A stretch of 42,284 nucleotides of DNA, taken from IMG/VR virus record IMGVR_UViG_2675903409_000014. One strand, 5' to 3'. The position numbers and the translations under genes are program-made. The notes below the pieces were generated by a model, which saw only the letters and a list, made by a program, of their open reading frames with translations, was not told where the DNA came from and searched no databases. Within the stretch, counting starts at the first letter, position 1; the number at the start of each line of letters is the position of its first letter. The DNA is from a virus. Its lineage: Duplodnaviria > Heunggongvirae > Uroviricota > Caudoviricetes. Positions 1-42,284 of this stretch are shown piece by piece.

Positions 1-1236
1 CTACGATAACCGCGCATTCAACATGGCTACCTGTTCGTCGTTCATGTCATCAATCCACATACCGTAAATTTCATACACCATCTGCGCAGTTTCATGCCCC
101 ATCTGGCTGGCTATAAACGCCGGGTTCGCTCCTGCCGTCAACAGCCAGCAGGCAAAAGTATGCCGCGTATGGTACGGATTACGGCGGCGAATACCAGCAC
201 GTTTTACTGCTGCATTCCATCTCGCACCCAAACTGCTTACCGAGTAATAAGGTTTCTGTTTTCCGTTACACACTCTGGGCATGAAAACAAAATGCAGTTT
301 TTGCTTTTCGGTTCTGCCGTACTCCCGATGATAAAAAGTGATTTCGCTTTTGCGATGATGCCCGGTCAGTTTGTATTGCTCCTTCAGTGCTTCAAGAGCA
401 GGCTGCAGTAGTGTTACCGTCCGGATCCCCGCATTTGTTTTTGGGGGACCGAACATATCCAGTATCGTCAGGTTTCTTCTGACATTCACAACTCCCTTCT
501 CGAAATCCACATCCTCCCACGCCAGAGCAGCCAGTTCCCCGTGACGAAGCCCGGAGTATACGGCAAATTTCCACAAGTTCTGGCTCTGTCCTTTTTCACT
601 TTCCATTAATGCATTGAATTCTGTTTTAGATAACGGGTCAGGCTTTATTCTGTTTCTCTGTAATTTCTTTACTCCTTCAAATGGTTTGGTTGATATAAAT
701 CCCGACTGATACGCAAAACGTAACAACGAACAGAGCAGGGCGATATAGTTATCAACTGTGCGCACGGTTCTTCCTTTTTTGTTGGATCTTGGATTATCCA
801 GGTAAAGCGTTTCTCCATGCAGCAGTTCATTCCGGTAGTTTAAGATATCGCTATAACGAATATGCGATATCGGAGTACTCTCACAAATTATTATCCTGAG
901 TGTTTTTAATTGTGATTTCGTTTTCTTCATTGTGTTTGTTGTTAACTCTGTTTCTTTAATTTTTGTCCAGATATCACAAAGCTCCCCGAACGTTTTTATG
1001 ACCCTCGTTGTCACCATTTTTGCCCCAGTGCTGGACTGGGGAAAACGTCTTAAATACTCAAACTCACCGGAATTGATTTCATGAACTATCAACGCTCTTA
1101 AATTCCCGGCTTTTTTAATGTTACTGTTAGTAACCTCCCAGCCTTTCAATGTTTCCCGACATCGTTTTCCTCGAAACATGAACCAGATGCGAATGTATTT
1201 ACCTCGAATCTCGACACCTGTTGGTAATTTAGACAT
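1..1236 (-). CDS. intR: Tyrosine integrase, Rac prophage IntR-like
   Basis: 411 aa ORF MSKLPTGVEIRGKYIRIWF...; length and sequence as recalled for IntR; window begins at its stop codon; start overlaps xis stop. Confidence 0.92.
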   Translation of the reverse strand: MSKLPTGVEIRGKYIRIWFMFRGKRCRETLKGWEVTNSNIKKAGNLRALIVHEINSGEFEYLRRFPQSSTGAKMVTTRVIKTFGELCDIWTKIKETELTTNTMKKTKSQLKTLRIIICESTPISHIRYSDILNYRNELLHGETLYLDNPRSNKKGRTVRTVDNYIALLCSLLRFAYQSGFISTKPFEGVKKLQRNRIKPDPLSKTEFNALMESEKGQSQNLWKFAVYSGLRHGELAALAWEDVDFEKGVVNVRRNLTILDMFGPPKTNAGIRTVTLLQPALEALKEQYKLTGHHRKSEITFYHREYGRTEKQKLHFVFMPRVCNGKQKPYYSVSSLGARWNAAVKRAGIRRRNPYHTRHTFACWLLTAGANPAFIASQMGHETAQMVYEIYGMWIDDMNDEQVAMLNARLS

Positions 1237-1237
1237 A

Positions 1238-1453
1238 TCATGAGTCTTTGATAAACTGATTTATCTTTGGATAGTTATACCAGATAATCCCTCGCTTACT
1301 GTCTGGCTTCCCTAAAGGAGATACTCGTTTGAAGTGGAAGCCTTCCACCCAACAGTTCTGGCGGTATGCTTCAATTTGTCTGGCCCCCAGACCAGTGCGA
1401 AGCATCAGGCCGTATTCAACCATCCACTCTTCATTAAAGATTACTTGTGCCAT
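1238..1453 (-). CDS. xisR: Excisionase XisR (YdaQ)
   Basis: 71 aa from [21 protein letters not shown]..., directly upstream of int on same strand; start chosen at internal Met of 79-aa ORF. Confidence 0.8.
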
Positions 1454-1552
1454 CGCATCACCTCTGGCAGGCGCCAATGTTAGACTTAAATTGACGCCCG
1501 ATGTTGATTATTAATAATCAGCTATGAAGTTTTAATTTGAATACAATGCAAT

Positions 1553-1753
1553 TCACGAGGACTGAAGTTTCTCGCAATTAAAATTTATCAGTTTTACTTT
1601 CTGCTCTCTGGAAACGCCTGCTTCTTTTTTACCTGAGAGCATTTTTTCGCATTCTGATTTCGTTAGTTTAGATTTTGAATATCTTGTCCAGTTAGTAGGA
1701 GTGCCACCTTCCTTTTCAATAGTGGCGGTAATTTTATACATGAACACCTCCAT
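1553..1753 (-). CDS. ydaC: YdaC-like small protein
   Basis: MEVFMYKITATIEKEGGTPTNWTRYSKSKL... matches recalled YdaC; start taken at internal Met of 86-aa ORF. Confidence 0.65.
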   Translation of the reverse strand: MEVFMYKITATIEKEGGTPTNWTRYSKSKLTKSECEKMLSGKKEAGVSREQKVKLINFNCEKLQSS

Positions 1754-1928
1754 TATTATTTCCAGTGGTTCGTTTATTTCATCGTTCGAGTGCTTCTTTT
1801 TCACTTCCACCATAACCGGTTCGGGATTCGCATCCGTTACACTTCGCTCGGTAATATCCTGAAATGGCTTTCACCGTTACTGATGGACAACCACAAAATG
1901 GACATGGTTTAACATTGTCATATCTCAT
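1734..1928 (-). pseudogene. ralR: ralR (lar) with in-frame TGA at codon 50; span is the full-length reference frame
   Basis: Minus-strand translation from ATG at 1928 gives MRYDNVKPCPFCGCPSVTVKAISGYYRAKCNGCESRTGYGGSEKEALER then TGA (plus strand tca at 1779-1781); read-through continues NKRTTGNNNGGVHV stop, reproducing the recalled 64-aa RalR. Confidence 0.55.
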
Positions 1929-1983
1929 AATTTTTCTCATAAAAATATTTCAAGTTGGCGGTGCATTACACCGCCAGGCTGAA

Positions 1984-2793
1984 TTATTCCTCTGAATTAT
2001 CGATTACACTGTATTCCCCGGTTAATACAGAGGAATCTGCAGGATCGATTGTCAGTGGTTCCTTTTCATCCATTGATACTGCACGCTGGATCTCAATTGA
2101 TACGGGCAGATATTTGAACAGGCGACGAATAGCCGTTTTCTTTGCCATTTCTTCCCAGTGAGTTACCCACGGCCCGTTATTACCAGCTTTACTCTGGCTG
2201 CGCACCAGCTCAATCTGTTTGCGCGTCATAACTTCAAACTGAGTACCTCCGTCTTTCAGTCTTGCGACAGCATAGACGTGGGTAACAGGGGCATCTTCGT
2301 TTTCTCCTGGGCGGTGTATTAACTTTTCATCAAGGCCAAATTCGAAATTAAACTCGTCACCTTCACGGACAACACGGGCTGACAGGCTGGCGATTTGACC
2401 TGAACGGCGAGCCAGATCAATCATGCCGCGATAGCCAATGATTAGCTGAACGTTTTTTTTACCGCTCTTTTCGTTTTTATTACCAAAAGGCAGTAAATAT
2501 GCATGACCGAGGGCGCTACCGGGCTCAAGTCCGAGCTGTGAACACTGTACGATTGCACTGACAAAACTCATAGTGTCACAGTTTCCTAACGCCGGAACTT
2601 TACGAATTTCTGTGGTGGCGATACGGATCATACGTTCAGCCGTCATATGGCGTGGAAGAGCTGCTGCCAGTTGCTCTTTCATTGATGGCTGGTTAATAAA
2701 ACTAATCACGTCGTTATTTTTAATTGCTGCTGGTGCACGGTTTCCCTGAGTTTTTTGCAGATCGGCTTTTGCGATTGGTGGTTGCTTAGTCAT
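1984..2793 (-). CDS. recT: RecT single-strand annealing recombinase
   Basis: 269 aa from [32 protein letters not shown]... matches recalled RecT; SD aagga 8 nt upstream. Confidence 0.95.
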
Positions 2794-5394
2794 TTGCATA
2801 TTCCTTAGCCCAGCGGGGCAGTGATAACGTCTTAATAGCTGGCCATTCATCGGTATTGAGGCAGTCAGCCAGGGTTCGCAGATTGCGGTGATATTCCAGC
2901 TGACCTGCCAGTTTTGCTTCTTCGCCCATCATGAAAATTTCAACCGGATAACGTCCGCATTCAATAGTTGTGCTGGCAACCAGAAAAACGAAAGTTGGCT
3001 GCACTCCAAACTGTGCTTCATAACCGTCACTGTAGAATGCATCCTGAACGTGATAGCGGTAGTCGTAATAAGCGGTTTTGAATCGTTGAATATCCGCCGT
3101 AGTTTTCACGTCCATGATCCAGTGAAATTCAGGGATAATTTTGTCCGGACGGCACCGACACAAAATTGCTGTTTCAGGATCTTCCCAGTAAATTGATGAT
3201 TCAGCGTGTCCGGCGCTTTCAACAAGCCATTGCCCCAGCGGCAAAGCCATAACGCTCTGATACATGAGTTCAATTTTCCGGCCTTCTTCGGCAGTGATAA
3301 CCGTTTTTCCTGTGCTTGCGCATTCCCTCAGAAACGCTTTCTCTTCTTCTTTTCCGGAGTTTGTCCGGCGGTTAAATTCAGGTGCTACGATAAAGCGGTT
3401 ACTGAATTCTTCCGGCTCAAGTACCCGGCAGTGGAAAGCGGTTCCTAAATCGAGCGTTTTTGTCTTTGTGGTGTCCACGGGGGCATTTTTACGCCACAAA
3501 TACAGTGCCGGAGTATCAGCAATGTCATCGAGCTGAGACTTACTGACACCGGGACCCGCGTGGTAATTCTCATTCGAAATTCCGTAATAAATACCNNNNN
3601 NNNNNNNNNNNNNNNNNNNNNNNNNNNNNNNNNNNNNNNNNNNNNNNNNNNNNNNNNNNNNNNNNNNNNNNNNNNNNNNNNNNNNNNNNNNNNNNNNNNN
3701 NNNNNNNNNNNNNNNNNNNNNNNNNNNNNNNNNNNNNNNNNNNNNNNNNNNNNNNNNNNNNNNNNNNNNNNNNNNNNNNNNNNNNNNNNNNNNNNNNNNN
3801 NNNNNNNNNNNNNNNNNNNNNNNNNNNNNNNNNNNNNNNNNNNNNNNNNNATTTCCGGTTCCTGTTGCACTACTGGCTCAGGTTGATTCATATCCGGGCT
3901 GGTTTTTTCCGTTTCTGGCTGGTTCTGGTACACACAATCGCGAGTCTGGATCCCCTTTACCCATTTCGGATCGTTCGGGTCGCTAATTCCGTCAACAAAT
4001 TCACCACGTGATGCAGCAAGCAATTTATCGGCATCGACAGGATTTTTTGATGGAATGTTTTTCCGGGCTTCATGGAGTTCTGCCCGCAGTTCCTGATATT
4101 TCGCATCAACAGAATTTACCTGTGACTGAGCATCCAGCGGCTGCGTGTCCTGATGATGTTCAGTTGCGTCCGGTTCCATTGTTTCAGCCTCTCCCTGTTC
4201 AACTGCCGTTGTTCCAGATGGTTGCGGTTTTTCTTCATCATCCTGTTTTCCTTCTTCTGTTACTCGCTGCGGCATCGGGGCAGAGGAGCGACCGCAGGCA
4301 ATATCCACGATTTCCGGATCAGGGTTGGCATGATCGGTTTCAGTCAGTACTTTGTTCAGATATTCAGTGACGTGCGCGGGGATGACCTCGATCCCAATTG
4401 GTGCTTCTTTTACGGACGCAACCACGATGGCGCGGGAATAATCCAGCCCGCCAGGCATGGTGATGAATTTGTCGCGGAAAACAGAAAAGGGCGGTTTATT
4501 TTCAGCGATAATTTCCTCAATGCGTTTAGCGTGTGCCGGATGAAGGTTATAGATGTCCAGATCCATTGAACGGGCCAGTACGCCAGTGGCTACGTCCCGC
4601 GCCAGTGACGTCAGATCGTGTACGAAACCTTCGCCGCGATCGGTGAGGTTTCCGCCGCCAGCATTAGCACCGGAAGCCGTGCGAGTGATGTGTGAAACAC
4701 GATTACCCTTCATCCACTCTTTTGTCAGCAGTCCTCGATCGGTGTAGTCAGCGTTCAGGTATGCTTCGAAAAAAGCAGTTATCAGTCCCAGGTTTGAATT
4801 ACCAGGATTAGGGAAAACTTTGTCAGTGTCACGAACCAGTTTGTGGAGTTCGCGAATTTCCAGCGGGTCGAGCAGGCTGGTTTTGTGGGAAACAGCCAGG
4901 GCAGTAACAGCCGGTAGTTCTTCAGCCCGAGCAATGTGTAATGCCTGGAGTCCGTCGCGTGAAACGTGCGTTACCGGTTTTTCGCTGCCGTGTTGAGCAA
5001 GCCAACGAATGGGCAGTTCCTGGCCAGAAATTGGGAGTAGCATATTCTCCTCAATCTCAGTCATGTCTTCGCCGTTGACGTTGGTATTGCCTTGATAGTG
5101 AGCGTTGTCTGGTGCTGCTCCCGGTTTTAGTTCCCATGTCATGGAGTCTTTGCTGAGTTGATAGCGTTCACTCCAGGTAAAATCGATCTCACCTTCAGCG
5201 GGCAGGTCATTAACGACAGGAAAATTCGTGGCAACAGCTTTAAAATAGCTGCTCAGTTTTTTACCTGACTTAACGATCAGGTAGTCCAGAGTGGCACAGG
5301 TCGATTCAAAATCGTTGCTTGCCCACAGGACGACGTCAGGTTCACCGGATGATTTTTTCGCTTTCCGTAACAGGAAGAGTGGTTTTGTGCTCAT
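2786..5394 (-). CDS. recE: RecE exonuclease VIII (interrupted by N-run 3596-3850)
   Basis: N-terminal [32 protein letters not shown]... and C-terminal ORF ending ...[11 protein letters not shown] match RecE; frame break coincides with N-run; 8-nt overlap with recT. Confidence 0.9.
3596..3850. other. Undetermined sequence (N-run) inside recE
   Basis: 255 N. Confidence 1.
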
Positions 5395-5495
5395 TGTTTT
5401 TTAACCTCAACTCAGATTAAAATTCGTTTTGTTCAGTGAATGATCTTGCCGGATACACACTGTTCATAGCCTGCGCCATACGCAGGCTATTTCTT

Positions 5496-5771
5496 TCAGA
5501 TTTCACCTTTTAATTTCATTGCAATTAGAGTTGCCAGAAATTCGGCTTTTTTTTCTGCGGGCAGATTCTTTCCGATATGCACCAGGCACATTTTTTTGAC
5601 ACCTTCATCAAGTGTTTTTACGTTGCCTGATGGACCATCGATATCAACCACAGTGAATGGGGTTTCTTTATTTTCTGTTTTAATTACGTAGCCAATGCGC
5701 TTTCCTTCCAGATTCACCTCGTGAACAATGTCATCGGTAGTTACAACAGTGGCTTCATAATTGGTAATCAT
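5496..5771 (-). CDS. racC: RacC
   Basis: 91 aa MITNYEATVVTTDDIVHEVNLEGKRIGYVIKTENK...; SD aaggag upstream of internal Met of the 107-aa ORF. Confidence 0.8.
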   Translation of the reverse strand: MITNYEATVVTTDDIVHEVNLEGKRIGYVIKTENKETPFTVVDIDGPSGNVKTLDEGVKKMCLVHIGKNLPAEKKAEFLATLIAMKLKGEI

Positions 5772-5845
5772 GTTTTTCTCCTTAATTAAGGTTGAGCGAA
5801 TACCTGCCATTTCTGGCATAAATTCAGTTTCGAATAGTCAATTAA

Positions 5846-6016
5846 TTAAAGTTCATGTGCCATCTGGTCTTTTTCGGCACAAGCTTCACTGCAATATTTT
5901 CTCGGTTCGTCTTTTGATAAAATCCCGTGCATGAAGTGAAGCATTCTTTCAATAGCTTTGCTTTCTTCAACGTCTTTTTTGCAAAGGTGGTAAGCACATT
6001 TTATTTTCTTAGTCAT
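5846..6016 (-). CDS. ydaE: YdaE-like small Cys-rich protein (56 aa; absent from ORF track, under 60 aa)
   Basis: Hand translation [56 protein letters not shown]; ATG overlaps kilR stop (ATGA). Confidence 0.6.
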   Translation of the reverse strand: MTKKIKCAYHLCKKDVEESKAIERMLHFMHGILSKDEPRKYCSEACAEKDQMAHEL

Positions 6017-6237
6017 CACCATGACTCCGCCTTTACAGGTAAACCATCACGACCGAGGAAGACTTTAATCATGCGGTCAGTAATGCATGTTTTTGTGGTC
6101 AGGTTACGAATATATAGTTTTCGCTTTTTAATATTGTTTGCCGAGGCAATATATGTCCGGCCTTCATGAAGAACATAATCGCCAGGAGTCACACACTGAC
6201 GTGGTATTTCATCAGTTCCGAAGTGATGTGCAATCAT
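6016..6237 (-). CDS. kilR: KilR (FtsZ-targeting killing protein)
   Basis: 73 aa [32 protein letters not shown]... matches recalled KilR; SD ggag 7 nt upstream. Confidence 0.85.
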
Positions 6238-6678
6238 AATTATCTCCATTTTTACAAATGAACTTTGTTGATGCGGTGCCTGGTGCCTCCAGGTGACTGC
6301 AACCAGTTAACAATTACAGTCGGCTTTCCCACCCAAACCAATAAGGACTAACATGACTTTTAACTGTGCCACGTGCGCTTAGCCGCATTCACCGCATCAC
6401 AAAATTCACTTTAAAAAGGGCGGACATCAGCCGAACTTCAAGAAAAAAACTGATGCCGCCAGGACTACACACAGCAATGTCGTTATTTACAACCGGAGGC
6501 GCACTCCCACCATTTAAATTTAACAGACAAGACCGACTCTTTATGGATATCGGAAATGCGCCTTCGTGTTGTGCCCGGTTTTATTTCACCACCTCCGGGC
6601 TTCGGTGGTCTCGGCTATACCCCTACAGCGAGAGCTTGTGTTAACATTTCAATACCCTTACAGTTGAGAGTTATTGAT

Positions 6679-7167
6679 ATGTTGGATGTATTTACTCCAT
6701 TGTTGAAACTTTTTGCTAACGAGCCACTCGAAATACTTATGTATACGATTATCATTTTTGGTCTCACTCTCTGGCTGATACCGAAAGAGTTTACTGTCGC
6801 ATTCAATGCTTATACTGAAATACCTTGGCTCTTTCAGATTATCGTTTTTGCCTTTTCTTTCGTGGTCGCCATTTCCTTCTCAAGATTGCGAGCACATATT
6901 CAAAAGCATTATTCATTACTACCAGAGCAACGAGTATTGCTTCGTTTATCTGAGAAAGAAATCGCTGTATTTAAAGATTTCCTTAAAACAGGAAATCTTA
7001 TTATCACTTCTCCTTGCCGTAACCCGGTTATGAAAAAATTAGAACGGAAGGGCATCATTCAACATCAGAGTGATAGCGCAAACTGTTCTTATTATCTCGT
7101 CACCGAAAAATACTCCCATTTTATGAAGTTATTCTGGAACAGCAGGAGTAGACGTTTTAATCGTTAG
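6679..7167 (+). CDS. sieB: SieB superinfection exclusion protein
   Basis: 162 aa from MLDVFTPLLKLFANEPLEILMYTIIIFGLTLWLIP...; membrane-like N-terminus; matches recalled SieB. Confidence 0.85.
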   Translation: MLDVFTPLLKLFANEPLEILMYTIIIFGLTLWLIPKEFTVAFNAYTEIPWLFQIIVFAFSFVVAISFSRLRAHIQKHYSLLPEQRVLLRLSEKEIAVFKDFLKTGNLIITSPCRNPVMKKLERKGIIQHQSDSANCSYYLVTEKYSHFMKLFWNSRSRRFNR

Positions 7168-7319
7168 CTTACTGTGTGCTTCTCCAACCATCGGCGCGCA
7201 CCAGTTTCGGTTTTAAATGTTTTGCTTTTGGTATACGTCATGGCAGTGAACGTTCCATCCTGGTTGGGGAACACGCCGCACACCAGGGATTCGTTGTTGC
7301 CGAGGTCGATTTTTTGCAT
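7164..7319 (-). CDS. ydaF: YdaF-like small protein (51 aa; absent from ORF track)
   Basis: Hand translation MQKIDLGNNESLVCGVFPNQDGTFTAMTYTKSKTFKTETGARRWLEKHTVS; convergent 4-nt overlap with sieB. Confidence 0.6.
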   Translation of the reverse strand: MQKIDLGNNESLVCGVFPNQDGTFTAMTYTKSKTFKTETGARRWLEKHTVS

Positions 7320-7329
7320 TTTGCGAATC

Positions 7330-7464
7330 TCACATCTTGTTGCTGTGTATAGCGACTTCTGCCTGCCAGAGATCCCAGTCGTTGCTGCGTAAAGCCTGCA
7401 CAGCCTGGTTGTAAGTGATACCGCAACAATCCATCAAATACTGAACTACTTCGTAATGCACCAT
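7330..7464 (-). CDS. ydaG: YdaG-like small protein (44 aa)
   Basis: MVHYEVVQYLMDCCGITYNQAVQALRSNDWDLWQAEVAIHSNKM within the 60-aa ORF 7330..7512. Confidence 0.6.
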   Translation of the reverse strand: MVHYEVVQYLMDCCGITYNQAVQALRSNDWDLWQAEVAIHSNKM

Positions 7465-7624
7465 CTTATCTCTCCCCTTAACGCCGGGTGGCGGAACTGA
7501 AACCTGCTGCACTGCAAAATCTGAACCCTGCCGTCATGTTCATACGCCTCGGGCTGGCTACTTAACCCCTGACCACTGCCTGGTAACTCGAAGTATTGCC
7601 CTGCGTTCTGTGGGGCGGGGTGGG

Positions 7625-7680
7625 TTGGTAGGTATATAATGTACTTTGTGTTCATTGATGTAAAGTACTATAAGTACATT
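7625..7680 (-). promoter_or_regulatory. Candidate early leftward promoter/operator cluster (TGTACT / AGTACT / AGTACA motifs)
   Basis: Between racR 3' end and ydaG start; TGTACT at 7640-7645, AGTACT at 7664-7669, AGTACA at 7673-7678; TTTACA-like and AT-rich hexamers on minus strand. Confidence 0.35.
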
Positions 7681-7754
7681 TTGTGTGTAAAAAAATGAGA
7701 TGGGATAAAGTGAAGCACAAACCCGGAGGGGGACGCTACCGGATTTATGCTGGT

Positions 7755-8192
7755 TTAAGAGGCTTTTTGTTTTTTCTTTCGTGCTAGCTCTTCGTAAATT
7801 GCATTGTACTTCTGTTTTTTCTCCTCAAGAGTTTTTAAAAGTTCATCTGTCTCACTGTCAGGGAGCTCGTCCAGAAGGTCAATGATGATTTTTTGTCTTG
7901 GATTTAACTCCTGATAGAAACGTACCTGTCCACTTTCTTCTGTATCCTCTCCCAAAAGATAGGTTGGTGTTGTTCCAATGAGTGTTGCTAATTCCCTTAA
8001 TTTCTCTCGGCGAGGAATTGTTTCGCCATTAAACCATTTGCTAACCGCTTTTGGTGTTAATTTCATTCGACGGGCAATTTCTGCCTGCCTTCCATGTTGT
8101 TCATAACCAGCGTTTTCACAGGCTAGCGCAAGCCTACTGGCGAACTCTTTACGCGCTTTATCTTCATGAACCATAAGTTCAATGATATTCAC
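7755..8192 (-). CDS. racR: RacR prophage repressor (HTH)
   Basis: 145-aa ORF MNIIELMVHEDKARKEFASRLALACENAGY...; divergent from ydaS-ydaT as in Rac; first codon is GTG, alternative ATG at 8174. Confidence 0.8.
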   Translation of the reverse strand: MNIIELMVHEDKARKEFASRLALACENAGYEQHGRQAEIARRMKLTPKAVSKWFNGETIPRREKLRELATLIGTTPTYLLGEDTEESGQVRFYQELNPRQKIIIDLLDELPDSETDELLKTLEEKKQKYNAIYEELARKKKQKAS

Positions 8193-8253
8193 TCTTGAAT
8201 GTACTGTCAGTTCTGTTATAGCATGTACTCAAAGTTCACATTGTGAGGGTGAT
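8193..8253. promoter_or_regulatory. racR / ydaS divergent control region with repeated TGTACT motifs
   Basis: 61-bp divergent intergenic region; TGTACT at 8200-8205 and 8224-8229, same hexamer as the cluster near 7640-7678. Confidence 0.4.
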
Positions 8254-8508
8254 ATGAACCAGAAAACACTTGAAGATGTAATCAAAACTGTTCGCGTTTC
8301 TGTTGTGGCCGACGTTTGTGGTGTCAGCCAAAGAGCAATCTACAAATGGATGGATAACGGAAAATTGCCTCGCACAGAATATACCGGCGAAACAAATTAC
8401 GCTGAAAAAATCGCTCATGCATCAAACGGATTATTTTCTGCTGATGTAATTTTAACTATTGGCAGAAATAAAACTACTACGAAAAAGCTGATGGGAGTTG
8501 ATTCATGA
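8254..8508 (+). CDS. ydaS: YdaS-like HTH protein (Cro-position)
   Basis: MNQKTLEDVIKTVRVSVVADVCGVSQRAIYKWMDNGKLPR...; SD gaggg upstream; alternative upstream start 8182 would overlap racR. Confidence 0.7.
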   Translation: MNQKTLEDVIKTVRVSVVADVCGVSQRAIYKWMDNGKLPRTEYTGETNYAEKIAHASNGLFSADVILTIGRNKTTTKKLMGVDS

Positions 8509-8927
8509 AAATCAAGCATGAGCACATCGAGTCAGTGTTGTTAGCCCTGGCAGCCGAAAAAGGGCAGGCATGGGTAGCCAATGCCATTACTGAAGAATAT
8601 CTGCGCCAGGGGGGCGGCGAATTGCCCCTGGTACCAGGCAAGGACTGGAATAATCAGCAGAATATCTATCACCGTTGGTTGAAAGGTGAAACGAAAACGC
8701 AAAGAGAAAAAATTCAGAAGCTGATCCCAGCAATTCTGGCAATCCTTCCGCGCGAGCTGCGTCACCGACTCTGCATCTTCGATACCCTGGAACGCCGTGC
8801 ATTACTGGCGGCGCAGGAAGCGTTAAGTACGGCAATTGATGCGCATGATGATGCAGTCCAAGCCGTTTACCGGAAAGCGCATTTCAGCGGCGGCGGGTCT
8901 TCCGACGATTCTGTCATTGTTCATTAA
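8505..8927 (+). CDS. ydaT: YdaT
   Basis: 140 aa MKIKHEHIESVLLALAAEKGQAWVANAITEEYL...; ATGA overlap with ydaS stop. Confidence 0.8.
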   Translation: MKIKHEHIESVLLALAAEKGQAWVANAITEEYLRQGGGELPLVPGKDWNNQQNIYHRWLKGETKTQREKIQKLIPAILAILPRELRHRLCIFDTLERRALLAAQEALSTAIDAHDDAVQAVYRKAHFSGGGSSDDSVIVH

Positions 8928-8990
8928 GCAAAAGTTTCCATGCTGTTTGTGCTTATTCTAAGCCACCGGGCAGCATCATACGGGGCAATT

Positions 8991-9810
8991 ATGGCCGCAT
9001 TACCATACATGCAACTGTACATAGCTGATTACCTGGCTGACACCATGCATTTGTCAGCAGAGGAGCATGGTGCGTATTTGTTGCTGATGTTCAATTACTG
9101 GCAAACAGGAAAGCCAATACCTAAAAACAGGCTGGCAAAAATTGCCCGTCTNNNNNNNNNNNNNNNNNNNNNNNNNNNNNNNNNNNNNNNNNNNNNNNNN
9201 NNNNNNNNNNNNNNNNNNNNNNNNNNNNNNNNNNNNNNNNNNNNNNNNNNNNNNNNNNNNNNNNNNNNNNNNNNNNNNNNNNNNNNNNNNNNNNNNNNNN
9301 NNNNNNNNNNNNNNNNNNNNNNNNNNNNNNNNNNNNNNNNNNNNNNNNNNNNNNNNNNNNNNNNNNNNNNNNNNNNNNNNNNNNNNNNNNNNNNNNNNNN
9401 NNNNNGAACATGATGTCAACACAAAGGCAACTAATAAAGATACAGATAAAGATCTAAAAACAGATCCCCCCCTAAATCCCCCCCGGGGGAATCGAGGTGT
9501 CAAAAAGTTTGACCCTCTGGATATTGCTTTGCCGAACTGGATTTCTGTCTCGCTTTGGCGTGAGTGGGTTGAATTTCGCCAGGCATTGCGAAAACCGATT
9601 CGAACGGAGCAGGGCGCTAACGGGGCGATACGGGAGCTGGAAAAATTCCGCCAGCAGGGTTTTTCACCTGAGCAGGTGATTCGACACAGCATCGCCAATG
9701 AATACCAGGGCTTGTTCGCGCCGAAAGGTGTTCGACCTGAGACGTTACTCCGACAGGTTAACACCGTCTCGTTACCGGATAGTGCGATCCCGCCAGGCTT
9801 CAGGGGGTAA
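8991..9810 (+). CDS. ydaU: YdaU-like replication protein (interrupted by N-run 9152-9405)
   Basis: N-terminal [40 protein letters not shown]... and C-terminal ...[36 protein letters not shown]...; frame break coincides with N-run. Confidence 0.75.
9152..9405. other. Undetermined sequence (N-run) inside ydaU
   Basis: 254 N. Confidence 1.
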
Positions 9811-9816
9811 CTGACC

Positions 9817-10563
9817 ATGAAAAATATTGCGACAGGCGACGTTCTTGAACGTATCCGCAGACTGGCCCCGTCACATGTAACCGCGCCATTCAAGACGGTA
9901 GCGGAGTGGCGCGAGTGGCAACTTTCCGAAGGCCAGAAACGTTGTGAGGAGATCAACCGTCAGAATCGTCAGTTGCGGGTGGAAAAAATTCTGAATCGCT
10001 CTGGCATCCAGCCATTGCACCGCAAATGCTCGTTTTCGAATTACCAGGTGCAGAACGAAGCGCAGCGATACGCGTTGAGTCAGGCGAAATCCATCGCTGA
10101 TGAACTGATGACCGGGTGTACAAATTTTGCGTTCAGCGGAAAACCTGGTACCGGGAAGAACCACTTAGCGGCAGCTATCGGGAATCGCCTGCTGAAAGAC
10201 GGTCAGACAGTGATTGTGGTTACCGTGGCTGATGTTATGAGTGCCCTGCACGCCAGCTATGACGATGGGCAGTCAGGCGAAAAATTTTTGCGGGAACTAT
10301 GCGAAGTGGATCTGCTGGTTCTTGATGAAATTGGCATTCAGCGCGAGACGAAAAACGAGCAGGTGGTGCTGCACCAGATTGTTGATCGCCGGACAGCGTC
10401 GATGCGCAGCGTGGGGATGCTGACAAACCTGAACTATGAGGTGATGAAAACATTGCTCGGCGAGCGGGTGATGGATCGCATGGTCATGAACGGCGGGCGC
10501 TGGGTGAATTTTAACTGGGAGAGCTGGCGTCCGAATGTTAGCCATTCGAGGGTTGTTAAGTAG
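9817..10563 (+). CDS. ydaV: YdaV, DnaC-like replication ATPase
   Basis: 248 aa with Walker A GKPGTGKNHLAAAIG and Walker B LLVLDEIG; matches recalled YdaV. Confidence 0.9.
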   Translation: MKNIATGDVLERIRRLAPSHVTAPFKTVAEWREWQLSEGQKRCEEINRQNRQLRVEKILNRSGIQPLHRKCSFSNYQVQNEAQRYALSQAKSIADELMTGCTNFAFSGKPGTGKNHLAAAIGNRLLKDGQTVIVVTVADVMSALHASYDDGQSGEKFLRELCEVDLLVLDEIGIQRETKNEQVVLHQIVDRRTASMRSVGMLTNLNYEVMKTLLGERVMDRMVMNGGRWVNFNWESWRPNVSHSRVVK

Positions 10564-10577
10564 TTTCAGGAGGATTT

Positions 10578-11000
10578 ATGGCGAAACCTTTTACTCCCGA
10601 ACAGCGGGAAGAACTGAAGACGCGAATTGTGGAACTCGTGCATCAGGACGGTCGGGTCACGATTCGGCAGTTGTCAGATGAAACAGGTATCAGTCGTGCG
10701 TCTGTCGGTCGCTTATGCATAGAACTGGTCGCAAGTGGTGATGTATATAATTCTGGCTACGGCTTATTCCCGTCTGAACAGGCTCGCAAGGACTGGCAAA
10801 GCGCCCGCAAAAAACTCTCGAGAGTAAAGGTGAGGAAACCGGTTGTTGTTGATCCGGACCTTATCTGGTCATTACCTGACGGAGAAATACGCCGCTACGA
10901 CAGGCGCCTGAATATAATCTGTCGCGAGTGCCGGAAGAGCGAAGCTATGCAGCGTGTACTGGCTTTCTATCAGGGTAATTTTCAGGAGGCGATACTGTGA
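10578..11000 (+). CDS. Hypothetical nin-region protein at the ydaW position (paralog of 14496..14912)
   Basis: 140 aa; SD aggagg 6 nt upstream of ATG; C-terminal approx 90 aa nearly identical to the second copy (GDVYNSGYGLFPSEQARKDW...RRYDRR.NIICRECRKSE). Confidence 0.7.
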   Translation: MAKPFTPEQREELKTRIVELVHQDGRVTIRQLSDETGISRASVGRLCIELVASGDVYNSGYGLFPSEQARKDWQSARKKLSRVKVRKPVVVDPDLIWSLPDGEIRRYDRRLNIICRECRKSEAMQRVLAFYQGNFQEAIL

Positions 11001-11414
11001 ATGAAATTAGCTATCAGGCTTCAATTACCGCTGGCATTCGCATCAAAGGAGAGGAGCATGGAAATAAAACCAGAAGATGAGTTAAGCAATATCGTTTTAT
11101 TTCCGGTAAAAGAGGATGACCCTCGTAATCAGGTTAATTTTCTTTATGAGCCATCGGAAAGACCATATTGCCATCACGCCTCTGTACGGGTTGACGAAAA
11201 AGAGCGTCAGGTCCGCTGTAAAATCTGCGGTGCGGTTGTGGAGCCGTTTGACTGGATGCTCTCTGTGGCAAAAAGAGAAACCAGACTGGCAGATGATGTA
11301 AGGCTATTGCGCCAGGAGGAACAGGAAAGGCGGAGAAATATAGAAAAGCTGATACAGATTGAGCGTAACGCGAAAGCGCGGATACGCAGGGCGACAAAAT
11401 CCAGAACTGAATAA
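11001..11414 (+). CDS. Hypothetical zinc-ribbon protein
   Basis: 137-aa ORF; CHH...RCKICG cysteine motif; alternative start at 11058 (MEIKPEDEL) with SD aaggagaggag. Confidence 0.55.
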   Translation: MKLAIRLQLPLAFASKERSMEIKPEDELSNIVLFPVKEDDPRNQVNFLYEPSERPYCHHASVRVDEKERQVRCKICGAVVEPFDWMLSVAKRETRLADDVRLLRQEEQERRRNIEKLIQIERNAKARIRRATKSRTE

Positions 11415-11561
11415 TTAAATTTAGCACTGTTAAAAATTTAATCCTTAACCGGAGGGATTTCTGCACCCTCAAATCATCAGGAGACCACCCGAAAGGGCGG
11501 GGAGCAGTCACACATCTGTTTCCGATAGCCCCGTTCTAATGCTACACTCTTTGATATTTTT

Positions 11562-12248
11562 ATGACCCCAATAAACATATTTATGACAGTTGCTGATTTC
11601 AAACGGCCCAAATTGGAGCTCCCAAACGGGGCAAACAAACTACTACTGCACTCTTGCTGTGCTCCATGTTCCGGTGAGGTGATGGAGGCGCTTCAGGCCT
11701 CGGGAATCGACTACACCATCTTTTTCTACAACCCGAACATTCATCCTCAGAAAGAGTATTTAATTCGTAAGGATGAGAATATTCGCTTTGCTGAACAACA
11801 CGGCGTGCCGTTTATTGATGCTGATTACGACACAGACAACTGGTTTGAACGAGCCAAAGGAATGGAATGGGAGCCCGAACGAGGGATCCGTTGCACCATG
11901 TGTTTTGACATGCGTTTTGAGCGGACAGCGCTGTACGCCGCTGAAAATGGTTTCAGTGTGATCAGCAGTTCACTGGGCATTTCACGCTGGAAAAATATGC
12001 AGCAGGTTAACGACTGTGGGCGGCGAGCCGTCGCGCATTATCCGGGCATGGTGTACTGGGATTATAACTGGCGCAAGCAGGGCGGCTCGTCCCGTATGAT
12101 TGAAATCAGCAAGCGCGAAAAATTCTATCAGCAGGAATATTGTGGCTGTGTGTATTCTCTGCGCGATACCAATCTACACCGCAAATCTCAGGGACGCCCT
12201 CTTATCAAAATTGGTCAACTCCACTACGGTAAAGAAGAGAAGGAGTGA
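11562..12248 (+). CDS. QueH/DUF208-like protein (epoxyqueuosine reductase family)
   Basis: 228 aa with [19 protein letters not shown] and QEYCGCVYS motifs recalled as hallmarks of DUF208/QueH. Confidence 0.7.
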
Positions 12249-12270
12249 TTTTATGGGGCACCTTTCTGAT

Positions 12271-12520
12271 NNNNNNNNNNNNNNNNNNNNNNNNNNNNNN
12301 NNNNNNNNNNNNNNNNNNNNNNNNNNNNNNNNNNNNNNNNNNNNNNNNNNNNNNNNNNNNNNNNNNNNNNNNNNNNNNNNNNNNNNNNNNNNNNNNNNNN
12401 NNNNNNNNNNNNNNNNNNNNNNNNNNNNNNNNNNNNNNNNNNNNNNNNNNNNNNNNNNNNNNNNNNNNNNNNNNNNNNNNNNNNNNNNNNNNNNNNNNNN
12501 NNNNNNNNNNNNNNNNNNNN
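12271..12520. other. Undetermined sequence (N-run) after QueH-like gene
   Basis: 250 N. Confidence 1.
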
Positions 12521-12696
12521 AGTGACGGCACTGGTAACGAGGAAAGACCTCTGTGAGGTACGAATCCGAACCGGCCAGACGGAGGTCGCTGTCTTCGTAG
12601 ACTACGAATCCAGGAAGTAAGAGTGACCGGGCGGGGAGCTGATCCCATCCCCGCCCACCTCTGATGTGTCAGGCATCCTCAACGCACCCGCACTTA

Positions 12697-12742
12697 ACCC
12701 GCCCATCGCTGTGATCTCTCAGCGTTTCGGCGGGTTTTTTGT
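12697..12742 (+). terminator. Rho-independent terminator
   Basis: Stem CCCGCC (12698-12703) / GGCGGG (12729-12734) with inner CGCTG/CAGCG pairing, followed by TTTTTTGTTGTTT. Confidence 0.6.
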
Positions 12743-12869
12743 TGTTTATTTCCGGTGAATTTGATTCGCGCACCTTCGCAGATAGAATCGACTCACTTAA
12801 GTAGCGCGCAGGGAGAAGAGGGATGGACCCCGAACAGGGGAGAGCTATTTATCTGGAAGGATTCTGAAG

Positions 12870-13157
12870 ATGAAAATCGAAGAATTGCGTGAAATTTTTA
12901 GTGAAAATGGCCTCTATGCTGTGCGCGTTGAGAATGGAGCGATTGTCAGCCATTGCCGCATTAGATGTTTGCAATCTCAACAAAGGAAGAGCGGTGCTGT
13001 GTTATTTTATTTTTGTAATGGACTTCTGACGGACGGTTTTATTTTGCGTGAGGACGAATTTGTCACATCATTACGGGTTTTGAAAGAGATTGGTTTTAAG
13101 GCTGGTTTTCTGCTTTTGCTGAAGAATAAACTCATCTACAATCTTGAGCAGGATTGA
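12870..13157 (+). CDS. Hypothetical protein
   Basis: 95-aa ORF with SD ggaagga 8 nt upstream; upstream TTGATT-16-TAGAAT promoter-like elements. Confidence 0.5.
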   Translation: MKIEELREIFSENGLYAVRVENGAIVSHCRIRCLQSQQRKSGAVLFYFCNGLLTDGFILREDEFVTSLRVLKEIGFKAGFLLLLKNKLIYNLEQD

Positions 13158-13195
13158 ACTCCTGCTGTGTAACACCGTGCCACCGGAGAAAGCCG

Positions 13196-13444
13196 ATGGC
13201 ACATATACAACTGGTCAAACAAACCTCTTCCGGATTACTTCTCCCGGCGACGCCGGAGAGTTGCGATTTTCTGCATCAAATCAAAATAGGTGAGTGGATA
13301 CACGCAGACTTTAAGCGTGTGTGTAACTACGCATTCCACAAGCGTTTTTTCAAACTCCTGCAACTGGGTTTCGATTACTGGACTCCGGTCGGTGGGGCGA
13401 TCACGCCTCGCGAACGAAAACTGGTGTCCGGTTTCGTTGATTAC
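13196..13444 (+). CDS. nin-region protein, partial copy (3' part masked by N-run), paralog of 18863..19462
   Basis: MAHIQLVKQTSSGLLLPATPESCDFLHQIKIGEWIHADFKRV...; about 97 percent nt identity to 18863-19111. Confidence 0.55.
13196..13444 (+). repeat. Direct repeat copy A (about 249 bp visible, truncated by N-run)
   Basis: About 8 mismatches in 249 nt versus 18863-19111. Confidence 0.8.
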
Positions 13445-13694
13445 NNNNNNNNNNNNNNNNNNNNNNNNNNNNNNNNNNNNNNNNNNNNNNNNNNNNNNNN
13501 NNNNNNNNNNNNNNNNNNNNNNNNNNNNNNNNNNNNNNNNNNNNNNNNNNNNNNNNNNNNNNNNNNNNNNNNNNNNNNNNNNNNNNNNNNNNNNNNNNNN
13601 NNNNNNNNNNNNNNNNNNNNNNNNNNNNNNNNNNNNNNNNNNNNNNNNNNNNNNNNNNNNNNNNNNNNNNNNNNNNNNNNNNNNNNNNNNNNNN
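13445..13694. other. Undetermined sequence (N-run) inside nin-region repeat gene copy A
   Basis: 250 N. Confidence 1.
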
Positions 13695-13718
13695 AATTTT
13701 TACCGGGAGGAAATTTTT

Positions 13719-14480
13719 ATGGAGACTGTTTTTGACGCACTGAAAGCAATGGGAAAAGCCACATCCATAGAACTTGCTGCGCGACTTGATATCAGTCGTG
13801 AAGAAGTGCTGAACGAACTATGGGAACTGAAAAAAGCTGGTTTCGTTGATAAAAGCGCGTACACCTGGCGTGTGGCTGATAACAACGTTCAGCAGGAACA
13901 GCCAATGCAGGCAGAACTGCCGGAAGAAACCACCACGGCAACTGTAGTGAAAATCTCAGAGTGCGATTTAACCGCGACGATTGAACAACGCGGACCACAA
14001 ACGGCGGATGAACTGGCTACGCTGTTCGGTACAACATCCCGCAAAGTTGCTTCAACGCTGGCAATGGCAATCAGCAAAGGACGCCTGATTCGCGTAAACC
14101 AGAACAGTAAATTTCGTTACTGCATGCCGGGCGATAATTTACCAGCAGAGCCGAAAGCTGCATCGGTAGCGGAAACTGATGGTAAAGCCTTTCCTCAGCC
14201 AGCCGGTGTTGCGTTACCAGTACAGGAAGCGGCAACACAGGAAGATATTAAAACAGAAACTGTGGCGGACATTGTGCAGTCGCTGCCATCGTTTACTGAA
14301 ACGCAAGCGGATGACCTAGTTTTACCATCGCTGCATATGGCAAACCGCGAACTGCGTCGGGCGAAAAATCATGTCCAGAAGTGGGAGCGAGTCTGCGCCG
14401 CGCTGCGGGAGCTGAACAAGCACCGGGATATTGTCCGACAGATTGTCGATTCCTCCAGTCGTATTGTGTCGGAAAAGTGA
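13719..14480 (+). CDS. Hypothetical protein, probable winged-helix N-terminus and acidic linker
   Basis: 253 aa [45 protein letters not shown]...; SD gggagg upstream; first codon right after N-run. Confidence 0.65.
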
Positions 14481-14495
14481 TTGCCGGAGGCGCTT

Positions 14496-14912
14496 ATGGC
14501 AAAAGTTTTTACACAGGAAGAGCGTGAAAAAATTAAGGAGCAGGTTGTTGAGTTGGTACGCCAGAGTGGGCGCGAGACGTTAAGGCAACTGGAGGCCAAG
14601 ACAGGTGCGACAAGATATCTGATGAGCATTCTTGCCAGAGAGTTGGTTGCCAGTGGCGATGTATACAACTCTGGCTATGGGTTATTCCCGTCTGAACAGG
14701 CTCGTAAGGATTGGAAAAACGCCCGCAAAAAACTATCCAGGGCAAAGGTGAAAAAAACGGTTGTGGTTGATCCTGACCTTATCTGGTCATTACCAGACGG
14801 AGAAATACGCCGCTATGACAGGCGTCAGAACATAATCTGTCGCGAGTGCCGGAAGAGTGAAGTTATGAAACGTGTACTGGCATTTTATCAAGGAAATCTT
14901 CGGTATTTATAG
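14496..14912 (+). CDS. Hypothetical nin-region protein, second paralog of 10578..11000
   Basis: MAKVFTQEEREKIKEQVVELVRQSGRETLRQLE...; SD ggagg upstream of ATG at 14496 (track ORF starts at TTG 14481). Confidence 0.7.
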   Translation: MAKVFTQEEREKIKEQVVELVRQSGRETLRQLEAKTGATRYLMSILARELVASGDVYNSGYGLFPSEQARKDWKNARKKLSRAKVKKTVVVDPDLIWSLPDGEIRRYDRRQNIICRECRKSEVMKRVLAFYQGNLRYL

Positions 14913-15050
14913 ACGTTACTAGATCAAAGAGCATTAGTTCATATGTAAATTGACATTTTTCTGGCACAGGGGAGAGCTAGCGTGGTTGTCCGCTTTGTGC
15001 CAATAGCGGACATTGCTGGCTCATGGTATGTTAGTTTAAGGAGGCAGGTT

Positions 15051-16073
15051 ATGCCCTGTATTTCGCTGTGGTATAATAGTTGCGCAATTGATACAAGGGA
15101 GCGTTACATCGTGAAAATTGTTTTCGAGGTTAATGGAAAGAAAGTTCCACTAAAATCTTTAAAATACATAAGCAAAAAAGATCAACTCGAAGTAATGAAA
15201 AACTGGTTCTTTGAAAACTTTGAAGATCCGGCAAATGCTTGTCCGTATGAAAGTAGAGAAGGTGGCTATGCTTACATATATGGCGGGCCGTATGATGCGA
15301 GCGAAGAACTACAATCCATCTTCGGTCAATATGTTAAATCTGAGTATATTGAGGAATTAGTAGATGAATTACAAACACAATGTTTTGACTGGTCTGGAAA
15401 CTCAAATAATATAGATGATTGGTACGATGATGATATCTACGACGCTGTAACGTCTTCCGGTAATCCGTATTTAAAATTCATTGATAATATCGATAAAATA
15501 AAAAAACTTGCAAAAGATAAAACTGAACAACAGCAAAAAAACCACTTGCTTAGTTTGCTCTACACGAATGTTATTACAGCTTTGGAAACGCTTTATGTTG
15601 AGCTATTCATTAATTCTATAGAGAAAGATGATGTCTACATAGCCAATTGTATAGAAAAAGGTAAGACTGAATTTAAAGTAAGCAAAGATATTGCTGCGTT
15701 GCCTTTCAAGGGTGAACCCATCGAGAAAATTAGGGGAGAGCTAATCAGGTCAATCAAGGAACACTTGATCAGTGCAAGCTGGCATAGCACTAAAAAGGTA
15801 ATCGACCGCTATGAAGCTACATTCGATATAAAAGTACAAAAAGACTGTCCGATAGAAGCTATTGAATTGGCAACCCTCAATCGAAATCACTTAGTGCATC
15901 GTGGTGGAAAGGATAAAGAAGGGAACCTCGTAGTGATTACAGACCAGGATCTTGAAACGCTGATTGAAAATGCATCGAACCTGGCAATTATGCTCTACAA
16001 CAGTTTAAATGTAGCAACGAATAAAACCACCATTTTGCAACCAGATGACAAACCGTTCATTCATGAATTTTAA
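15051..16073 (+). CDS. Uncharacterized protein A of A+T-rich cassette; C-terminal HEPN-like Rx4H motif
   Basis: Strong SD taaggagg 6-7 nt before ATG 15051; alternative GTG 15111 preceded by TGgTATAAT and aagggag; A+T-rich; motif LNRNHLVHRG. Confidence 0.65.
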   Translation: MPCISLWYNSCAIDTRERYIVKIVFEVNGKKVPLKSLKYISKKDQLEVMKNWFFENFEDPANACPYESREGGYAYIYGGPYDASEELQSIFGQYVKSEYIEELVDELQTQCFDWSGNSNNIDDWYDDDIYDAVTSSGNPYLKFIDNIDKIKKLAKDKTEQQQKNHLLSLLYTNVITALETLYVELFINSIEKDDVYIANCIEKGKTEFKVSKDIAALPFKGEPIEKIRGELIRSIKEHLISASWHSTKKVIDRYEATFDIKVQKDCPIEAIELATLNRNHLVHRGGKDKEGNLVVITDQDLETLIENASNLAIMLYNSLNVATNKTTILQPDDKPFIHEF

Positions 16074-16088
16074 TAGCGCAGGTCATAC

Positions 16089-17090
16089 ATGGATATTCGC
16101 ACACGAAAGACAAAATTTTTAGAGTCGTTAGATTCAACTGAAGTGATACGCAAAGCAGTAAGTCTCGCTATAGATTGCATTATTGATAATCATAATAGTA
16201 ATGAAGATACCCCCTTAGTTATTACCAGCTATGATGATCTCTGTAGAATCCAGGTGCTAAATTATGTACAGGAGTTTTGCGAAGCTGCATTCCCTGATAT
16301 GGATGAATATTACTTTAGTCCTAACATACTTCGCATCAACGGCAAGACTAGTGAAGAAGCTTGTATTAACTTAATTAAACTCTTAAGAAGTACAAAAGGC
16401 ATGCTATTCTGGTCCGATGCCCCATCGTGGTTCGCTAGCCTCCCCGACGGATTATTCCATGTTGTTAACATTGATCAAAAAATCGTTACTCGCGGCCTTA
16501 ATAAGAAAAACTCTAAGCCGACAATAATCAATAAAGATTACAGTGTAGATACACTACTATCAGAGCTATTTTTGAATGGCGCACACATGGAGCAACCCAA
16601 CGTACACAACGTTTCTGAGGGAAACATGAAGTTCTATGATGAATGCCATGCTGGATTAATCAGACCAATACCCGCTCCAATAGGCGCGTCATACGATGAA
16701 GAGATCACAATTAATTCTCCAGATTGGCAAAAGCTCGCGTGTGTAGCTTTACGCCGCTATCAGTCGAAGGAATGTCATGACGGAATGCAATGGGATACAA
16801 CCGATCATGGTTGGACTGATGTAATCGCGTATCCATTCGTCGAAGAAATACAATCAATGGATAATAGTGGTTATCGACAATGTTTAGTTGGGCTGGTCAC
16901 AATAAACAATTCAAATGCAAATTCTCCGTACCTATCTACCGTTTGGATACATCCATTTTATCGCAGGAGAGGGTTATTAAGTAAGTTATGGCCAAAATTA
17001 CAAGAGTTATATGGAAGTAACTTCGAAATTGAGCGACCTAATGAAAATATGAAAGCATTTCTGAAAAGTGCGAAACACGCAGATTACTAA
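16089..17090 (+). CDS. Uncharacterized protein B of A+T-rich cassette; C-terminal GNAT-like motif
   Basis: 333-aa ORF 15 nt after gene A; VWIHPFYRRRGLLSKLWPKL resembles GNAT acetyl-CoA motif A. Confidence 0.7.
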   Translation: MDIRTRKTKFLESLDSTEVIRKAVSLAIDCIIDNHNSNEDTPLVITSYDDLCRIQVLNYVQEFCEAAFPDMDEYYFSPNILRINGKTSEEACINLIKLLRSTKGMLFWSDAPSWFASLPDGLFHVVNIDQKIVTRGLNKKNSKPTIINKDYSVDTLLSELFLNGAHMEQPNVHNVSEGNMKFYDECHAGLIRPIPAPIGASYDEEITINSPDWQKLACVALRRYQSKECHDGMQWDTTDHGWTDVIAYPFVEEIQSMDNSGYRQCLVGLVTINNSNANSPYLSTVWIHPFYRRRGLLSKLWPKLQELYGSNFEIERPNENMKAFLKSAKHADY

Positions 17091-17642
17091 TTTATGAATC
17101 AGTCTGTGGAGTTAGGGTTGGTGTGAACAAGTAGGGTAAGAGCCTCAACGTGATGCTATGCCGACCTGCTCCCTGAGAATTCACACAGAAGGCTGCTAGC
17201 AATGTCTGCAGATCGCTCAAAGCGGACTAAAATGTTGGCTTGTTTCTGACTTAGAGCATTTAAGGAAGTGCTGGTGGTGACTGGTTGTTGTGTTCCATTT
17301 CTACAGAATAAAATCACAGAAACTATACCCAATAGTTGTATTGAATCACTGACGAGACAGCCTCATATTTATCAGGACTGGTGTGCGTCTAATACAGGGG
17401 GTTGTCGTGCTGGTTCTCAAATGTGCGCTGGCTATTGCGGCTGTAATGGCAATTTATTGTCTTGCTGTTGTTCTTATGGAGCGGCTTTCTGATTGATTAC
17501 ATACTGGCTAGAAAAAAGGTGTTACCTTGGTTTATCTTTGTCCGGCAAGGTGCGCTCATTAATCTTAAGTAAATTTATTGCTCAAGTATTCAGATTACTT
17601 CTTATGGTTGAAGTCTCCTGTCAATGTAGAACCAATATATTT

Positions 17643-17681
17643 ACAAAAATGAGACCCGTCGGGGATAGCCCTGCCGGGTCT
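17643..17681 (-). terminator. Rho-independent terminator of the YeaR-like gene
   Basis: Minus-strand hairpin AGACCCG...CGGGTCT followed by CATTTTTG, just past the stop at 17711. Confidence 0.55.
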
Positions 17682-17710
17682 GACTGTTAAAGCATTTTTA
17701 ATATGATCAT

Positions 17711-18049
17711 CTATTTTTTGGTGCTATAGACTTTTTCGCCCGAAAAGTCTGGAGCGACCCAAAAGTTAATATTAAACTGAGCATCATCGCTTAGTTCAAC
17801 ACGGTGCCAGTATTGTGGTGGGCTTGTTGCAAAAGCGCCAGCATTAATGACTACTTTTATCTCCGGTTCAGTAGCATTCTCATCAGTAAAACCATAATAT
17901 GTTACAGTGCCTTCCATTACGCACAACTGCCCAAAAACACCTGCTGCTGTATTATGATGTGTTAATAACGCTGAAGGTACGTTCTCTTTTGTGAAGAACG
18001 GAGTTGAGCGTTTGATTACCCAATCTTTAGGAATTCTCTTGTGTGTCAT
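17711..18049 (-). CDS. YeaR-like DUF1971 (TehB-related cupin-like) protein
   Basis: KRSTPFFTKENVPSALLTHH...VMEGTVTYYGFTDENATEPE...FNINFWVAPD parallels recalled YeaR; SD ggagg before MTHKRIP start. Confidence 0.7.
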   Translation of the reverse strand: MTHKRIPKDWVIKRSTPFFTKENVPSALLTHHNTAAGVFGQLCVMEGTVTYYGFTDENATEPEIKVVINAGAFATSPPQYWHRVELSDDAQFNINFWVAPDFSGEKVYSTKK

Positions 18050-18862
18050 AACCACCTCCTCCAAAACATGCATTAAAAATGCATCTTTTGGAGGGTTATG
18101 TCAAGCTGTTATGAAACACATAATTGATATGTTGATTAGAGGAGAAGATAGAATAAATATGGTTGTTTTTCGTATAACTATTTGTTTTACTTTTAGTTTA
18201 TGCATTCTGTGTGTTAGGAATAAGTTATTAAAGTTTAATCAAAAAATCTCGATGTAGTCCACATAGATTACTGTTACTGAACCTTATTGTGTGTATTAGT
18301 TGTGTTCTGAAATTTCAGCTTAATTATTTATGATGTATTTTTTAACGATAAATATTTTCCCAGGATACCTTTACTGTGTATATAAATAAATTATATACGC
18401 ATAAATAATGTAAAGGCGTCCTTTTAGATATATCTTATCAAATGTTAATGACTTGAGTGGGAAATATGATTCCAGCAACTTATCATGTGGCTACTTTATA
18501 AAAATAATGCCCATATAAAACAACAAGCGAAAAGGATTACGGATAAAAAAGGAGCGAGATGTGCGAACTTGTTATTTTCCATGTTTAACCACCTTAAATA
18601 ATTGATGATGACGGGATGATTGCATCTGTAATGCTTTTATTGAAATGTTATGATAAAAAAGAACTTTTGCATAACATTAAAATGTAATTTATCTAATCGT
18701 TTTTAATAATAAGTGTCGTATTTCTATCCTTGTACCAGCTATTTGATATGTAGTGTTTGTTCATGCTATGTGGGGCTTTACACCATAGCCAGTTTATTTA
18801 TACTTTATTCGTCAGCCTGAACAACTGGCATCTGCTGCGCTGCGCCATCGAGAGATTGAGAA

Positions 18863-19111
18863 ATGGCGCATATACAACTGGTCAAACAAACCTCTTCTGG
18901 TTTACTTCTCCCGGCGACGCCGGAGAGTTGCGATTTTCTGCATCAAATCAAAATAGGTGAGTGGATACACGCAGACTTTAAGCGTGTGCGTAACTACGCA
19001 TTCCACAAGCGTTTTTTCAAACTCCTGCAACTGGGATTCGATTACTGGACTCCGGTCGGTGGGGCGATCACGCCTCGCGAACGAGAACTGCTGTCTGGTT
19101 TCGTTGATTAC
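18863..19111 (+). repeat. Direct repeat copy B
   Basis: Matches 13196-13444 at about 97 percent identity. Confidence 0.8.
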
Positions 19112-19462
19112 CTGTGCGAATCAGTTGGTCGGGAACACACGCCAGCCCTGAGTGATGCCGCAGAGCAATACCTTAACACCGTTGCGACTCGTAGAACCCG
19201 GGATACGGCGTTGCTAAAGTCGTTTGAGGCTTTCCGCGAGTGGGTAACCATTCAGGCCGGATTTTACACCGAGCATATTTATCCGGACGGTAGCCGTGGG
19301 CGTCGGGCAAAATCCATCGCTTTTGCGAATATGGACGAAGTCGAGTTTCAGCAGGTTTATAAATCTGTACTGAATGTGCTGTGGAACTGGATTCTGTTCC
19401 GTAAATTCTCCTCTCAGGAGGAAGTTGAAAATGTGGCCGCACAACTACTGGAGTTTGCGTAA
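18863..19462 (+). CDS. nin-region protein, full-length copy (YbcN-position; family uncertain)
   Basis: 199 aa; immediately upstream of YbcO-like gene; N-terminal 83 codons duplicated at 13196. Confidence 0.75.
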   Translation: MAHIQLVKQTSSGLLLPATPESCDFLHQIKIGEWIHADFKRVRNYAFHKRFFKLLQLGFDYWTPVGGAITPRERELLSGFVDYLCESVGREHTPALSDAAEQYLNTVATRRTRDTALLKSFEAFREWVTIQAGFYTEHIYPDGSRGRRAKSIAFANMDEVEFQQVYKSVLNVLWNWILFRKFSSQEEVENVAAQLLEFA

Positions 19463-19752
19463 TGGTGAATTTACGTAAAGCGGCTAAAGGCCAGATGTGC
19501 CAGATCAGAATCCCTGGCTACTGCAATCACAATCCCGAAACCTCTGTGCTGGCGCATTACAGGCTGGCGGGGACGTGCGGAACAGCGACAAAACCACATG
19601 ATATGCAGGCGGCGATAGCCTGTAGCTCATGCCACGATCTAATCGACGGGCGGGTAAAAACCAGCGATTACACCAAAGAAGAATTGCGCCTGATGCATGC
19701 TGAAGGGGTTTTTCGCACACAAGAAATCTGGAGAAAGAAAGGTCATTTATGA
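19462..19752 (+). CDS. YbcO-like DUF1364 Cys-rich putative nuclease
   Basis: 96 aa MVNLRKAAKGQMCQIRIPGYCNHNPETSVLAHYRLAGTCGTATKPHDMQAAIACSSCHDLIDGR...; pattern as recalled for DLP12 YbcO. Confidence 0.75.
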   Translation: MVNLRKAAKGQMCQIRIPGYCNHNPETSVLAHYRLAGTCGTATKPHDMQAAIACSSCHDLIDGRVKTSDYTKEELRLMHAEGVFRTQEIWRKKGHL

Positions 19753-20273
19753 TTTACCCAACGAATACAGNNNNNNNNNNNNNNNNNNNNNNNNNNNNNN
19801 NNNNNNNNNNNNNNNNNNNNNNNNNNNNNNNNNNNNNNNNNNNNNNNNNNNNNNNNNNNNNNNNNNNNNNNNNNNNNNNNNNNNNNNNNNNNNNNNNNNN
19901 NNNNNNNNNNNNNNNNNNNNNNNNNNNNNNNNNNNNNNNNNNNNNNNNNNNNNNNNNNNNNNNNNNNNNNNNNNNNNNNNNNNNNNNNNNNNNNNNNNNN
20001 NNNNNNNNNNNNNNNNNNNNTGATGCAGAGGCGTTATGTATTGATCGAGTCATAAGTGAGGTGCTGGCAGAGCATCCAGGATTGATTTGCATTCTCCGGC
20101 AACGCTATGAAGGGCGGGGGATGACTAAGCGCAAAATGGCTGAATTGCTAAATGATGCACACCCAGAGTGGTGTTTTAGCACATGCGAAAAACGGATTGC
20201 TAATTGGTTAGCTGTTGCTGAGTATGCCCTATATATTCCCATGCGTGAATCATTTGCTGAGAAAATGGCTTGA
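19749..20273 (+). CDS. Late-gene antiterminator Q-like (interrupted by N-run 19771-20020)
   Basis: Position immediately upstream of late leader and terminator; ATGA overlap with previous stop; C-terminus ...QRYEGRGMTKRKMAELLNDAHPEWCF...; family by position mainly. Confidence 0.6.
   Translation: MIYPTNTXXXXXXXXXXXXXXXXXXXXXXXXXXXXXXXXXXXXXXXXXXXXXXXXXXXXXXXXXXXXXXXXXXXXXXXXXXXXXXXXXXXXDAEALCIDRVISEVLAEHPGLICILRQRYEGRGMTKRKMAELLNDAHPEWCFSTCEKRIANWLAVAEYALYIPMRESFAEKMA
19771..20020. other. Undetermined sequence (N-run) inside Q-like gene
   Basis: 250 N. Confidence 1.
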
Positions 20274-20353
20274 TTTCTTACGTATAAACTGCTTCAATTT
20301 TGCTATGCTTCGCAAAGCTGTATCGCGAGGCGGATTGCAGACATGGACATCGT

Positions 20354-20381
20354 AAAAAAACCGCTTAATGCGGTTTTTTTA
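20354..20381 (+). terminator. tR'-like rho-independent terminator of the late leader
   Basis: A-run, stem ACCGC, loop TTAAT, stem GCGGT, then T7; about 80 nt after the Q-like stop. Confidence 0.8.
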
Positions 20382-20698
20382 CGTCAGGAAAGCAGGGGAG
20401 AATGCTGCTAGTTGGGCAACTGGTCTTTCTGCTCCAAATTATAACAGAGACCAGTTATAGTTTCGGTGCTGTGTTTTTTTTACAATATTGTGATAACACA
20501 TTGCTGGCGGGAGTTTTGATATTTCTTGGCAGGGGCTGATGATGCGTTATCCTGATGTCGTCAACTCATATAAAATGAGATGAGAGATCATTGCAGGGTG
20601 GTTTGTAATTCGCTGTTTAGCGGGACAATATGTTGTCTGATACAAGACACCCGACGCCTCAGATTACTATAATAAAGACGAAGCATCCTTTGTATTGA

Positions 20699-20726
20699 CC
20701 AACCGCCTGTTTAGGCGGTTCTTTTT
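20699..20726 (+). terminator. Second rho-independent terminator downstream of tR'
   Basis: AACCGCC-tgtttag-GGCGGTT followed by CTTTTT. Confidence 0.55.
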
Positions 20727-21317
20727 GGGCTGGTTTATTGTATGCCAAATGATTATTAAAAAGGTTGTGTTAATAACAAGATCCGAAATAATATGCCTGC
20801 ATATTTTTATCTTGCTTATATTCTGCATATTGTGCATAGCAGGCTCATCCCTGCAATCAAAACTGTATGATGAGTATTTTTTGTTTTCCTTTTTTCCAGT
20901 CATCTGATGATGACCTGCTTCTTTTTAATCCGGATCGACATCAGTTTTTTAAGATAATTCCTGCGAGTTATATGCATAAATGCCACAAACTCCGCATTTT
21001 ATGTGGTTGGGAGTTGCCGGGCGCGCAGTGAGTTTGCTAAGAAAACTCCTGCATGGTGAATCCCCCTGTGCGGTGGGGTGATACCATTAACCTTTTCTGT
21101 CGCCGACAGGTATCACGAACATTTTGTTCACCGGGAGGCACCCGGCACCATGCACTTCAATAGATTCTCTCCACATTATGGATATTCTTTCAGAATATCC
21201 CACGCAGACTTTGTGTAAATGTTAACAAATGTGCGTTTTATTTGATCTGATTCGCTGTTTGAGCGTCCAAAACAACGGTATATATAATCCTTTACTATAT
21301 GACATATGTGAGGAAAA

Positions 21318-21746
21318 ATGGGTTTTCGTAGCGCATCAATTCTTACGTTGATTATTAGTGGGATTATTATCGGGTGCACTGATGCTGTATCGACAAATTA
21401 TCATGACCGTACATCATATTACTCCGATAAAGCAATAGAGACACAGTATGTGAGTTCATCTGAACGTACTTCTGATGTTAGTGAGGATATCCGTCTGTAT
21501 GCCCATCAAATCAAGAGCGCCATCGAAAAACAGTTCGGGGATGCGAGTAAGTATTCAGGAAAAGAGTGTACACTGAGAATGCATATGGCCCCGAATGGCC
21601 TTCTACTGGAGGTTAAAAGAGAAAGTGGAGACCTCGATTTATGTCGTGAAGCGATGAATGCGATAAAGAATGCTGATATACCTGCCCCCCCTTCGCCGGA
21701 AGTATATAAAGTATTTCAAAATGGGGTGCTGGATTTTAAACCCTGA
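21318..21746 (+). CDS. Lipoprotein with TolA C-terminal domain (TolA-III)-like fold, copy 1
   Basis: Signal peptide and lipobox IIGC; mature part YAHQIKSAIEKQFGDASKYSGKECTLRMHMAPNGLLLEVKRESGDLDLCREAMNAIKNADIPAPPSPEVYKVFQNGVLDFKP parallels recalled E. coli TolA C-terminus; TATATAAT about 25 nt upstream. Confidence 0.8.
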   Translation: MGFRSASILTLIISGIIIGCTDAVSTNYHDRTSYYSDKAIETQYVSSSERTSDVSEDIRLYAHQIKSAIEKQFGDASKYSGKECTLRMHMAPNGLLLEVKRESGDLDLCREAMNAIKNADIPAPPSPEVYKVFQNGVLDFKP

Positions 21747-21896
21747 TATTTATTGTTTTGTAATAAACGGTTTCGGCTTAGGTTTGTTCTGACACAGCTA
21801 CGGCACTGAGCTAAATTTAGCGGATAGTCAGCTCTGAGCCAGTGGCGGACGTAACAACTACTATTGCTGAGATTTTAATGGATTGAGGAGCAAGAA

Positions 21897-22292
21897 GTGG
21901 GATTAAAGAAAATCGTTATGTTGACTTTTTGGGTCGGTTTTGTTGCGGGATGCACACCTTTACACCCTTCAGATTGCCACAAAACTACTGCTACAGGTAG
22001 TTGCAGTTCAGGACGCTGGGATGATCAGGATGAATGGGGGGCGCAAGCGCGGGGAATCAGAGCTGCAATTAATGCCAAACTTGATGAGCCGCATAACTGG
22101 AAAGGGAAAAAATGCAGGTTGCATATGGAATTCTCTCAGGATGGCACGGCGTTAAAAATATCTACCAGTAACGGTGATAAAGCCTATTGCGAAGCGATAA
22201 AGTCCGCAGCTCATAAAGCCAAATTTCCGGCCTTCAACAATCCGGAAGTCTACAGAGATTTTCAGAAATCTGGCTTTGACATGCGAGGTTAG
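21897..22292 (+). CDS. Lipoprotein with TolA-III-like domain, copy 2 (diverged paralog)
   Basis: GTG start with SD gaggag; lipobox VAGC; ...GKKCRLHMEFSQDGTALKISTSNGDKAYCEAIKSAAHKAKFPAFNNPEVYRDFQ follows the same TolA-III pattern. Confidence 0.75.
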   Translation: MGLKKIVMLTFWVGFVAGCTPLHPSDCHKTTATGSCSSGRWDDQDEWGAQARGIRAAINAKLDEPHNWKGKKCRLHMEFSQDGTALKISTSNGDKAYCEAIKSAAHKAKFPAFNNPEVYRDFQKSGFDMRG

Positions 22293-22417
22293 CTCTTCAA
22301 TTACTATATCTCATTCATAGCAAACTGACAGATTTGATGATGTTCTATATACGAAACCTGTGATGTCAAGTCTGAGCTAATACAAATAAACATAATATCA
22401 GAGAAATACATTTTATT

Positions 22418-22440
22418 AGCTCGCTACGGCGAGCTTTTTA
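22418..22440 (+). terminator. Rho-independent terminator upstream of lysis genes
   Basis: AGCTCGC-tacg-GCGAGCT followed by TTTTA. Confidence 0.7.
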
Positions 22441-22543
22441 TATTGCATCGTCTCCAGCATATATATCAATTAAGGCTCTGATTGATGTGTCTGAAAGCCT
22501 ACACATAATAACTATGCCATCCGTTCCGTGCGGAGGTGAGGCT

Positions 22544-22759
22544 ATGAAATCCATGGACAAAATTTCAACAGGCATTGCCTACGGCACCTCCGCAGGCAGT
22601 GCTGGCTACTGGTTTTTACAGTTGCTCGATAGAGTAACTCCGTCACAGTGGGCTGCAATCGGTGTGCTGGGTAGTCTGGTATTTGGCCTGCTGACGTACC
22701 TGACAAACCTTTATTTCAAGATTAAAGAAGATAAGCGCAAGGCTGCGAGAGGTGAATAA
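22544..22759 (+). CDS. Holin, phage 21 S21 / EssD-like pinholin
   Basis: 71 aa [71 protein letters not shown]; SD ggaggtga; upstream in-frame Met in the 90-aa ORF. Confidence 0.85.
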
Positions 22760-23208
22760 TGCCTCCATCATTACGAAAAGTCGTTGCTGCTGCTATTGGT
22801 GGCGGAGCAATTGCTATAGCATCAGTGTTAATCACTGGCCCAAGTGGTAACGATGGTCTGGAAGGTGTCAGCTACATACCATACAAAGATATTGTTGGTG
22901 TATGGACTGTATGTCACGGGCATACNNNNNNNNNNNNNNNNNNNNNNNNNNNNNNNNNNNNNNNNNNNNNNNNNNNNNNNNNNNNNNNNNNNNNNNNNNN
23001 NNNNNNNNNNNNNNNNNNNNNNNNNNNNNNNNNNNNNNNNNNNNNNNNNNNNNNNNNNNNNNNNNNNNNNNNNNNNNNNNNNNNNNNNNNNNNNNNNNNN
23101 NNNNNNNNNNNNNNNNNNNNNNNNNNNNNNNNNNNNNNNNNNNNNNNNNNNNNNNNNNNNNNNNNTCGTGAGATTGAGCGTGAAGTCTGTTTGTGGGGGC
23201 AGCAATGA
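22759..23208 (+). CDS. SAR endolysin, lysozyme (interrupted by N-run 22926-23165)
   Basis: N-terminus [55 protein letters not shown] is a Gly/Ala-rich signal-anchor-release domain; C-terminus [13 protein letters not shown]; TAATG overlap with holin. Confidence 0.85.
22926..23165. other. Undetermined sequence (N-run) inside endolysin gene
   Basis: 240 N. Confidence 1.
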
Positions 23209-23669
23209 GCAGAGTCACCGCGATTATCTCCGCTCTGGTTATCTGCATCATCGTCTGCCTGTCATGGGCTGTTAATCATTACCGTGATAACGCCATTACC
23301 TACAAAGCCCAGCGCGACAAAAATGCCAGAGAACTGAAGCTGGCGAACGCGGCAATTACTGACATGCAGATGCGTCAGCGTGATGTTGCTGCGCTCGATG
23401 CAAAATACACGAAGGAGTTAGCTGATGCGAAAGCTGAAAATGATGCTCTGCGTGATGATGTTGCCGCTGGTCGTCGTCGGTTGCACATCAAAGCAGTCTG
23501 TCAGTCAGTGCGTGAAGCCACCACCGCCTCCGGCGTGGATAATGCAGCCTCCCCCCGACTGGCAGACACCGCTGAACGGGATTATTTCACCCTCCGGGAA
23601 CGACTGGTAATGATGCAGGCCCAACTTGAAGGTGCTCAGCAATACATAACCGAGCAGTGTTTAAAGTAA
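23205..23669 (+). CDS. rzpR: Rz inner-membrane spanin
   Basis: N-terminal TM segment then coiled-coil; ATGA overlap with endolysin stop; symbol by position only. Confidence 0.75.
23425..23610 (+). CDS. rzoR: Rz1 outer-membrane lipoprotein spanin, embedded in Rz in the +1 frame
   Basis: [24 protein letters not shown]... lipobox VVGC, proline-rich mature part; wholly inside Rz. Confidence 0.75.
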
Positions 23670-23806
23670 AATCTTAACTACAATATGATTCATTTTGATG
23701 ATTGTTTCATAAGGAACAGTGAAGTAAGATCTAAGAGGAGTTAAATTTTATACAGTATAATCATAATATTGCAGCAAGGTGGTTATAATTGAAAGAATAT
23801 TTAGAT

Positions 23807-25264
23807 ATGAATACATCTCATGTAAGAGTTGTTACTCATATGTGTGGGTTCCTGGTTTGGCTCTATAGTCTTTCAATGTTGCCACCAATGGTTGTAGCAT
23901 TGTTTTATAAAGAAAAAAGCCTGTTCGTTTTCTTTATAACTTTCGTTATATTTTTTTGCATTGGTGGCGGAGCGTGGTATACAACTAAGAAATCTGGCAT
24001 TCAATTACGTACCCGTGATGGGTTTATTATAATTGTAATGTTTTGGATTTTGTTTTCTGTTATTAGTGCATTCCCTTTATGGATTGACTCAGAACTTAAT
24101 TTAACGTTCATTGATGCTCTGTTTGAAGGGGTTTCTGGAATAACAACAACAGGAGCAACTGTAATTGATGATGTTAGTTCATTACCTCGGGCATATTTGT
24201 ACTATCGGTCACAGTTAAATTTTATAGGTGGTTTAGGAGTTATTGTTCTGGCGGTTGCAGTATTGCCATTATTGGGTATTGGTGGTGCAAAGCTTTATCA
24301 GTCAGAAATGCCGGGGCCATTTAAGGATGACAAACTCACTCCCCGCCTGGCCGATACGTCACGGACACTGTGGATAACTTATTCTTTATTAGGTATTGCT
24401 TGTATTGTCTGTTATAGACTTGCAGGAATGCCTTTGTTTGATGCTATTTGTCACGGGATTTCCACAGTTTCGCTTGGTGGTTTCTCAACTCATAGCGAGA
24501 GTATCGGATATTTTAATAACTATTTGGTTGAGCTGGTGGCTGGTTCTTTTTCCCTGCTATCGGCTTTCAACTTCACTCTTTGGTATATTGTTATTAGCAG
24601 AAAAACGATAAAACCTTTAATCAGAGATATTGAACTTCGTTTCTTTCTGTTAATAGCCTTAGGGGTGATCATTGTTACCTCTTTCCAGGTCTGGCATATA
24701 GGTATGTATGACTTGCATGGAAGTTTTATTCATTCGTTTTTTCTTGCCAGCTCCATGCTCACTGATAATGGTTTAGCTACGCAGGATTATGCAAACTGGC
24801 CCACGCACACGATAGTGTTTTTGCTGTTGTCAAGTTTCTTTGGGGGATGTATAGGTTCAACCTGTGGTGGAATTAAGTCACTTCGATTTCTTATACTTTT
24901 CAAACAAAGCAAACACGAGATAAATCAGCTTTCTCATCCCAGAGCGTTGTTGAGTGTAAATGTAGGAGGGAAGATAGTTACAGATCGTGTAATGAGGTCT
25001 GTATGGAGTTTCTTTTTTCTTTATACTCTCTTCACGGTGTTTTTTATACTGGTGTTAAATGGTATGGGATATGATTTTCTTACATCATTTGCAACAGTGG
25101 CTGCATGTATTAATAATATGGGATTAGGTTTTGGGGCTACTGCATCGTCATTCGGAGTGCTTAATGACATTGCAAAATATTTAATGTGCATAGCTATGAT
25201 TCTTGGTCGCCTTGAAATTTATCCTGTTATTATATTGTTTTCAGGTTTTTTTTGGCGCTCCTAA
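23807..25264 (+). CDS. trkG: TrkG potassium uptake protein
   Basis: 485 aa from MNTSHVRVVTHMCGFLVWLYSLSMLPPMVVALFYKEKSLFVFF...; multi-pass membrane protein; A+T-rich. Confidence 0.9.
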   Translation: MNTSHVRVVTHMCGFLVWLYSLSMLPPMVVALFYKEKSLFVFFITFVIFFCIGGGAWYTTKKSGIQLRTRDGFIIIVMFWILFSVISAFPLWIDSELNLTFIDALFEGVSGITTTGATVIDDVSSLPRAYLYYRSQLNFIGGLGVIVLAVAVLPLLGIGGAKLYQSEMPGPFKDDKLTPRLADTSRTLWITYSLLGIACIVCYRLAGMPLFDAICHGISTVSLGGFSTHSESIGYFNNYLVELVAGSFSLLSAFNFTLWYIVISRKTIKPLIRDIELRFFLLIALGVIIVTSFQVWHIGMYDLHGSFIHSFFLASSMLTDNGLATQDYANWPTHTIVFLLLSSFFGGCIGSTCGGIKSLRFLILFKQSKHEINQLSHPRALLSVNVGGKIVTDRVMRSVWSFFFLYTLFTVFFILVLNGMGYDFLTSFATVAACINNMGLGFGATASSFGVLNDIAKYLMCIAMILGRLEIYPVIILFSGFFWRS

Positions 25265-25401
25265 TATATGGCTGATTTATAATTGTGAGTTTAATATTAT
25301 GTTGACTCACTCATTGATCCAATACCTAACTTTACCAGCAACACCTCCGCCCCCAGTAGCACTGGCTGCTGGGGTGCGTTTTATTCATAAAGCAAGGCTG
25401 T

Positions 25402-26190
25402 ATGAGCGAGAAATTAAAGATAGTCTATCGCCCATTACAAGAATTGTCACCGTATGCGCACAACGCCAGGACGCACAGTACTGAGCAGGTGGCACAACTG
25501 GTAGAAAGTATTAAGCAATTCGGCTGGACTAATCCGGTGCTGATTGACGAAAAGGGCGAAATTATTGCGGGTCACGGTCGTGTTATGGCGGCTGAAATGC
25601 TCAAAATGGATTCTGTTCCGGTCATTGTTCTGTCTGGCCTGACGGATGAGCAGAAAAAGGCGTACCGCCTGGCAGATAATCGCCTGCCGATGAATGCTGG
25701 CTGGGATGAAGATCTGTTGCGGATGGAGCTGTCGGACCTAATCAATGCTGATTTTGATGTCTCCCTGACAGGCTTCATCCCGGCAGAAATTGATGAACTG
25801 TTGACGGATGTTTTGCCCGGTACAGGAAATGAGGAGGAGCCGTATACGACGAAAATTGATACGCCTGTTTATGAGCCGTCAGGCGGTAAACCGGATATCA
25901 GTGAACTGTACGACGATACGAAAACTCAGGAGCTGATCAGCCGGATACGTTCGGCGTCCCTTGATCCTGATATTGAGAAATTCCTCCTGTGTGCAGCAGA
26001 ACGTCACACGGTGTTTAATTTCAGCAGAATTGCGGACTATTACGCTCATGCCCCCGCTGAAATTCAGTGCCTTTTCGAGGAGTCGGCGCTGGTGATCATT
26101 GATTATCAGCAGGCTATTGAAAATGGATTTGTCCGAATGACGCAGCGCATGGTGGAGATCATGCATGGCGGGGAGGAGGAATATGCGTGA
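25402..26190 (+). CDS. ynaK: ParB-like nuclease domain protein (full-length YnaK homolog)
   Basis: 262 aa MSEKLKIVYRPLQELSPYAHNARTHSTEQVAQLVESIKQFGWTNPVLIDEKGEIIAGHGR...; N-terminus matches recalled K-12 YnaK fragment. Confidence 0.8.
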   Translation: MSEKLKIVYRPLQELSPYAHNARTHSTEQVAQLVESIKQFGWTNPVLIDEKGEIIAGHGRVMAAEMLKMDSVPVIVLSGLTDEQKKAYRLADNRLPMNAGWDEDLLRMELSDLINADFDVSLTGFIPAEIDELLTDVLPGTGNEEEPYTTKIDTPVYEPSGGKPDISELYDDTKTQELISRIRSASLDPDIEKFLLCAAERHTVFNFSRIADYYAHAPAEIQCLFEESALVIIDYQQAIENGFVRMTQRMVEIMHGGEEEYA

Positions 26191-27115
26191 TGATTTTTGC
26201 GCCTTTATTCTGACTCACGGGCGACCGGACAAAGTTCTGACTTACCGGACGTTGCGTCGTGCTGGCTATACCGGGAAAATTTTTATCGTTGTTGATGATG
26301 AAGATAAGACACGGCATCAGTACATGGCTGAATTTGGTGAACAGGTGCTGGTATTTTCCAAAGCCGATATTGCTAGTCGTTTTGACGAAGCCGATAATTT
26401 TAGTGACCGCCGCTCAATTTTTTACGCCCGTAATGCCTGTTTCGACCAGGCAAAACTGGTCGGGTGTAAATACTTCATTCAGCTCGATGATGATTATCAC
26501 GAGTTCCAGTTTCGGGTGGATCGCAACTATGACCAGGCCTATTTCCCGATAAGGAAACTGGATGAGATCCTTTCTGAAATGCTTGCGTACTACGAATCAA
26601 TACCTGCTCTTTCCATCGCTATGTCGCAGGGCGGGGATTTTCTTGGTGACAATGGCGGCCATGCTTCGTGGGTGAAACGCAAGGCAATGAACAGCTTTAT
26701 CTGTTCGGTTGATCGACCGTTCTCATTCATGGGGCGCATTAACGAGGATGTGAATACGTACACGAATCTCGGTCGCTGTGGTGAATTGTTTATGACGATC
26801 GGTGCTGTCCAGTTAGGGCAGAAACAGACGCAGAAAAACAGCGGCGGAATGACCGAGCTGTATCTGGATTCCGGAACCTACGTTAAAAGTTTTTACTCCG
26901 TCATGTATGCGCCGTCGTGCGTAAAAATCTCACTTATGGGTGCCAGTCATAAACGCATTCACCATCAGGTCACCTGGAACAACGCTGCAGTAAAAATCCT
27001 TCACGAAAAATACAGGAAGAAGACACCCTGCATATCAATGGGGGTGACAAATGATTCCGTATTCGAAAGTCGAGTCTCTGGCAGCGTGCCGGATGACTGC
27101 ACAACAAATCGCTGA
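26183..27115 (+). CDS. GT-A fold (family 2-like) glycosyltransferase-like protein with DxD motif
   Basis: FCAFILTHGRP...KIFIVVDDEDKT...YARNACFDQAKLVGCKYFIQLDDDY follows the GT2 N-terminal pattern; SD ggaggagg; ATG overlaps ynaK stop; no C-terminal TM helices. Confidence 0.6.
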   Translation: MRDDFCAFILTHGRPDKVLTYRTLRRAGYTGKIFIVVDDEDKTRHQYMAEFGEQVLVFSKADIASRFDEADNFSDRRSIFYARNACFDQAKLVGCKYFIQLDDDYHEFQFRVDRNYDQAYFPIRKLDEILSEMLAYYESIPALSIAMSQGGDFLGDNGGHASWVKRKAMNSFICSVDRPFSFMGRINEDVNTYTNLGRCGELFMTIGAVQLGQKQTQKNSGGMTELYLDSGTYVKSFYSVMYAPSCVKISLMGASHKRIHHQVTWNNAAVKILHEKYRKKTPCISMGVTNDSVFESRVSGSVPDDCTTNR

Positions 27116-27302
27116 CGTTCTGGATGTTGATCTGAACCGACTGAAAGAAAATCGGGAAGCAATGACAGATTTTTATGCGGCCATCCGTAAGGGCAGAGCG
27201 AAAGGTGAAGCCGAGTTACGAGCGGCATTGTTTAAGCTTGCCAGAAAAGGGGATGCCTTTGCTCTGCGCGAACTACTCAGGGTGGATAAAAATCAGGACT
27301 AA
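27051..27302 (+). CDS. Small hypothetical protein upstream of terminase (possible DNA-binding)
   Basis: 83-aa ORF with SD gggggtga; overlaps 3' end of upstream gene by 65 nt; basic C-terminus. Confidence 0.4.
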   Translation: MIPYSKVESLAACRMTAQQIADVLDVDLNRLKENREAMTDFYAAIRKGRAKGEAELRAALFKLARKGDAFALRELLRVDKNQD

Positions 27303-27305
27303 CTG

Positions 27306-28384
27306 ATGAGCAGACCGGACTGGGGGGCGTTGCAGCAGGAGTATATTGCTGAATACACCCGCTCCGGTATATCTCCGGTGGCATGGTGTGAAGCAAGGGG
27401 ACTGAATTACGCAACAGCCCGTCGTTACATCAAAAAAACTCCGAAAAATGCGCAGACAGAAATGTGCAAANNNNNNNNNNNNNNNNNNNNNNNNNNNNNN
27501 NNNNNNNNNNNNNNNNNNNNNNNNNNNNNNNNNNNNNNNNNNNNNNNNNNNNNNNNNNNNNNNNNNNNNNNNNNNNNNNNNNNNNNNNNNNNNNNNNNNN
27601 NNNNNNNNNNNNNNNNNNNNNNNNNNNNNNNNNNNNNNNNNNNNNNNNNNNNNNNNNNNNNNNNNNNNNNNNNNNNNNNNNNNNNNNNNNNNNNNNNNNN
27701 NNNAGCAACGCCAGTCGTATGCTTAGAAATGCCAGGGTTTTTCGCGCTATCAGCTACTTCCGCAATCAGTACCAGAAACGCTATACCGCAGACCTGGATT
27801 TACTAGTGAGTCAGTTGATGGCTATTGTCCTGGCCGACCCCAATCAGCTTGCACAATTTCGCCGTGTTAACTGCCGTTATTGCTGGGGCGAGAATCATCT
27901 CTACCAGTGGCGCGATATAGCAGAATTCGACAAGGCAGCGGCGCAGGCTTCCAGAGATGGCAAACCCGAACCGGAATATGGAGGCCTCGGCTTTGTTGAT
28001 AACGCCATACCCAATCCGGACTGCCCGAAGTGCTGCGGTGAGGGAACGGGACAGCTTTATATGGCTGATACCACTCTGCTTGATGGGGATGCGCGGCAAT
28101 TATATGCAGGGGCAAAATTCGGAAAATTCGGCGTTGAGATCCTGCTGGAGGATAAGGCTGCCGCCCGGCGTGAATTGTTGCGTTTGTTTTCTGCTGGCGG
28201 GGCTTTATGTGCAGATAAGCGGCTACGGGAACTGGAAATTGAACGGCGCAGAATGGAAAACCAGAAGCTGCGCAAAGAGATCGAAACGGTGGAAGATAAT
28301 GAACATCCCCAGCCTGTGGCGATCAATATTAATGTGGTTGATGCCAGAGTAAGGAGTGATGAAGATGATCTCTCCGACGCTTAA
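27306..28384 (+). CDS. Terminase small subunit (interrupted by N-run 27470-27703)
   Basis: N-terminal HTH-like GISPVAWCEARGLNYATARRYIKK; C-terminal part ends 29 nt inside terminase large subunit start; frame break at N-run. Confidence 0.65.
27470..27703. other. Undetermined sequence (N-run) inside terminase small subunit gene
   Basis: 234 N. Confidence 1.
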
Positions 28385-29666
28385 TGTGCCTCAGGCGCGA
28401 TTTCTTTCAATGCCCCATAAATTTAAAGCCTATATTGCTGGTTTTGGCTCGGGCAAAACATGGGTTGGGTGTGGCGGCATATGCAAGGGGATTTGGGAGC
28501 ATCCAGGTATAAATCAGGGATATTTTGCGCCAACGTATCCCCAAATTCGCGATATTTTTTACCCTACAGTGGAAGAAGTTGCTGCTGACTGGGGATTGAA
28601 CGTAAAAATTAATGAGGGAAATAAAGAGGTTCACTTTTATTACGGACGCCAGTATCGGGGAACCACTATCTGCAGATCGATGGAGAAGCCACAAACGATC
28701 GTCGGTTTCAAAATTGGTAATGCGTTGGTGGATGAACTGGACATTTTGCCGAAGGAAAAAGCCAGAACGGCGTGGCGCAAGATAATTGCACGTATGCGTT
28801 ATAAGATTGATGGACTTCGCAACGGTATTGACGTTACAACCACGCCGGAAGGATTCAAATTTGTCTACGAGCAGTTTGTTAAAGCCGTGCGTGAAAAAAC
28901 AGAGCTGGCCTCACTGTATGGTCTGGTGCAGGCATCTACTTTCGATAATGAAAAGAACCTGCCAGCAGATTACATTCCTTCGCTTCTTGAATCATACCCT
29001 CCAGAGCTGATTAAAGCCTATCTTCGAGGACAGTTTACTAACCTGACAAGTGGTACTGTTTACCATCAGTTTGACCGGAAACTGAATAATTGCGAAGAAG
29101 TGGAGCAGCCAGGGGAGCCGATTTATATTGGGATGGATTTTAACGTTGGAAAGATGGCGGGAATCGTCCATGTGCTGCGTTTGGGGCTTCCATGTGCGGT
29201 AACTGAAATCATCAATGCCTACGATACGCCGGATATGATCCGCATCATTAAAGAACGCTTCTGGCTGTATGATGGGAATGATTACCGGAAAGTGAGGGAA
29301 ATTTATATTTATCCAGATGCTTCCGGGGATTCCAGAAAATCAAGTAACGCAAGTACGACGGATATAGCCCAGCTTAAGCAGGCTGGTTTTAACGTTGTGG
29401 TGAACAGCTCGAACCCGCCAGTAAAAGATCGCGTTAACTCAATGAATGCAATGTTCTGCAATGCCAATGGTGAGCGTCGCTATAAAGTTAATGTGAAGCG
29501 TTGCCCGTTATATGCCGAATCTCTGGAGCAACAGGTCTGGGATGAGAAGGGGGAGCCTGATAAAAAATCTGGCAATGATCACCCGAATGATGCCGGAGGT
29601 TATTTCATCGTTAAGCAATTCCCTATTGTCAAACCGACCGGAAGAGTCACATCACTTCGGATTTAA
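28365..29666 (+). CDS. Terminase large subunit
   Basis: Walker A AGFGSGKTW near N-terminus; SD aaggag 8 nt upstream of ATG 28365. Confidence 0.85.
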   Translation: MISPTLNVPQARFLSMPHKFKAYIAGFGSGKTWVGCGGICKGIWEHPGINQGYFAPTYPQIRDIFYPTVEEVAADWGLNVKINEGNKEVHFYYGRQYRGTTICRSMEKPQTIVGFKIGNALVDELDILPKEKARTAWRKIIARMRYKIDGLRNGIDVTTTPEGFKFVYEQFVKAVREKTELASLYGLVQASTFDNEKNLPADYIPSLLESYPPELIKAYLRGQFTNLTSGTVYHQFDRKLNNCEEVEQPGEPIYIGMDFNVGKMAGIVHVLRLGLPCAVTEIINAYDTPDMIRIIKERFWLYDGNDYRKVREIYIYPDASGDSRKSSNASTTDIAQLKQAGFNVVVNSSNPPVKDRVNSMNAMFCNANGERRYKVNVKRCPLYAESLEQQVWDEKGEPDKKSGNDHPNDAGGYFIVKQFPIVKPTGRVTSLRI

Positions 29667-29668
29667 TT

Positions 29669-31075
29669 ATGGCTGATATATCAACACCCAACCTCGACTA
29701 TAACGATATGCTGGAGGCGTGGGATATTAACGACGCACTGATGGGCGGTACGCTTGAAATGCGCAGGCAGGGGGAAAATTATCTCCCAAAATGGCCTAAC
29801 GAAGATGAAGACGCTTATAAAAAACGCCTGTCTGTGGCTACGCTACTTCCTGTGTATGAAGAAAGCATCAAGCAAAATATTGGGCGCATATTTGCAGAGC
29901 CGACAGTATTGAGTGAGGAAACGCCGGCAAAAATCAGGGAATATGCAGAAAATATCGACATGGAGGGGAGCCGACTGGATGTGTGGGCGCAGCAATTTTT
30001 CAGCCTCGCATTTCAGTATGGTGTGGCACATGCGCTGGTGGACTATCCACGAACGGATATGAAAGAGATTCGGACAAAAGCCGATGAAAACGCGACCGGT
30101 GGTCGTCCGTACGTTACGATGCTGAATCCACGCCAGGTTATTGGATGGAAATCGAAAGTTGAAAAAGGGAAAGTTGTTCTCACTGATTTGCGTATAAAAG
30201 AGGTCATCATTATTGATGGTGATGATTTCGGGCAGAAGAAGGTGGAGCAGATCCGCCATATTATGCCCCGTCGAGTTGAAATTTATCGACGTAGCGAAGG
30301 CACTAATGGCGAATCTGTCTGGACGCTTCATGAGTCATGGAATACCAGCCGTGATGATATTCCTCTGGTAACACTGTACACGAAGAAAACAGGATTTATG
30401 CGTGGTACACCGCCATTGCTTAATCTTGGCTTGCTGAATATCAAGCACTGGCAAAGCCAGAGCGAGCAGGACAATATTCTTCATGTTGCCCGCGTTCCAT
30501 TGCTGGTGGCCTACGGGCTGGACAGGAATGAAGAACTGACGGTTGGTGCATCCACCGCTACGATTTTTGAGGACAGAACAAAAAATGGCCTCGAATATGT
30601 TGAACATAGTGGCGCAGCGATAGAATCTGGCGAAACATCACTTGAGAAGCTGGAAAATCAGATGCGTCATGCCGGCGCTAAACTTCTGCGTGCTGAAAAT
30701 ACATCCACCAAATCTGTTGATCAGACTAATGAAGAGCGAATGCAGGAAAACTCGCCGCTTTATACAATGGCGAACTCCCTCGAAGATGCCCTCGATAATA
30801 TTCTCCAGATAATGGCGGAATGGATCGGAGAGAGTTGCGGTGGCAATGTGGATGTGCGCACTGAACTGGATGTATCTGCCCAGGTGTTTGACTCATCCTC
30901 CGCGCTGGCTGTTCAGTCATTGCGTCAGGGCGGTGATATACGTCAGATTGATGCGGTTCGGGTGTTGCAGGCGTTGAAATTTATCGATCAGGATTCCCGT
31001 CCAGAGGAAGTGATCGATGAATTAAAAAATCAGAGTGTAATGCTGATGGAAATCAATGATGCAAACCGTGAATGA
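29669..31075 (+). CDS. Portal protein (by position and size)
   Basis: 468-aa ORF immediately after terminase large subunit. Confidence 0.65.
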   Translation: MADISTPNLDYNDMLEAWDINDALMGGTLEMRRQGENYLPKWPNEDEDAYKKRLSVATLLPVYEESIKQNIGRIFAEPTVLSEETPAKIREYAENIDMEGSRLDVWAQQFFSLAFQYGVAHALVDYPRTDMKEIRTKADENATGGRPYVTMLNPRQVIGWKSKVEKGKVVLTDLRIKEVIIIDGDDFGQKKVEQIRHIMPRRVEIYRRSEGTNGESVWTLHESWNTSRDDIPLVTLYTKKTGFMRGTPPLLNLGLLNIKHWQSQSEQDNILHVARVPLLVAYGLDRNEELTVGASTATIFEDRTKNGLEYVEHSGAAIESGETSLEKLENQMRHAGAKLLRAENTSTKSVDQTNEERMQENSPLYTMANSLEDALDNILQIMAEWIGESCGGNVDVRTELDVSAQVFDSSSALAVQSLRQGGDIRQIDAVRVLQALKFIDQDSRPEEVIDELKNQSVMLMEINDANRE

Positions 31076-32171
31076 ACGGCTGCGTGATGAATCAATTGCT
31101 CATGCAGTCTGGATATCCCGCTATAGCACTGGCGTGGCTGCCAGAATGGTGAAAATACTGAATGACAGCGATGCGGAACTTACTGCTCGCCTGCTGATAG
31201 CACTGGACAGCCTCGATCCAGGTAGTTTTACCGTTAAGCGCCTGGAGTCACTTCTGGCGAGCGTCAGAGAGGTTAACCGCACTGCTATTAACAGCATGTT
31301 TACCAGTCTCTCCGGAGAGCTGAACGAGCTGGCAATTTATGAGGCTGGTTATCAGTTAAGTCTGTTTGATTCTATGCTACCTGATTTTGTTGCTGATGTT
31401 CACCCTCTGGTTGGTATCTCTCCTGATGCACTTTATGCCGCTGCAATGGCGCGACCATTCCAGGGACGACTGCTCAGTGAGTGGGCCTCAGATCTTGAGG
31501 CGGATCGGCTCAGACGCATAACAAATACAGTGCGTCAGGGTTTTTTGCTGGGGGATACCAATGAGCAGATCGCAAGAAAAATTCGGGGACATGTCAGTAA
31601 GGGATTTCAGGATGGTGCATTGCAGATGAGCCGGGCTAATGCGGCCAGCATTGCAAAAACAGCGGTTGGACATCTTGCTGCTACTGCCCGTGAGAGTTTT
31701 GCCAGCGCGAATAATGATTTGATTAAGGGTAAGCAATGGTTATCAACGCTTGATAATCGTACTACGCCACAATGTCGAATCAGGGATCGCCTCAAATATA
31801 CGCTGAATAATAAACCTGTAGGTCACAGCGTGCCTTATTTGCAGGGGCCGGGAAAAATTCATTTCTGCTGCCGCTCAACGGAAACGTTCATTCTGAAATC
31901 AGCGAAGGAACTGGGTATTGATGTTCGCGATATTTCCCCGGCTGAGCGGGCCAGCATGGATGGCGTGGTGGCCGGAGATACAACCTACAGGGAATGGTTT
32001 TTGCGTCAGCCTTACACCAGACAAAAACAGATTGTGGGGGAAAGCCGAGCAAAGCTGATTCGGGATGGTGGTATGTCGCCAGATGAATTTTACACCGATA
32101 AAGGCGAATGGCTGACGCTGAAGCAGCTCCGTGAGCGTGATGCACAGGTATTCAGAAAAGCAGGGATTTAA
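31056..32171 (+). CDS. Head morphogenesis protein (SPP1 gp7 / Mu F-like, by position)
   Basis: 371-aa ORF overlapping portal 3' end. Confidence 0.55.
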   Translation: MMQTVNERLRDESIAHAVWISRYSTGVAARMVKILNDSDAELTARLLIALDSLDPGSFTVKRLESLLASVREVNRTAINSMFTSLSGELNELAIYEAGYQLSLFDSMLPDFVADVHPLVGISPDALYAAAMARPFQGRLLSEWASDLEADRLRRITNTVRQGFLLGDTNEQIARKIRGHVSKGFQDGALQMSRANAASIAKTAVGHLAATARESFASANNDLIKGKQWLSTLDNRTTPQCRIRDRLKYTLNNKPVGHSVPYLQGPGKIHFCCRSTETFILKSAKELGIDVRDISPAERASMDGVVAGDTTYREWFLRQPYTRQKQIVGESRAKLIRDGGMSPDEFYTDKGEWLTLKQLRERDAQVFRKAGI

Positions 32172-32190
32172 ATAAATCATTTATTACAAC

Positions 32191-32217
32191 AGGCTACCTT
32201 CGGGTGGCCTTTTTTAT
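32191..32217 (+). terminator. Rho-independent terminator
   Basis: AGGCTACC-ttcg-GGTGGCCT followed by TTTTTT. Confidence 0.65.
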
Positions 32218-32275
32218 TGCTGCGATCCGGATGGTGAGCAGCGTAACTGTCGGAAGACTTAAACCAGGTACTAAT

Positions 32276-33040
32276 ATGAAACTGAAAACGGTCGAGATTA
32301 ACGGAAAACAATACGCAGAAATTGATACTGCTGGCCTGCCAGTTTATGTGCACGACGATGGTAAAGAAATTGGCTTCGATGCACCGCTGGCGACAAAAAA
32401 AATTACAGAGCTTAATGGCGAGGCAAAAAATCATCGCCTGGCTAAAGAAGCTGCAGAGGAAAAACTGGCTAAGTTTGCCGCTATCGAAGACCCGAAGAAG
32501 GCGATCGAGGCACTGGAAATGCTGTCAAAAATCGACCAGAAAAAGCTGCTCGATGCGGGACAGGTTGACCAGGTTAAGGCAGAAATTACGAAAAATTTTC
32601 AGCAGCAATTAGATGAAGAAAAGCAACGCTCTCAGATGCTGGAGAAGCAGCTTTACGATTCTATGATTGGCGGTAGTTTTGCGGGTTCAAAATATATTGC
32701 CGATAAAATTGCGATCCCGGCAGATTTATTACAAGCCCGCTTCGGGCAGGCATTCAAAGTGGAAGAAGGGAGGATCGTTGCTTATGACGCTTCCGGCAAC
32801 AAAATTTATTCCCGCGCGAAGCCTGGCGAACTGGCGCAGTTTGATGAGGCGCTGGAGTTCCTTGTCGAAAATTACCCTCAGAAAGACTACATCCTGAAAG
32901 CCAGTGGCAACAATGGCGGCGGCTCCCGTCCGACACAGCATGATATTGGTCAGAAAACGATGAAACGCTCTGCTTTTGATGCACTGGATGTTGCAGGTAA
33001 GCAAAACGCATTGAAAGACGGTATCACAATCGTTGATTAA
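32276..33040 (+). CDS. Scaffolding protein (putative)
   Basis: 254 aa, charged and alpha-helical-looking; between head morphogenesis and capsid genes; start chosen after the terminator. Confidence 0.5.
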   Translation: MKLKTVEINGKQYAEIDTAGLPVYVHDDGKEIGFDAPLATKKITELNGEAKNHRLAKEAAEEKLAKFAAIEDPKKAIEALEMLSKIDQKKLLDAGQVDQVKAEITKNFQQQLDEEKQRSQMLEKQLYDSMIGGSFAGSKYIADKIAIPADLLQARFGQAFKVEEGRIVAYDASGNKIYSRAKPGELAQFDEALEFLVENYPQKDYILKASGNNGGGSRPTQHDIGQKTMKRSAFDALDVAGKQNALKDGITIVD

Positions 33041-33138
33041 CACATTTGTCAGCTTCCGGATGGGAGCTGGTGTCAGGGCTGGATAGCTCATTACTCCATC
33101 TATTCACAATTACGCAAATTTTTAAGGAATATTTAATT

Positions 33139-34278
33139 ATGGCTGGAAATACCCTGACCGGGTTGATCCCGACTATTTATACCGCCCTGGATGTTGTATC
33201 CCGTGAGCAGGTAGGTTTTATCCCTGCGGTAGCAAAAAACGCAAAAGCTGACGCCGCAGCAAAAGATCAGACGGTAACCGCGCCAGTTGCGCCTGAGGCG
33301 AAAACCGAAGATATCGTACCGGGGCCGTCAGCTCCGAATACCGGTGATCAAAATATTGGCACTGTTGATGTAAAAATTACTAAATCCAAAATGGCACCGG
33401 TTAAATGGAATGGTGAAGAACAACTGGCTCTTGGCCCTTCAGGGACTTACAACACCATTCTGGCTGATCAGTTCAAGCAGGCTTTTCGCGCCCTTGCAAA
33501 CGAGGTTGAGGCTGATCTTGGTGCGTTGTATTTCGGTGCTTCCCGCGCCGTGGGAACCGCAGGGACAACGCCGTTTGGTGTTAAAGATGATCTTTCTGAT
33601 GCTGCTCTGGCTCGTCAGGTTCTGGAGGATAACGGCGCACCGACAACCGATCTGCAGATGGTGCTTGGCTCCACTGCCATTGCTAATTTGCGCGGAAAAC
33701 AGTCTGTATTGTTTAAAGTGAATGAATCCGGCACTGAACAGCTACTGCGTGAGGGCGTGTTGGGGCGTCTGGAGGGATTCAATATTCACAGTTCGGCAGG
33801 TGTGAAACGAGCGCCAAAGGTTGCTGCAACTGGTTATCTCGTGAATGGAGAGAAAAAAGAAGGCGATGTTCTTATTTCCATTGATACTGGTTCGGGGAGT
33901 ATTTCTGCAGGTCAGATTGTTACGTTCGCTGGTGATCCGAATCAGTATGTTGTGGCAGCAGCGACCAGCAATCTGATTACTCTTGCAGCGCCCGGACTGC
34001 GTCAGGATCTGGCCGATGATACTGCCATCACAGTTGTTGGGGCCTTTACTGCAAATATGGCGTTTGATCGCAACGCGTTTCTGCTGGCATCCCGTACTCC
34101 GGCAATGCCGGAAGGTGGCGATAATGCTGATGATGTAATGAATGTTACGGACCCGATTTCAGGGATTACGTTCCAGATTGCACTGTATCGTCAGTATCGC
34201 CAGGTGCGCTATGAAGTTGGACTGGCATGGGGTGTTTCATCAGTGAAGCCGGCACATGGTTGTCTGATTCTTGGTTAA
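33139..34278 (+). CDS. Major capsid protein (putative)
   Basis: 379 aa from MAGNTLTGLIPTIYTALDV...; SD aagga; followed by strong terminator. Confidence 0.6.
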   Translation: MAGNTLTGLIPTIYTALDVVSREQVGFIPAVAKNAKADAAAKDQTVTAPVAPEAKTEDIVPGPSAPNTGDQNIGTVDVKITKSKMAPVKWNGEEQLALGPSGTYNTILADQFKQAFRALANEVEADLGALYFGASRAVGTAGTTPFGVKDDLSDAALARQVLEDNGAPTTDLQMVLGSTAIANLRGKQSVLFKVNESGTEQLLREGVLGRLEGFNIHSSAGVKRAPKVAATGYLVNGEKKEGDVLISIDTGSGSISAGQIVTFAGDPNQYVVAAATSNLITLAAPGLRQDLADDTAITVVGAFTANMAFDRNAFLLASRTPAMPEGGDNADDVMNVTDPISGITFQIALYRQYRQVRYEVGLAWGVSSVKPAHGCLILG

Positions 34279-34287
34279 ACATTCAAA

Positions 34288-34308
34288 CGGGGCTTCGGCC
34301 CCATTTTT
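34288..34308 (+). terminator. Rho-independent terminator after capsid gene
   Basis: GGGGC-ttcg-GCCCC followed by ATTTTT. Confidence 0.75.
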
Positions 34309-34320
34309 AATGGGGGGCAT

Positions 34321-34497
34321 ATGGCCGGATTAACTAAAGAGCAAAGAGCACAGCGTGAAGCCGCACAAAAAACGCAAATTGAGTTAGTGGTTATGGTGAC
34401 CGATTATCAGATGTTTCCCGGCGCACCAACTATCGCTAATGTTCATCCTGATGAAGTTGACAACTGGAAGGCTATGGGCTGGAAAACTCAGGAGTAA
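34321..34497 (+). CDS. Small hypothetical protein (58 aa; absent from ORF track)
   Basis: Hand translation MAGLTKEQRAQREAAQKTQIELVVMVTDYQMFPGAPTIANVHPDEVDNWKAMGWKTQE. Confidence 0.4.
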   Translation: MAGLTKEQRAQREAAQKTQIELVVMVTDYQMFPGAPTIANVHPDEVDNWKAMGWKTQE

Positions 34498-34500
34498 CAC

Positions 34501-34896
34501 ATGATCACTTACGTGACCTGTGATGACGTTGATAATGCGTTTGGGAACGCCTGGACGAGTGAGAACGCTAAAAATAAAGCTGTTTTAATGGCTAATGCCT
34601 GGCTTAATGGCTTCAACCTGAAAATTAACCCATCCCGTATTCCGGAAGAGGTAAAACTTGCGGGAGCATATGCAGCCAGAATTGCCTCATTCGGTAAGTT
34701 GTTTCAGCAGAAAAATGATTCTGGCGTTGTTATCAGTAAAGCCGTGTCGGCTGACGGGGTCAGTGTATCGAAATCATTTTCTGAGTTGCCAGCAAACAGC
34801 ACTGCATTGCTTGAACCCGATTTACAGCTTGCGATAGCACTGCTGAAACCGTACGGACTTAGTCGCTCACAAGTCAGGGTTGTGAGGGGGGGATAA
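34501..34896 (+). CDS. Head-tail connector/adaptor protein (by position)
   Basis: 131-aa ORF with SD aggag. Confidence 0.5.
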   Translation: MITYVTCDDVDNAFGNAWTSENAKNKAVLMANAWLNGFNLKINPSRIPEEVKLAGAYAARIASFGKLFQQKNDSGVVISKAVSADGVSVSKSFSELPANSTALLEPDLQLAIALLKPYGLSRSQVRVVRGG

Positions 34897-35279
34897 TGGG
34901 GCTTCGTGAAGAGATTCAGTCAGAGGTTGCCGCTGCTTTTGATGAGGATTTAGCGGACGCCGTGAGTGATTTTTCTGGTTCTTACGTTACGCACCGGCAC
35001 TGGGATCCTGTGACGGAAACTGGCGGCGAATCAACCGCAATCTATACCGGGCGAGGCGTGTTGACACGTTATAAGCTGGGCAGAATTGATGGGATTAATA
35101 TTTTGCATGGTGACCTTAAATTAACCGCTCTGGTATGCGAGGTTACGGATAAACCAGCTGTCGACCATATTATTGAGATTTATGATCCTGTATCAAGGCA
35201 GTTACAACGATACGAGGTAATTACAGCAAGTGTAGATCCTTCCGCATCAGTTTACTCTATCCAGTTAAGGAGAGCGTAA
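34896..35279 (+). CDS. Head closure or head-tail joining protein (by position)
   Basis: 127-aa ORF; TAATG overlap with previous gene; SD gaggggggg. Confidence 0.5.
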   Translation: MGLREEIQSEVAAAFDEDLADAVSDFSGSYVTHRHWDPVTETGGESTAIYTGRGVLTRYKLGRIDGINILHGDLKLTALVCEVTDKPAVDHIIEIYDPVSRQLQRYEVITASVDPSASVYSIQLRRA

Positions 35280-35660
35280 ATGGCAAAGGCATGGGATATA
35301 GAACCGTCAATATTTGCCGGGATGATTGAGGAAGATGTAGGGCTGAAGATTCGCTACATCGCTATGCAGATTCTTACTGCTATTGATATTGCTGCTCCGG
35401 TTGATACCGGACGTTTCAGAAATAACAACCTGGTGTCGTTACAGCATCCCGATTTTGGTATATCTGATAACGTGGATCCGAACGGTACGATTGCTGTTCA
35501 GCGTGGGATCGGGGTTATTTCGAAAGCTGCAAATTACGGGGTTATTTATATCCAGAATAACCTTCCTTATGCAGAGGCTCTTGAAAACGGTCATTCACAA
35601 CAAGCGCCAACTGGCGTGTATGCCAACGCTTTTCATGGTGTTTTACAGGCTTACAAATGA
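35280..35660 (+). CDS. Tail completion/neck protein (by position)
   Basis: 126-aa ORF with SD aaggag. Confidence 0.5.
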   Translation: MAKAWDIEPSIFAGMIEEDVGLKIRYIAMQILTAIDIAAPVDTGRFRNNNLVSLQHPDFGISDNVDPNGTIAVQRGIGVISKAANYGVIYIQNNLPYAEALENGHSQQAPTGVYANAFHGVLQAYK

Positions 35661-36049
35661 AGTTTACTGAAATCAGAAATACGGTTATTTCCAGAATGAC
35701 GGCACAGACGATTATTGATGGAAAAGACGTATTGTATCCGAACGGGCCAACGTTCGATCCTTCCGGTAAGTTAATCTGGGCGCGGTTAAGTAATATTCCC
35801 GGGCAGGCTGGAGTTAATGAAATTGGCGCGGGGCCGGTTGTTTATCGCACGGGGATAATCATTATTCAGTTATTTGTCCCCGCAGGTTCTGGTTCAAAAC
35901 TCATTACTGAGACAGCCGATAAATTGCGGGAACTGTTTGAGTTTCAGGATGACGATCGTCTCAGTTACCAGGCTGTTTCCTCAATAGCCGTTGGCGAAAA
36001 GAATGGCTGGTTCCAGCTTAATCTTCAAATTCCATATCGCGCGCTCTAG
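35657..36049 (+). CDS. Tail-associated protein (by position)
   Basis: 130-aa ORF; ATGA overlap with previous gene. Confidence 0.5.
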   Translation: MKFTEIRNTVISRMTAQTIIDGKDVLYPNGPTFDPSGKLIWARLSNIPGQAGVNEIGAGPVVYRTGIIIIQLFVPAGSGSKLITETADKLRELFEFQDDDRLSYQAVSSIAVGEKNGWFQLNLQIPYRAL

Positions 36050-36075
36050 CGCAATTAATGACATAGGAGGCTCCT

Positions 36076-37038
36076 GTGAGTTCAGGTGCAAAGGTTATCT
36101 CGGCATTTATCCGGGAGACGGTTGCAGGCACTACGCCAGCAAGTGGTGACTGGAGTTTATTAAAACGCACAAGCTGGGGAGTAAAACCCACCCAGAATAA
36201 AGGCGAAAATAATGAGATTGGTGGCTCCCGGATGGCTCAGGGGGCGACGCCTGGCACTGTGGATGTCGGCGGTGATGTTGGTACCAAATTTCGCTGGGGT
36301 CAACATGATGATTTTCTTGCATCCTGTTTCGGCGCGGAATGGTCAGGCGATTCTCTGACAATGGGGAATGAGCGAATAACATTTTCTCTGGCGACCTATG
36401 CGTCCGATGTCGGAATTGCCTCTGTCGTCAGAGGAGCGCAGGTTGGCTCATGGAAAATGCAGATCCCTAACGACGGCGATATTACAGCGACCGTAACCTT
36501 TGCCGGACTGGACTGGGAATCAAAGGCCGATGATACGAATTTTATCAAAGGCGAACCTGTGGATAGTGCAGGAAAGCTACGTTATTCGTTTAAGGAGGTT
36601 TCAGCAGTAAGCCTGAATGGTGTTGCCGGAGGTAACGGTTTTTGTATCGACAGTTTTGATATTCAGTTCGATAACAAACTCCAGACACAGCGTTGTATCG
36701 GGACTGGCTCGCCTTATGCAGGAGCAAATATTCCGACTACTTTTACACCGTCCGGTACGGTGACGCTTTCATGGTCTAAAGCCGCGTGGGAAATCTGGAG
36801 TAAAACACTGACTGGAGAAACAGTTCCGTTCAGCTTCACGCTTTCGAATGGAGAGGGGGCATACACTTTCAGTTTCCCGAAGGTTCAGGTGTCAGGTGAA
36901 TGGCCTGATGGGGGTAATAGCGACATTATCCAGGTTCAATTGAGCATTACCGCAGCAGATGAAGCACCTACGATAACCAGAAAAAAAAATTCCCCGGCTG
37001 CCGTGATCGCAAAAGCCAGTGCTGAGGCGATTAGTTGA
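36076..37038 (+). CDS. Major tail tube protein (putative)
   Basis: 320 aa; GTG start with SD aggagg; immediately upstream of chaperone G/GT and tape measure. Confidence 0.6.
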   Translation: MSSGAKVISAFIRETVAGTTPASGDWSLLKRTSWGVKPTQNKGENNEIGGSRMAQGATPGTVDVGGDVGTKFRWGQHDDFLASCFGAEWSGDSLTMGNERITFSLATYASDVGIASVVRGAQVGSWKMQIPNDGDITATVTFAGLDWESKADDTNFIKGEPVDSAGKLRYSFKEVSAVSLNGVAGGNGFCIDSFDIQFDNKLQTQRCIGTGSPYAGANIPTTFTPSGTVTLSWSKAAWEIWSKTLTGETVPFSFTLSNGEGAYTFSFPKVQVSGEWPDGGNSDIIQVQLSITAADEAPTITRKKNSPAAVIAKASAEAIS

Positions 37039-37086
37039 TTTTCCGTTATTCCTCCTGTGGTACTGCCCTACAGGGGGACGCATTGA

Positions 37087-37548
37087 ATGAGGTTATGGAT
37101 GTTTATTCTTAATCAGAAAATTATCATTGGTGGAGAACGCTGGTTTACGCCAATGAAGGACTTAAAACCTGTAGACGGGTTAAAACTGTTGGTGGCAAGC
37201 AGCGATAACGATCAGTATCGCTCCCGTAATGCATTAATCCGTCGCCACATTGAGAAAATGGATGCCAGTTTGCACGTCGGAACGAAGGAGTTTGATATTT
37301 CAAAGGTTTCCGAGGTGGATTCTGTTGATGATTTACTCATTGATAATGCCGCTCGTTATCTGCTGAAAGACTGGAAAGGGGTTGGTGAACTGGTTAATGG
37401 TGTTGAGGTTGCACTGGAATATACGGCAGAACGAGGGATCGCGCTGCTTAAGCAGAATCCAGAGTTGTACTGGCAGATCCTTGCAGAAGCAGCCAGCATC
37501 GCCCAGGGTAAAGAGCAGCAGAAGCAGGATACGATAAAAAAGCCATAG
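37087..37548 (+). CDS. Tail assembly chaperone G-like
   Basis: 153-aa ORF ending DTIKKP with slippery A AAA AAG at 37536-37542. Confidence 0.65.
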   Translation: MRLWMFILNQKIIIGGERWFTPMKDLKPVDGLKLLVASSDNDQYRSRNALIRRHIEKMDASLHVGTKEFDISKVSEVDSVDDLLIDNAARYLLKDWKGVGELVNGVEVALEYTAERGIALLKQNPELYWQILAEAASIAQGKEQQKQDTIKKP

Positions 37549-37856
37549 CTGCCCAGCGGTGGTTATCGGAGTTCGGGGGAGAAAGGGGGGAAAAGGCAAG
37601 ATGGAAGCGAGAAAAACTCAGGTTGCCACCGATACCGGAACCAGAAATAGACCCGGTGCTTAAGGAGTTGTTGTACGCCTATTCGGTAATATCCCGTGCC
37701 CGACGTTATGCTGGAATGGCTGGGGTGCCTTTGCCTTTATCTCTGACAGAGATAAATGAATATTTAGCCACTCATCCGGTATTGATTGAGCGCGATGAAT
37801 TTGAAGCAGTGATCTTTGCACTGGATGACCAGTATTTTCAGGAGCAGTGTGTGTAG
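37087..37856 (+). CDS. Tail assembly chaperone GT-like fusion via programmed -1 frameshift
   Basis: The -1 frame from the slippery heptamer is open and joins the 77-aa ORF 37623..37856 with no intervening stop. Confidence 0.55.
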
Positions 37857-37977
37857 TTGTTAATTACGTACACTCTGTTACAGAGATGTGATGGTGTCTT
37901 TAATTAAATCGATGATGCTCCTGGAGAAAAGCATTGCGTGGCCTCGTAATCGCTATATCTACTATTATGTCGCCTGA

Positions 37978-38002
37978 AACCCACTTCGCGGTGGGTTTTT
38001 TG
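37978..38002 (+). terminator. Rho-independent terminator-like hairpin upstream of tape measure gene
   Basis: AACCCAC-ttcgcg-GTGGGTT followed by TTTTTTG. Confidence 0.55.
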
Positions 38003-38021
38003 TTGTCAGGAGTTTTAATAA

Positions 38022-41000
38022 ATGGCAGAGCAAACCTCGCGTCTCGCAATAATTATTGATAGCACTGGAGCGAAAAATAATGCTGACAATCTGACCTCCT
38101 CATTAGTCAAAATGACGCAGGCTGGGGAAACTGCTGCAAATAGCGCAGGGAAAGTGACTAAGGCAACAGAAGATGAGAAGAACGCGCTCGCAAAATTAAA
38201 AGCAGCTATTGATCCAGTTGGTGCCGCAATTGATACTGTCGGTCGACGCTATTCTGAATTAAAGAAATTTTTCGATAAAGGGCTTATTGATAAAGAAGAA
38301 TATGAATTTCTTGTCCGTAAACTTAATGAAACCACAGAGGAATTGAGCGGGGTTGCGCAAGCGCAGAGAGAAGCCGAGAAGGCCGGAAAACTTGCTGCCG
38401 CCCAGCAGGAAGCGCAGGCTCAGGCCTTTCAAAGAATGCTGGACAAGATCGACCCTCTGGCTGCGGCGCTAAGAAATCTTGAACAACAGCATGATGAACT
38501 TAATGCTGCGTTTGCATCCGGGAAAATAAATGGTTCTCAGTTTGAGAATTATAGCCGAAAAATACAGGAAACACGGCGAGAGCTTACCGGAGAGGCTCAG
38601 GCAGAGCGAGAAGCAGCAAAAGCGCATGATGAACAGGTTGTTGCTTTGCAACGTCTGATTGCTCAACTTGATCCTGTCGGAACTGCTTTTAATCGTCTGG
38701 TAGAACAACAGAAACAGCTCAATGAAGCAAAAGCTAAGGGGATGCTTTCTCCTGAAATGTATGAGGAGCTTTCTGGAAAACTTCGTGCTATGCGGAGTGA
38801 GCTTGAGGTTACTCAATCACAATTAAGCAAAACCGGAATGTCGGCAAAACAAACGGCTTTTGCTATGCGCATGTTGCCTGTACAAATGACGGATATTGTT
38901 GTTGGGTTGTCCACTGGTCAGTCGCCATTTATGGTGTTAATGCAGCAGGGCGGCCAGCTAAAAGATATGTTCGGTGGGATTGGCCCGGCGATCAAAGGTG
39001 TAGGTTCTTATGTGCTGGGATTAATTAATCCTTTTACCCTGGCCGCAGCAGCCGTTGGGGTCTTAGGACTGGCTTACTATAAAGGCTCTCAGGAGCAGGA
39101 CGAATTTAATAAATCTCTTATTCTTACCGGAAATCAGTTGGGGACAACCAGCGGGCAATTGGGCGATATAGCTCAACGTGCCGGGAATGCGGCTGATTCG
39201 ACAACTGGTGCTGCGGCGGCAGTATTAAATCAGCTTGTGCGTTCGGGAAAGGTAGCGAGCAGTTCGCTGGAGCAAGTGACGACAGCGATAGTAAAAACGA
39301 GCGAAGTAACAGGAATATCAACCGAACAACTGGTTAATGACTTCAATGAAATTGCAAAGGATCCTGTCAGTGCCATATCAAAACTTAATGATCAGTACCA
39401 TTTTCTGACACTTGCGACTTATAACCAGATTAAGGCGCTACAGGATGAAGGGAACCAGCAGGAGGCCGCCCGCATTGCGACAGAAGAATACTCATCCTCA
39501 ATGATCCAGCGCACCAACCAGATTAAAGAAAATCTTGGTTATCTTGAGACTGCATGGAAAGCTGTCGCAGACTCCGCAAAATGGGCATGGGATTCCATGC
39601 TGGATATTGGCCGTGAGGCCTCCCTTGATCAAAAAATCTCAGATGTTCTCCGTCAAATTGATGAAATAGAAAAAAATACCCGACCCGGAGTTTTCGGGTT
39701 AGGTGGCATTGGAGATGGCGGAGCTCAAAATAAAAGGCTGGCACGATTAAAGCAGCAATTGGGCGTACTTCAAGCAGAAAAAATTGCTCAGGACGTACTA
39801 AATTCATCAATAAACGATTACAACAAGCGACAACAGGAAGGAATTGAACTCAGACAGAGAGCAGATGCCTTTTCAAAACAATATCAGACCCGGGAGCAGC
39901 AGAGAGCTAGTGAACTTGCAAAACTGGAAAAGCTAAAGAATCAGTATTCAAAGGAAGAATATAATAATCTTATCGCTCAAATAAATGAGCGTTATAAAGA
40001 TCCAAAGCAACCAAAGGCGAAAGGTTATTCTGATGATGCAGCCCAACGAATGATTGATCATCTGAATCAACAGAATGCGTTACTAAGTTCACAAGCTGAG
40101 TTGACCGTTAAATTAAGTTCCTCTGAACAGGAACTGGTTAAGTGGCGTCAGCGGATTGCCGACCTAGAGTCACGACCATCATCGAAATTAACCCAGGATC
40201 AGAAATCGCTTCTCTTACACCGGGAAGAAATAACCACGTTGATGGAGAAAAATGTTGCGATTGAAAAAAATAACAGGCTAATCAAGGAATCCGCCGAAAT
40301 AACAGCATGGCGTGATTCATTGCAGGCTTCGATTGATAATCGTCAGCAGGGGTATGATATTCAGATTGCTGGTTATGGGGTTGGCGATAAAAATCAGCAA
40401 CGCCAGCAGGAATTACTGCGGATTGAACATGGATATAACAATCAGCGTCTGCAACTTGAACGTGACTATGCAGATAAATCCCGTGGAATGTCAGATCATG
40501 TTTTTCAAGAGAAAATGCAGGCTCTGAATGATGCTCTGGAACGGGAAAAAGAAATTGTCAGACAGAAAAACGAGCAGCTCGATATTCAGGCAGGAGACTG
40601 GGTTAGTGGTGCCTCCCAGGGATTCAATAACTGGCTGGATGACACTAAGGATATCAGTGAGCAGATAAAATCAACCACGACTCAGATGTTTGATGGGATG
40701 ACCGATGCGCTGGGTGATTTTGTCACGACAGGCAAGGCAAATTTTCGTTCTTTCGCTACTTCCGTGATTTCGGATCTTAGTCGAATAGCATTAAAGGCTT
40801 CAATTACTGGGATTTTCGACAGCATTAGTAACAGTTCTTCTGGGGGGATTTTAGGAACTATCGGGAGTGCTATTAGTAAATTTATTCCGAATGCAAAGGG
40901 CGGTGTTTATGAGTCTCCGTCATTGAGCACGTATTCGAACGGTATTTATGATTCCCCGCAATTTTTTGCTTTTGCAAAAGGGGCTGGTGTTTTTGGTGAG

Positions 41001-41255
41001 GCTGGACCGGAAGCCATTATGCCATTAACACGAACTTCCGATGGTTCTCTTGGTGTCAGAGCTATTAATAGTAAAAGTGGTAATGGAGGCGGAGATATTA
41101 CCTATGCCCCTGTATACCAAATCACTATTCAAAATGACGGCCAGAATGGAGAGATTGGCCCTCAGGCAATAAAAGCACTTATGGGGATGGTTGATCAGCG
41201 GGTGCAGGGCAATCTGTTAAATATGCGACGTGATGGGGGAATGTTAAGTGGCTAA
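38022..41255 (+). CDS. Tail tape measure protein
   Basis: 1077 aa; internally repetitive coiled-coil N-terminal half; hydrophobic central segment; immediately upstream of M and L. Confidence 0.85.
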
Positions 41256-41586
41256 TACGGAAGAATTTCACTGGTTACCAGAGGATGGAATGAAAACAGA
41301 AAATAAACCATCGATAAAAACTGTAAGATTTGGTGATGGTTATGAGCAACGAAGTCCAAATGGACTTAATCATTCTCTGCGCGTTTTCACCTGTGATTTC
41401 AAAGTTGAGGCGAATGAACGTGATTCATTTGAAAAATTTTTAGCCCGGCATGAAGGCTATAAATCTTTTTTTTGGCGCCCGCCGGGTATTAACAGAAAAA
41501 TCAGAGTGGTGTGTCGAACGTGGTCAGCGACAGAACATATCACCTATACCGATTTTTCGTGTCAGTTTGACGAAGTGGTGATCTGA
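41248..41586 (+). CDS. Minor tail protein M (lambda gpM-like)
   Basis: 112 aa with ...[16 protein letters not shown]...SFFWRPP...FSCQFDEVV resembling lambda gpM; GTG start overlapping tape measure stop. Confidence 0.8.
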
Positions 41587-42284
41587 TGCAGGACATACAA
41601 CAGGAAACGCTGAATGAATGCATTCGTGCGGAGCAGTCGGCCAGCGTGGTGCTCTGGGAAATCGACCTGACCGAGGTAGGCGGGGATCGCTACTTTTTCT
41701 GCAATGAGCAGAACGAGAAAGGAGAGTCTGTCACCTGGCAGAGTCGGCAGTATCAGGCCTATCCCATTCAGGGGAGTGGATTTGAGATGAACGGCAAAGG
41801 TGCCAGTGCAAGGCCAACGCTGAAAGTCTCTAATCTGCACGGCATGGTCACCGGGATGGCGGAAGACCTGCAGAGTCTGGTCGGCGGAACGGTGGTCAGG
41901 CGTAAGGTTTACGCCCGTTTTCTGGATGCGGTGAACTTCGTCAACGGAAACAGTGACGCCGATCCGGAGCAGGAGGTGATCAGCCGCTGGCGTATTGAGC
42001 AGTGCAGCGAACTGAGCGCGGTCAGTGCCTCCTTTGTACTGTCCACGCCGACGGAAACGGACGGCGCTGTTTTTCCGGGGCGCATCATGCTTGCTAATAC
42101 CTGCACCTGGACCTATCGCGGTGATGAGTGCGGTTATCACGGTCCGGCTGTCGCGGATGAATATGACCAGCCAACGTCCGATATCACGAAGGATAAATGC
42201 AGCAAATGCCTGAGCGGTTGTAAGTTCCGCAATAACGTCGGCAACTTTGGCGGCTTCCTTTCCATTAACAAACTTTCGCAGTAA
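41586..42284 (+). CDS. Minor tail protein L (lambda gpL-like)
   Basis: 232 aa [47 protein letters not shown]...FGGFLSINKLSQ near-identical to recalled lambda gpL; window ends at its stop. Confidence 0.9.
   Translation: MQDIQQETLNECIRAEQSASVVLWEIDLTEVGGDRYFFCNEQNEKGESVTWQSRQYQAYPIQGSGFEMNGKGASARPTLKVSNLHGMVTGMAEDLQSLVGGTVVRRKVYARFLDAVNFVNGNSDADPEQEVISRWRIEQCSELSAVSASFVLSTPTETDGAVFPGRIMLANTCTWTYRGDECGYHGPAVADEYDQPTSDITKDKCSKCLSGCKFRNNVGNFGGFLSINKLSQ

What the first reader, a model, noticed from the sequence alone, without database searches (positions are those of the whole stretch)
1734..1928. ralR (lar) carries an in-frame TGA at codon 50
Translation from the ralR start gives the first 49 residues of RalR and then TGA where I recall Trp in K-12; read-through reproduces the remaining 15 residues, so this looks like a single TGG to TGA change. 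RalR is reported as a type I toxin (DNase) with restriction-alleviation activity, so truncation may inactivate it. The ydaC start lies within the 3' portion in another frame.
Basis: partly seen in the sequence, partly recalled or inferred. Interest (0 to 1): 0.5.

Follow-up and report, generated by a model that had tools for sequence, protein, structure and literature searches.

The report
Common truncated allele of RalR toxin
The Rac-like prophage in this window carries a real, widespread natural stop-codon allele of the small DNase toxin gene ralR that removes residues shown to be needed for toxicity, so it is most likely a dead toxin next to an intact antitoxin RNA, which is an ordinary kind of gene decay.

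Summary
ralR runs on the minus strand from ATG 1928. Codon 50 (1781..1779) is TGA where K-12 has TGG, and reading through reproduces the K-12 C-terminus exactly.

It is not a sequencing error:
- The same allele occurs in 308-310 of 5426 complete E. coli genomes, including O157:H7 EDL933, O55:H7, O26, O111 and O103.
- The exact 49-aa product is on at least 1000 public contigs.
- RefSeq lists it as the 49-aa RalR protein WP_001443846.1.

Trp50 is ancestral; Salmonella, Citrobacter and E. albertii homologs keep it. Trp50 and Asn51 are invariant in 57 diverse Lar-family proteins, like the four zinc-ligand cysteines. The stop cuts the only predicted helix (residues 43-53). Guo et al. 2014 found that changes at residues 49, 51 and 52 reduce toxicity, and that a residue-52 mutant has no DNase activity.

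The neighbours are intact:
- the RalA antitoxin RNA, identical to K-12 over 179/179 nt
- its 16-nt target inside ralR
- ydaC/rcbA

Best reading: a natural loss-of-function, or at most very weak, toxin allele. Low-level UGA readthrough by tRNA-Trp would restore the exact wild-type protein. It is possible, but nothing here supports it as a designed feature. This is known biology of low interest. The practical point is that annotation pipelines still name the product a RalR toxin.

The parts
1779..1928 (-). Truncated ralR (lar) CDS: 49 codons plus TGA. It encodes the zinc-ribbon part of RalR (CxxC at residues 9-12 and 30-33) but lacks W50 onwards.
   Evidence: Translation. PGAP annotates the identical sequence as a 150-nt ralR, WP_001443846.1. 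NCBIfam NF007260 scores 126.9 bits over profile positions 1-49 of 64. Pfam PF14354 scores 39 bits over positions 2-52 of 58.
1779..1781 (-). Premature stop TGA at codon 50, where K-12 and all outgroups have TGG (Trp). The next base is A (UGA-A).
1782..1784 (-). Codon 49, CGA (Arg). It is AGA in K-12, a synonymous difference.
1734..1778 (-). Former ralR codons 51-64 plus TAA, now downstream of the stop. The frame is still open and identical to K-12 (NKRTTGNNNGGVHV*). It contains the ydaC ribosome-binding site and start codon.
1938..1940 (-). Alternative in-frame upstream ATG (MRKIM...), shared with K-12. It gives the 53-aa reading used in phage record ON470616.
1791..1806 (-). 16-nt RalA pairing site in ralR mRNA (AAGTGAAAAAGAAGCA, nt 123-138 of the CDS). 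It is intact and lies 9 nt upstream of the stop codon.
   Evidence: site defined in PMC4041452.
1557..1735 (+). ralA, the RalA antitoxin sRNA gene, antisense to ydaC. Full length and 179/179 identical to K-12.
   Evidence: Rfam RF02694, 225.1 bits against a gathering score of 170, model positions 1-179. Zero mismatches to K-12 b4714.
1619..1634 (+). The partner 16-nt repeat inside ralA. It reads AGGTAAAAAAGAAGCA on the minus strand, and RalA carries the complement.
   Evidence: PMC4041452.
1553..1741 (-). ydaC/rcbA (DUF1187), 62 aa plus stop. Its Shine-Dalgarno GGAGGTG at 1751..1745 and its ATG at 1741..1739 lie inside the former ralR 3' end.
   Evidence: Pfam PF06688, 132 bits. PGAP calls a 189-nt CDS in E2865..
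1941..1975 (-). Leader between recT and ralR: a GC hairpin (GGCGGTG-TAATG-CACCGCC, 1975..1957) followed, 11 nt further on, by a T-run (1945..1941). The window has T5 and K-12 has T6.

Best explanation
This is the RalR/RalA type I toxin-antitoxin locus of a Rac-like lambdoid prophage, and the toxin gene carries a natural nonsense allele. A G-to-A transition changed the ancestral Trp50 codon TGG to TGA. Ribosomes therefore release a 49-residue peptide. That peptide keeps the four-cysteine zinc ribbon but loses the end of the single C-terminal helix, including the invariant Trp50-Asn51 and Lys52-Arg53. Substitutions at residues 51 and 52 alone already reduce toxicity, and a residue-52 mutant lacks DNase activity in vitro, so the 49-aa product is most likely non-toxic and catalytically dead, or at most very weak. 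The RalA sRNA gene, its 16-nt target in ralR mRNA and the overlapping ydaC/rcbA gene are untouched, so the locus now amounts to an antitoxin RNA and ydaC beside a disabled toxin. Shown here: the stop codon, its wide distribution, its derived state, the conservation of the lost residues and the intact neighbours. Taken from the literature: the need for residues 51 and 52. Inferred: that this particular truncated product is inactive.
For: The stop sits at codon 50 and read-through reproduces the K-12 tail. The allele is real and common: 308 exact 81-nt matches and 310 exact 44-nt matches among 5426 complete genomes, including O157:H7 EDL933, O55:H7, O26, O111 and O103. The exact 49-aa protein is on at least 1000 contigs. 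TGG is ancestral, since Salmonella, Citrobacter and E. albertii homologs and most E. coli alleles have RWN(K/R)R. In 57 single-domain Lar-family proteins at 33-77% identity, the invariant columns are C9, P10, F11, C12, C30, C33, W50 and N51, and R53 is at least 90% conserved. Of the top 150 family representatives, out of 1690 with E<=0.001, all but a few match up to or beyond residue 50; the exceptions are two RalR-YdaC deletion fusions whose match stops at residue 47 and P0018, which matches only residues 34-64. Truncation lowers the Pfam score from 53.5 to 39 bits and the TIGR03655 score from 55.3 to 40.3 bits, against a cutoff of 39.6. The AlphaFold2 model (pLDDT 78.9) has strands 17-22 and 25-30 and one helix at 43-53, so the stop removes the last four helix residues. 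In Guo et al. 2014 (PMC4041452), an error-prone PCR screen found that changes at residues 14, 37, 39, 49, 51 and 52 reduce toxicity, and the purified residue-52 mutant did not cleave DNA. The stop allele sits on at least three sequence backgrounds, represented by the window, L009 and L010, so loss of full-length RalR is tolerated repeatedly or spreads by recombination.
Against: Nobody has assayed the 49-aa product. It keeps the complete zinc ribbon and still passes the curated RalR and Lar model cutoffs. The allele shows no further decay: the listed matches are 100% identical over 451 nt across distant lineages. That could mean residual constraint, although overlap with the RalA target and the ydaC ribosome-binding site could explain it equally well. 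UGA is the leakiest stop in E. coli and is decoded mainly as Trp, so a small amount of exact wild-type RalR may still be made.
Confidence: 0.72

Rival explanations
1. Leaky-stop hypomorph. The UGA is read by near-cognate Trp-tRNA at a low, condition-dependent rate. Because the lost residue was Trp, read-through regenerates exact wild-type 64-aa RalR. The allele would then be a strongly attenuated, stress-tunable toxin rather than a null.
For: The frame downstream of the TGA is open and identical to K-12 through the normal TAA. In K-12 reporter strains UGA readthrough was about 2% at 37 C and about 4% at 25 C (PMC10570021). TGA was the most error-prone stop, was replaced almost always by Trp, and readthrough rose under cold and nutrient stress (PMC11126739). 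From my own knowledge, not tested here: A after UGA is a comparatively weak termination context.
Against: Nothing specific promotes readthrough. The 91 nt around and downstream of the UGA fold no better than shuffles (z = -1.14, 23 of 200 shuffles fold as well), and the window has no tRNA gene. Conservation of the downstream frame is already explained by the ydaC Shine-Dalgarno and start codon embedded in it. The quoted readthrough rates come from K-12, whose RF2 is unusually weak (noted), and most carriers of this allele are not K-12. RalA would repress the small residue further.
Confidence: 0.13
2. The 49-aa zinc-ribbon peptide keeps a function of its own. It might alleviate restriction or enhance modification without DNase toxicity, or interfere with full-length RalR made by a second prophage.
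For: The full four-cysteine zinc ribbon is kept, and the product still scores above the Lar and RalR model cutoffs. The allele persists unchanged in many lineages. Some carriers, such as E2865, also hold a full-length ralR in a second prophage.
Against: W50 and N51 are as invariant as the zinc ligands across the family. None of the 57 aligned single-domain members ends before them, and among the top 150 representatives only the two RalR-YdaC deletion fusions stop matching before residue 50. Whatever the family's common activity is, it probably needs them. Point changes at residues 49, 51 and 52 already reduce RalR activity. No data exist for any separate activity of the N-terminal part.
Confidence: 0.1
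3. Sequencing or consensus error in this window, with the true base giving TGG.
For: None beyond the general possibility for a single base.
Against: Identical sequence occurs in 308-310 independently assembled complete genomes and on at least 1000 contigs, and three deposited phage genomes closely match this region, one of which (ON470616) annotates the 53-aa truncated reading.
Confidence: 0.01

Closest known systems
RalR/RalA type I toxin-antitoxin system of E. coli K-12 cryptic prophage Rac (ralR b1348, ralA b4714; Guo et al. 2014, PMC4041452)
   Same: The locus and gene order are the same: intR-xisR-ydaC/ralA-ralR-recT-recE. RalA is 179/179 identical, both 16-nt pairing repeats are identical, and RalR residues 1-49 are identical.
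   Different: Codon 50 is TGA instead of TGG, so the product is 49 aa rather than 64 aa. R49 is CGA, not AGA. ydaC is 62 aa, not 69 aa. The ralR leader has a T5 run, not T6. The prophage here is a long mosaic with head and tail genes, unlike the 23-kb K-12 remnant.
Lar family restriction alleviation proteins (Pfam PF14354, TIGR03655; Lar of Rac, King & Murray 1995, cited from memory and via PMC4041452)
   Same: The zinc-ribbon core, with CPFCG and CxxC motifs, matches the family models.
   Different: It lacks the family's invariant C-terminal WN and near-invariant R (A-x3-W-N-x-R).
Chromosomal type I toxins inactivated by mutation, for example most hok-like loci of E. coli K-12, mentioned in PMC4041452
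   Same: The toxin ORF is disabled by a point mutation while the surrounding locus and antisense RNA gene remain.
   Different: Here the toxin is a soluble zinc-ribbon DNase rather than a membrane peptide, and the disabling change is one nonsense codon that natural Trp-tRNA misreading would reverse exactly.
Natural UGA readthrough by Trp-tRNA in E. coli (PMC10570021, PMC11126739)
   Same: A UGA at a position where Trp insertion gives a meaningful product.
   Different: No evidence here of a stimulatory context or structure, and no evidence of selection for the read-through product.

Membership tests
RalR toxin (NCBIfam NF007260 equivalog) | Sequence match above the curated cutoff | tested here: met
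   126.9 bits against a cutoff of 113, but covering only profile positions 1-49 of 64. The read-through product scores 166 bits over 1-64.
RalR toxin (NCBIfam NF007260 equivalog) | Full-length 64-aa product including residues 50-53 (W-N-K-R), which are needed for toxicity and DNase activity | tested here: not met
   Stop at codon 50. Residues 51 and 52 are required according to PMC4041452.
RalR toxin (NCBIfam NF007260 equivalog) | Growth inhibition and non-specific DNase activity of the product | not testable with these tools
   Needs expression and cleavage assays. Inactivity is predicted.
RalR/RalA type I TA locus | Adjacent, oppositely oriented RalA sRNA gene | tested here: met
   Rfam RF02694, 225.1 bits, positions 1-179 of 179, at 1557-1735 (+). 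Identical to K-12.
RalR/RalA type I TA locus | 16-nt complementarity between RalA and the ralR coding region | tested here: met
   Both repeats are present and identical to K-12, at 1806..1791 and 1634..1619.
Lar_restr_allev (Pfam PF14354 / TIGR03655) | HMM score above the gathering or trusted cutoff | tested here: met
   PF14354 scores 39 against 28.6. TIGR03655 scores 40.3 against 39.6, which is marginal.
Lar_restr_allev (Pfam PF14354 / TIGR03655) | Four-cysteine zinc ribbon (C9, C12, C30, C33) | tested here: met
   All four are present in the 49-aa product.
Lar_restr_allev (Pfam PF14354 / TIGR03655) | Invariant C-terminal W-N (and R) motif at the end of the helix | tested here: not met
   W50 and N51 are invariant and R53 is at least 90% conserved in 57 family members. 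All are removed by the stop.
Lar_restr_allev (Pfam PF14354 / TIGR03655) | Alleviation of type I (EcoKI) restriction | not testable with these tools
   Needs a phage plating assay.
Programmed UGA recoding (selenocysteine or stimulated readthrough) | Stable RNA structure immediately 3' of the UGA, or a dedicated suppressor tRNA | tested here: not met
   The fold of 1790..1700 gives -15.1 kcal/mol, z = -1.14. ARAGORN finds no tRNA in the window.

The most novel reading that the evidence does not exclude
The Trp50 UGA acts as a dosage valve. Basal and stress-enhanced misreading of UGA by Trp-tRNA (cold, starvation, high cAMP) restores exact wild-type RalR in a small, heterogeneous fraction of cells. 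The DNase toxin would then be produced only under translational-fidelity stress. The allele's spread through STEC lineages and onto several prophage backgrounds would reflect selection for this attenuated form rather than neutral decay.
Probability: 0.08. Interest if true: 0.5.

Novelty: already known. Interest (0 to 1): 0.17.

Why it matters
The main value is as an annotation and interpretation caveat. About one in six ralR-carrying complete E. coli genomes (310 of about 1900) encode only the 49-aa form, and these include the major STEC serotypes. PGAP still labels that form [quoted passage not shown], because it clears the model cutoff. Surveys that count TA systems, or that attribute fosfomycin tolerance or restriction alleviation to ralR, would overcount functional toxins. 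The allele is also a ready-made natural truncation for testing what the C-terminal WNKR motif of Lar-family proteins does.

Tried and rejected
- **Sequencing error:** rejected by population counts.
- **Single-step intermediates:** the 81-nt CGA-TGG and AGA-TGA queries gave no exact matches. At first this suggested that no intermediate haplotype exists. Shorter queries and sampling then showed that CGA-TGG exists on other flanks (L012-L014) and that AGA-TGA exists in a draft genome (L009).
- **Solved structures:** a sequence search found only spurious CbpD matches. Foldseek of the model against the PDB gave nothing at E<=0.001, only weak zinc-ribbon neighbours such as Pol III C11, ELOF1 and eIF2-beta.
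- **PADLOC:** no hit for either RalR form.
- **Recoding signals:** none found.
- **Promoter and terminator scan of 1400-2100:** nothing decisive.
- **Literature:** one search for 'ralR' plus truncation terms was swamped by unrelated papers. A 'ralR' plus 'O157' search found no description of the allele. King & Murray 1995 is not held, and the Guo et al. supplements are not held.

Full report
**The observation.**
The gene lies on the minus strand. Translation from the ATG at 1928 gives 49 residues of RalR (MRYDNVKPCPFCGCPSVTVKAISGYYRAKCNGCESRTGYGGSEKEALER). A TGA follows at 1781..1779, then NKRTTGNNNGGVHV and a TAA at 1736..1734. An in-frame ATG four codons upstream, at 1940, gives an alternative 53-aa reading. 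K-12 MG1655 ralR (b1348) is 195 nt and has TGG at codon 50. Over about 500 nt the window differs from K-12 at four places:
- a T5 versus T6 run in the ralR leader
- codon 49, CGA here and AGA in K-12, both arginine
- codon 50, TGA here and TGG in K-12
- codon 63 of ydaC/rcbA, TGA here and AGA in K-12

**It is not an artefact.**
A 451-nt query around ralR matched 1922 of 5426 complete E. coli genomes, and all 40 listed matches were 100% identical. Exact-context counts were as follows.

| Haplotype (codons 49-50) | Context | Exact matches in 5426 genomes |
|---|---|---|
| CGA-TGA (window) | 81 nt | 308 |
| AGA-TGG (K-12) | 81 nt | 1110 |
| CGA-TGG | 81 nt | 0 |
| AGA-TGA | 81 nt | 0 |
| CGA-TGA (window) | 44 nt | 310 |
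| AGA-TGA | 44 nt | 0 |

A further 126 genomes carry CGA at codon 49 with one mismatch in the 44-nt context. All three that I sampled are full-length CGA-TGG alleles. Carriers of the stop allele include O157:H7 (EDL933 among them), O55:H7 DEC5A, O26, O111:H8, O103 and various commensal or animal isolates. The exact 49-aa protein is on at least 1000 contigs in the 15-billion-protein collection, a count that is capped. The 53-aa reading is deposited for phage vB_EcoS-673R7. PGAP annotates the allele as a 150-nt ralR CDS (WP_001443846.1) without a pseudogene flag. The reason is that the 49-aa product scores 126.9 bits on the RalR equivalog model, whose cutoff is 113.

**Direction and history of the change.**
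Homologs in Salmonella, Citrobacter and E. albertii, and the other common E. coli variants, all have R-W-N-(K/R)-R. TGG is therefore ancestral and TGA derived. All four combinations at codons 49 and 50 exist:
- AGA-TGG in K-12, L003, L007 and L015
- CGA-TGG in L012-L014
- CGA-TGA in the window and L010
- AGA-TGA in L009

L010 differs from L015, the second and full-length ralR copy of strain E2865, at only four of the ~425 compared positions: the two sites of the CGA-TGA patch and two SNPs near the 3' end of ydaC. It also sits beside a different integrase and excisionase module. The stop has therefore either arisen more than once or moved between co-resident Rac-like prophages by short-tract gene conversion. 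Either way, cells tolerate loss of full-length RalR repeatedly.

**What the stop removes.**
A full scan of 1.84 billion representative proteins found 1690 Lar-family relatives at E<=0.001. Of the 150 best, almost all match up to or beyond residue 50. The exceptions are two RalR-YdaC deletion fusions, whose match stops at residue 47, and P0018, which matches only residues 34-64. In an alignment of 57 single-domain members at 33-77% identity, the only invariant columns are C9, P10, F11, C12, C30, C33, W50 and N51. G13, A46 and R53 are at least 90% conserved. The stop thus deletes two of the eight invariant residues. Truncation costs 14.5 bits of the Pfam PF14354 score (53.5 to 39) and 15 bits of the TIGR03655 score (55.3 to 40.3). 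An AlphaFold2 model built from that alignment has mean pLDDT 78.9. It shows a beta-hairpin (17-22 and 25-30) and one helix (43-53), so the helix loses its last four residues. No solved relative exists by sequence or by fold. The nearest weak fold matches are zinc ribbons.

**Experimental evidence from the literature.**
Guo et al. 2014 (PMC4041452) showed three things about K-12 RalR: it is toxic, it cleaves DNA non-specifically, and it is repressed by the Hfq-dependent sRNA RalA through 16 nt of complementarity in the ralR coding region. Their error-prone PCR screen found that changes at residues 14, 37, 39, 49, 51 and 52 reduce toxicity. The purified residue-52 mutant (A154G) did not cleave DNA. 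Residues 51 and 52 lie beyond the stop in this window. If single substitutions there disable the protein, deleting everything from residue 50 onward should too. That last step is my inference, because the truncated product itself has not been assayed.

**The rest of the locus is intact.**
Rfam finds a full-length RalA at 1557-1735 (+), with 225 bits against a gathering score of 170. It is identical to K-12 at all 179 positions. The 16-nt target in ralR (1806..1791, 9 nt upstream of the stop codon) and the partner repeat in ralA (1634..1619) are unchanged. ydaC/rcbA is a complete 62-aa DUF1187 gene at 1741..1553. Its Shine-Dalgarno sequence and ATG lie in the now untranslated ralR tail. This overlap gives a sufficient reason for the tail to stay conserved, so its conservation is not evidence that the tail is still translated.

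**Rival readings.**
- **Leaky stop.** UGA is the leakiest stop in E. coli and is decoded almost always as Trp. Reported rates in K-12 reporters are about 2% at 37 C and 4% at 25 C, and higher under stress. Readthrough here would rebuild exact wild-type RalR. I found nothing that would promote it: no structure 3' of the UGA (z = -1.14) and no tRNA gene in the window. The quoted rates also come from K-12, whose RF2 is weak. Some readthrough probably happens physically, but I rate a biologically meaningful role at about 0.13.
- **Separate function of the peptide.** A distinct role for the 49-aa zinc ribbon cannot be excluded, but the invariance of the WN motif argues against it (0.1).
- **Sequencing error.** Excluded.

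**Verdict.**
It describes a common, already catalogued natural allele of a well-studied gene, and toxin decay in chromosomal TA loci is ordinary. I found no paper that discusses the allele. The practical point is that annotation pipelines name this product a RalR toxin although it very probably is not one.

Noticed in passing
window 1553-1741 (-); SNP at 1555: ydaC/rcbA is 62 aa here, as in every non-K-12 relative examined (E. coli, E. albertii, Salmonella). K-12's 69-aa RcbA comes from TGA to AGA at codon 63, so K-12 is the odd one out. The SNP lies 2 nt upstream of the mapped RalA 5' end (1557), so it could also touch the ralA promoter.
   Followed up: partly
window 1941-1975 (-): A GC hairpin, followed 11 nt downstream by a T-run, lies between recT and ralR. 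It looks like a weak terminator or leader. The T-run is T5 here and T6 in K-12. The simple terminator scan did not call it.
   Followed up: no
L016 / NZ_AP018808.1 (strain E2865), 1.870 Mb and 2.524 Mb; L010: Strain E2865 carries two Rac-like prophages, one with the truncated ralR and one with a full-length ralR. Many O26, O103 and O111 genomes also show two ralR places. L010 looks like the full-length background with only a CGA-TGA patch, which suggests gene conversion between co-resident prophages.
   Followed up: partly
P0012 (67 aa), P0015 (96 aa), found from the window's RalR: Natural in-frame RalR-YdaC fusion proteins exist in some E. coli. They are deletions that join RalR at about residue 46 to the YdaC C-terminus, a second independent way of losing the RalR C-terminus.
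   Followed up: no
window 3596-3850, 9152-9405, 12271-12520, 13445-13694, 19771-20020, 22926-23165, 27471-27703: Seven runs of 233-255 N. The first interrupts recE. They look like deliberate masking rather than biology.
   Followed up: no
window 21021-21207 (+): Rfam match to the sRNA STnc100 (RF02076), 86.6 bits against a gathering score of 47.
   Followed up: no
window 14982-16073 (+) and 16089-17090 (+): Two adjacent ORFs of 363 and 333 aa have no Pfam or PADLOC match. They hit only the unknown-function families PHROG 17908 and 16994. They look like accessory cargo between the DUF1627 (ydaW-like) gene and a DUF1971 gene.
   Followed up: partly
window 1-42284: The element is a long mosaic Rac-like lambdoid prophage. 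The first ~10.5 kb are 98.5-99.5% identical to the E2865 Rac-like prophage (intR, xisR, ralR, recT, recE, and in E2865 racC and kilR). The rest diverges and carries a trkG-like TrkH (23789-25264), a TolA-C domain ORF (21318-21746), a P22-like coat protein (33046-34278) and a 1077-aa ORF at 38022-41255 that is probably the tail tape measure. The closest deposited phages are vB_EcoS-666R9 and vB_EcoS-673R7.
   Followed up: partly
PMC4041452 (Guo et al. 2014): The inactive control mutant is called both K52G and K52Q for the nucleotide change A154G. From the ralR sequence, codon 52 is AAA, so A154G would give GAA (Glu). The residue number matters for this report; the substituted amino acid does not.
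   Followed up: no

Follow-up and report, generated by a model that had tools for sequence, protein, structure and literature searches.

The viral DNA analysed here (hereafter the window, the whole stretch of 42,284 nt from IMG/VR virus record IMGVR_UViG_2675903409_000014) is a Rac-type prophage that carries a gene of the QueH family. We consider it likely that this gene encodes a functional QueH, that it was captured as a single gene into a slot of Rac/Qin-type prophages, and that it makes queuosine (Q) maturation in the host independent of B12. The features on which this reading is built are listed in Table 1.

Table 1 Features of the queH region of the prophage (positions in the window)
Feature	Position	Strand	Basis and remarks
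DUF977/Ren-like gene	10578..11000	+	PF06163, 116.5 bits; phrog_142; upstream edge of the cargo slot
Zinc-ribbon and long basic helix protein	11058..11414	+	118 aa; phrog_1621 (unknown function); outside the queH module
Mobile single-gene queH module	11512..12270	+	Mosaic boundaries across prophages
Candidate extended -10 element TGCTACACT	11540..11548	+	Conserved motif, consensus level
queH coding sequence	11583..12248	+	221 aa; PF02677, 7lc5 alignment, AF2 fold, PGAP start and name
Hok/Sok type I toxin-antitoxin locus	12271..12620	+	sok/mok and the 5' end of hokD lie under the N-run 12271-12520

Identification of the queH gene

Translation of the window ORFs gave a 228-aa reading frame at 11562-12248 (+) with the motif QEYCGCVYS, from which the sequence-only reading had recognised a QueH (DUF208) protein. 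The motif was confirmed and the identity was borne out by the profile search that had been proposed as a check: PF02677 (QueH, formerly DUF208; curated cutoff 23.5 bits) matched in the Pfam scan with 220.6 bits (E 1.9e-65) over profile positions 1-174 of 175. The in-frame ATG at 11562, which yields the 228-aa version, lies upstream of a second ATG at 11583. The latter is likely the true start, giving 221 aa, since it is the one used by PGAP and since chromosomal orthologues from other genera align from there.

The identical protein in E. coli FDAARGOS_944 is listed by PGAP/RefSeq as 'epoxyqueuosine reductase QueH' (WP_012421537.1, 221 aa), and the identification as such was thus already known. 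Phage annotations miss it: in PHROGs v4 the product is phrog_3217 (459 bits), classed as 'unknown function', while Pfam and PGAP both name QueH. The NCBIfam scan returned no model match for the QueH protein; as the library apparently has no dedicated QueH model, this result is no evidence against membership in the family. Judged by sequence and by predicted fold, the window gene is a canonical, intact QueH family member in which all the features examined at both levels are present, and we predict with high confidence that its product is an active epoxyqueuosine reductase.

Conserved cysteines and predicted fold

Cysteines were compared in an alignment of the window protein, 85 diverse family representatives (from separate 50%-identity clusters) and Thermotoga maritima QueH. 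All seven family cysteines were kept in window QueH, namely C25, C26 and C29 (CCAPC), C104 and C107 (RCTMC), and C187 and C189 (YCGC), and each of them was conserved in 81-98% of the 64-84 diverse representatives aligned at its position. In T. maritima QueH they pair, in the same order, with C9, C10, D13, C87, C90, C169 and C171. The position of Asp13 is occupied by Cys (CCxPC) in window QueH and in most of the diverse family members (69 of 72), and on this alignment the odd one out is T. maritima rather than the window protein. A D13N mutant of T. maritima QueH has been crystallised (PDB 9DCO).

The window protein aligned colinearly with T. maritima QueH 7lc5 (E 5e-22, 177 residues, ~30% identity). 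The AF2 model of window QueH had a pLDDT of 75.7 and a pTM of 0.76, and its top five Foldseek matches in the PDB were all T. maritima QueH (7lc5, 7lc7 and 9deu first), with TM scores of 0.79-0.80 and an rmsd of 3.1-4.0 Å; PP-loop/adenine-nucleotide-alpha-hydrolase enzymes ranked far lower. The protein thus shares with the structurally characterised T. maritima enzyme (PDB 7LC5, 7LC7, 9DEU) the Pfam family, the predicted fold and the CC, RCxxC and YCGC cysteines, whereas it differs in the Cys of CCAPC that replaces Asp13 and in ~20 additional residues at either end.

Prevalence and coexistence with queG

A megablast search with the coding sequence found queH in 995 of 5426 complete E. coli genomes (~18%), at 90-100% identity. 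The copies were nearly always chromosomal and always annotated as QueH, and at least 80% of the gene was covered in 985 of the 995. In addition, queH was carried by at least 189 IMG/VR viral contigs and by the isolated phage HannyBb; other tblastn matches (short unannotated metagenomic records or records of 280-380 kb) were left out of the evidence for QueH in phages. Given these counts, and the RefSeq name, the description of a phage copy as unexpected in the sequence-only reading was overstated. Two of its other statements held: the gene is prophage-borne, and QueG is the usual enzyme of E. coli, queG being present in all 5426 complete genomes.

Because queG was found in every genome, QueH is always a second, redundant enzyme. 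By family assignment, QueG and QueH share the reaction and the tRNA substrates, and both occur in every queH-positive genome. In contrast to QueH, the E. coli QueG (379 aa) needs cobalamin and is encoded on the core chromosome, and the two proteins are non-homologous. No paper on prophage-borne QueH in E. coli was found in a literature search outside which the primary QueH literature (Zallot et al. 2017, Li et al. 2021) lay.

Boundaries of the module and neighbouring genes

The queH gene is a single-gene module with discrete mosaic boundaries, present in some and absent from other related prophages. Its left edge, taken as the start of the queH-containing HSP, fell at window position 11512, just upstream of queH, in 63 of 80 IMG/VR loci, and most matches in E. 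coli genomes began at query position 512. Homology reached back through the zinc-ribbon and DUF977 genes in 10 of the 80 loci. The right edge lies between a few and ~100 nt past the queH stop codon: downstream of it, the alignment separated two allele groups, which diverged either immediately or ~100 nt later.

The small zinc-ribbon ORF reported upstream of queH is present (11001-11414; called by PGAP from 11058), and the label is reasonable: C38, H40, C54 and C57 (C-x-H...C-x2-C) were invariant among 29 homologues, which also shared the conserved helix LRxEExxRRxNIEKLIQIERNAKARIRR. The AF2 model of this protein consisted of a two-strand beta-ribbon (43-61) and a long helix (63-117). The Pfam TFIIB zinc-ribbon match scored 21.1 bits, under the 29-bit cutoff, and a fold search of the PDB gave nothing significant, the best match being the TFIIB N-terminal domain (E 0.2). 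The arrangement of zinc-ribbon gene and queH (at least 80% query coverage) was found in only two complete genomes, FDAARGOS_943 and FDAARGOS_944, and the zinc-ribbon gene occurs elsewhere in lambdoid phages, for instance near ea22 in Stx2a phages. A functional partnership with queH was rejected on account of this rare adjacency, in complete genomes as in IMG/VR loci, and of the module boundary between the two genes; the zinc-ribbon gene is an incidental mosaic neighbour.

Nor did the N-run at 12271-12520 turn out to hide partner genes of QueH, as had been suggested. In the nearly identical locus L001, the equivalent segment is sok/mok/hokD, with the sok RNA (Rfam RF01794, 117 bits) at 13306-13481 and hokD at 13476-13631. 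The readable ORF of the window at 12522-12620 is the C-terminus of HokD, and its sequence, TALVTRKDLCEVRIRTGQTEVAVFVDYESRK, is identical to HokD of L001.

A perfect 10-bp inverted repeat, TGCCTGAGGC-N5-GCCTCAGGCA, lies ~80 nt past the queH stop codon (~13308-13335 in L001, masked in the window). Several contexts have kept this hairpin, and it falls where the sok/hok model of Rfam begins to match. O157:H7 Z1832 keeps the repeat, yet its annotation shows no hokD in the 6 kb that follow queH. A generic scan called no terminator-like site between the queH stop codon and hokD, and the own terminator by which a moron is recognised was thus absent from that scan.

Candidate promoter

The candidate extended -10 element lies within a leader of ~70 nt that travels with queH, at a distance of 35 nt from the ATG. 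TTCCGA at 11520-11525, with a 17-nt spacer to the -10 hexamer, is a weak -35 candidate. The -10-like element was kept in all prophage contexts compared, and chromosomal queH of Scandinavium, Kluyvera, Enterobacter and Symbiopectobacterium was preceded at equal distance by TGCTACA(C/A)T, amid flanking DNA that was unalignable. Across 79 loci, TGnTAnnnT occurred at -45 to -31 in 17, as against 1.2% of background windows. Since the motif is shared with chromosomal orthologues amid unalignable DNA, these comparisons suggest that queH was captured together with its native promoter, and that it may be expressible in a repressed lysogen. The site was not among the calls of the generic promoter scan, and no obvious Shine-Dalgarno sequence was seen ahead of either queH start codon.

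The host prophage and its cargo slot

The window was recognised as a Rac-type prophage from its integrase, RecT, RecE, SieB, RalA sRNA and TrkG. The RalA sRNA, located at 1557-1735 (Rfam RF02694, 225 bits), is the antitoxin in RalR/RalA, a type I system typical of the Rac prophage. The TrkH-family potassium transporter TrkG, a known cargo of the Rac prophage, was located at 23789-25264 and confirms the window to be a Rac-type element; this element is more complete than the K-12 version.

The position of queH was compared in eight annotated contexts, namely the Rac- and Qin-like prophages of CE10, O157:H7 Z1832, 200177, KY208, CREC_5 and FDAARGOS_943/944, and phage HannyBb. In these, queH occupied one fixed slot of the rightward early strand. 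The replication genes came first and a DUF977/Ren-like gene next, and the latter preceded queH in every context examined. The slot ended at hokD or at cargo inserted ahead of it. Two other E. coli genomes had such insertions between queH and hokD: an NgoMIV-type restriction-modification pair (L002, 6872-8882), and a hypothetical gene with a Kiwa KwaB-like gene (L008, 6896-8535). The queH-hokD junction is a defence-cargo hotspot. The queH module resembles the morons and other cargo of the lambdoid ren-nin region (relBE-hokD of Qin, restriction-modification, Kiwa-like genes) in being an insert of one or a few genes with sharp mosaic boundaries in a slot beside hokD; it differs in that its cargo is a housekeeping tRNA-modification enzyme, whereas the others are toxin, defence or virulence genes.

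No tRNA genes were found in the window, and the tRNAs of related prophages are Ile, Arg, Thr and Gly, none of which is a Q substrate; a link between queH and prophage tRNA genes was therefore rejected.

Further features of the same prophage were recorded. The early-right region at 13154-20273 looks partly duplicated: a 5' fragment of DUF1367 (13154 to ~13450) meets an N-run that masks the junction, and after it follow DUF1627, DUF977, a two-gene cargo, DUF1971 (minus strand) and a complete DUF1367-DUF1364-DUF1133 series. The second block was common to 11 complete genomes (99.8-99.9%), and FDAARGOS_944 passes directly from DUF1367 to DUF1364. The second DUF977 gene (14481-14912) is followed by unannotated ORFs of 363 and 333 aa (to 17090), with weak matches to HEPN/RES N-terminal domain 1 and to GNAT, respectively, both below cutoff; PADLOC gave no match for this pair in the 14481-17090 block. 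As its slot equals that of queH after the first DUF977 gene, these two ORFs are candidates for a toxin or defence function as a pair. Immediately ahead of the lysis genes lie an STnc100 sRNA match (21021-21207) and, after it, ORFs at 21318-21746 and 21897-22292 that each have a TolA C-terminal domain; these ORFs are possible TolA mimics encoded by the phage.

Origin and selection

The origin of the gene was traced in a scan of one genome per species. DUF977/YdaT-type prophage genes stood beside queH only in Escherichia loci (E. coli, and E. albertii at 99%). By protein identity, the next QueH relatives were those of Scandinavium (92%), Kluyvera (91%), Enterobacter (89-90%) and Symbiopectobacterium (87%), followed by Erwinia, Pantoea, Serratia, Photorhabdus and Providencia (79-86%). 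The family is unusually conserved, and even QueH of Sphingomonas and Stenotrophomonas was 75-80% identical. The sequence-only reading had also mentioned another redox role, for which there is no support, the protein being 79-92% identical to chromosomal Enterobacterales QueH with every conserved cysteine kept.

Pfam scans of the queH loci of Scandinavium and three Enterobacter showed ordinary cellular neighbours (short-chain dehydrogenase, metallo-beta-lactamase-fold, GH28 glycosidase, isocitrate dehydrogenase, chorismate mutase, GNAT and EAL), and no recognisable homologues of the window prophage genes were found at the non-Escherichia queH loci of the species scan. The neighbourhood of queH was syntenic in Erwiniaceae and Pectobacteriaceae. 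The chromosomal proteins are equal in length to the prophage protein, and the nearest of them share the -10-like motif ~35 nt upstream of the start; they are encoded among ordinary cellular genes, whereas queH of Escherichia lies in lambdoid prophages.

Six prophage queH alleles differed by dS of 0.015-0.44 and dN of at most 0.016, and dN/dS was 0.02-0.04 for every appreciably diverged pair. These ratios indicate that strong purifying selection has kept queH functional while it resided in prophages.

Proposed cobalamin-independent queuosine maturation

The following course of events would account for these observations. The gene would have come from an enterobacterial chromosome, captured as a module of one gene and probably together with a promoter of its own. 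It would have landed in lambdoid prophages of the Rac/Qin type, in the cargo slot of the early-right region that is bounded by the DUF977/Ren-like gene and hokD. The lysogen would express QueH from the conserved -10-like element, and QueH, by family assignment an iron-sulfur and cobalamin-independent enzyme, would reduce epoxyqueuosine (oQ) to Q in four host tRNAs (Asn, Asp, His and Tyr), at their position 34. The reaction of QueG would thereby be duplicated without cobalamin, and Q maturation would be freed from external B12.

E. coli is unable to make the corrin ring of cobalamin de novo. It is because QueG is cobamide-dependent and the cell makes no corrin that a prophage QueH would release Q maturation from B12. 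The reduction of oQ in E. coli was shown early on to require cobamide (Frey et al. 1988, as cited in PMC4646009), QueG is listed among the cobamide-dependent enzymes of E. coli (PMC11841063), and the pathway supplying the substrate (tgt, queA and the preQ1 genes) is established in this species (PMC5372724). A comparable case is Staphylococcus aureus, in which two redundant reductases with different cofactors occur in one cell and the redundancy of QueG and QueH has been read as an adaptation to cofactor availability (PMC13443448). Both enzymes are chromosomal in S. aureus, whereas in E. coli the second one is carried by temperate phages, in ~18% of strains.

Whether B12 independence is itself the selected benefit we hold to be about an even question. 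Corrinoids are usually present in the gut, which counts against a benefit under B12 limitation. The chromosomes of many Enterobacterales have queH, and the gene may be kept for some general advantage and not for B12 limitation in particular. Deletion of queG left growth unchanged in a cobamide-supplied E. coli metE-deletion strain (PMC11841063), and for this reason the fitness value of Q over oQ is in doubt.

Alternative explanations

Were QueH to serve the phage itself, it would be transcribed with the early-right (pR-type) operon after induction and would supply fully matured Q34 tRNAs for the translation of NAU-rich late genes. The gene does lie past the replication genes and before the nin/Q region, on the strand of rightward early genes, the isolated phage HannyBb has it, Q is reported to modulate the translation of NAU codons (PMC10570037), and NAU codons make up a fraction of 0.73 of the Asn/Asp/His/Tyr codons in late and 0.60 in early window genes, compared with 0.50 in a sample of five MG1655 genes. 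This NAU enrichment follows the low G+C of the late region, however, and is hence non-specific, and no difference between oQ and Q in decoding was found in the literature covered. The K-12 versions of the Rac and Qin prophages are defective. Many carriers are of the Rac/Qin type, yet queH is under strong purifying selection, and the conserved motif of its putative own promoter argues for expression independent of the lytic programme. We regard service to the phage as unlikely; it is compatible with Q maturation made independent of B12 in the lysogen, and the two are not exclusive. Neutral hitch-hiking or decay of a cargo without current function, a reading to which the redundancy with queG in every genome and the mosaic, partly degraded state of the host prophages (IS elements and pseudogenes in L089) would lend themselves, appears most improbable: dN/dS stays at 0.02-0.04 over dS of up to 0.44, 985 of the 995 copies are at least 80% complete, all conserved cysteines are kept, and it is this purifying selection, by which queH was kept functional in prophages, that disfavours it.

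The slot is rich in conflict cargo (hokD, the NgoMIV-type pair in L002 and the Kiwa KwaB-like gene in L008), and the equivalent window slot after the second DUF977 gene holds the HEPN/RES-NTD-like and GNAT-like pair. QueH might accordingly take part in conflict between phage and host or between bacteria, the state of Q34 altering sensitivity to anticodon nucleases or biasing translation against superinfecting phages. A part of this kind is very improbable, as neither QueH nor the zinc-ribbon protein had a PADLOC match, no partner gene travels with queH, and the protein is an unmodified housekeeping orthologue, 79-92% identical to its chromosomal relatives and with all catalytic features kept; moreover, we know of no nuclease that tells oQ from Q. 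Phages are also known to use genes of the Q pathway for DNA modification, and we weighed a role of QueH in which phage DNA, not tRNA, receives the 7-deazaguanine modification. Such systems comprise DpdA plus FolE, QueD, QueE and QueC. DpdA/TGT-like proteins, QueC, QueD, QueE and FolE were absent from the eight annotated contexts and from the Pfam-scanned window ORFs, no DNA base of the epoxyqueuosine type is known to us, and we give this role next to no chance. A wider proposal, that prophage QueH is a lysogenic-conversion or conflict factor which frees Q34 maturation from cobalamin and thereby reprograms NAU/NAC decoding in B12-poor niches, seems to us distinctly unlikely. If it were true, the lysogen or the NAU-rich late genes of the phage could measurably benefit, or the susceptibility of tRNAs to anticodon nucleases could be altered, and variation of the host epitranscriptome from strain to strain of E. 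coli would have temperate phages as its vectors.

Significance for E. coli

Under the preferred reading, that of a prophage QueH maturing host Q without B12, ~18% of complete E. coli genomes would carry a second, B12-independent queuosine route by way of Rac/Qin-type prophages. Laboratory results from K-12 on the accumulation of oQ without B12 may then fail to hold for many natural isolates. The aspect of prophage QueH that has gone unreported is that it may free the host from B12 for the step from oQ to Q. What this analysis adds is the testable hypothesis that B12-independent Q maturation is a strain-variable trait delivered by phages, and this bears on the fitness value of the oQ-to-Q step.

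Follow-up and report, generated by a model that had tools for sequence, protein, structure and literature searches.

A structured segment beside a masked stretch of a lambdoid prophage is very probably the 3′ end of a hok/sok toxin-antitoxin module

The 225 nt at positions 12521-12745 of a 42,284-nt viral sequence (IMG/VR record IMGVR_UViG_2675903409_000014; this whole stretch is hereafter termed the window) are, with high confidence, the 3′ end of a type I toxin-antitoxin module (hok/sok, hokW/hokD type) situated in the nin region of a lambdoid prophage. The transcript is a hok toxin mRNA of about 440 nt and not a small non-coding RNA, and the system is one already known, the closest relative hokW-sokW having been characterised experimentally. 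An earlier note, made from the letters of the window, had taken the segment for the 3′ part of a small RNA whose 5′ part is masked, or for a protein-binding site. Of the former, the structured 3′ end of a transcript with its 5′ part under an N-run stood, and the small RNA itself gave way to the hok mRNA. The segment is properly labelled as the 3′ end of a hok (hokW/hokD-type) toxin gene, followed by the hok mRNA 3′ UTR with its fbi element, protective stem-loop and terminator. The features to which the text refers are as follows, in window coordinates.

12271-12520, no strand: N-run, its content deduced from near-identical relatives
12522-12620, + strand: 3′ part of a hok-family toxin gene, codons 20-51 (VTALVTRKDLCEVRIRTGQTEVAVFVDYESRK) and TAA stop (translation, Pfam, homologue in the E. 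coli chromosome locus L002)
12546-12587, + strand: predicted local hairpin in the coding region, GACCUCUGU / ACGGAGGUC with inner pairs (MFE fold of the full mRNA; inverted repeat)
12559-12567, + strand: 9-mer TACGAATCC, copy 1, codons V-R-I (sequence; such a repeat arises in 6% of shuffles)
12588-12611, + strand: predicted 3′ strand of a long-range helix sequestering the hok Shine-Dalgarno/AUG, holding the palindrome 12594-12608 (MFE fold; covariation)
12603-12611, + strand: 9-mer TACGAATCC, copy 2, conserved Y-E-S codons (alignments)
12617-12628, + strand: GUAAGAG-UGACC over the stop codon, predicted partner of leader GGUUA..CUCUUAC (MFE fold)
12629-12656, + strand: GC hairpin of 9 bp with a 10-nt loop, 9 nt past the stop codon (fold; hairpin in 12 loci; analogy with plasmid R1, PMC9841398)
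12664-12676, + strand: AUGUGU-c-AGGCAU, predicted partner of the mok start region (AUGCUU-u-GCACAU) in the full-length mRNA (MFE fold)
12677-12689, + strand: putative fbi (fold-back inhibitory) element CCUCAACGCACCC (MFE fold; end pairing in 12 loci)
12696-12742, + strand: intrinsic terminator with an 8-bp outer stem, a 5-bp inner stem and U6 (fold, homology)

The frame 12522-12620, where no convincing ORF had been seen, is open for 32 residues and closes with a TAA stop at 12618-12620, and so a protein-coding gene does end inside the segment. These 32 residues match the Pfam family HOK_GEF (PF01848) at 56.5 bits (E 2e-15; the cut-off is 22 bits), a match that covers the C-terminal two-thirds of the Hok/Gef family, and the full 51 aa encoded at L002 raise the score to 81.1 bits. 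The NCBIfam Hok subfamily model gave 55 bits, below its own cut-off of 73 bits. HokW of phage 933W is identical to the visible residues at 31 of the 32 positions, and to the L002 Hok at 50 of its 51 residues. By translation and homology, 12522-12620 codes for the C-terminal 32 residues of a 51-aa Hok membrane toxin, and the 125 nt that follow (12621-12745) are the 3′ UTR of the hok mRNA.

Directly 5′ of the segment the window is masked by 250 N (12271-12520), and near-identical relatives indicate what lies there. In a megablast search of complete E. coli genomes, two chromosomes matched both flanks of the window at 99.8-99.9%; at L002 the identity is 99.9% on both flanks, and 261 nt stand opposite the 250 N. 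A gapped pattern consisting of the exact flanks of the window's N-run found 17 contigs in IMG/VR, all 17 with a gap of 261 nt, which share the same 450-nt allele with three polymorphic sites only and an identical leader. The gene order at L002 is queH, hokD (51 aa, WP_014532198.1, hokD being the name given by PGAP), a hypothetical gene and DUF1367; that of the window agrees, with QueH and the DUF1367 N-terminus confirmed by Pfam. The phage records matched by 11900-13440 in megablast carry the annotations hok, mok, gef or MokW-like, and at the position of the segment itself hok, mok, hokD and hokW are annotated in records of phage as well as of E. coli.

From the counterpart of the mask, L002:3372-3632, one would expect GGGTGCTTGAGG some 36 nt inside the N-run, and ATGAAGCAGCAAAAG as the opening of the frame that ends at 12620; in L002, hok codons 1-19 are within this stretch. 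A sigma-70-like promoter-like site, TTGATT-18-TAGAAT, is found at L002:3371-3400. Rfam RF01794 spans the whole hok mRNA leader at L002:3407-3582 (117 bits, E 6e-28; the gathering score is 59), and an ATG at L002:3520 opens a 70-codon mok frame which is in frame with hok. Judging from these relatives, the N-run should cover most of the promoter site, the mRNA 5′ end (tac, GGGUGCUUGAGG), the leader with the antisense sok, the start of mok and the first 19 codons of hok. Two-thirds of the module, on its 5′ side, are then masked, and their presence and integrity in the window's own genome are deduced from the relatives.

Within the visible segment no Rfam match was found when 11400-13440 was scanned with cmscan at E up to 10, the scan returning three chance-level hits elsewhere and nothing in favour of a small RNA; the segment is silent because the RF01794 model covers the leader only. 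Since Rfam holds no model of the 3′ half of the hok mRNA, covariance-model scans alone would miss such a segment. Beyond the correct annotation the significance of the finding is slight. It is nevertheless a cautionary case, where masking of the 5′ part made a textbook toxin mRNA resemble an orphan structured RNA.

The mask also invites the suggestion that the locus is a decayed hok remnant, in which the 3′ end and UTR survive and the promoter, leader, sok or start has been lost under the N, leaving it non-functional like hokD/relF of K-12 or copies disrupted by insertion sequences. Its 250 N are indeed 11 nt short of the 261 nt of every relative, and insertion sequences often disrupt hok loci, as in L007 and L031 described below. 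That said, the seven N-runs of the window are all 233 to 255 nt long, so the mask may misstate the true length; it probably does, because all 17 contigs have 261 nt and one allele, and an 11-nt deletion under the mask in the window's genome, while possible, is less likely. The flanks agree with L002 at 99.9%, one intact allele with those three polymorphic sites only is shared by all 18 loci that have the window's flanks, and the visible frame and every 3′ element are intact, which together make decay quite improbable. Collinearity of L002 with the window breaks at two other N-runs, 13445-13694 and 9152-9405.

The duplicated 9-mer and the palindrome pointed out in the earlier note are both present, TACGAATCC at 12559-12567 and 12603-12611, 44 nt apart, and TTCGTAG-a-CTACGAA at 12594-12608. 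Chance levels were taken from 2000 dinucleotide-preserving shuffles of the 225 nt: a direct repeat of at least 9 nt occurred in 6% of them, thus the repeat is not significant, and a perfect palindrome with arms of at least 7 nt in 4.7%, which is marginal. The palindrome falls in the codons F-V-D-Y-E. At the second copy of the 9-mer most relatives have TACGAACCT or TACGAATCT, thus the repeat is not conserved, and most have CTTCACAGCTTACGAACC in place of CTTCGTAGACTACGAATC, by which the repeat and the palindrome are lost and the module is kept. We judge the repeat to be a coincidence of coding. The palindrome cannot form a local RNA hairpin because its loop would be 1 nt, and in the modelled fold its left arm is predicted to take part in the long-range helix that sequesters the hok start.

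In favour of a regulatory small RNA in its own right, or of a site bound by protein at which the 9-mer and palindrome act as operators, one could cite the high degree of structure in this region, and that each of the two motifs is somewhat rare by chance, at 6% and 4.7% of shuffles respectively. However, both motifs are inside an ORF with a strong Hok match and are absent from most relatives keeping the module, the segment has no Rfam family match, and its structured parts are all explained by elements of the hok mRNA; such a regulatory element therefore deserves very little credence. As protein-binding sites the 9-mer and palindrome were rejected, being within codons, not conserved and at a chance level of 5-6%.

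The remainder of the segment is accounted for by the hok mRNA 3′ UTR, which taken alone (12621-12745) folds with z = -3.96, none of 200 shuffles folding as well. The GC hairpin noticed earlier proved to be a conserved RNA element: GGGCGGGG(A) at 12629-12637 pairs with (T)CCCCGCCC at 12648-12656 in nine perfect pairs around a 10-nt loop, a perfect stem of at least 9 occurring in 1% of the 2000 shuffles. In hok of plasmid R1 the last stem-loop of the truncated RNA protects against 3′-5′ exonucleases (PMC9841398), and by analogy the GC hairpin would be the terminal 3′ stem-loop by which the hok mRNA, once processed (truncated), is protected. Further downstream, fbi at 12677-12689 can form 12 pairs, with one bulged C, with the 5′ end GGGUGCUUGAGG (tac, seen in L002 and masked in the window).

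The terminator likewise holds, with an outer stem AACCCGCC at 12696-12703 / GGCGGGTT at 12729-12736 (6 GC pairs among 8 bp), an inner stem at 12707-12711 / 12720-12724 and T6 at 12737-12742. A consensus terminator scan found none at 12696-12742, where the loop of 25 nt exceeds the 8 nt of the scanner; because the consensus scanner misses loops of more than 8 nt, the terminator was accepted from fold and homology. Relatives such as Rac and PPompW have at the same place a canonical terminator, CCCGC-UUCG-GCGGG-U5/6, and the window allele carries about 25 extra nt in the terminator loop (12704-12728), including the inner 5-bp stem CGCUG/CAGCG. This terminator-insertion allele was present in 2 of 5426 complete E. 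coli genomes and in the 17 IMG/VR contigs, and was not found in GTDB representative genomes. The fbi-containing part of the UTR is far more widespread, occurring in 4139 of the 5426 genomes with up to 9 UTR copies per genome.

The elements were placed in a common structure by folding the L002 mRNA, whose visible part is identical to the window and whose pairs were mapped onto window coordinates. The full mRNA gave an MFE fold of -189.6 kcal/mol (z = -8.4) that includes the tac/fbi end pairing, and in which GCUG/CUUCGUAG (12588-12600) pairs with CUAUGAAG/CAGC of the masked hok SD/AUG region. The fold was compared over 12 loci of the hokW/hokD subfamily and plasmid copies from E. coli, Klebsiella, Enterobacter, Pantoea and Vibrio, with toxin identity to the query down to about 37% and mRNA 5′ ends set by Rfam. 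The distant plasmid loci were needed because tac and fbi are invariant in the hokW/hokD subfamily, within which there is no tac/fbi covariation to read.

Of the duplexes that the first 16 nt can form with the 3′ UTR, the best is found 43-70 nt past the stop in each of these loci except the R1-like RHB23, where the end duplex reaches back to stop+24. The end-pairing sequences vary, being GGGUGC/GCACCC, GGCGC/GCGCC or GGGUGCUC/GAGCACCC, and in any one sequence the tac/fbi duplex is modestly significant: it was equalled in 0-14 of 300 shuffles at most loci, and more often at three R1-like ones. Since one of the aligned sequences also supplied the structure under test, the percentages of paired cells are inflated: the six terminal pairs are 93% paired versus 28-57% with the partner slid, and the whole fold is 74.6% paired versus about 40% when slid. 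Read with the same inflation, the hok-start helices 12 and 13 are 91% paired over the 12 loci, helix 8 (12617-12628 with the leader) 79.7%, helix 17 (the local hairpin 12546-12587) 72.6% and helix 7 (12664-12676 with the mok start) 71%, the last with both-side changes in 8 of its 12 pairs. Both-side changes were counted in 56 pairs overall, a number reached by 0 of 500 shuffles. Pair 4/433 is compensatory, U-A in eight loci and C-G in four, and the hok-start helix is compensatory at three pairs (UA6/CG4; GC6/AU5 with one GU; AU6/UG5/CG1). For the GC hairpin and terminator the corresponding values of 66% and 38% understate conservation, the MAFFT columns being out of register between subfamilies, and for this reason per-sequence folds were used; these place a GC-rich hairpin a few nt past the stop in 12 of 12 loci, with differing stem sequences.

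The same comparison bears on whether the segment might simply be the terminator region of an upstream queH operon, with incidental hairpins. In favour of this, queH (11562-12248) shares the strand of the segment, and from its end to 12696 no terminator was seen. Against it, relatives have a promoter-like site and an mRNA 5′ end between queH and hok, and the hairpins and fbi co-vary with the hok leader in loci without queH, by which a queH terminator becomes barely credible and the hok mRNA the preferred reading.

Some plasmid copies of hok are disrupted beside insertion sequences. In L007 (pMB9366_2) the sequence diverges past the GC hairpin and both fbi and terminator are lost, with an IS421 transposase gene nearby; such a loss of fbi should de-repress the toxin mRNA. 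In L031 (pZYST1C1) the leader is lost next to ISKpn28, and RF01794 has no match there.

From the R1 hok/sok mechanism, used as the model (PMC9841398), together with the fold and the covariation, we infer that the full-length mRNA of about 440 nt would be made in a closed and inert form. In this form fbi (12677-12689) would pair with the extreme 5′ end (tac) under the N-run, 12664-12676 with the mok start and 12588-12611 with the hok SD/AUG, such that neither ribosomes nor the Sok antisense RNA could bind. Slow 3′-5′ exonucleolytic trimming would then strip the terminator and fbi and halt at the GC hairpin (12629-12656), and the trimmed mRNA would refold, exposing the mok start and the Sok target. 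Where Sok is bound, the refolded mRNA would be cut by RNase III; where the unstable Sok has decayed, the toxin would be translated.

Among known systems the module is nearest to hokW-mokW-sokW of the Stx2 phage 933W / Sakai prophage Sp5 (AF125520; Takada et al., 2021, PMC8621323), with 91.6% nucleotide identity over mRNA positions 1-405. Toxicity of HokW, which is 98% identical to the toxin of this allele, and its neutralisation by sokW RNA have been shown experimentally, and after induction of the prophage hokW-sokW has a part in lysis of the host and release of phage (PMC8621323). The 933W locus, also in a lambdoid prophage, shares the V-D-Y-E-S codons and hence the palindrome, as well as the tac and fbi sequences; mokW, hokW and sokW are annotated there, mokW and hokW sharing frame and stop, and sokW sits at the homologous place. 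It differs in having R instead of E at residue 50, in the stem and loop of the GC hairpin and in the sequence past fbi, which diverges and has no such terminator; the 933W module is near the right genome end, not between queH and DUF1367. Several further differences fall in the Sok-target/mok start region (L002:3511-3527) of loci whose toxins are 98% identical, and this Sok-target divergence would fit a divergence of antisense specificity between co-resident hok/sok copies.

The paradigm type I system, hok/sok (parB) of plasmid R1, is alike in its RF01794 leader, Hok/Gef toxin, post-stop hairpin and terminator, and in an fbi about 50-65 nt past the stop that pairs with the 5′ end, the mechanism being presumed the same (PMC9841398). 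HokW and R1 Hok share about 44% amino acid identity (PMC8621323); between the L002 Hok and R1-like plasmid copies it was 42-44% by tblastn. R1 differs in its tac/fbi sequences, GGCGC/GCGCC there versus GGGUGC/GCACCC here, and in its role in plasmid maintenance, whereas the present module is located in a prophage. The mok frame of R1 is presumably offset from hok, and in the window's allele, as seen in L002, it is in frame.

A third comparison is hokD (relF) in the Qin prophage of E. coli K-12, which is of the same subfamily, the L002 gene being itself called hokD by PGAP. We take the N-terminal 44 residues of the K-12 protein to be essentially identical to those encoded here. The K-12 gene reportedly lacks the mok/sok leader and fbi and has a different C-terminus; the window-type allele, by comparison, keeps the full regulatory set.

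The relation of mok to hok varies among the relatives. The mok ATG is in frame with hok in L002 (3520-3732), 933W, HannyBb and pSTEC1024, giving a 70-aa N-terminally extended Hok, and Rac, P1-like and PPompW loci have one extra T between the two starts (AAAGGTCAAGG instead of AAAGGCAAGG). The Rac record annotates mok out of frame with hok, and that of PPompW a single 70-codon gef ORF. Read from the frames, an in-frame mok-hok could yield a 70-aa extended toxin.

There is a slim chance that the features particular to this allele, the insertion of about 25 nt in the terminator and the V-D codons that fully pair the hok-start helix, reflect adaptive tuning and not drift. If so, 3′ trimming would be slowed by the greater bulk of the terminator and by a more tightly closed mRNA, and the toxin activated later, by which the timing of Hok-assisted lysis after prophage induction could be set.

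The surroundings of the module gave several further observations. The gene directly upstream in the nin region (11562-12248) encodes a QueH epoxyqueuosine reductase (Pfam, 220 bits), an unusual metabolic/tRNA-modification cargo for a lambdoid prophage. Just past the hok terminator, a promoter-like TTGATT-16-TAGAAT (12761-12788), whose hexamers are those of the hok promoter-like site TTGATT-18-TAGAAT, precedes a 95-aa ORF (12870-13157) that has no Pfam hit and equals the gene named "rem" in the Rac and PPompW records. Around the N-run 13445-13694 (13154-14912) the context jumps: to the left lie the first 97 codons of the DUF1367 nin-region gene, collinear with L002, and to the right a DUF1627 protein and, at 14481-14912, another DUF977 gene besides the one at 10578-11000, this side being 99.8% identical to replication regions of O103/O26 STEC prophages. 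No complete E. coli genome spanned both sides of this N-run, which hides either a recombinant/tandem prophage junction or a scaffold join. Beyond it, two adjacent ORFs of 363 and 333 aa (14982-17090) match Pfam only weakly, to a HEPN/RES N-terminal domain (E 2e-4) and to GNAT (E 9e-4), and on these hints the pair could be a defence or toxin cargo of the prophage early region.

Follow-up and report, generated by a model that had tools for sequence, protein, structure and literature searches.

Alternative modules from two lambdoid prophage families on either side of a scaffold gap in a Rac-type prophage

The stretch of DNA analysed here (the window; 42,284 nt, IMG/VR record IMGVR_UViG_2675903409_000014) is a Rac-type prophage, and the two direct repeats that an initial annotation placed around a cargo segment each form the 5′ end of a different allele of a single lambdoid gene, DUF1367, positioned on either side of a scaffold gap. 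The arrangement is ordinary phage mosaicism, which is already known biology, and not a proven repeat-flanked cargo. The best explanation, to which we give about an even chance, is that alternative alleles and modules were brought together by a crossover in ydaV, with a likely IS600-bridged partial duplication behind the gap; we infer the physical adjacency of the two modules and the one bridging IS600.

Results

Source of the window and its gaps

The window corresponds to the public draft contig CWUA01000014.1 (L027, GCA_001252735.1), with 0 mismatches among 20,563 compared positions and identical N-runs. The N-runs are scaffold gaps native to the source short-read draft assembly. That they are masks added to the window was considered and rejected, since they are also present in the public contig, where gene calls are interrupted at the same runs, and since comparable runs occur elsewhere in the sister assemblies. 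A literature search on the assembly accessions found no paper. Features of the region are listed in Table 1.

Table 1. Features of the ydaV-to-DUF1367 region of the window.
Feature	Coordinates	Strand	Evidence or remark
ydaV (DnaC/IstB-like replication ATPase), chimeric	9817..10563	+	Pfam IstB_IS21/Bac_DnaA
Left crossover interval	10300..10441	.	142 nt identical in both parental ydaV alleles
DUF977 (Ren-like position), module X allele	10578..11000	+	PF06163 E=1e-33; repeat D1 copy 1 = 10718-10983
137-aa zinc-ribbon ORF, module X	11001..11414	+	phrog_1621; hypothetical in FDAARGOS_944 annotation
QueH (epoxyqueuosine reductase), module X	11562..12248	+	PF02677 E=2e-65; annotated QueH in L002
Scaffold gap	12271..12520	.	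261 nt including hok present here in gap-free sister loci
Rem-family 95-aa gene, last complete module X gene	12870..13157	+	PF27490; 100% identical in sister loci
Copy A, DUF1367 module X allele, gene fragment	13196..13444	+	first 249 nt (83 codons)
Scaffold gap, unsequenced module X/Rac module joint	13445..13694	.	exactly 250 N
DUF1627 winged-helix gene, first of Rac module R	13719..14480	+	PF07789 E=2e-100
DUF977 (Ren-like), Rac allele	14496..14912	+	PF06163 E=3e-31, phrog_142; repeat D1 copy 2 = 14636-14901
320-aa predicted HEPN-type protein	15111..16073	+	weak, sub-threshold PF18870 match
333-aa partner protein, weak GNAT-like C-terminus	16089..17090	+	PF00583 E=9e-4, below cut-off
DUF1971 / TehB-N-terminal-like gene	17711..18073	-	PF09313 E=3e-26; NCBIfam TehB partial match
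Copy B, intact Rac DUF1367, NinB/Orf position	18863..19462	+	repeated part 18863-19111
DUF1364/YbcO, common right arm resumes	19462..19752	+	JP538 annotation, gene calls

The resident Rac module

The window has 99.9-100% identity with the Rac prophages of other E. coli. Positions 2541-10538 and 13695-27470 align with the Rac prophage of JP538 (L001) in five blocks of 99.3-99.97% identity (99.3% in ydaU-ydaV and at least 99.86% in the others), and the window is colinear with the annotated JP538 Rac through recT, recE, racC, kilR, sieB, ydaT/U/V, the lysis genes and trkG. The gap-free contig L022 is 100% identical to the window over 2935-9151, 13695-19770 and 20021-22925. In sister loci the gene adjoining int encodes an ATP_bind_3 domain (PF01171); we take this gene to be ttcA.

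The normal Rac order is ydaV, DUF1627, DUF977, a HEPN-like/GNAT-like cassette, DUF1971 and DUF1367, with DUF1627 following ydaV directly in the Rac of both JP538 and L022. The bracketed segment does hold the genes attributed to it—DUF1627, DUF977, the A+T-rich cassette and a DUF1971/TehB-like gene—and, judged by this gene order, the 5.4-kb "cargo" is the usual Rac content; the DNA that is extra relative to the normal Rac layout is 10442-13444.

The two cassette genes have 37-40% G+C. The translation of the 320-aa protein contains an R-x4-H motif (RNHLVH), and its homologues carry PF18870 and PF18735 (RiboL-PSP HEPN); the gene for the 333-aa partner always adjoins the 320/340-aa gene, a pairing found in three kinds of mobile element. 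Searching the cassette sequences against PADLOC, NCBIfam and PDB returned nothing usable, with no matches for the 320-aa protein, and a scan of the cargo for promoters and terminators did no better than one of shuffled sequence.

Module X and the left joint

The extra DNA, module X (3.1 kb), consists of the ydaV 3′ end, DUF977, a zinc-ribbon ORF, QueH, hok, rem and the DUF1367 5′ part. Positions 10400-13444 are 99.9% identical to a non-Rac prophage located at modC/ybhA in FDAARGOS_944 (L002), Shigella remnants match 12521-13444 at 100% identity, and the module X DUF977 allele recurs at 100% identity in sister loci and in X-type loci. L010/L026 and L002 are contiguous across the interval equivalent to 12271-12520 and have a HOK_GEF gene there. 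The dual origin of the modules is evident from these identities, module X deriving from a second, different lambdoid prophage family.

At its left boundary module X joins Rac sequence within ydaV, through a clean homologous crossover. Mapped for mismatches against Rac (L001) and an X remnant (L006), ydaV is Rac-type to 10299, the last X-type-discordant base, and module-X-type from 10442, the first Rac-discordant base. The exact chimeric protein is found in 20 contigs only, all of them drafts, and the chimeric ydaV had 0 matches in IMG/VR.

The DUF1367 and DUF977 pairs

Only two direct-repeat families of at least 40 nt are present in the window, the DUF1367 pair and the DUF977 pair. The first agrees with its original description as 249-nt direct repeats of about 97% identity with some eight mismatches: 13196-13444 and 18863-19111 lie on the same strand, 5,667 nt apart from start to start, and differ at 8 of 249 positions (96.8% identity; mismatches at nt 6, 36, 39, 127, 174, 223, 229 and 234). 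The homology starts exactly at the ATG, the sequences upstream being unrelated, and the match cannot be attributed to chance. Copy A stops at an N-run, so it is the gap and not biology that fixes the length of the repeat at 249 nt; full-length DUF1367 alleles are still 91% identical across the remaining 351 nt.

Copy A is X-type at diagnostic positions 174-234, and its product is identical to that of copy B at 80 of 83 residues. With its 83 codons it counts as a fragment rather than as a full member of PF07105 (DUF1367). Copy B matches this profile over its full length (E=6.4e-98, residues 1-198 of 198), also matches phrog_319 (NinB/Orf), and is 100% identical to the Rac of L022. That the gap contains what is missing from copy A was considered and rejected: 351 nt would be needed, and in sister genomes the gene is cut by IS600 at nt 307.

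The DUF977 proteins encoded at 10578 and 14496 are 75% identical overall and about 89% identical in the C-terminal 90 residues, and repeat D1 within their genes has 86% DNA identity over 266 nt. The contrast between N- and C-terminal parts noted earlier for these 140-aa paralogs is therefore real, although "near-identical" was a generous term for the C-terminal 90 residues.

The matching gene order at the ends (DUF977 ... DUF1367) and the direct orientation would agree with an interval from ydaV to DUF1367 that was recently duplicated in tandem and then diverged, with turnover of its genes. This reading is nonetheless refuted by the allele comparisons, and we give it practically no credence: the copies are diverged by 3% (DUF1367 5′ part) to 14% (DUF977), the genes between are unrelated, and each copy has its 99.9-100% identical counterpart in a different prophage lineage. 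With each copy matching a separate lineage and a clean crossover in ydaV, the initial annotation was right to favour recombination between related prophages over a recent tandem duplication.

IS600 and the right joint

The module X allele of DUF1367 is interrupted by IS600 in sister genomes; the corresponding position of the window lies behind the gap. The insertion is at nt 307, with the same junction in L010/L026, L031, L038 and the chromosome-scale Shigella-type loci L006 and L007, and the N-free contigs L032 and L034 end exactly at this nucleotide. The interval of L026 equivalent to 13445-13694 is 2,847 nt long and comprises IS600, then 11 N, then a second ′ydaT-ydaU-ydaV copy that begins at window-equivalent 8899; in L035, an N-free contig of an unrelated genome, an IS600 end abuts 8896. 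The DUF1367/IS600 and IS600/ydaT half-junctions fit one IS600 in one orientation. A tandem double lysogen, with two complete prophages, was rejected for L026, in which the second copy stops 3 nt from the genuine IS600/ydaT junction. N-free L032 passes unbroken through ydaT-ydaV, so a second identical copy is missing from at least some of the strains that carry module X and IS600.

The X-to-Rac joint lies at DUF1367 nt 249 in the window (L027), IS600 nt 1129 in L026, QueH nt 417 (N1) in L030, QueH nt 624 (N250) in L033 and about IS600 nt 976 in the unrelated lineage L041: five scaffolds with five mutually inconsistent joints, always through Ns. As the position varies among sister scaffolds, these joins look systematic rather than informative. 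No assembly reached has a contiguous read-through of the joint, and megablast found both modules in series in 0 of 5,426 closed E. coli genomes. The IS600/ydaT junction was not found in closed E. coli genomes and had 0 matches in a metagenome scan; a contig scan with the end of copy A returned Shigella-type X remnants only; and the DUF1367/IS600 junction is present in three IMG/VR contigs, none extending beyond the IS. IS600 itself occurs in 3,467 of the 5,426 genomes, at a median of 2 places.

The earlier claim that the repeats bracket a 5.4-kb cargo is thus unproven. It depends on a scaffold gap whose 250 N are counted in the 5.4 kb, the junction is repeated in no independent assembly or closed genome, and copy A is a fragment that is truncated by IS600 at nt 307 in sister assemblies.

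Taken literally, the scaffold would have about 250 nt joining copy A to the ydaV end and DUF1627, with the 97% repeats flanking 5.4 kb and no IS600. At the 9 testable gaps of these assemblies the N-runs hide 241-288 nt of collinear unique sequence, their lengths agreeing with the true lengths to within about 50 nt, which favours a short joint and counts against an IS600-bridged duplication. We nevertheless consider the literal structure very improbable. IS600 lies at nt 307 of the same allele, private SNP at nt 127 included, in sisters with 100% identical flanks; the joints of L033 (N250) and L030 (N1) would imply differing structures in near-identical strains, and this class of joint is accordingly unreliable; and a simple unique 250-nt joint should assemble somewhere, yet 0 of about 20 related contigs show one.

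Single-module relatives

Both single-module forms exist. The gap-free L022 has the Rac module only, and L025, an N-free contig 48 kb long whose arms are 100% identical, has module X only, lacks the bracketed segment and carries a hybrid DUF1367. The suggestion that the repeats could mediate loss of the cargo thus finds its predicted recombinant in L025. Its DUF1367 is X-type at nt 6, 36 and 39 and Rac-type from 127 onward, so that the crossover fell within nt 40-126, the 87 nt over which copies A and B share their longest run of identity. The same product as L025 would also result if external DNA were exchanged by a double crossover.

These forms bear on the possibility that the tandem is a scaffolding artefact, with both modules present in the genome at two non-adjacent loci and strung together through common ydaV and IS600 sequence. 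One locus would then run from the Rac left arm through module X and DUF1367′ to IS600 and other DNA, and the other from other DNA through IS600 and ′ydaT-ydaU-ydaV to the Rac module and right arm. We regard this as unlikely but give it real weight. It would account for the five inconsistent joints, always through Ns, for the ambiguous links expected of contig ends in a multicopy IS600, and for the absence of the tandem from the 5,426 closed E. coli genomes. L041 is a further point in its favour: its Shigella-type X remnant is 99.7-100% identical to that of L006, where int′-modC follows IS600, and is nonetheless joined by a single N to the last 19 nt of ydaV and DUF1627. Against it, L022 and L025, with their 100% identical arms, are each one homologous deletion step from the tandem, and to derive them from distant loci would require large deletions or several events. 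Moreover, both IS600 half-junctions are oriented as for one shared IS600, and at least seven scaffolds (L026 and three look-alikes, L027, L030 and L033) place the Rac module after module X, never module X beside other DNA; the exception is L028, in which QueH is followed by the nin region of a different prophage.

Alternative haplotypes set in tandem are a familiar scaffold error, and a mixed template—Rac-only and module-X variant cells, or cross-contamination, with the alternative paths put in series by the assembler—would be compatible with the existence of both single-module variants with identical arms. This too seems very improbable, as the pattern with both modules recurs in several independent isolates, in two sublineages 4 SNPs apart in module X, and the second copy in L026 ends 3 nt from the genuine IS600/ydaT junction, which a simple mixture of the two known variants would lack.

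A possible course of events

Under the IS600-bridged duplication, module X would have entered a Rac-type prophage through homologous recombination inside ydaV, and its DUF1367 would be a pseudogene cut by IS600 at nt 307. The gap would more likely contain the remainder of the fragment, one IS600 and a second ′ydaT-ydaU-ydaV than 250 nt of unique DNA, so that a partial duplication of about 5.9 kb would set both alternative modules in series in one prophage. Recombination between the two ydaT′-ydaV copies could then restore a Rac-only prophage, and recombination of DUF1367 copy A with copy B could give a module-X-only prophage with a hybrid DUF1367.

We tentatively propose, at slightly less than an even chance, that the strain carries this duplication in an otherwise complete Rac-like prophage and represents a captured intermediate of module exchange, both of whose resolution products occur among sister isolates. 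Equally tentative, and a little short of evenly balanced, is the view that two ren-to-ninB cargo modules, QueH/hok and HEPN-like/GNAT-like/TehB-like, segregate from it to single-module forms. A 1.5-kb exact tandem repeat, which the duplication would contain, is expected to be unstable, a point against it.

Discussion

Homologous recombination at conserved flanking genes and IS-mediated joining are textbook phage biology. What the window adds is a caution, in that repeats seeming to bracket a cargo in a draft may be two alleles of one phage gene set across a scaffold gap. Should the bridged duplication be true, it would be a natural, testable example of lambdoid accessory-module swapping, in which sequenced isolates would provide the intermediate together with a parent-like form and the two resolved ones.

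The region resembles cases of false serial placement in short-read scaffolds: the join consists of Ns and falls at different places in sister assemblies, and the paths share ydaV and IS600. A pure scaffold artefact would leave the presence of both modules in the genome and both one-step recombinants unexplained. There is also a likeness to IS-bounded Shigella/E. coli prophage remnants, in that the junction of DUF1367 nt 307 with IS600 is that of L006 and L007, where two IS600 copies in direct orientation flank the X remnant; in these, however, IS600 leads to int′-modC and not to a Rac module, and an IS600 bridge from X to Rac is what we infer here.

In layout the region parallels the P-ren-nin segment of lambda, with ydaV (a DnaC-like loader), Ren-like DUF977 and variable accessory genes in a "moron" slot, followed downstream by NinB/Orf-like DUF1367 (phrog_319), YbcO and Q-like DUF1133. 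Lambda's own ren and ninB belong to other families, and the proposed equivalence draws on PHROG profile matches and gene position.

The closest comparison is with lambdoid mosaicism, for which relaxed homologous recombination, that of Rac RecT included, is a documented route of exchange between resident prophages and temperate phages (De Paepe et al. 2014, PMC3945230). As in that system, blocks near-identical to two different prophage lineages meet within conserved genes, the breakpoints fall in shared stretches (142 nt of ydaV here, 87 nt of DUF1367 in L025), and Rac encodes its own RecE and RecT. It differs from the usual lambdoid mosaic in that both modules stand together across the gap here, the clean replacement being seen in L025 only.

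Composition of the prophage

The window is, to judge from its sequence, a complete-looking prophage of the Rac type, with the layout integrase (1-1236), recET, kilR, sieB, ydaT/U/V, lysis genes and trkG, and then tail genes. Positions 2541-10538 and 13695-27470 match the Rac prophage of E. coli JP538 with identities of 99.3-99.97% in the individual blocks, and 2935-9151, 13695-19770 and 20021-22925 are 100% identical to L022, an N-free 52-kb contig. JP538 and L022 both have DUF1627 immediately after ydaV, and then DUF977, a two-gene cassette, DUF1971 and DUF1367; the 5.4 kb that the initial annotation described as cargo between direct repeats is therefore ordinary content of this Rac type (module R), and every gene listed there was found (DUF1627, DUF977, two genes of 37-40% G+C, and DUF1971). 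Two paralogous genes with TolA C-terminal domains (21318-21746 and 21897-22292), annotated so in JP538, lie upstream of holin, lysozyme and Rz.

The extra DNA, compared with the JP538/L022 layout, is module X. It matches, at 99.9% identity, another lambdoid prophage, that at modC/ybhA in FDAARGOS_944, where a complete DUF1367 precedes DUF1364 and DUF1133; 12521-13444 is 100% identical to prophage remnants of Shigella-type genomes. Its hok toxin gene lies inside the gap at 12271-12520 and adjoins QueH (epoxyqueuosine reductase, 11562-12248), a queuosine-pathway gene that is unusual in a lambdoid nin region.

Features of the window and the joints between modules X and R (L026, L030 and L033, sister scaffolds; L041, unrelated lineage)
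Feature	Coordinates	Strand	Content
Module X	10442-13444		ydaV 3' end, DUF977, zinc-ribbon ORF, QueH, hok, rem, DUF1367 start
DUF1627	13719-14480		between repeats
DUF977	14496-14912		between repeats
A+T-rich cassette gene 1	15111-16073		37-40% G+C across both cassette genes
A+T-rich cassette gene 2	16089-17090		37-40% G+C across both cassette genes
DUF1971	17711-18073	minus	between repeats
X-R joint, window and L027			DUF1367 nt 249; 250 N; last 2 nt of ydaV
X-R joint, L026			IS600 nt 1129; 11 N; 5'-truncated ydaT ('ydaT) at window-equivalent 8899, then ydaU-ydaV
X-R joint, L030			QueH nt 417; 1 N; ydaU at 9518-equivalent
X-R joint, L033			QueH nt 624; 250 N; last 66 nt of ydaV
X-R joint, L041			X remnant 99.7-100% identical to L006; about IS600 nt 976; 1 N; last 19 nt of ydaV

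The first cassette gene encodes a 320-aa protein (320 or 340 aa in the homologous loci L015-L024) with a sub-threshold match to HEPN/RES-NTD1 and an R-x4-H motif (RNHLVH), and its homologues match PF18870 and PF18735 (RiboL-PSP HEPN); the 333-aa partner has a weakly GNAT-like C-terminus. The cassette lies downstream of DUF977 in lambdoid prophages at the ompW site, in Rac, and in a non-lambdoid genomic island, where it adjoins dynamin-like and patatin genes. PADLOC 2.0, NCBIfam and the PDB gave no match for the pair, which is plausibly a candidate toxin or defence pair.

Alleles and crossovers

The window contains only two families of direct repeats of at least 40 nt. The first, reported in the initial annotation and present as text, is 249 nt with 8 mismatches (positions 6, 36, 39, 127, 174, 223, 229 and 234) between copy A (13196-13444) and copy B (18863-19111); homology begins at the ATG of DUF1367, the upstream flanks are unrelated, and copy A ends at a run of 250 N. 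The second (10718-10983 and 14636-14901) spans 266 nt at 86% identity, and the DUF977 protein pair is 75% identical overall and about 89% over the last 90 residues. When the X and R alleles of DUF1367 are compared over their full 600 nt, 38 positions differ, 7 of them up to nt 249 and 31 beyond it; the homology thus continues past nt 249, and it is the gap that cuts the repeat short. For each copy a relative of 99.9-100% identity exists elsewhere, which excludes a recent tandem duplication and supports the earlier suggestion of recombination between related prophages. Both repeat pairs are thus allelic rather than duplicated.

The left joint is a clean homologous crossover in ydaV, the gene being Rac-type to 10299 and X-type from 10442, with the intervening 142 nt the same in both parents. 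The exact chimeric protein was found in only 20 contigs, every one from a draft assembly.

Single-module forms are present in L022, which carries module R only, and in L025, an N-free 48-kb contig whose arms are 100% identical to the window and whose only module is X. DUF1367 in L025 is a hybrid, X-type at 6, 36 and 39 and R-type at position 127 and beyond, which places the crossover within nt 40-126; at 87 nt, this is the longest stretch without a mismatch between copies A and B. These contigs are the two products that would be expected if a duplication resolved, and L025 has the form predicted when the repeats were proposed to mediate loss of the cargo; a double crossover with incoming phage DNA would give the same forms, however, so they are no proof that the modules were adjacent. 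Exchanges of this kind between diverged sequences are known to be driven by phage recombinases, Rac RecT among them (PMC3945230).

Gaps in the source assembly

The window shows 0 mismatches in 20,563 compared positions to L027 (contig CWUA01000014.1 of draft GCA_001252735.1), with the same N-runs, of which there are seven, each of 233-255 nt. Public gene calls of L027 are split at these runs (DUF1367, for example, is called as 83 aa), and in sister assemblies from this accession series, N-runs of comparable length stand at different positions. For these reasons masking was rejected, and the N-runs are scaffold gaps of a short-read draft; this answers the first check suggested in the initial annotation. 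Five of them, at 3596-3850 (recE), 9152-9405 (ydaU), 12271-12520 (hok), 19771-20020 (DUF1133) and 22926-23165 (lysozyme), each hide 241-288 nt of unique, collinear DNA, near the N count, and so uniform a gap size is odd for a de novo assembly where the sequence is unique. Within 50 nt of the edge of the last, at 23185-23216, four clustered mismatches to otherwise identical sister sequences are probably contig-end assembly errors.

The joint between modules X and R

The right joint is the weak point of the finding: that the repeats bracket a cargo is unproven, resting as it does on the unsequenced gap after copy A. The five X-R joints cannot all be literal, and none can be trusted at face value. 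A literal 250-nt joint is very improbable, even though at nine testable gaps in these assemblies N-runs of 233-280 nt stand for 241-288 nt of real, collinear unique sequence. Modules X and R in series were found in 0 of 5,426 closed E. coli genomes searched, a search in which pieces up to about 4 kb apart would count as one place.

In sister assemblies with 100% identical flanks, which carry the X allele's private SNP at nt 127, the X-allele DUF1367 runs to nt 307 and is there cut by IS600 (identified by 99.9% matches annotated as such). L006 and L007, two chromosome-scale records of Shigella type, share this junction. In them an X remnant ('ydaU-ydaV-DUF977-QueH-hok-rem-DUF1367', at about 1-5900) lies between two direct copies of IS600, the right-hand one leading to int'-modC; this composite-transposon-like unit could excise or move as a block. 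The DUF1367/IS600 boundary is also the exact end point of two N-free contigs, L032 and L034. Another DUF1367 5' fragment, of 185 nt and in another prophage context, is separated from hok in L028 by a 318-nt element (13530-13847) whose 93-nt terminal inverted repeats are 99% complementary, and which looks like a miniature inverted-repeat transposable element (MITE).

On the R side, L026 has a second copy of 'ydaT-ydaU-ydaV that agrees with the first at every base for 1,529 nt, after which it is R-type. It starts 3 nt from the point (window-equivalent 8896) at which a true IS600 end abuts ydaT in L035, an unrelated, N-free IMG/VR contig, and this common position suggests an old or recurrent IS600 site. 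A single IS600 in L035 (4186-5473) links 'ydaT to a terminase gene that is truncated and has head genes on its far side. The IS600 stretch on the cut DUF1367 (DUF1367') in L026 has the orientation required for one element at both junctions.

We propose, at about even chances, that an IS600-bridged partial duplication lies behind the gap, in the order left arm, ydaT-ydaU-ydaV(R/X), module X, DUF1367', IS600, 'ydaT-ydaU-ydaV(R), module R, DUF1367, right arm. With AAT on one side and GGT on the other, the IS600 lacks a target duplication, so the bridging element would be a product of recombination between two IS600 copies and not of simple insertion. Homologous recombination at one or other of its two repeat pairs would resolve such a duplication to the module-R-only or module-X-only form. 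Several observations count against it: L032 has an unbroken left arm through ydaT-ydaV into module X, and that strain is thus without a second identical copy; an exact 1.5-kb tandem repeat is expected to vanish quickly; and the fit of N-runs to true lengths argues against dismissing the gap size. In L041, moreover, scaffolders of this data series add module R after an X remnant that is placed elsewhere in chromosome-scale relatives, and it is possible, if rather unlikely, that two separate loci were strung together by the scaffolder in the window as well. A mixed template is very improbable.

Comparison with lambda

The biology is that of ordinary lambdoid mosaicism together with IS600 activity, with nothing much new. 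PHROG profiles class DUF977 as Ren-like and DUF1367 as NinB/Orf-like, so modules X and R each correspond to the P-ren-[variable genes]-ninB stretch of lambda.

Follow-up and report, generated by a model that had tools for sequence, protein, structure and literature searches.

The question raised by this locus is why a prophage should carry two proteins that resemble the ligand-binding end of a host protein. Domain III of TolA (TolA-III) is the common entry hub for group A colicins and filamentous phages, and at the same time the working end of the Tol-Pal envelope machine. The window (the whole stretch of 42,284 nt analysed here, IMG/VR record IMGVR_UViG_2675903409_000014) represents a Rac-type E. 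coli prophage in which two small lipoprotein genes, here called copy 1 and copy 2, lie between the late-gene activator and the lysis genes (Table 1). Our preferred answer, to which we give somewhat less than an even chance, is that both lipoproteins act as decoys for molecules that dock on host TolA-III in order to enter the cell.

Two predicted lipoproteins with a TolA-III domain

In both ORFs, which lie on the plus strand, a charged n-region and a hydrophobic core are followed by a lipobox that satisfies the pattern [LVI][ASTVI][GAS]C, confirming the signal peptides and lipoboxes (IIGC and VAGC) proposed in an earlier note on this DNA; the N-termini read MGFRSASILTLIISGIIIGC-T in copy 1 and MGLKKIVMLTFWVGFVAGC-T in copy 2. 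RefSeq begins copy 2 at the ATG at 21918 instead of the GTG at 21897 used here, and in the homologue from an IncK plasmid an ATG is aligned with this GTG. A lipobox was found in 23 of the 30 near-full-length members (≥120 aa) of the copy 1 family that were scanned, with Asp at position +2 in none; the lipoboxes of the copy 2 family were VAGC or AAGC followed by Ala, Ser or Thr, and Asp at +2 was again found in none of those scanned. Asp at +2 is the inner-membrane retention signal under the established +2 sorting rule of E. coli, and the predicted destination of the lipidated proteins, reached by the Lol pathway, is the outer membrane, on its inner face.

Both copies scored above the gathering score of 25 bits for Pfam PF06519 (copy 1, E 2.4e-23, 82.6 bits; copy 2, E 1.3e-14, 54.6 bits), and phmmer searches against the solved TolA-III chains 1s62, 3qdp, 2x9a and 1tol gave E values of 5e-28 and 5e-9, respectively. 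AF2 models reached a pLDDT above 90 over the TolA-III domain in both copies, and Foldseek superposed the copy 1 model on 2x9a_B with an rmsd of 0.6 Å (TM 0.96) and the copy 2 model on 3qdp with an rmsd of 1.2 Å (TM 0.92). Identity to E. coli TolA-III was 59% for copy 1 (TolA 334-421) and 31% for copy 2; the cysteine pair of the domain (TolA Cys363/Cys388) is kept as Cys84/Cys109 and Cys73/Cys98 and is invariant in the family alignments, and copy 1 ends in VLDFKP where TolA ends in PLDFKP. Homology to TolA-III is far above chance in both copies, and on sequence and model evidence the two products are predicted lipoproteins bearing a genuine TolA-III fold. The parallel that had been drawn with the C-terminal domain of TolA, including the DFKP ending of copy 1, is therefore borne out by profile search, alignment and structure modelling; the description of the pair as tandem TolA-III mimics stands as far as two adjacent genes with this domain are concerned, but the proteins are true homologues and not convergent mimics. 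Since only 25 of 88 domain residues (28%) are identical between the copies, about the same distance as separates copy 2 from TolA, they are old paralogues, and a recent tandem duplication is ruled out.

The two proteins share with E. coli TolA domain III (residues ~325-421; PDB 1tol, 1s62, 2x9a, 3qdp and 3qdr) its alpha/beta fold, the disulfide pair and the C-terminal beta3 strand; the fold runs from a helix through a three-stranded sheet and further helices to a terminal strand. However, in both copies a lipoprotein signal peptide stands in place of domain I, the inner-membrane anchor of TolA, and of its long helical domain II, and for this reason the copies would be unable to couple to TolQ-TolR. 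Their genes also lie outside the tol-pal operon (tolQRA-tolB-pal), in a prophage late region, and copy 2 differs further from TolA in having an extra conserved Cys-rich N-terminal segment. This segment (CxPLHPSxCHKTTATGSCSSGRWDDQDEWG) is nearly invariant in Escherichia, Citrobacter, Enterobacter, Klebsiella and Serratia, and was modelled by AF2 with low to moderate confidence.

Table 1. Features of the lipoprotein gene pair and its surroundings, with positions in the window.
Feature	Position	Strand	Basis or remark
DUF1133 gene, Q-like late-gene antiterminator, part of it N-masked in the window	19749..20273	+	identical gene in L001
Prophage sRNA element of the STnc100 family, immediately 5' of the pair	21021..21207	+	Rfam RF02076
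sigma-70-like promoter candidate TTGAGC-18-TATAAT, 30 nt 5' of copy 1	21259..21288	+	consensus scan, 10/12
Copy 1 Shine-Dalgarno sequence GAGG, ATG 4 nt downstream	21310..21313	+	direct sequence reading
Copy 1, 142-aa prolipoprotein with predicted TolA-III domain	21318..21746	+	sequence, profile, model
Copy 1 signal peptide and lipobox IIGC (Cys20; +2 Thr)	21318..21377	+	sequence
Copy 1 linker, residues 21-53, predicted disordered, fast evolving	21378..21476	+	pLDDT <50
Copy 1 TolA-III domain, residues 54-142, with Cys84/Cys109 and terminal beta3 strand VLDFKP	21477..21743	+	
Copy 2 Shine-Dalgarno sequence GAGGAG, GTG start 6 nt downstream	21885..21890	+	sequence
Copy 2, 131-aa prolipoprotein with diverged TolA-III domain	21897..22292	+	sequence, profile, model
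Copy 2 signal peptide and lipobox VAGC (Cys19; +2 Thr)	21897..21953	+	sequence
Copy 2 invariant mature N-terminal segment TPLHPSDCHKTTATGSCSSGRWDDQDE, 2 extra Cys	21954..22034	+	family alignment
Copy 2 TolA-III domain, residues 44-131, with Cys73/Cys98	22026..22289	+	
Terminator-like hairpin AGCTCGC-TACG-GCGAGCT then T run, between copy 2 and holin gene	22418..22445	+	
P21-type holin	22544..22759	+	context

Position and putative expression of the gene pair

The DUF1133 gene 5' of the pair, analysed through its identical copy, matched PF06576 with an E value of 2.5e-107 and Phage_antitermQ with 26.1 bits against a 26-bit cut-off, and the genes 3' of the pair encode the P21-type holin, lysozyme and Rz/Rz1; the placement of the pair in a Q-to-lysis slot by the earlier note was therefore correct. 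The match of the upstream element to RF02076 (86.6 bits against a gathering score of 47, E 4e-18) assigns it to the STnc100 family, which has been described as a prophage sRNA related to PasD (bioRxiv 10.64898/2026.05.13.724894). A different RNA, sRNA-17 of an mEp460-like prophage (PMC7719688), was considered as evidence of expression and rejected, because the window contains neither its probe nor its primer sequences.

A sigma70-like promoter had been placed near 21282, and a candidate site is indeed present there, but it is a match to consensus only, in a region where the consensus scan found 11 promoter-like sites against 6.5 expected. The candidate falls within a block that is 99% common with phage mEp460. 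It is not conserved 5' of the divergent copy 1 variants, which give it no phylogenetic support because their upstream regions are not homologous to that of the window. Of the terminators said to flank the pair, one is clear, a terminator-like hairpin at 22418-22435, 3' of copy 2 (-13 kcal/mol, z -2.9); no such site was found directly 5' of the pair, where the nearest are at 20899-20914 and 20701-20720. Between copy 1 and copy 2 no terminator was found. With a promoter-like site 5' and a good terminator 3', the arrangement looks moron-like and suggests expression from the lysogen; because the promoter is a consensus match that is not conserved in the variants, expression may instead be mainly late and Q-dependent, which fits a role in the lytic cycle better than protection of the lysogen.

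Annotation, selection and the status of the genes

Domain-level annotation of these proteins already exists in databases under the names 'Cell envelope integrity TolA C-terminal domain-containing protein' and 'tolA family protein' (RefSeq) and as PHROG 5772 (labelled 'unknown function'), although these homology-based names give no function, location or ligand. Both copies fall below the NF007065 cut-off of 213 bits (copy 1, 107.8; copy 2, 53.7), and the parts of the full-length TolA profile covered are positions 293-386 (copy 1) and 304-382 (copy 2) of 387. Against TIGR02794 (cut-off 59.45), copy 2 also falls below with 47.2, whereas copy 1 reaches 75.6 from its C-terminal part alone, which is probably why it has been mis-named 'TolA'. 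In PGAP/RefSeq, copy 1 is either a tolA pseudogene 'missing N-terminus' or mis-called as a full TolA; whichever function applies, the public labels 'TolA', 'tolA pseudogene' and 'bacteriocin transport' are misleading. PADLOC defence models gave no match at E values up to 1, and no functional study of these proteins was found in the full-text literature.

The pseudogene call, along with the fact that Rac is often defective, would fit a reading in which the genes are non-functional remnants, copy 1 being a broken piece of tolA and the pair the decaying cargo of a cryptic prophage. However, the ORF of copy 1 is complete and has a Shine-Dalgarno sequence, a signal peptide and a lipobox of its own, none of them derived from tolA; its variants (65-91% identity) have the same architecture, its exact protein occurs on at least 1000 contigs, and it is present in the viable phage mEp460. 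The dN/dS of copy 1 was 0.36 overall, 0.49 in codons 1-53 (signal peptide and linker) and 0.25 in the domain, and that of the copy 2 family, which is under strong purifying selection, was 0.04-0.13, falling to 0.01-0.08 in the first 30 mature codons (21951-22040). The remnant reading is largely refuted by these data and we regard it as very improbable; a tolA fragment or pseudogene is ruled out for copy 1 by its own signal peptide and lipobox, its conserved variants and a dN/dS below 1. At these overall values, neither copy shows the diversifying selection that often marks an arms race.

Distribution and mobility

The genes are common. The pair was present in 774 of 5426 complete E. coli genomes (14%), and copy 2 relatives were found 3' of nikB on about 600 plasmids of the I-complex, hundreds of them resistance plasmids, and as solo chromosomal genes, among others in Enterobacter, Klebsiella and Citrobacter. 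Among viral contigs, copy 2 occurred in 80, in 79 of which copy 1 lay 150 nt upstream; the pair is found on two different Q (lambdoid) backbones, between which it moves as a unit. Block 21127-22760 is common to the window and phage mEp460 at 99%, and only one of 50,697 deposited phage genomes contains it. Other relatives carry different cargo in the same Q-to-holin slot, and solo copy 1 variants were found in 23 further viral contigs, in the slot held by stx in Stx phages. Like a moron, the pair is thus inserted between conserved functional modules and absent from related phages. A search of the viral contigs with the distant family member P0179 as query gave no match.

The neighbourhoods of the solo copy 2 relatives differ between genera, and no conserved operon partner was found in them. 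Copy 2 relatives stand alone both on I-complex plasmids and in chromosomes, where their neighbourhoods are unrelated; the protein therefore probably works without a dedicated partner gene, and such single genes outside phages point to a benefit to their hosts outside the lytic cycle. One of the neighbourhoods adjoins GmrSD and HEPN defence genes.

Docking sites and possible functions

TolB, colicin N and g3p-N1 each add a strand to beta3 of TolA, chiefly by backbone bonds, and binding to TolA-III therefore tolerates side-chain change (PMC4339652). In copy 1, beta3 reads FQNGVLDFKP against FKNAPLDFKP in TolA (7/10 identical, with L417, D418, F419 and K420 kept), helix alpha2 is identical at 11 of 16 positions and both disulfide cysteines are retained; judged by sequence, copy 1 keeps the features that mutagenesis has tied to docking of TolB, colicin N and g3p-N1 (PMC4339652). 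Copy 2 is identical to TolA at 2/10 positions of beta3, 4/16 of alpha2 and 2/6 of the colicin A site, and most of the side chains that make up the known sites for g3p, colicin N, TolB and colicin A are gone; this divergence does not prove that binding was lost, because strand addition depends little on side chains.

As decoys, the proteins would each present a free TolA-III in the outer periplasm, unconnected to the TolQ-TolR motor, to the translocation domains of TolA-dependent (group A) colicins and related bacteriocins and to the g3p tips of filamentous phages; since such a decoy could not be energised, whatever docked on it would get no further, and the lysogen would be tolerant. Copy 1, being close to TolA and having kept the docking strand shared by TolB, colicin N and g3p, would be the better candidate, and the idea is plausible for it on sequence grounds; it is weaker for copy 2, which would probably have a different ligand range. 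The diverged sites of copy 2, its conserved extension, the purifying selection on its family and its solo life in chromosomes and on plasmids suggest a specific partner for this protein, not necessarily one of the TolA ligands. Besides the docking features of copy 1, the lipoboxes with a residue other than Asp at +2, the moron layout, the linkage of the pair, its recurrence as cargo and the autonomy of copy 2 suggest such a role. The plasmids add a further hint: the pili that filamentous phage If1 uses are products of I-complex plasmids, and the g3p of If1 was crystallised on TolA-III in PDB 2x9a. The copy 2 relative is absent from R64 and ColIb-P9, the classical If1 host plasmids. Against decoys speak the mostly lost docking side chains of copy 2, selection that is purifying and not diversifying, a promoter candidate that is neither conserved nor more than a consensus match, and the lack of a match among PADLOC models; the conserved N-terminal extension of copy 2 suggests some other specific partner, and a free TolA-III could be costly through disturbance of Tol-Pal.

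Export of TolA-III, g3p-N1 or colicin T-domains to the periplasm in the laboratory results in colicin tolerance and a tol phenotype; Levengood-Freyermuth, Click and Webster reportedly found in 1993 that artificial export of TolA-III made E. coli colicin-tolerant and leaky. The exported domain is likewise a free TolA-III uncoupled from the motor and is a direct experimental precedent for a decoy effect, although the prophage genes are natural, diverged in sequence and probably expressed at a much lower level, and their products are predicted to be lipid-anchored and not soluble. Llp of T5, Cor of phi80, N15 and HK022 (which acts on FhuA) and Bor of lambda are small outer-membrane lipoproteins that phages encode as accessory cargo, and the exclusion proteins of the Llp/Cor type, which block entry routes, act, as is proposed here, alone on a host envelope component exploited by invaders. 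However, they show no sequence relationship to either copy, and if natural free-standing TolA-III domains do serve as decoys, the immunity would be simple and of a new kind, with a periplasmic co-receptor imitated instead of a surface receptor masked.

As a side effect or second role, the proteins might compete with TolA for the TolB N-terminus, and this could also be their main function, an alternative that we consider unlikely: the tethered TolA-III domains would bind the TolB N-terminus at the outer membrane and damp Tol-Pal. Expressed from the Q-driven late promoter, they would loosen the outer membrane and thereby increase vesicle release or aid lysis, and chromosomal and plasmid copies would tune envelope behaviour; the proteins would then offer a handle on envelope stability and vesicle production. 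Periplasmic TolA-III does cause leakiness and vesiculation, the beta3 site kept by copy 1 is the one used by TolB, and in every phage context the late operon opens with this pair, directly 5' of the genes for holin, lysozyme and Rz/Rz1, with the holin gene included in the module common to the two phage backbones. Yet a terminator lies between the pair and the holin gene, the outer membrane is already dealt with by the spanin Rz/Rz1, and copy 2 relatives are under purifying selection in chromosomes and plasmids without lysis, where a standing Tol defect would be costly; moreover, the affinity of TolA for TolB is weak, about 40 µM (PMC4339652).

The divergence of copy 2 bears on another possibility, in our view distinctly unlikely, namely that the fold has been reused and that the ligands of one or both proteins, and of copy 2 in particular, are not those known for TolA-III. 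Another envelope protein, the peptidoglycan machinery or a component of a plasmid or phage might be bound instead, and the resemblance to TolA would then say little about function. Short TolA-III lipoproteins form a broad class (lipobox in 52 of 67 short representatives), and TonB-type C-terminal domains have the same fold and different partners; the low identity of copy 2 to TolA-III, also in the docking elements, and its extra segment, invariant and with the lowest dN/dS, fit such reuse as well. It is harder to reconcile with copy 1, which is very near TolA-III in sequence and model, and with the small contribution of side chains to strand addition.

A decoy role, if true, would affect the interpretation of colicin and phage sensitivity in natural isolates, would bear on colicins and pilus-specific phages as agents against resistance plasmids, and would affect K-12 as a model, since the K-12 Rac prophage has lost these genes. 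The idea can be extended to co-receptor decoys as a wider form of immunity, although with all its parts taken jointly we find this doubtful. On this view, repeated capture by mobile elements of Enterobacterales would have placed the ligand-binding end of TolA, now tethered, at the outer membrane; in lambdoid prophages the pair would guard the lysogen from TolA-dependent colicins and filamentous phages, and induced cells might benefit as well, since depolarisation of the membrane by pore-forming colicins would trigger the holin too early. On I-complex conjugative plasmids, the copy 2 relative behind the relaxase gene would shield hosts that bear pili from phages of the If1 type. In copy 2, a further ligand, such as TolB, may be bound by the invariant N-terminal segment, which may bear a faint resemblance to the TolB-box motifs of colicins.

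Homology of the predicted lipoprotein pair to TolA domain III

Both proteins of the pair (copy 1, encoded upstream, and copy 2) begin with a short charged stretch and a hydrophobic core followed by the lipobox that the earlier note had proposed, IIGC in copy 1 (at Cys20) and VAGC in copy 2 (at Cys19), and each carries Thr at +2. In E. coli, a residue other than Asp at +2 directs a lipoprotein to the outer membrane via the Lol pathway. Among near-full-length relatives from a word-indexed search, 23/30 of copy 1 and 109/120 of copy 2 had a lipobox, and none of the relatives scanned had Asp at +2.

Copy 1 matched the Pfam TolA C-terminal family PF06519 (gathering cut-off 25 bits) at 82.6 bits (E 2.4e-23) and copy 2 at 54.6 bits (E 1.3e-14). 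In a search of solved-structure sequences, copy 1 gave an end-to-end alignment to residues 334-421 of E. coli TolA (E 5e-28); copy 2 matched solved TolA-III (the C-terminal domain of TolA) at E 5e-9. AlphaFold2 models exceeded pLDDT 90 over residues 54-140 of copy 1 and 46-130 of copy 2, the N-terminal parts of both being of low confidence, and the best Foldseek targets were 2x9a_B, TolA-III bound to If1 g3p, for copy 1 (rmsd 0.6 Å, TM 0.96) and solved TolA-III 3qdp for copy 2 (rmsd 1.2 Å, TM 0.92); copy 1 also superposed on the M13 g3p fusion 1tol (rmsd 0.7 Å, TM 0.55, the target being a 156-residue g3p-TolA fusion). The observation of paired TolA-III lipoprotein genes is real and well above chance, and alignment and modelling confirmed the structural part of the first interpretation. 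The word "mimic" did not survive: over 88 aligned residues copy 1 shares 52/88 and copy 2 27/88 identities with TolA, so both are TolA-III homologues and convergent mimicry is ruled out. Their mutual identity of 25/88 likewise rules out recent tandem duplication and makes them old paralogues.

Genomic setting and expression signals

The window is a Rac-type prophage, its first gene an integrase, with long blocks collinear with the ttcA prophage of strain ECCHD184 (92-99.9% identity); the region ~8.5-18.5 kb is largely unlike that prophage, the sole match being a 526-bp block at 87.6%. N runs mask parts of the Q-like gene and the lysozyme gene near the pair, and the adjoining genes were read from an identical public locus. 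The order is DUF1367, a YbcO-like nuclease, a DUF1133 protein that also attains the Phage_antitermQ threshold, ~1 kb without convincing ORFs, copy 1, copy 2, a P21-type holin, lysozyme, Rz with embedded Rz1, and trkG, which bears out the Q-to-lysis slot suggested before.

Coordinates of the pair, nearby signals, masked runs and plasmid relatives (window positions unless a retrieved public locus is named)
Feature	Position	Strand	Remark
Copy 1 ORF	21318-21746	+	142 aa
Copy 2 ORF	21897-22292	+	131 aa, GTG start
Copy 1 ribosome-binding site	21310-21313	+	GAGG, read from sequence
Copy 2 ribosome-binding site	21885-21890	+	GAGGAG, read from sequence
STnc100 prophage sRNA family match (Rfam RF02076)	21021-21207	+	86.6 bits; between Q-like gene and copy 1
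Sigma-70-like site	21259-21288	+	TTGAGC-18 nt-TATAAT, consensus match
Terminator-like hairpin	22418-22435	+	-13 kcal/mol, z -2.9
N runs (seven, 233-255 N each)	3596-3850, 9152-9405, 12271-12520, 13445-13694, 19771-20020, 22926-23165, 27471-27703		
Plasmid copy-2 relatives	L003 8036-8431; L004 7995-8426; L014 5995-6426; L015 5995-6426		

The sigma-70-like promoter proposed ahead of copy 1 is a candidate that matches the consensus; its AT-rich surroundings hold 11 such matches against 6.5 expected, and it is not conserved 5' of divergent copy-1 variants. Terminators had been said to flank the pair, which is half right: the downstream hairpin is present, but the region scan showed no clear terminator immediately 5' of copy 1, nor any terminator-like site between the two genes. 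With that candidate promoter, the layout would be the one expected for a moron. Irrespective of the promoter, late expression of the pair would be expected, because Q-modified polymerase would traverse it en route to the lysis genes. The STnc100 match may represent a short late-promoter-proximal transcript; the family has been tied to PasD sRNAs (2026 preprint, bioRxiv 10.64898/2026.05.13.724894). Further upstream, a promoter-like AAGACA-18 nt-TATAAT followed ~30 nt on by a strong terminator-like hairpin (20644-20727, +) could be a late promoter with its terminator, and a hairpin with flanking A/T runs, seen by eye and absent from the scan list, lies directly after the Q-like ORF (~20355-20385).

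Distribution on phages, plasmids and chromosomes

The 1251-bp locus, counted as present when 80% or more of it was covered, was found in 774/5426 complete E. coli genomes, essentially all at 99% identity or above, and the exact copy 1 and copy 2 proteins each on at least 1000 contigs. The only carrier of the locus among 50,697 deposited phage genomes was mEp460_ev081, in which the pair follows another Q gene but precedes the holin also seen in the window, the common block being window 21127-22760. In the best 80 IMG/VR loci, copy 2 was present in 80/80 at 99% identity and copy 1 lay 150 nt upstream in 79/80; ~45 of these loci have the Rac-type Q backbone and ~28 the mEp460-type, so the two genes move together.

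Variants of copy 1 also occurred alone, in another 23 viral contigs as well as in draft genomes; their identity is 70-90% to the variant protein P0028 and ~70-74% to copy 1 itself where the two align. They are preceded by a Q gene of the PF03589 type and followed by nanS-p, holin and lysozyme genes, which is the stx position of Stx phages. Relatives of copy 2 were carried by 607 plasmids at ~88% nucleotide identity, with similarity confined to the ribosome-binding site and ORF (window 21862-22296), and in every case examined came immediately behind nikA-nikB, on plasmids of the I complex (IncK, IncB/O, IncI-gamma, IncZ). The reference IncI1 plasmids R64 and ColIb-P9 have no copy-2 relative, nikB being followed at once by trbC. 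The filamentous phage If1 uses the pili of I-complex plasmids, and its g3p binds TolA-III.

Chromosomal copy-2 relatives (78-89% protein identity) were single genes in unrelated neighbourhoods in Enterobacter, Citrobacter, Klebsiella and Serratia. One enterobacterial context (L011-L013, ~6001-8736), with the relative between nrdG and GmrSD-type and HEPN genes, resembles a small defence island. When 1.84 billion cluster representatives were searched exhaustively without a profile, 130 matched, 67 of them short (105-175 aa) and 52/67 with a lipobox; those looked up were from Enterobacterales and named by homology alone. The pair is part of a larger class of short TolA-III lipoproteins, as yet uncharacterised, that phages, plasmids and chromosomes carry.

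Docking sites, selection and possible function

Published work on TolA (Ridley and Lakey, PMC4339652) shows that g3p-N1 touches helix alpha2 (334-349) and extends beta3 by strand addition, that the same beta3 edge serves colicin N and the TolB N-terminus, and that D418P and K420P abolish the colicin N/TolB interactions and give a full tol phenotype; the colicin A site (375-LLDIKP-380) is on the opposite face, and strand addition is mainly backbone-dependent, beta-forming substitutions being tolerated. At the alpha2 site (TolA GADINNYAGQIKSAIE) copy 1 is identical at 11/16 positions and copy 2 (QDEWGAQARGIRAAIN) at 4/16; at the beta3 site (TolA 412-421, FKNAPLDFKP) copy 1 has FQNGVLDFKP (7/10), with the DFKP end already remarked on, and copy 2 FQKSGFDMRG (2/10); at the colicin A site they read LLEVKR (3/6) and ALKIST (2/6). 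Both retain the TolA-III cysteine pair. From this comparison, copy 1 looks competent to bind the known TolA-III partners, and copy 2 may have a different ligand set.

The mature N-terminus of the copy-2 family, C-x-PLHPS-x-CHKTTATGSCSSGRWDDQDEWG, is almost invariant across Escherichia, Citrobacter, Enterobacter, Klebsiella and Serratia, and its dN/dS (Nei-Gojobori) of 0.01-0.08, within a mature protein at 0.04-0.13, argues against a merely passive linker role; in the AF2 model of copy 2 its two extra Cys enclose a small hairpin, at low to moderate confidence. Such a segment, beside divergence at the known sites, would suit reuse of the TolA-III fold for another partner, mainly by copy 2, which we consider rather improbable. 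The copy-1 family evolves faster than the copy-2 family: dN/dS between copy 1 and a 66%-identical variant is 0.36 for the whole protein, 0.25 for the domain and 0.49 for codons 1-53, the N-terminal third made up of signal peptide and linker. Decay remnants are essentially excluded.

The likeliest role for these lipoproteins, held tentatively, is that of a decoy: TolA-III tethered to the outer membrane and unconnected to TolQ-TolR would be placed at the entry point of colicin translocation domains and g3p tips into the periplasm and would capture them unproductively. In support are the docking elements that copy 1 has kept, the autonomy of family members as single genes, carriage by three kinds of element that gain from host survival, and the link of I-complex pili, If1 and TolA-III; exported TolA-III reportedly confers colicin tolerance in the laboratory. 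Against it stand the divergence of copy 2 at the known sites and its conserved extra segment, selection that is purifying and not diversifying, and lysogen expression that is predicted from motifs. The functional part of the first interpretation is plausible as a hypothesis, with a stronger case for copy 1 than for copy 2. In the main rival reading the copies would modulate Tol-Pal by competing at the N-terminus of TolB, in place of TolA, which could loosen the envelope or release vesicles in late development. This fits the position just before the lysis genes and poorly fits the chromosomal and plasmid copies; we regard it as unlikely. Sequence analysis cannot separate it from a decoy because both use the same beta3 edge.

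Existing annotation

In RefSeq, copy 2 is a 'cell envelope integrity TolA C-terminal domain-containing protein', carries the GO term 'bacteriocin transport' and starts at ATG 21918, 7 codons late, losing the charged signal-peptide start; in the IncK homologue an ATG aligns with the GTG at 21897. Copy 1 is given as a tolA pseudogene 'missing N-terminus' (annotated counterpart of the pair, NZ_CP033250.1 2184660-2185466) and elsewhere as 'cell envelope integrity protein TolA', despite being a complete lipoprotein ORF. The second name is probably owed to TIGR02794, whose cut-off the C-terminal match clears by itself (75.6 bits against 59.45); copy 1 scored 107.8 bits with NF007065, below the 213 cut-off. 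The public annotation of both copies thus looks wrong. PHROG 5772 contains both as 'unknown function', PADLOC gave no match for either, and full-text literature searches found no functional study of them; the TolA resemblance is therefore already in databases and the biology is not. The pair represents accessory cargo of lambdoid phages: predicted lipoproteins made from a co-receptor domain that was captured from the host.

Other features of the prophage

Just 3' of trkG and 5' of the terminase genes, a ParB-N-domain protein and, next to it downstream, a TET-associated glycosyltransferase (PF20691, E 4e-34; 25402-27115, +) may form a DNA hypermodification module. The early region is unlike that of the Rac prophage in ECCHD184 and has genes for a homologue of the epoxyqueuosine reductase QueH (E 2e-65), an unusual cargo for a lambdoid prophage, and a DUF1627 protein (11562-12248 and 13290-14480, +). 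Adjacent ORFs of 363 and 333 aa (14982-17090, +), with weak matches to a HEPN/RES N-terminal domain and GNAT, could be a toxin or defence pair and precede an AT-rich stretch (28-31% G+C, ~18050-18800). The superinfection-exclusion gene sieB is intact (6556-7167, +; PF14163, E 3e-31), its ECCHD184 counterpart being an annotated pseudogene with an internal stop. The tape-measure ORF (38022-41255, +; 1077 aa) is intact, whereas that of ECCHD184 is interrupted by an IS5-like element, so that this Rac-type prophage may have kept more of its genome than cryptic Rac usually has.

Follow-up and report, generated by a model that had tools for sequence, protein, structure and literature searches.

The 42,284-nucleotide stretch of Caudoviricetes DNA analysed here (the window) comes from an intact Rac-like E. 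coli prophage, and just 5' of its terminase genes it carries two overlapping genes on the plus strand. The first (25402–26190) is a full-length ynaK and encodes a ParB-like protein of 262 residues with a pI of 4.5, recognised from its reading frame, its ParB_N and phrog_620 matches and Foldseek. The second (26183–27115, plus strand) encodes a 310-residue GT-A glycosyltransferase of the TAGT family (hereafter GT), which PGAP names 'GREB1-related protein'. Coordinates, protein lengths, stop–start overlap and the full length of ynaK had all been given correctly in the initial annotation; in E. coli K-12, by comparison, ynaK ends at 87 residues where it abuts a tail-gene remnant, and the GT and head genes are deleted. 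The longest program-derived reading frame of the GT runs from 26165 to 27115 (316 residues), and its start was placed at 26183 on the basis of the conserved N-terminus MRDDFCAF, a Shine-Dalgarno sequence GGAGGAGG at 26172–26179 and the PGAP protein WP_001614535.1. The ParB stop codon (26188–26190) and the GT start codon (26183–26185) share the 8-nt overlap ATGCGTGA (26183–26190, plus strand), and this arrangement, with GGAGGAGG ahead of ATGCGTGA, would as a sequence layout be typical of translational coupling. On the upstream side, a terminator-like hairpin with a 10-bp stem followed by TGCGTTTTAT (25351–25374, plus strand; a pattern match from a consensus scan) lies between a trkG moron and the ParB-like gene. 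On the downstream side, the last ~25 residues of the GT show no conservation and overlap the next frame, an 83-residue terS-like ORF (27051–27302) followed by the small terminase gene (27306–28384), which contains a masked N-run at 27471–27703; this segment (27051–28384, plus strand) is assigned from phrog_309 (8e-23) and the PGAP call 'terminase small subunit' in the identical locus L001. The large terminase TerL is of the T4 type (28356–29666, plus strand; Terminase_6N and Terminase_6C, Pfam 3.7e-33 and 3.4e-10). The placement of the pair immediately upstream of terminase therefore stands, with the qualification that the terS-like ORF and the small terminase gene separate the GT from TerL.

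Both members of the pair are real genes rather than chance reading frames, given that the GT matches the Pfam model of TET-associated glycosyltransferases (TAGT, PF20691) with 118.8 bits (cut-off 27.5; profile positions 4–205 of 205) and phrog_842 at 8e-104, that the ParB-like protein matches phrog_620 at 1.7e-90, and that dN/dS is 0.06–0.14 for both genes, indicating purifying selection. Of 72 E. coli-type loci, all have an intact ParB-like gene and 68 an intact GT.

Profile, GT-A fold and catalytic motif together place the GT in the TAGT / JGT / GREB1 family, whose TAGT members were reportedly defined as such by Iyer et al. in 2013; that the protein belongs to this already named family was missed by the initial annotation, which had proposed a GT-A pattern. 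The fold itself agrees with that proposal: it is GT-A, the Rossmann-like nucleotide-diphospho-sugar transferase fold, and the best structural matches in BFVD are all TAGT-domain proteins, while a sequence search for a solved structure gave none at E<=1. The DxD motif recognised earlier in FIQLDDDY (GT residues 98–105) corresponds to D102-D103-D104 (26486–26494, plus strand), the metal- and nucleotide-sugar-binding motif of GT-A enzymes, which is invariant together with R14 and E188-D189 in alignments of 30 and of 10 homologues. Phage DNA GT-A enzymes carry the motif R...DDD...EDY/F (bioRxiv 10.1101/2023.12.21.572611); in the GT the residue after ED is V190 (E188-D189-V190, V190 being also listed as invariant) and not Y or F. 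GtrB of serotype-converting prophages is likewise a prophage-encoded GT-A enzyme, but it is a GT2 protein with C-terminal transmembrane helices and the partners GtrA and GtrC, whereas the GT did not match Glycos_transf_2 (PF00535) in the Pfam scan and, as had been pointed out, has no GtrB-like membrane helices: its highest 19-residue hydropathy mean is 1.08, and across both proteins of the pair the highest Kyte-Doolittle value is 1.25, below transmembrane strength.

The characterised T2/T6 beta-glucosyl-HMC alpha-glucosyltransferase has in common with the GT the Pfam family PF20691, the PHROG, the GT-A fold, its phage origin and its solubility, and is listed with it as acting after replication, which for the GT is a prediction. 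The T-even enzyme, however, attaches a further glucose to glucosyl-5hmC, a product of dCMP hydroxymethylase plus alpha- or beta-GT, and none of these genes is present here; nor do T-even enzymes show linkage to ParB. The sequences are also far apart: tblastn with the window GT at E<=1e-3 found no T-even TAGT, and Aeromonas phage 65 gave 22%; identity is under ~22% to T-even-type TAGTs and 43% to other ParB-linked TAGTs.

The ParB-like protein matches Pfam ParB_N (PF02195) at 8.7e-7 (29.3 bits, cut-off 26.3), and its Foldseek matches are Noc, ParB, PadC, KorB and Srx, with probability 1.0. According to the structure model, a ParB/Srx NTP-binding domain (residues 1–95, P-motif G57-H-G-R60) and a short helical region (residues 103–134) are encoded at 25402–25821 on the plus strand. 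A linker (residues 136–170) that is predicted to be disordered contains the linear motif Y148-T-x-K-I-D-T-P-V-Y-E-P-S160 (25843–25881, plus strand), in which Y148, P155 and Y157 are invariant in alignments that take in E. coli sequences as well as homologues from archaeal viruses and which has a pLDDT of 31–37 in the model of the protein alone. The remainder is a family-specific helical C-terminal domain (CTD; residues ~172–255, 25915–26166, plus strand) with the invariant residues H202, Q222, E226 and D234. This CTD is a marker of TAGT-associated ParB-like proteins, with 1184 cluster representatives at E<=1e-3; it matches nothing in Pfam at E<=10 and nothing meaningful in the PDB, where only spurious repeat-protein matches appeared. 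The protein has no recognisable DNA-binding domain and no HTH match in Pfam. It also scores below the level of canonical partition ParB (TIGR00180, 38.1 bits, cut-off 58.45), and ORF scans of the window and the PGAP annotation of the identical prophage contain no parA. 'ParB-like nuclease', the term chosen in the initial annotation, is a historical name that found no support: no nuclease-family profile was matched in profile searches and nothing points to a nuclease, the protein being a ParB/Srx NTP-binding fold with an undescribed CTD, without recognisable catalytic function, whose closest N-module relatives are methyltransferase fusions.

Many phage DNA methyltransferases begin with this same N-terminal module. 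It matches phrog_498 'DNA methyltransferase' (6e-51, residues 3–141) and PADLOC MTase_II (1.5e-38, residues 10–144), and tblastn with it returned 497 phage records at 30–55% identity, many of them annotated as DNA methylases. In the phage ParB-N::DNA methyltransferase fusions (phrog_498; N6_N4_Mtase, Kaljevic et al. 2025) the N-terminal 140 residues are this same module, again at 30–55% identity, and such fusion genes, too, occur frequently in prophages; several tblastn matches lie no more than a few hundred bases from the start of the phage record. In the fusions the module is covalently attached to the enzyme, whereas in the ParB–TAGT family it is joined to a distinct CTD and the enzyme is encoded by a separate, coupled gene; the sole in-frame ParB::TAGT fusion is the 522-residue protein of locus L119.

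To follow the pair beyond E. coli, 80 diverse viral contigs from IMG/VR were collected by a scan from a distant first sequence; an earlier scan had given only near-identical E. coli prophages. Among these loci, found through the GT, the ParB-like gene is present in 78, nearly always directly 5' and as a rule with overlapping stop and start codons, and in the two without it the contig ends <300 nt from the GT. In the reverse direction, a search with the ParB CTD led to 79 scorable contigs; every one has a TAGT, and in 76 the two genes are adjacent. The pairing, a new observation, is thus close to obligate in both directions. The pair is conserved at ~40–45% identity in viruses whose hosts are E. 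coli, Lactobacillus, Nocardia and Haloarcula; its carriers infect Gram-negative, Gram-positive, actinobacterial and archaeal hosts with differing envelopes, and it adjoins at least four terminase types (Terminase_6N, Terminase_3, TerL_ATPase and GpA). Across these hosts the sole obvious constants are DNA, sugar nucleotides and the partner protein. Genes inserted within the module elsewhere are all sugar-related, namely extra TAGT paralogues, an NAD-dependent sugar epimerase and a cytidylyltransferase. A search of the literature on ynaK and HHTV-2 returned nothing useful. The gene family as such is known. That many phage DNA-type GTs stand alone, with no assigned function, is noted in two studies of 2023–2026: about 65% of mined GT contigs have no 5mYOX or ThyS neighbour (bioRxiv 10.1101/2023.12.21.572611), and among 753 phage genomes that encode a GT, 288 have a solitary TAGT. 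A sizeable and tightly conserved part of these enzymes is not solitary but locked to a ParB-like partner with an undescribed CTD.

Known relatives of the GT are associated with enzymes that make their acceptor base (TET/JBP, ThyA-like hydroxymethylase or alpha-/beta-GT), an association that was not found here. Phage 5mYOX/C5-MT-dependent GT-A enzymes and the kinetoplastid base-J glucosyltransferase (Burke 2021; Pyle 2023/2024) share the GT-A fold and R...DDD...ED with the GT, and 5mYOX/C5-MT-type clusters resemble the ParB–TAGT module in having sugar epimerases and sequential GTs. However, 5mYOX-dependent GTs use 5hmC or 5hmU from a neighbouring TET/JBP, whereas the module has no oxygenase here or as a recurrent neighbour. 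A Pfam scan of essentially all ORFs of >=90 residues in the window revealed no TET/JBP (PF12851), thymidylate-synthase-like hydroxymethylase or C5-methyltransferase, and the PGAP annotation of the identical prophage lists no enzyme for a hydroxylated base; on these two comparisons we rejected a hidden gene of the TET/JBP, ThyA-like or C5-MT kind. The N-runs cannot conceal one either, as the seven masked stretches, each <=255 nt, are too short. Three metagenomic contexts with precomputed Pfam assignments contain no acceptor-making enzyme, and the 38-kb genome of phage phi jlb1 has none among 48 of its 54 annotated features (34.3 kb). Across 204 clusters of neighbour genes surveyed with Pfam, Tet_JBP and thymidylate synthase are absent among the top 25 families listed per query, which excludes a recurrent TET/JBP and could hide single or rare occurrences. 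With no source of a hydroxymethyl-pyrimidine found, the acceptor would be a canonical base or else be supplied by a function that escaped recognition here.

The reading we put first, while holding its chances to be a little short of even, is that the pair forms a ParB-assisted, late-expressed two-component DNA-glycosylation module. The module would be transcribed together with the late (packaging) genes, and, just before packaging, the TAGT enzyme would use a nucleotide-sugar as donor to glycosylate phage DNA that has recently been replicated. Its obligate partner would be the ParB-like protein, which would dock via the family-specific CTD and the conserved linker motif and keep the GT on double-stranded DNA or activate it there, in the way ParB176 acts on its cognate thymine dioxygenase; the same N-module presumably acts in like manner when fused to phage DNA methyltransferases. 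The benefit would likely be protection of the injected genome against host nucleases. The choice of acceptor, the activation or tethering by ParB, the timing and the anti-restriction benefit are all what we infer. The identity of the GT, the pairing, the host range, the methyltransferase N-module, the ParB precedent, the sugar-related inserts and the selection on both genes count for such a module. Counting against it are the failure to find a hydroxylated-base enzyme, the very acidic ParB-like protein (pI 4.5) with no DNA-binding domain, the loss of the P-motif arginine in some ParB homologues (NTR1, L119), and GREB1, a member of the family that glycosylates a protein.

The precedent for the role of the partner comes from ParB-like proteins that consist of an NBD and a CTD without a DNA-binding domain and serve, on dsDNA, as activators of a phage DNA-base dioxygenase (PMC13229309); a passage quoted in PMC8256090 contains the earlier proposal that ParB directs modification enzymes during packaging. 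In the 5mYOX176/ParB176 system (O'Toole et al., PNAS 2026, PMC13229309) ParB176 likewise combines an NTP-binding N-terminal domain with a CTD and has no DNA-binding domain, its gene lies beside that of a post-replicative DNA-modifying enzyme and often near terminase, as does the ParB-like gene of the window, and in the ParB176 type as in the window family the NTP-motif residues are dispensable or variable. The comparison is one of domain layout and gene neighbourhood, not of CTD sequence. The enzymes differ, 5mYOX176 being a TET/JBP dioxygenase and the partner in the window a TAGT glycosyltransferase rather than a dioxygenase, and GTs are associated with a ParB-independent clade in that study (O'Toole et al., PMC13229309).

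Among the alternatives, protein glycosylation survives best, and we consider it unlikely but deserving of serious attention. Here the TAGT would O-glycosylate a protein, as does its metazoan relative GREB1, and the ParB-like protein would be substrate or adaptor rather than a DNA tether. GREB1 has a homologous GT domain, reflected in the PGAP name of the window protein, and O-GlcNAcylates ER-alpha (PMC7968844), but it is a 1949-residue cytoplasmic protein with no ParB partner and no viral context. The most economical candidate acceptor would be the ParB-like partner itself, at Y148, T149 or Y157 of the linker, or else another DNA-packaging protein: apart from the partner, no macromolecule accompanies the GT in every case, and the predicted disordered region of the partner contains an invariant motif rich in hydroxyl groups. 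The same linear motif is, however, equally well explained as a docking peptide. Multi-GT variants fit the building of a glycan chain on any acceptor, and that no source of a DNA acceptor was found also speaks for a protein. On the other side, the characterised non-metazoan family members, whether microbial, viral or kinetoplastid (T2/T6 TAGT, kinetoplastid JGT, 5hmC GT-A), all act on DNA bases, and the N-terminal module is common to DNA methyltransferases. A virion protein is an unlikely acceptor because terminase, portal and capsid types differ among the carriers; family membership and context favour DNA over it.

It is improbable, in our estimate, that the GT is instead a second-step enzyme which, as in T2/T6, extends a hydroxymethyl- or glycosyl-pyrimidine made in trans, by a co-resident phage or by a divergent oxygenase missed by Pfam, and which would stay idle on its own prophage DNA. 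The phrog_842 label and the activity of the T6 enzyme on glucosyl-hmC would fit, and thousands of 5mYOX-like contigs escape the Pfam TET/JBP model (O'Toole et al., PMC13229309). Yet no candidate emerged among the window ORFs of >=90 residues, early and late regions alike having been scanned or annotated, the masked stretches and the phi jlb1 features described above leave the same picture, and the low identity to T-even-type TAGTs sets the GT apart from them and with the ParB-linked ones. Strong purifying selection and near-universal intactness, moreover, argue against a gene that is useless alone.

We give a similarly small chance to the idea that the ParB–TAGT pair glycosylates a canonical DNA base directly, without prior oxidation or hydroxymethylation. 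We know of no precedent for O-glycosylation of unmodified DNA, a point that also counts against the DNA-glycosylation reading put first. N-glycosylation of an exocyclic amine is conceivable by analogy with arginine N-GlcNAcylation by the GT-A enzymes NleB/SseK. If true, this would be a previously unknown post-replicative DNA modification, and one common to temperate viruses across both bacteria and archaea.

Least probable, and in our view very much so, is a function away from nucleic acids, in which the pair would be a moron modifying a small molecule or an envelope component of the host, for example in lysogenic conversion or by interference with an immune signalling nucleotide: the slot between lysis and terminase genes often holds morons, trkG adjoins and the ParB fold binds various NTPs (PMC12704722), but hydropathy analysis of both proteins indicates no signal peptide or transmembrane segment, the hosts of the carriers differ in their envelopes, the GC content of the pair (0.47–0.50) is like that of phage late genes and not that of the trkG moron (0.38), and PADLOC returned no defence-system match for the GT.

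Whether the outcome is a new DNA-glycosylation acceptor, a second class of enzymes dependent on a ParB-type activator, or protein glycosylation, it would bear on phage anti-restriction and on DNA-labelling tools. The intact copy in an inducible-looking Rac-type E. coli prophage makes the module testable in the easiest host available. Lysogens with an identical module include NCTC10444, NCTC9066 and strain EC2. We considered whether ydaY of K-12 could be what is left of the GT and rejected this: ydaY derives from a tail gene, and K-12 has lost the GT by deletion. Elsewhere in the species the locus is common: >=80% of the 2-kb region is found in 867 of 5426 complete E. coli genomes, roughly one in six.

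The window holds an intact E. coli prophage of the Rac type, with an integrase gene, recT/recE, sieB, replication genes, a lysis cassette, trkG and packaging, head and tail genes. Its full-length ynaK, which encodes the ParB-like protein (25402..26190, + strand, 262 aa), begins 27 nt after a terminator-like hairpin detected by pattern matching 3' of trkG, and is followed by the glycosyltransferase (GT) gene, whose longest form spans 26165..27115 (+, 316 aa). The true GT start is put at the ATG at 26183, giving a protein of 310 aa, because MRDDFCAF begins all homologues in the alignment, because GGAGGAGG stands just before that ATG, and because PGAP places the identical start in a 100%-identical locus (WP_001614535.1). 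The GT start codon and the ParB-like stop codon both lie within ATGCGTGA, which gives an 8-nt overlap. Downstream of the GT follow an 83-aa terS-like ORF, the small terminase gene terS and a T4-type large terminase gene. Seven masked N-runs of 233-255 nt each (3596-3850, 9152-9405, 12271-12520, 13445-13694, 19771-20020, 22926-23165 and 27471-27703), none inside the ParB-like gene or the GT, break several ORF calls in the window, amongst them terS (27306..28384), and their lengths may not be the real ones.

The ynaK gene of E. coli K-12 stops at codon 87, abutting a tail-gene remnant, and the GT and head genes are absent there; the window copy is therefore full length, as the initial annotation had stated. 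In the identical sequence of strain EC2 (locus L001, 20103..20360), PGAP labels the intact 262-aa ynaK ORF a truncated pseudogene of 258 nt, 'missing C-terminus', likely because K-12 YnaK or ParB-methyltransferase fusions served as its evidence proteins. This label looks like a systematic annotation artefact across many E. coli genomes.

The GT matches the entire Pfam profile PF20691 (TET-Associated Glycosyltransferase, TAGT; 4.1e-34) as well as phrog_842 (8e-104), and is named 'GREB1-related protein' by PGAP. Homologue alignments reveal invariant residues at R14, D102-D104 (within FIQLDDDY, residues 98-105), Q149-G-G-D152, N187-E-D-V190 and H260-H261, of which R14, D102-D104 and E188-D189 correspond to the R...DDD...ED(Y/F) signature of phage DNA GT-A enzymes (bioRxiv 10.1101/2023.12.21.572611), with V190 in the Y/F position. 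The conserved core has a pI of 8.4, and a hydropathy scan found no hydrophobic segment in the GT. TAGT enzymes with known substrates transfer a sugar onto 5-hydroxymethyl-pyrimidines or onto a sugar already there.

The strongly acidic ParB-like protein (pI 4.5) has a ParB/Srx NTP-binding fold with a GHGR P-motif according to Pfam and structure searches. Behind this fold come a short helical stretch, a predicted disordered linker with the invariant motif Y-T-x-K-I-D-T-P-V-Y-E-P-S, and a helical C-terminal domain (CTD). Profile searches returned no HTH, ParA partner or nuclease signature, so that the earlier designation as a ParB-like nuclease gains no support from them. By sequence comparison, residues 1-140 correspond to the N-terminal module shared by many DNA methyltransferases of phages (phrog_498, 6e-51; PADLOC Type II MTase model, 1.5e-38), and a tblastn search with this module retrieved 497 phage records, many labelled methylases. 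The CTD has no relative in Pfam or the PDB. At E<=1e-3 its family comprises 1184 cluster representatives (clustering at 50% identity), in which it is located almost without exception at the end of proteins of 250-300 aa. Conservation across phyla is higher in the CTD than in the NTP-binding domain, some members having lost the P-motif arginine of the latter. The corresponding region of the window (25837..26187, residues 146-262), with representatives of over 1000 clusters among public proteins and no model in the Pfam copy searched, deserves its own family definition.

The ParB-like gene and the GT form one module. A search with the GT alignment yielded 80 diverse IMG/VR loci, of which 78 contain a ParB-like ORF, in nearly every case as the same-strand neighbour just upstream; the other two contigs stop less than 300 nt from the GT. 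Conversely, a search with the ParB CTD found a same-strand TAGT in 79/79 scorable loci, adjacent in 76. The pair is present in Lactobacillus phage phi jlb1, the L. delbrueckii phages c5, LL-Ku and phiLdb, Nocardia phage NTR1 and the archaeal virus HHTV-2, whose GTs share about 43% identity with that of E. coli. In three metagenomic contexts the ParB-like gene is followed by a TAGT gene that overlaps its end, and the pair sits immediately 5' of a terminase system, a different one in each context; no Tet_JBP was recorded within 8 kb of the pair in them. Viral metagenome contigs also display variants of the module: an in-frame ParB::TAGT fusion of 522 aa (one contig, L119 9287..10855), four TAGT paralogues in tandem with a TagD-like cytidylyltransferase behind them (one contig, L163 8249..12152), an inserted NAD-dependent sugar epimerase (two contigs; between ParB and TAGT in L180 4367..5386), a stand-alone CTD gene downstream of the GT (two contigs, e.g. 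L096 6079..6471) and, in several contigs, an additional, divergent TAGT paralogue that separates the ParB-like gene from the GT. It follows from these variants that every gene entering the module is sugar-related and none base-activating. Amongst complete E. coli genomes, 1607 of 5426 contain a match and 867 at least 80% of the 2-kb region. Both genes are nearly always intact in enterobacterial prophages and evolve there under strong purifying selection (dN/dS 0.06-0.14).

We tentatively favor, at somewhat below even confidence, a role of the pair as a ParB-assisted DNA glycosylation module acting late, just before packaging. This reading is based on the fact that non-metazoan family members with a known substrate all act on DNA, that the N-terminal module of the partner otherwise sits on DNA methyltransferases, that the constant slot of the module is just upstream of the terminase genes, packaged DNA being what a protective mark must sit on, and that the pair is kept in viruses with little in common in hosts or virion proteins except DNA. 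There is also precedent in a phage DNA-base enzyme that, specifically on double-stranded DNA, needs a ParB-like partner lacking a DNA-binding domain (PMC13229309). By analogy, the CTD and conserved linker motif would dock the GT, which a ParB dimer would hold on DNA; a stoichiometric complex would agree with the fusion and the translational coupling.

The acceptor is where the DNA-glycosylation reading is weak. No TET/JBP oxygenase, thymidylate-synthase-like hydroxymethylase or C5-methyltransferase was found among the window ORFs scanned or is annotated by PGAP in the identical prophage, nor is one named among 48 of the 54 features of phage phi jlb1. The Pfam families of 204 clusters of neighbouring genes, located up to 5 kb from the module, were dominated by terminases, portals and replication genes; the families listed (25 per list) include two sugar epimerase/dehydratase and two N6/N4 methylase clusters and neither Tet_JBP nor thymidylate synthase, isolated cases being possible. 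We know of no precedent for O-glycosylation of DNA without a hydroxylated base; either an unrecognised activity provides the acceptor, or the chemistry is new.

Glycosylation of a protein instead, for which GREB1 sets a precedent (PMC7968844) and the ever-present ParB-like partner offers invariant Tyr/Thr residues in a predicted disordered segment, appears rather unlikely. Dependence on an acceptor made in trans is still less probable, being hard to square with purifying selection in small temperate phages without such genes. That the pair is a moron directed at the envelope or at small molecules of the host is very unlikely given its host range, the lack of membrane features in either protein and a GC content resembling late genes rather than trkG.

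The TAGT gene family is already known and named, and a general association of ParB proteins with the DNA-modification genes of phages was put forward in 2013, as quoted in PMC8256090. Metavirome surveys list ParB and GT domains among co-occurring annotations (PMC13229309; bioRxiv 10.1101/2023.12.21.572611), a ParB-fold survey leaves glycosyltransferases unmentioned (PMC12704722), and solitary GT-A/TAGT enzymes are explicitly left unexplained in two recent papers (one being bioRxiv 10.1101/2023.12.21.572611). Apparently new are the reciprocal linkage of a large TAGT subfamily to a ParB-like protein that has a previously undescribed CTD of its own, a linkage which Iyer et al. 2013 may already cover in part, a ParB-TAGT module without oxygenase, and the common occurrence of an intact copy in E. 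coli.

Further features of the prophage lie outside the pair. Compared to the otherwise identical EC2 locus, the window has about 5.3 kb extra upstream of the GT. The early region is mosaic or duplicated, with two DUF977 genes (10578..11000, 14481..14912), one DUF1627 gene, and a partial (13154..13735) and a full (18863..19462) copy of DUF1367. The early/replication region also encodes a homologue of the epoxyqueuosine reductase QueH (11562..12248, +, 228 aa; Pfam 1.9e-65), an unusual cargo in a lambdoid phage that could serve tRNA queuosine manipulation or be a simple moron. Two adjacent hypothetical genes, 14982..16073 (+, 363 aa; weak HEPN/RES N-terminal-domain match, 1.9e-4) and 16089..17090 (+, 333 aa; weak GNAT match, 9e-4; frameshifted in EC2), gave no PADLOC match and may form a so far uncharacterised pair with an accessory or defence role. 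recE (2786..5394, -), a single 866-aa gene in EC2, is split into ORFs of 649 aa (Exonuc_VIII N-terminal domain) and 237 aa (PDDEXK DUF3799 domain), which may reflect a frameshift or a nearby masked stretch. Two TolA C-terminal-domain proteins are encoded just upstream of the lysis cassette (21318..21746 and 21897..22292, +; Pfam 2.4e-23 and 1.3e-14).
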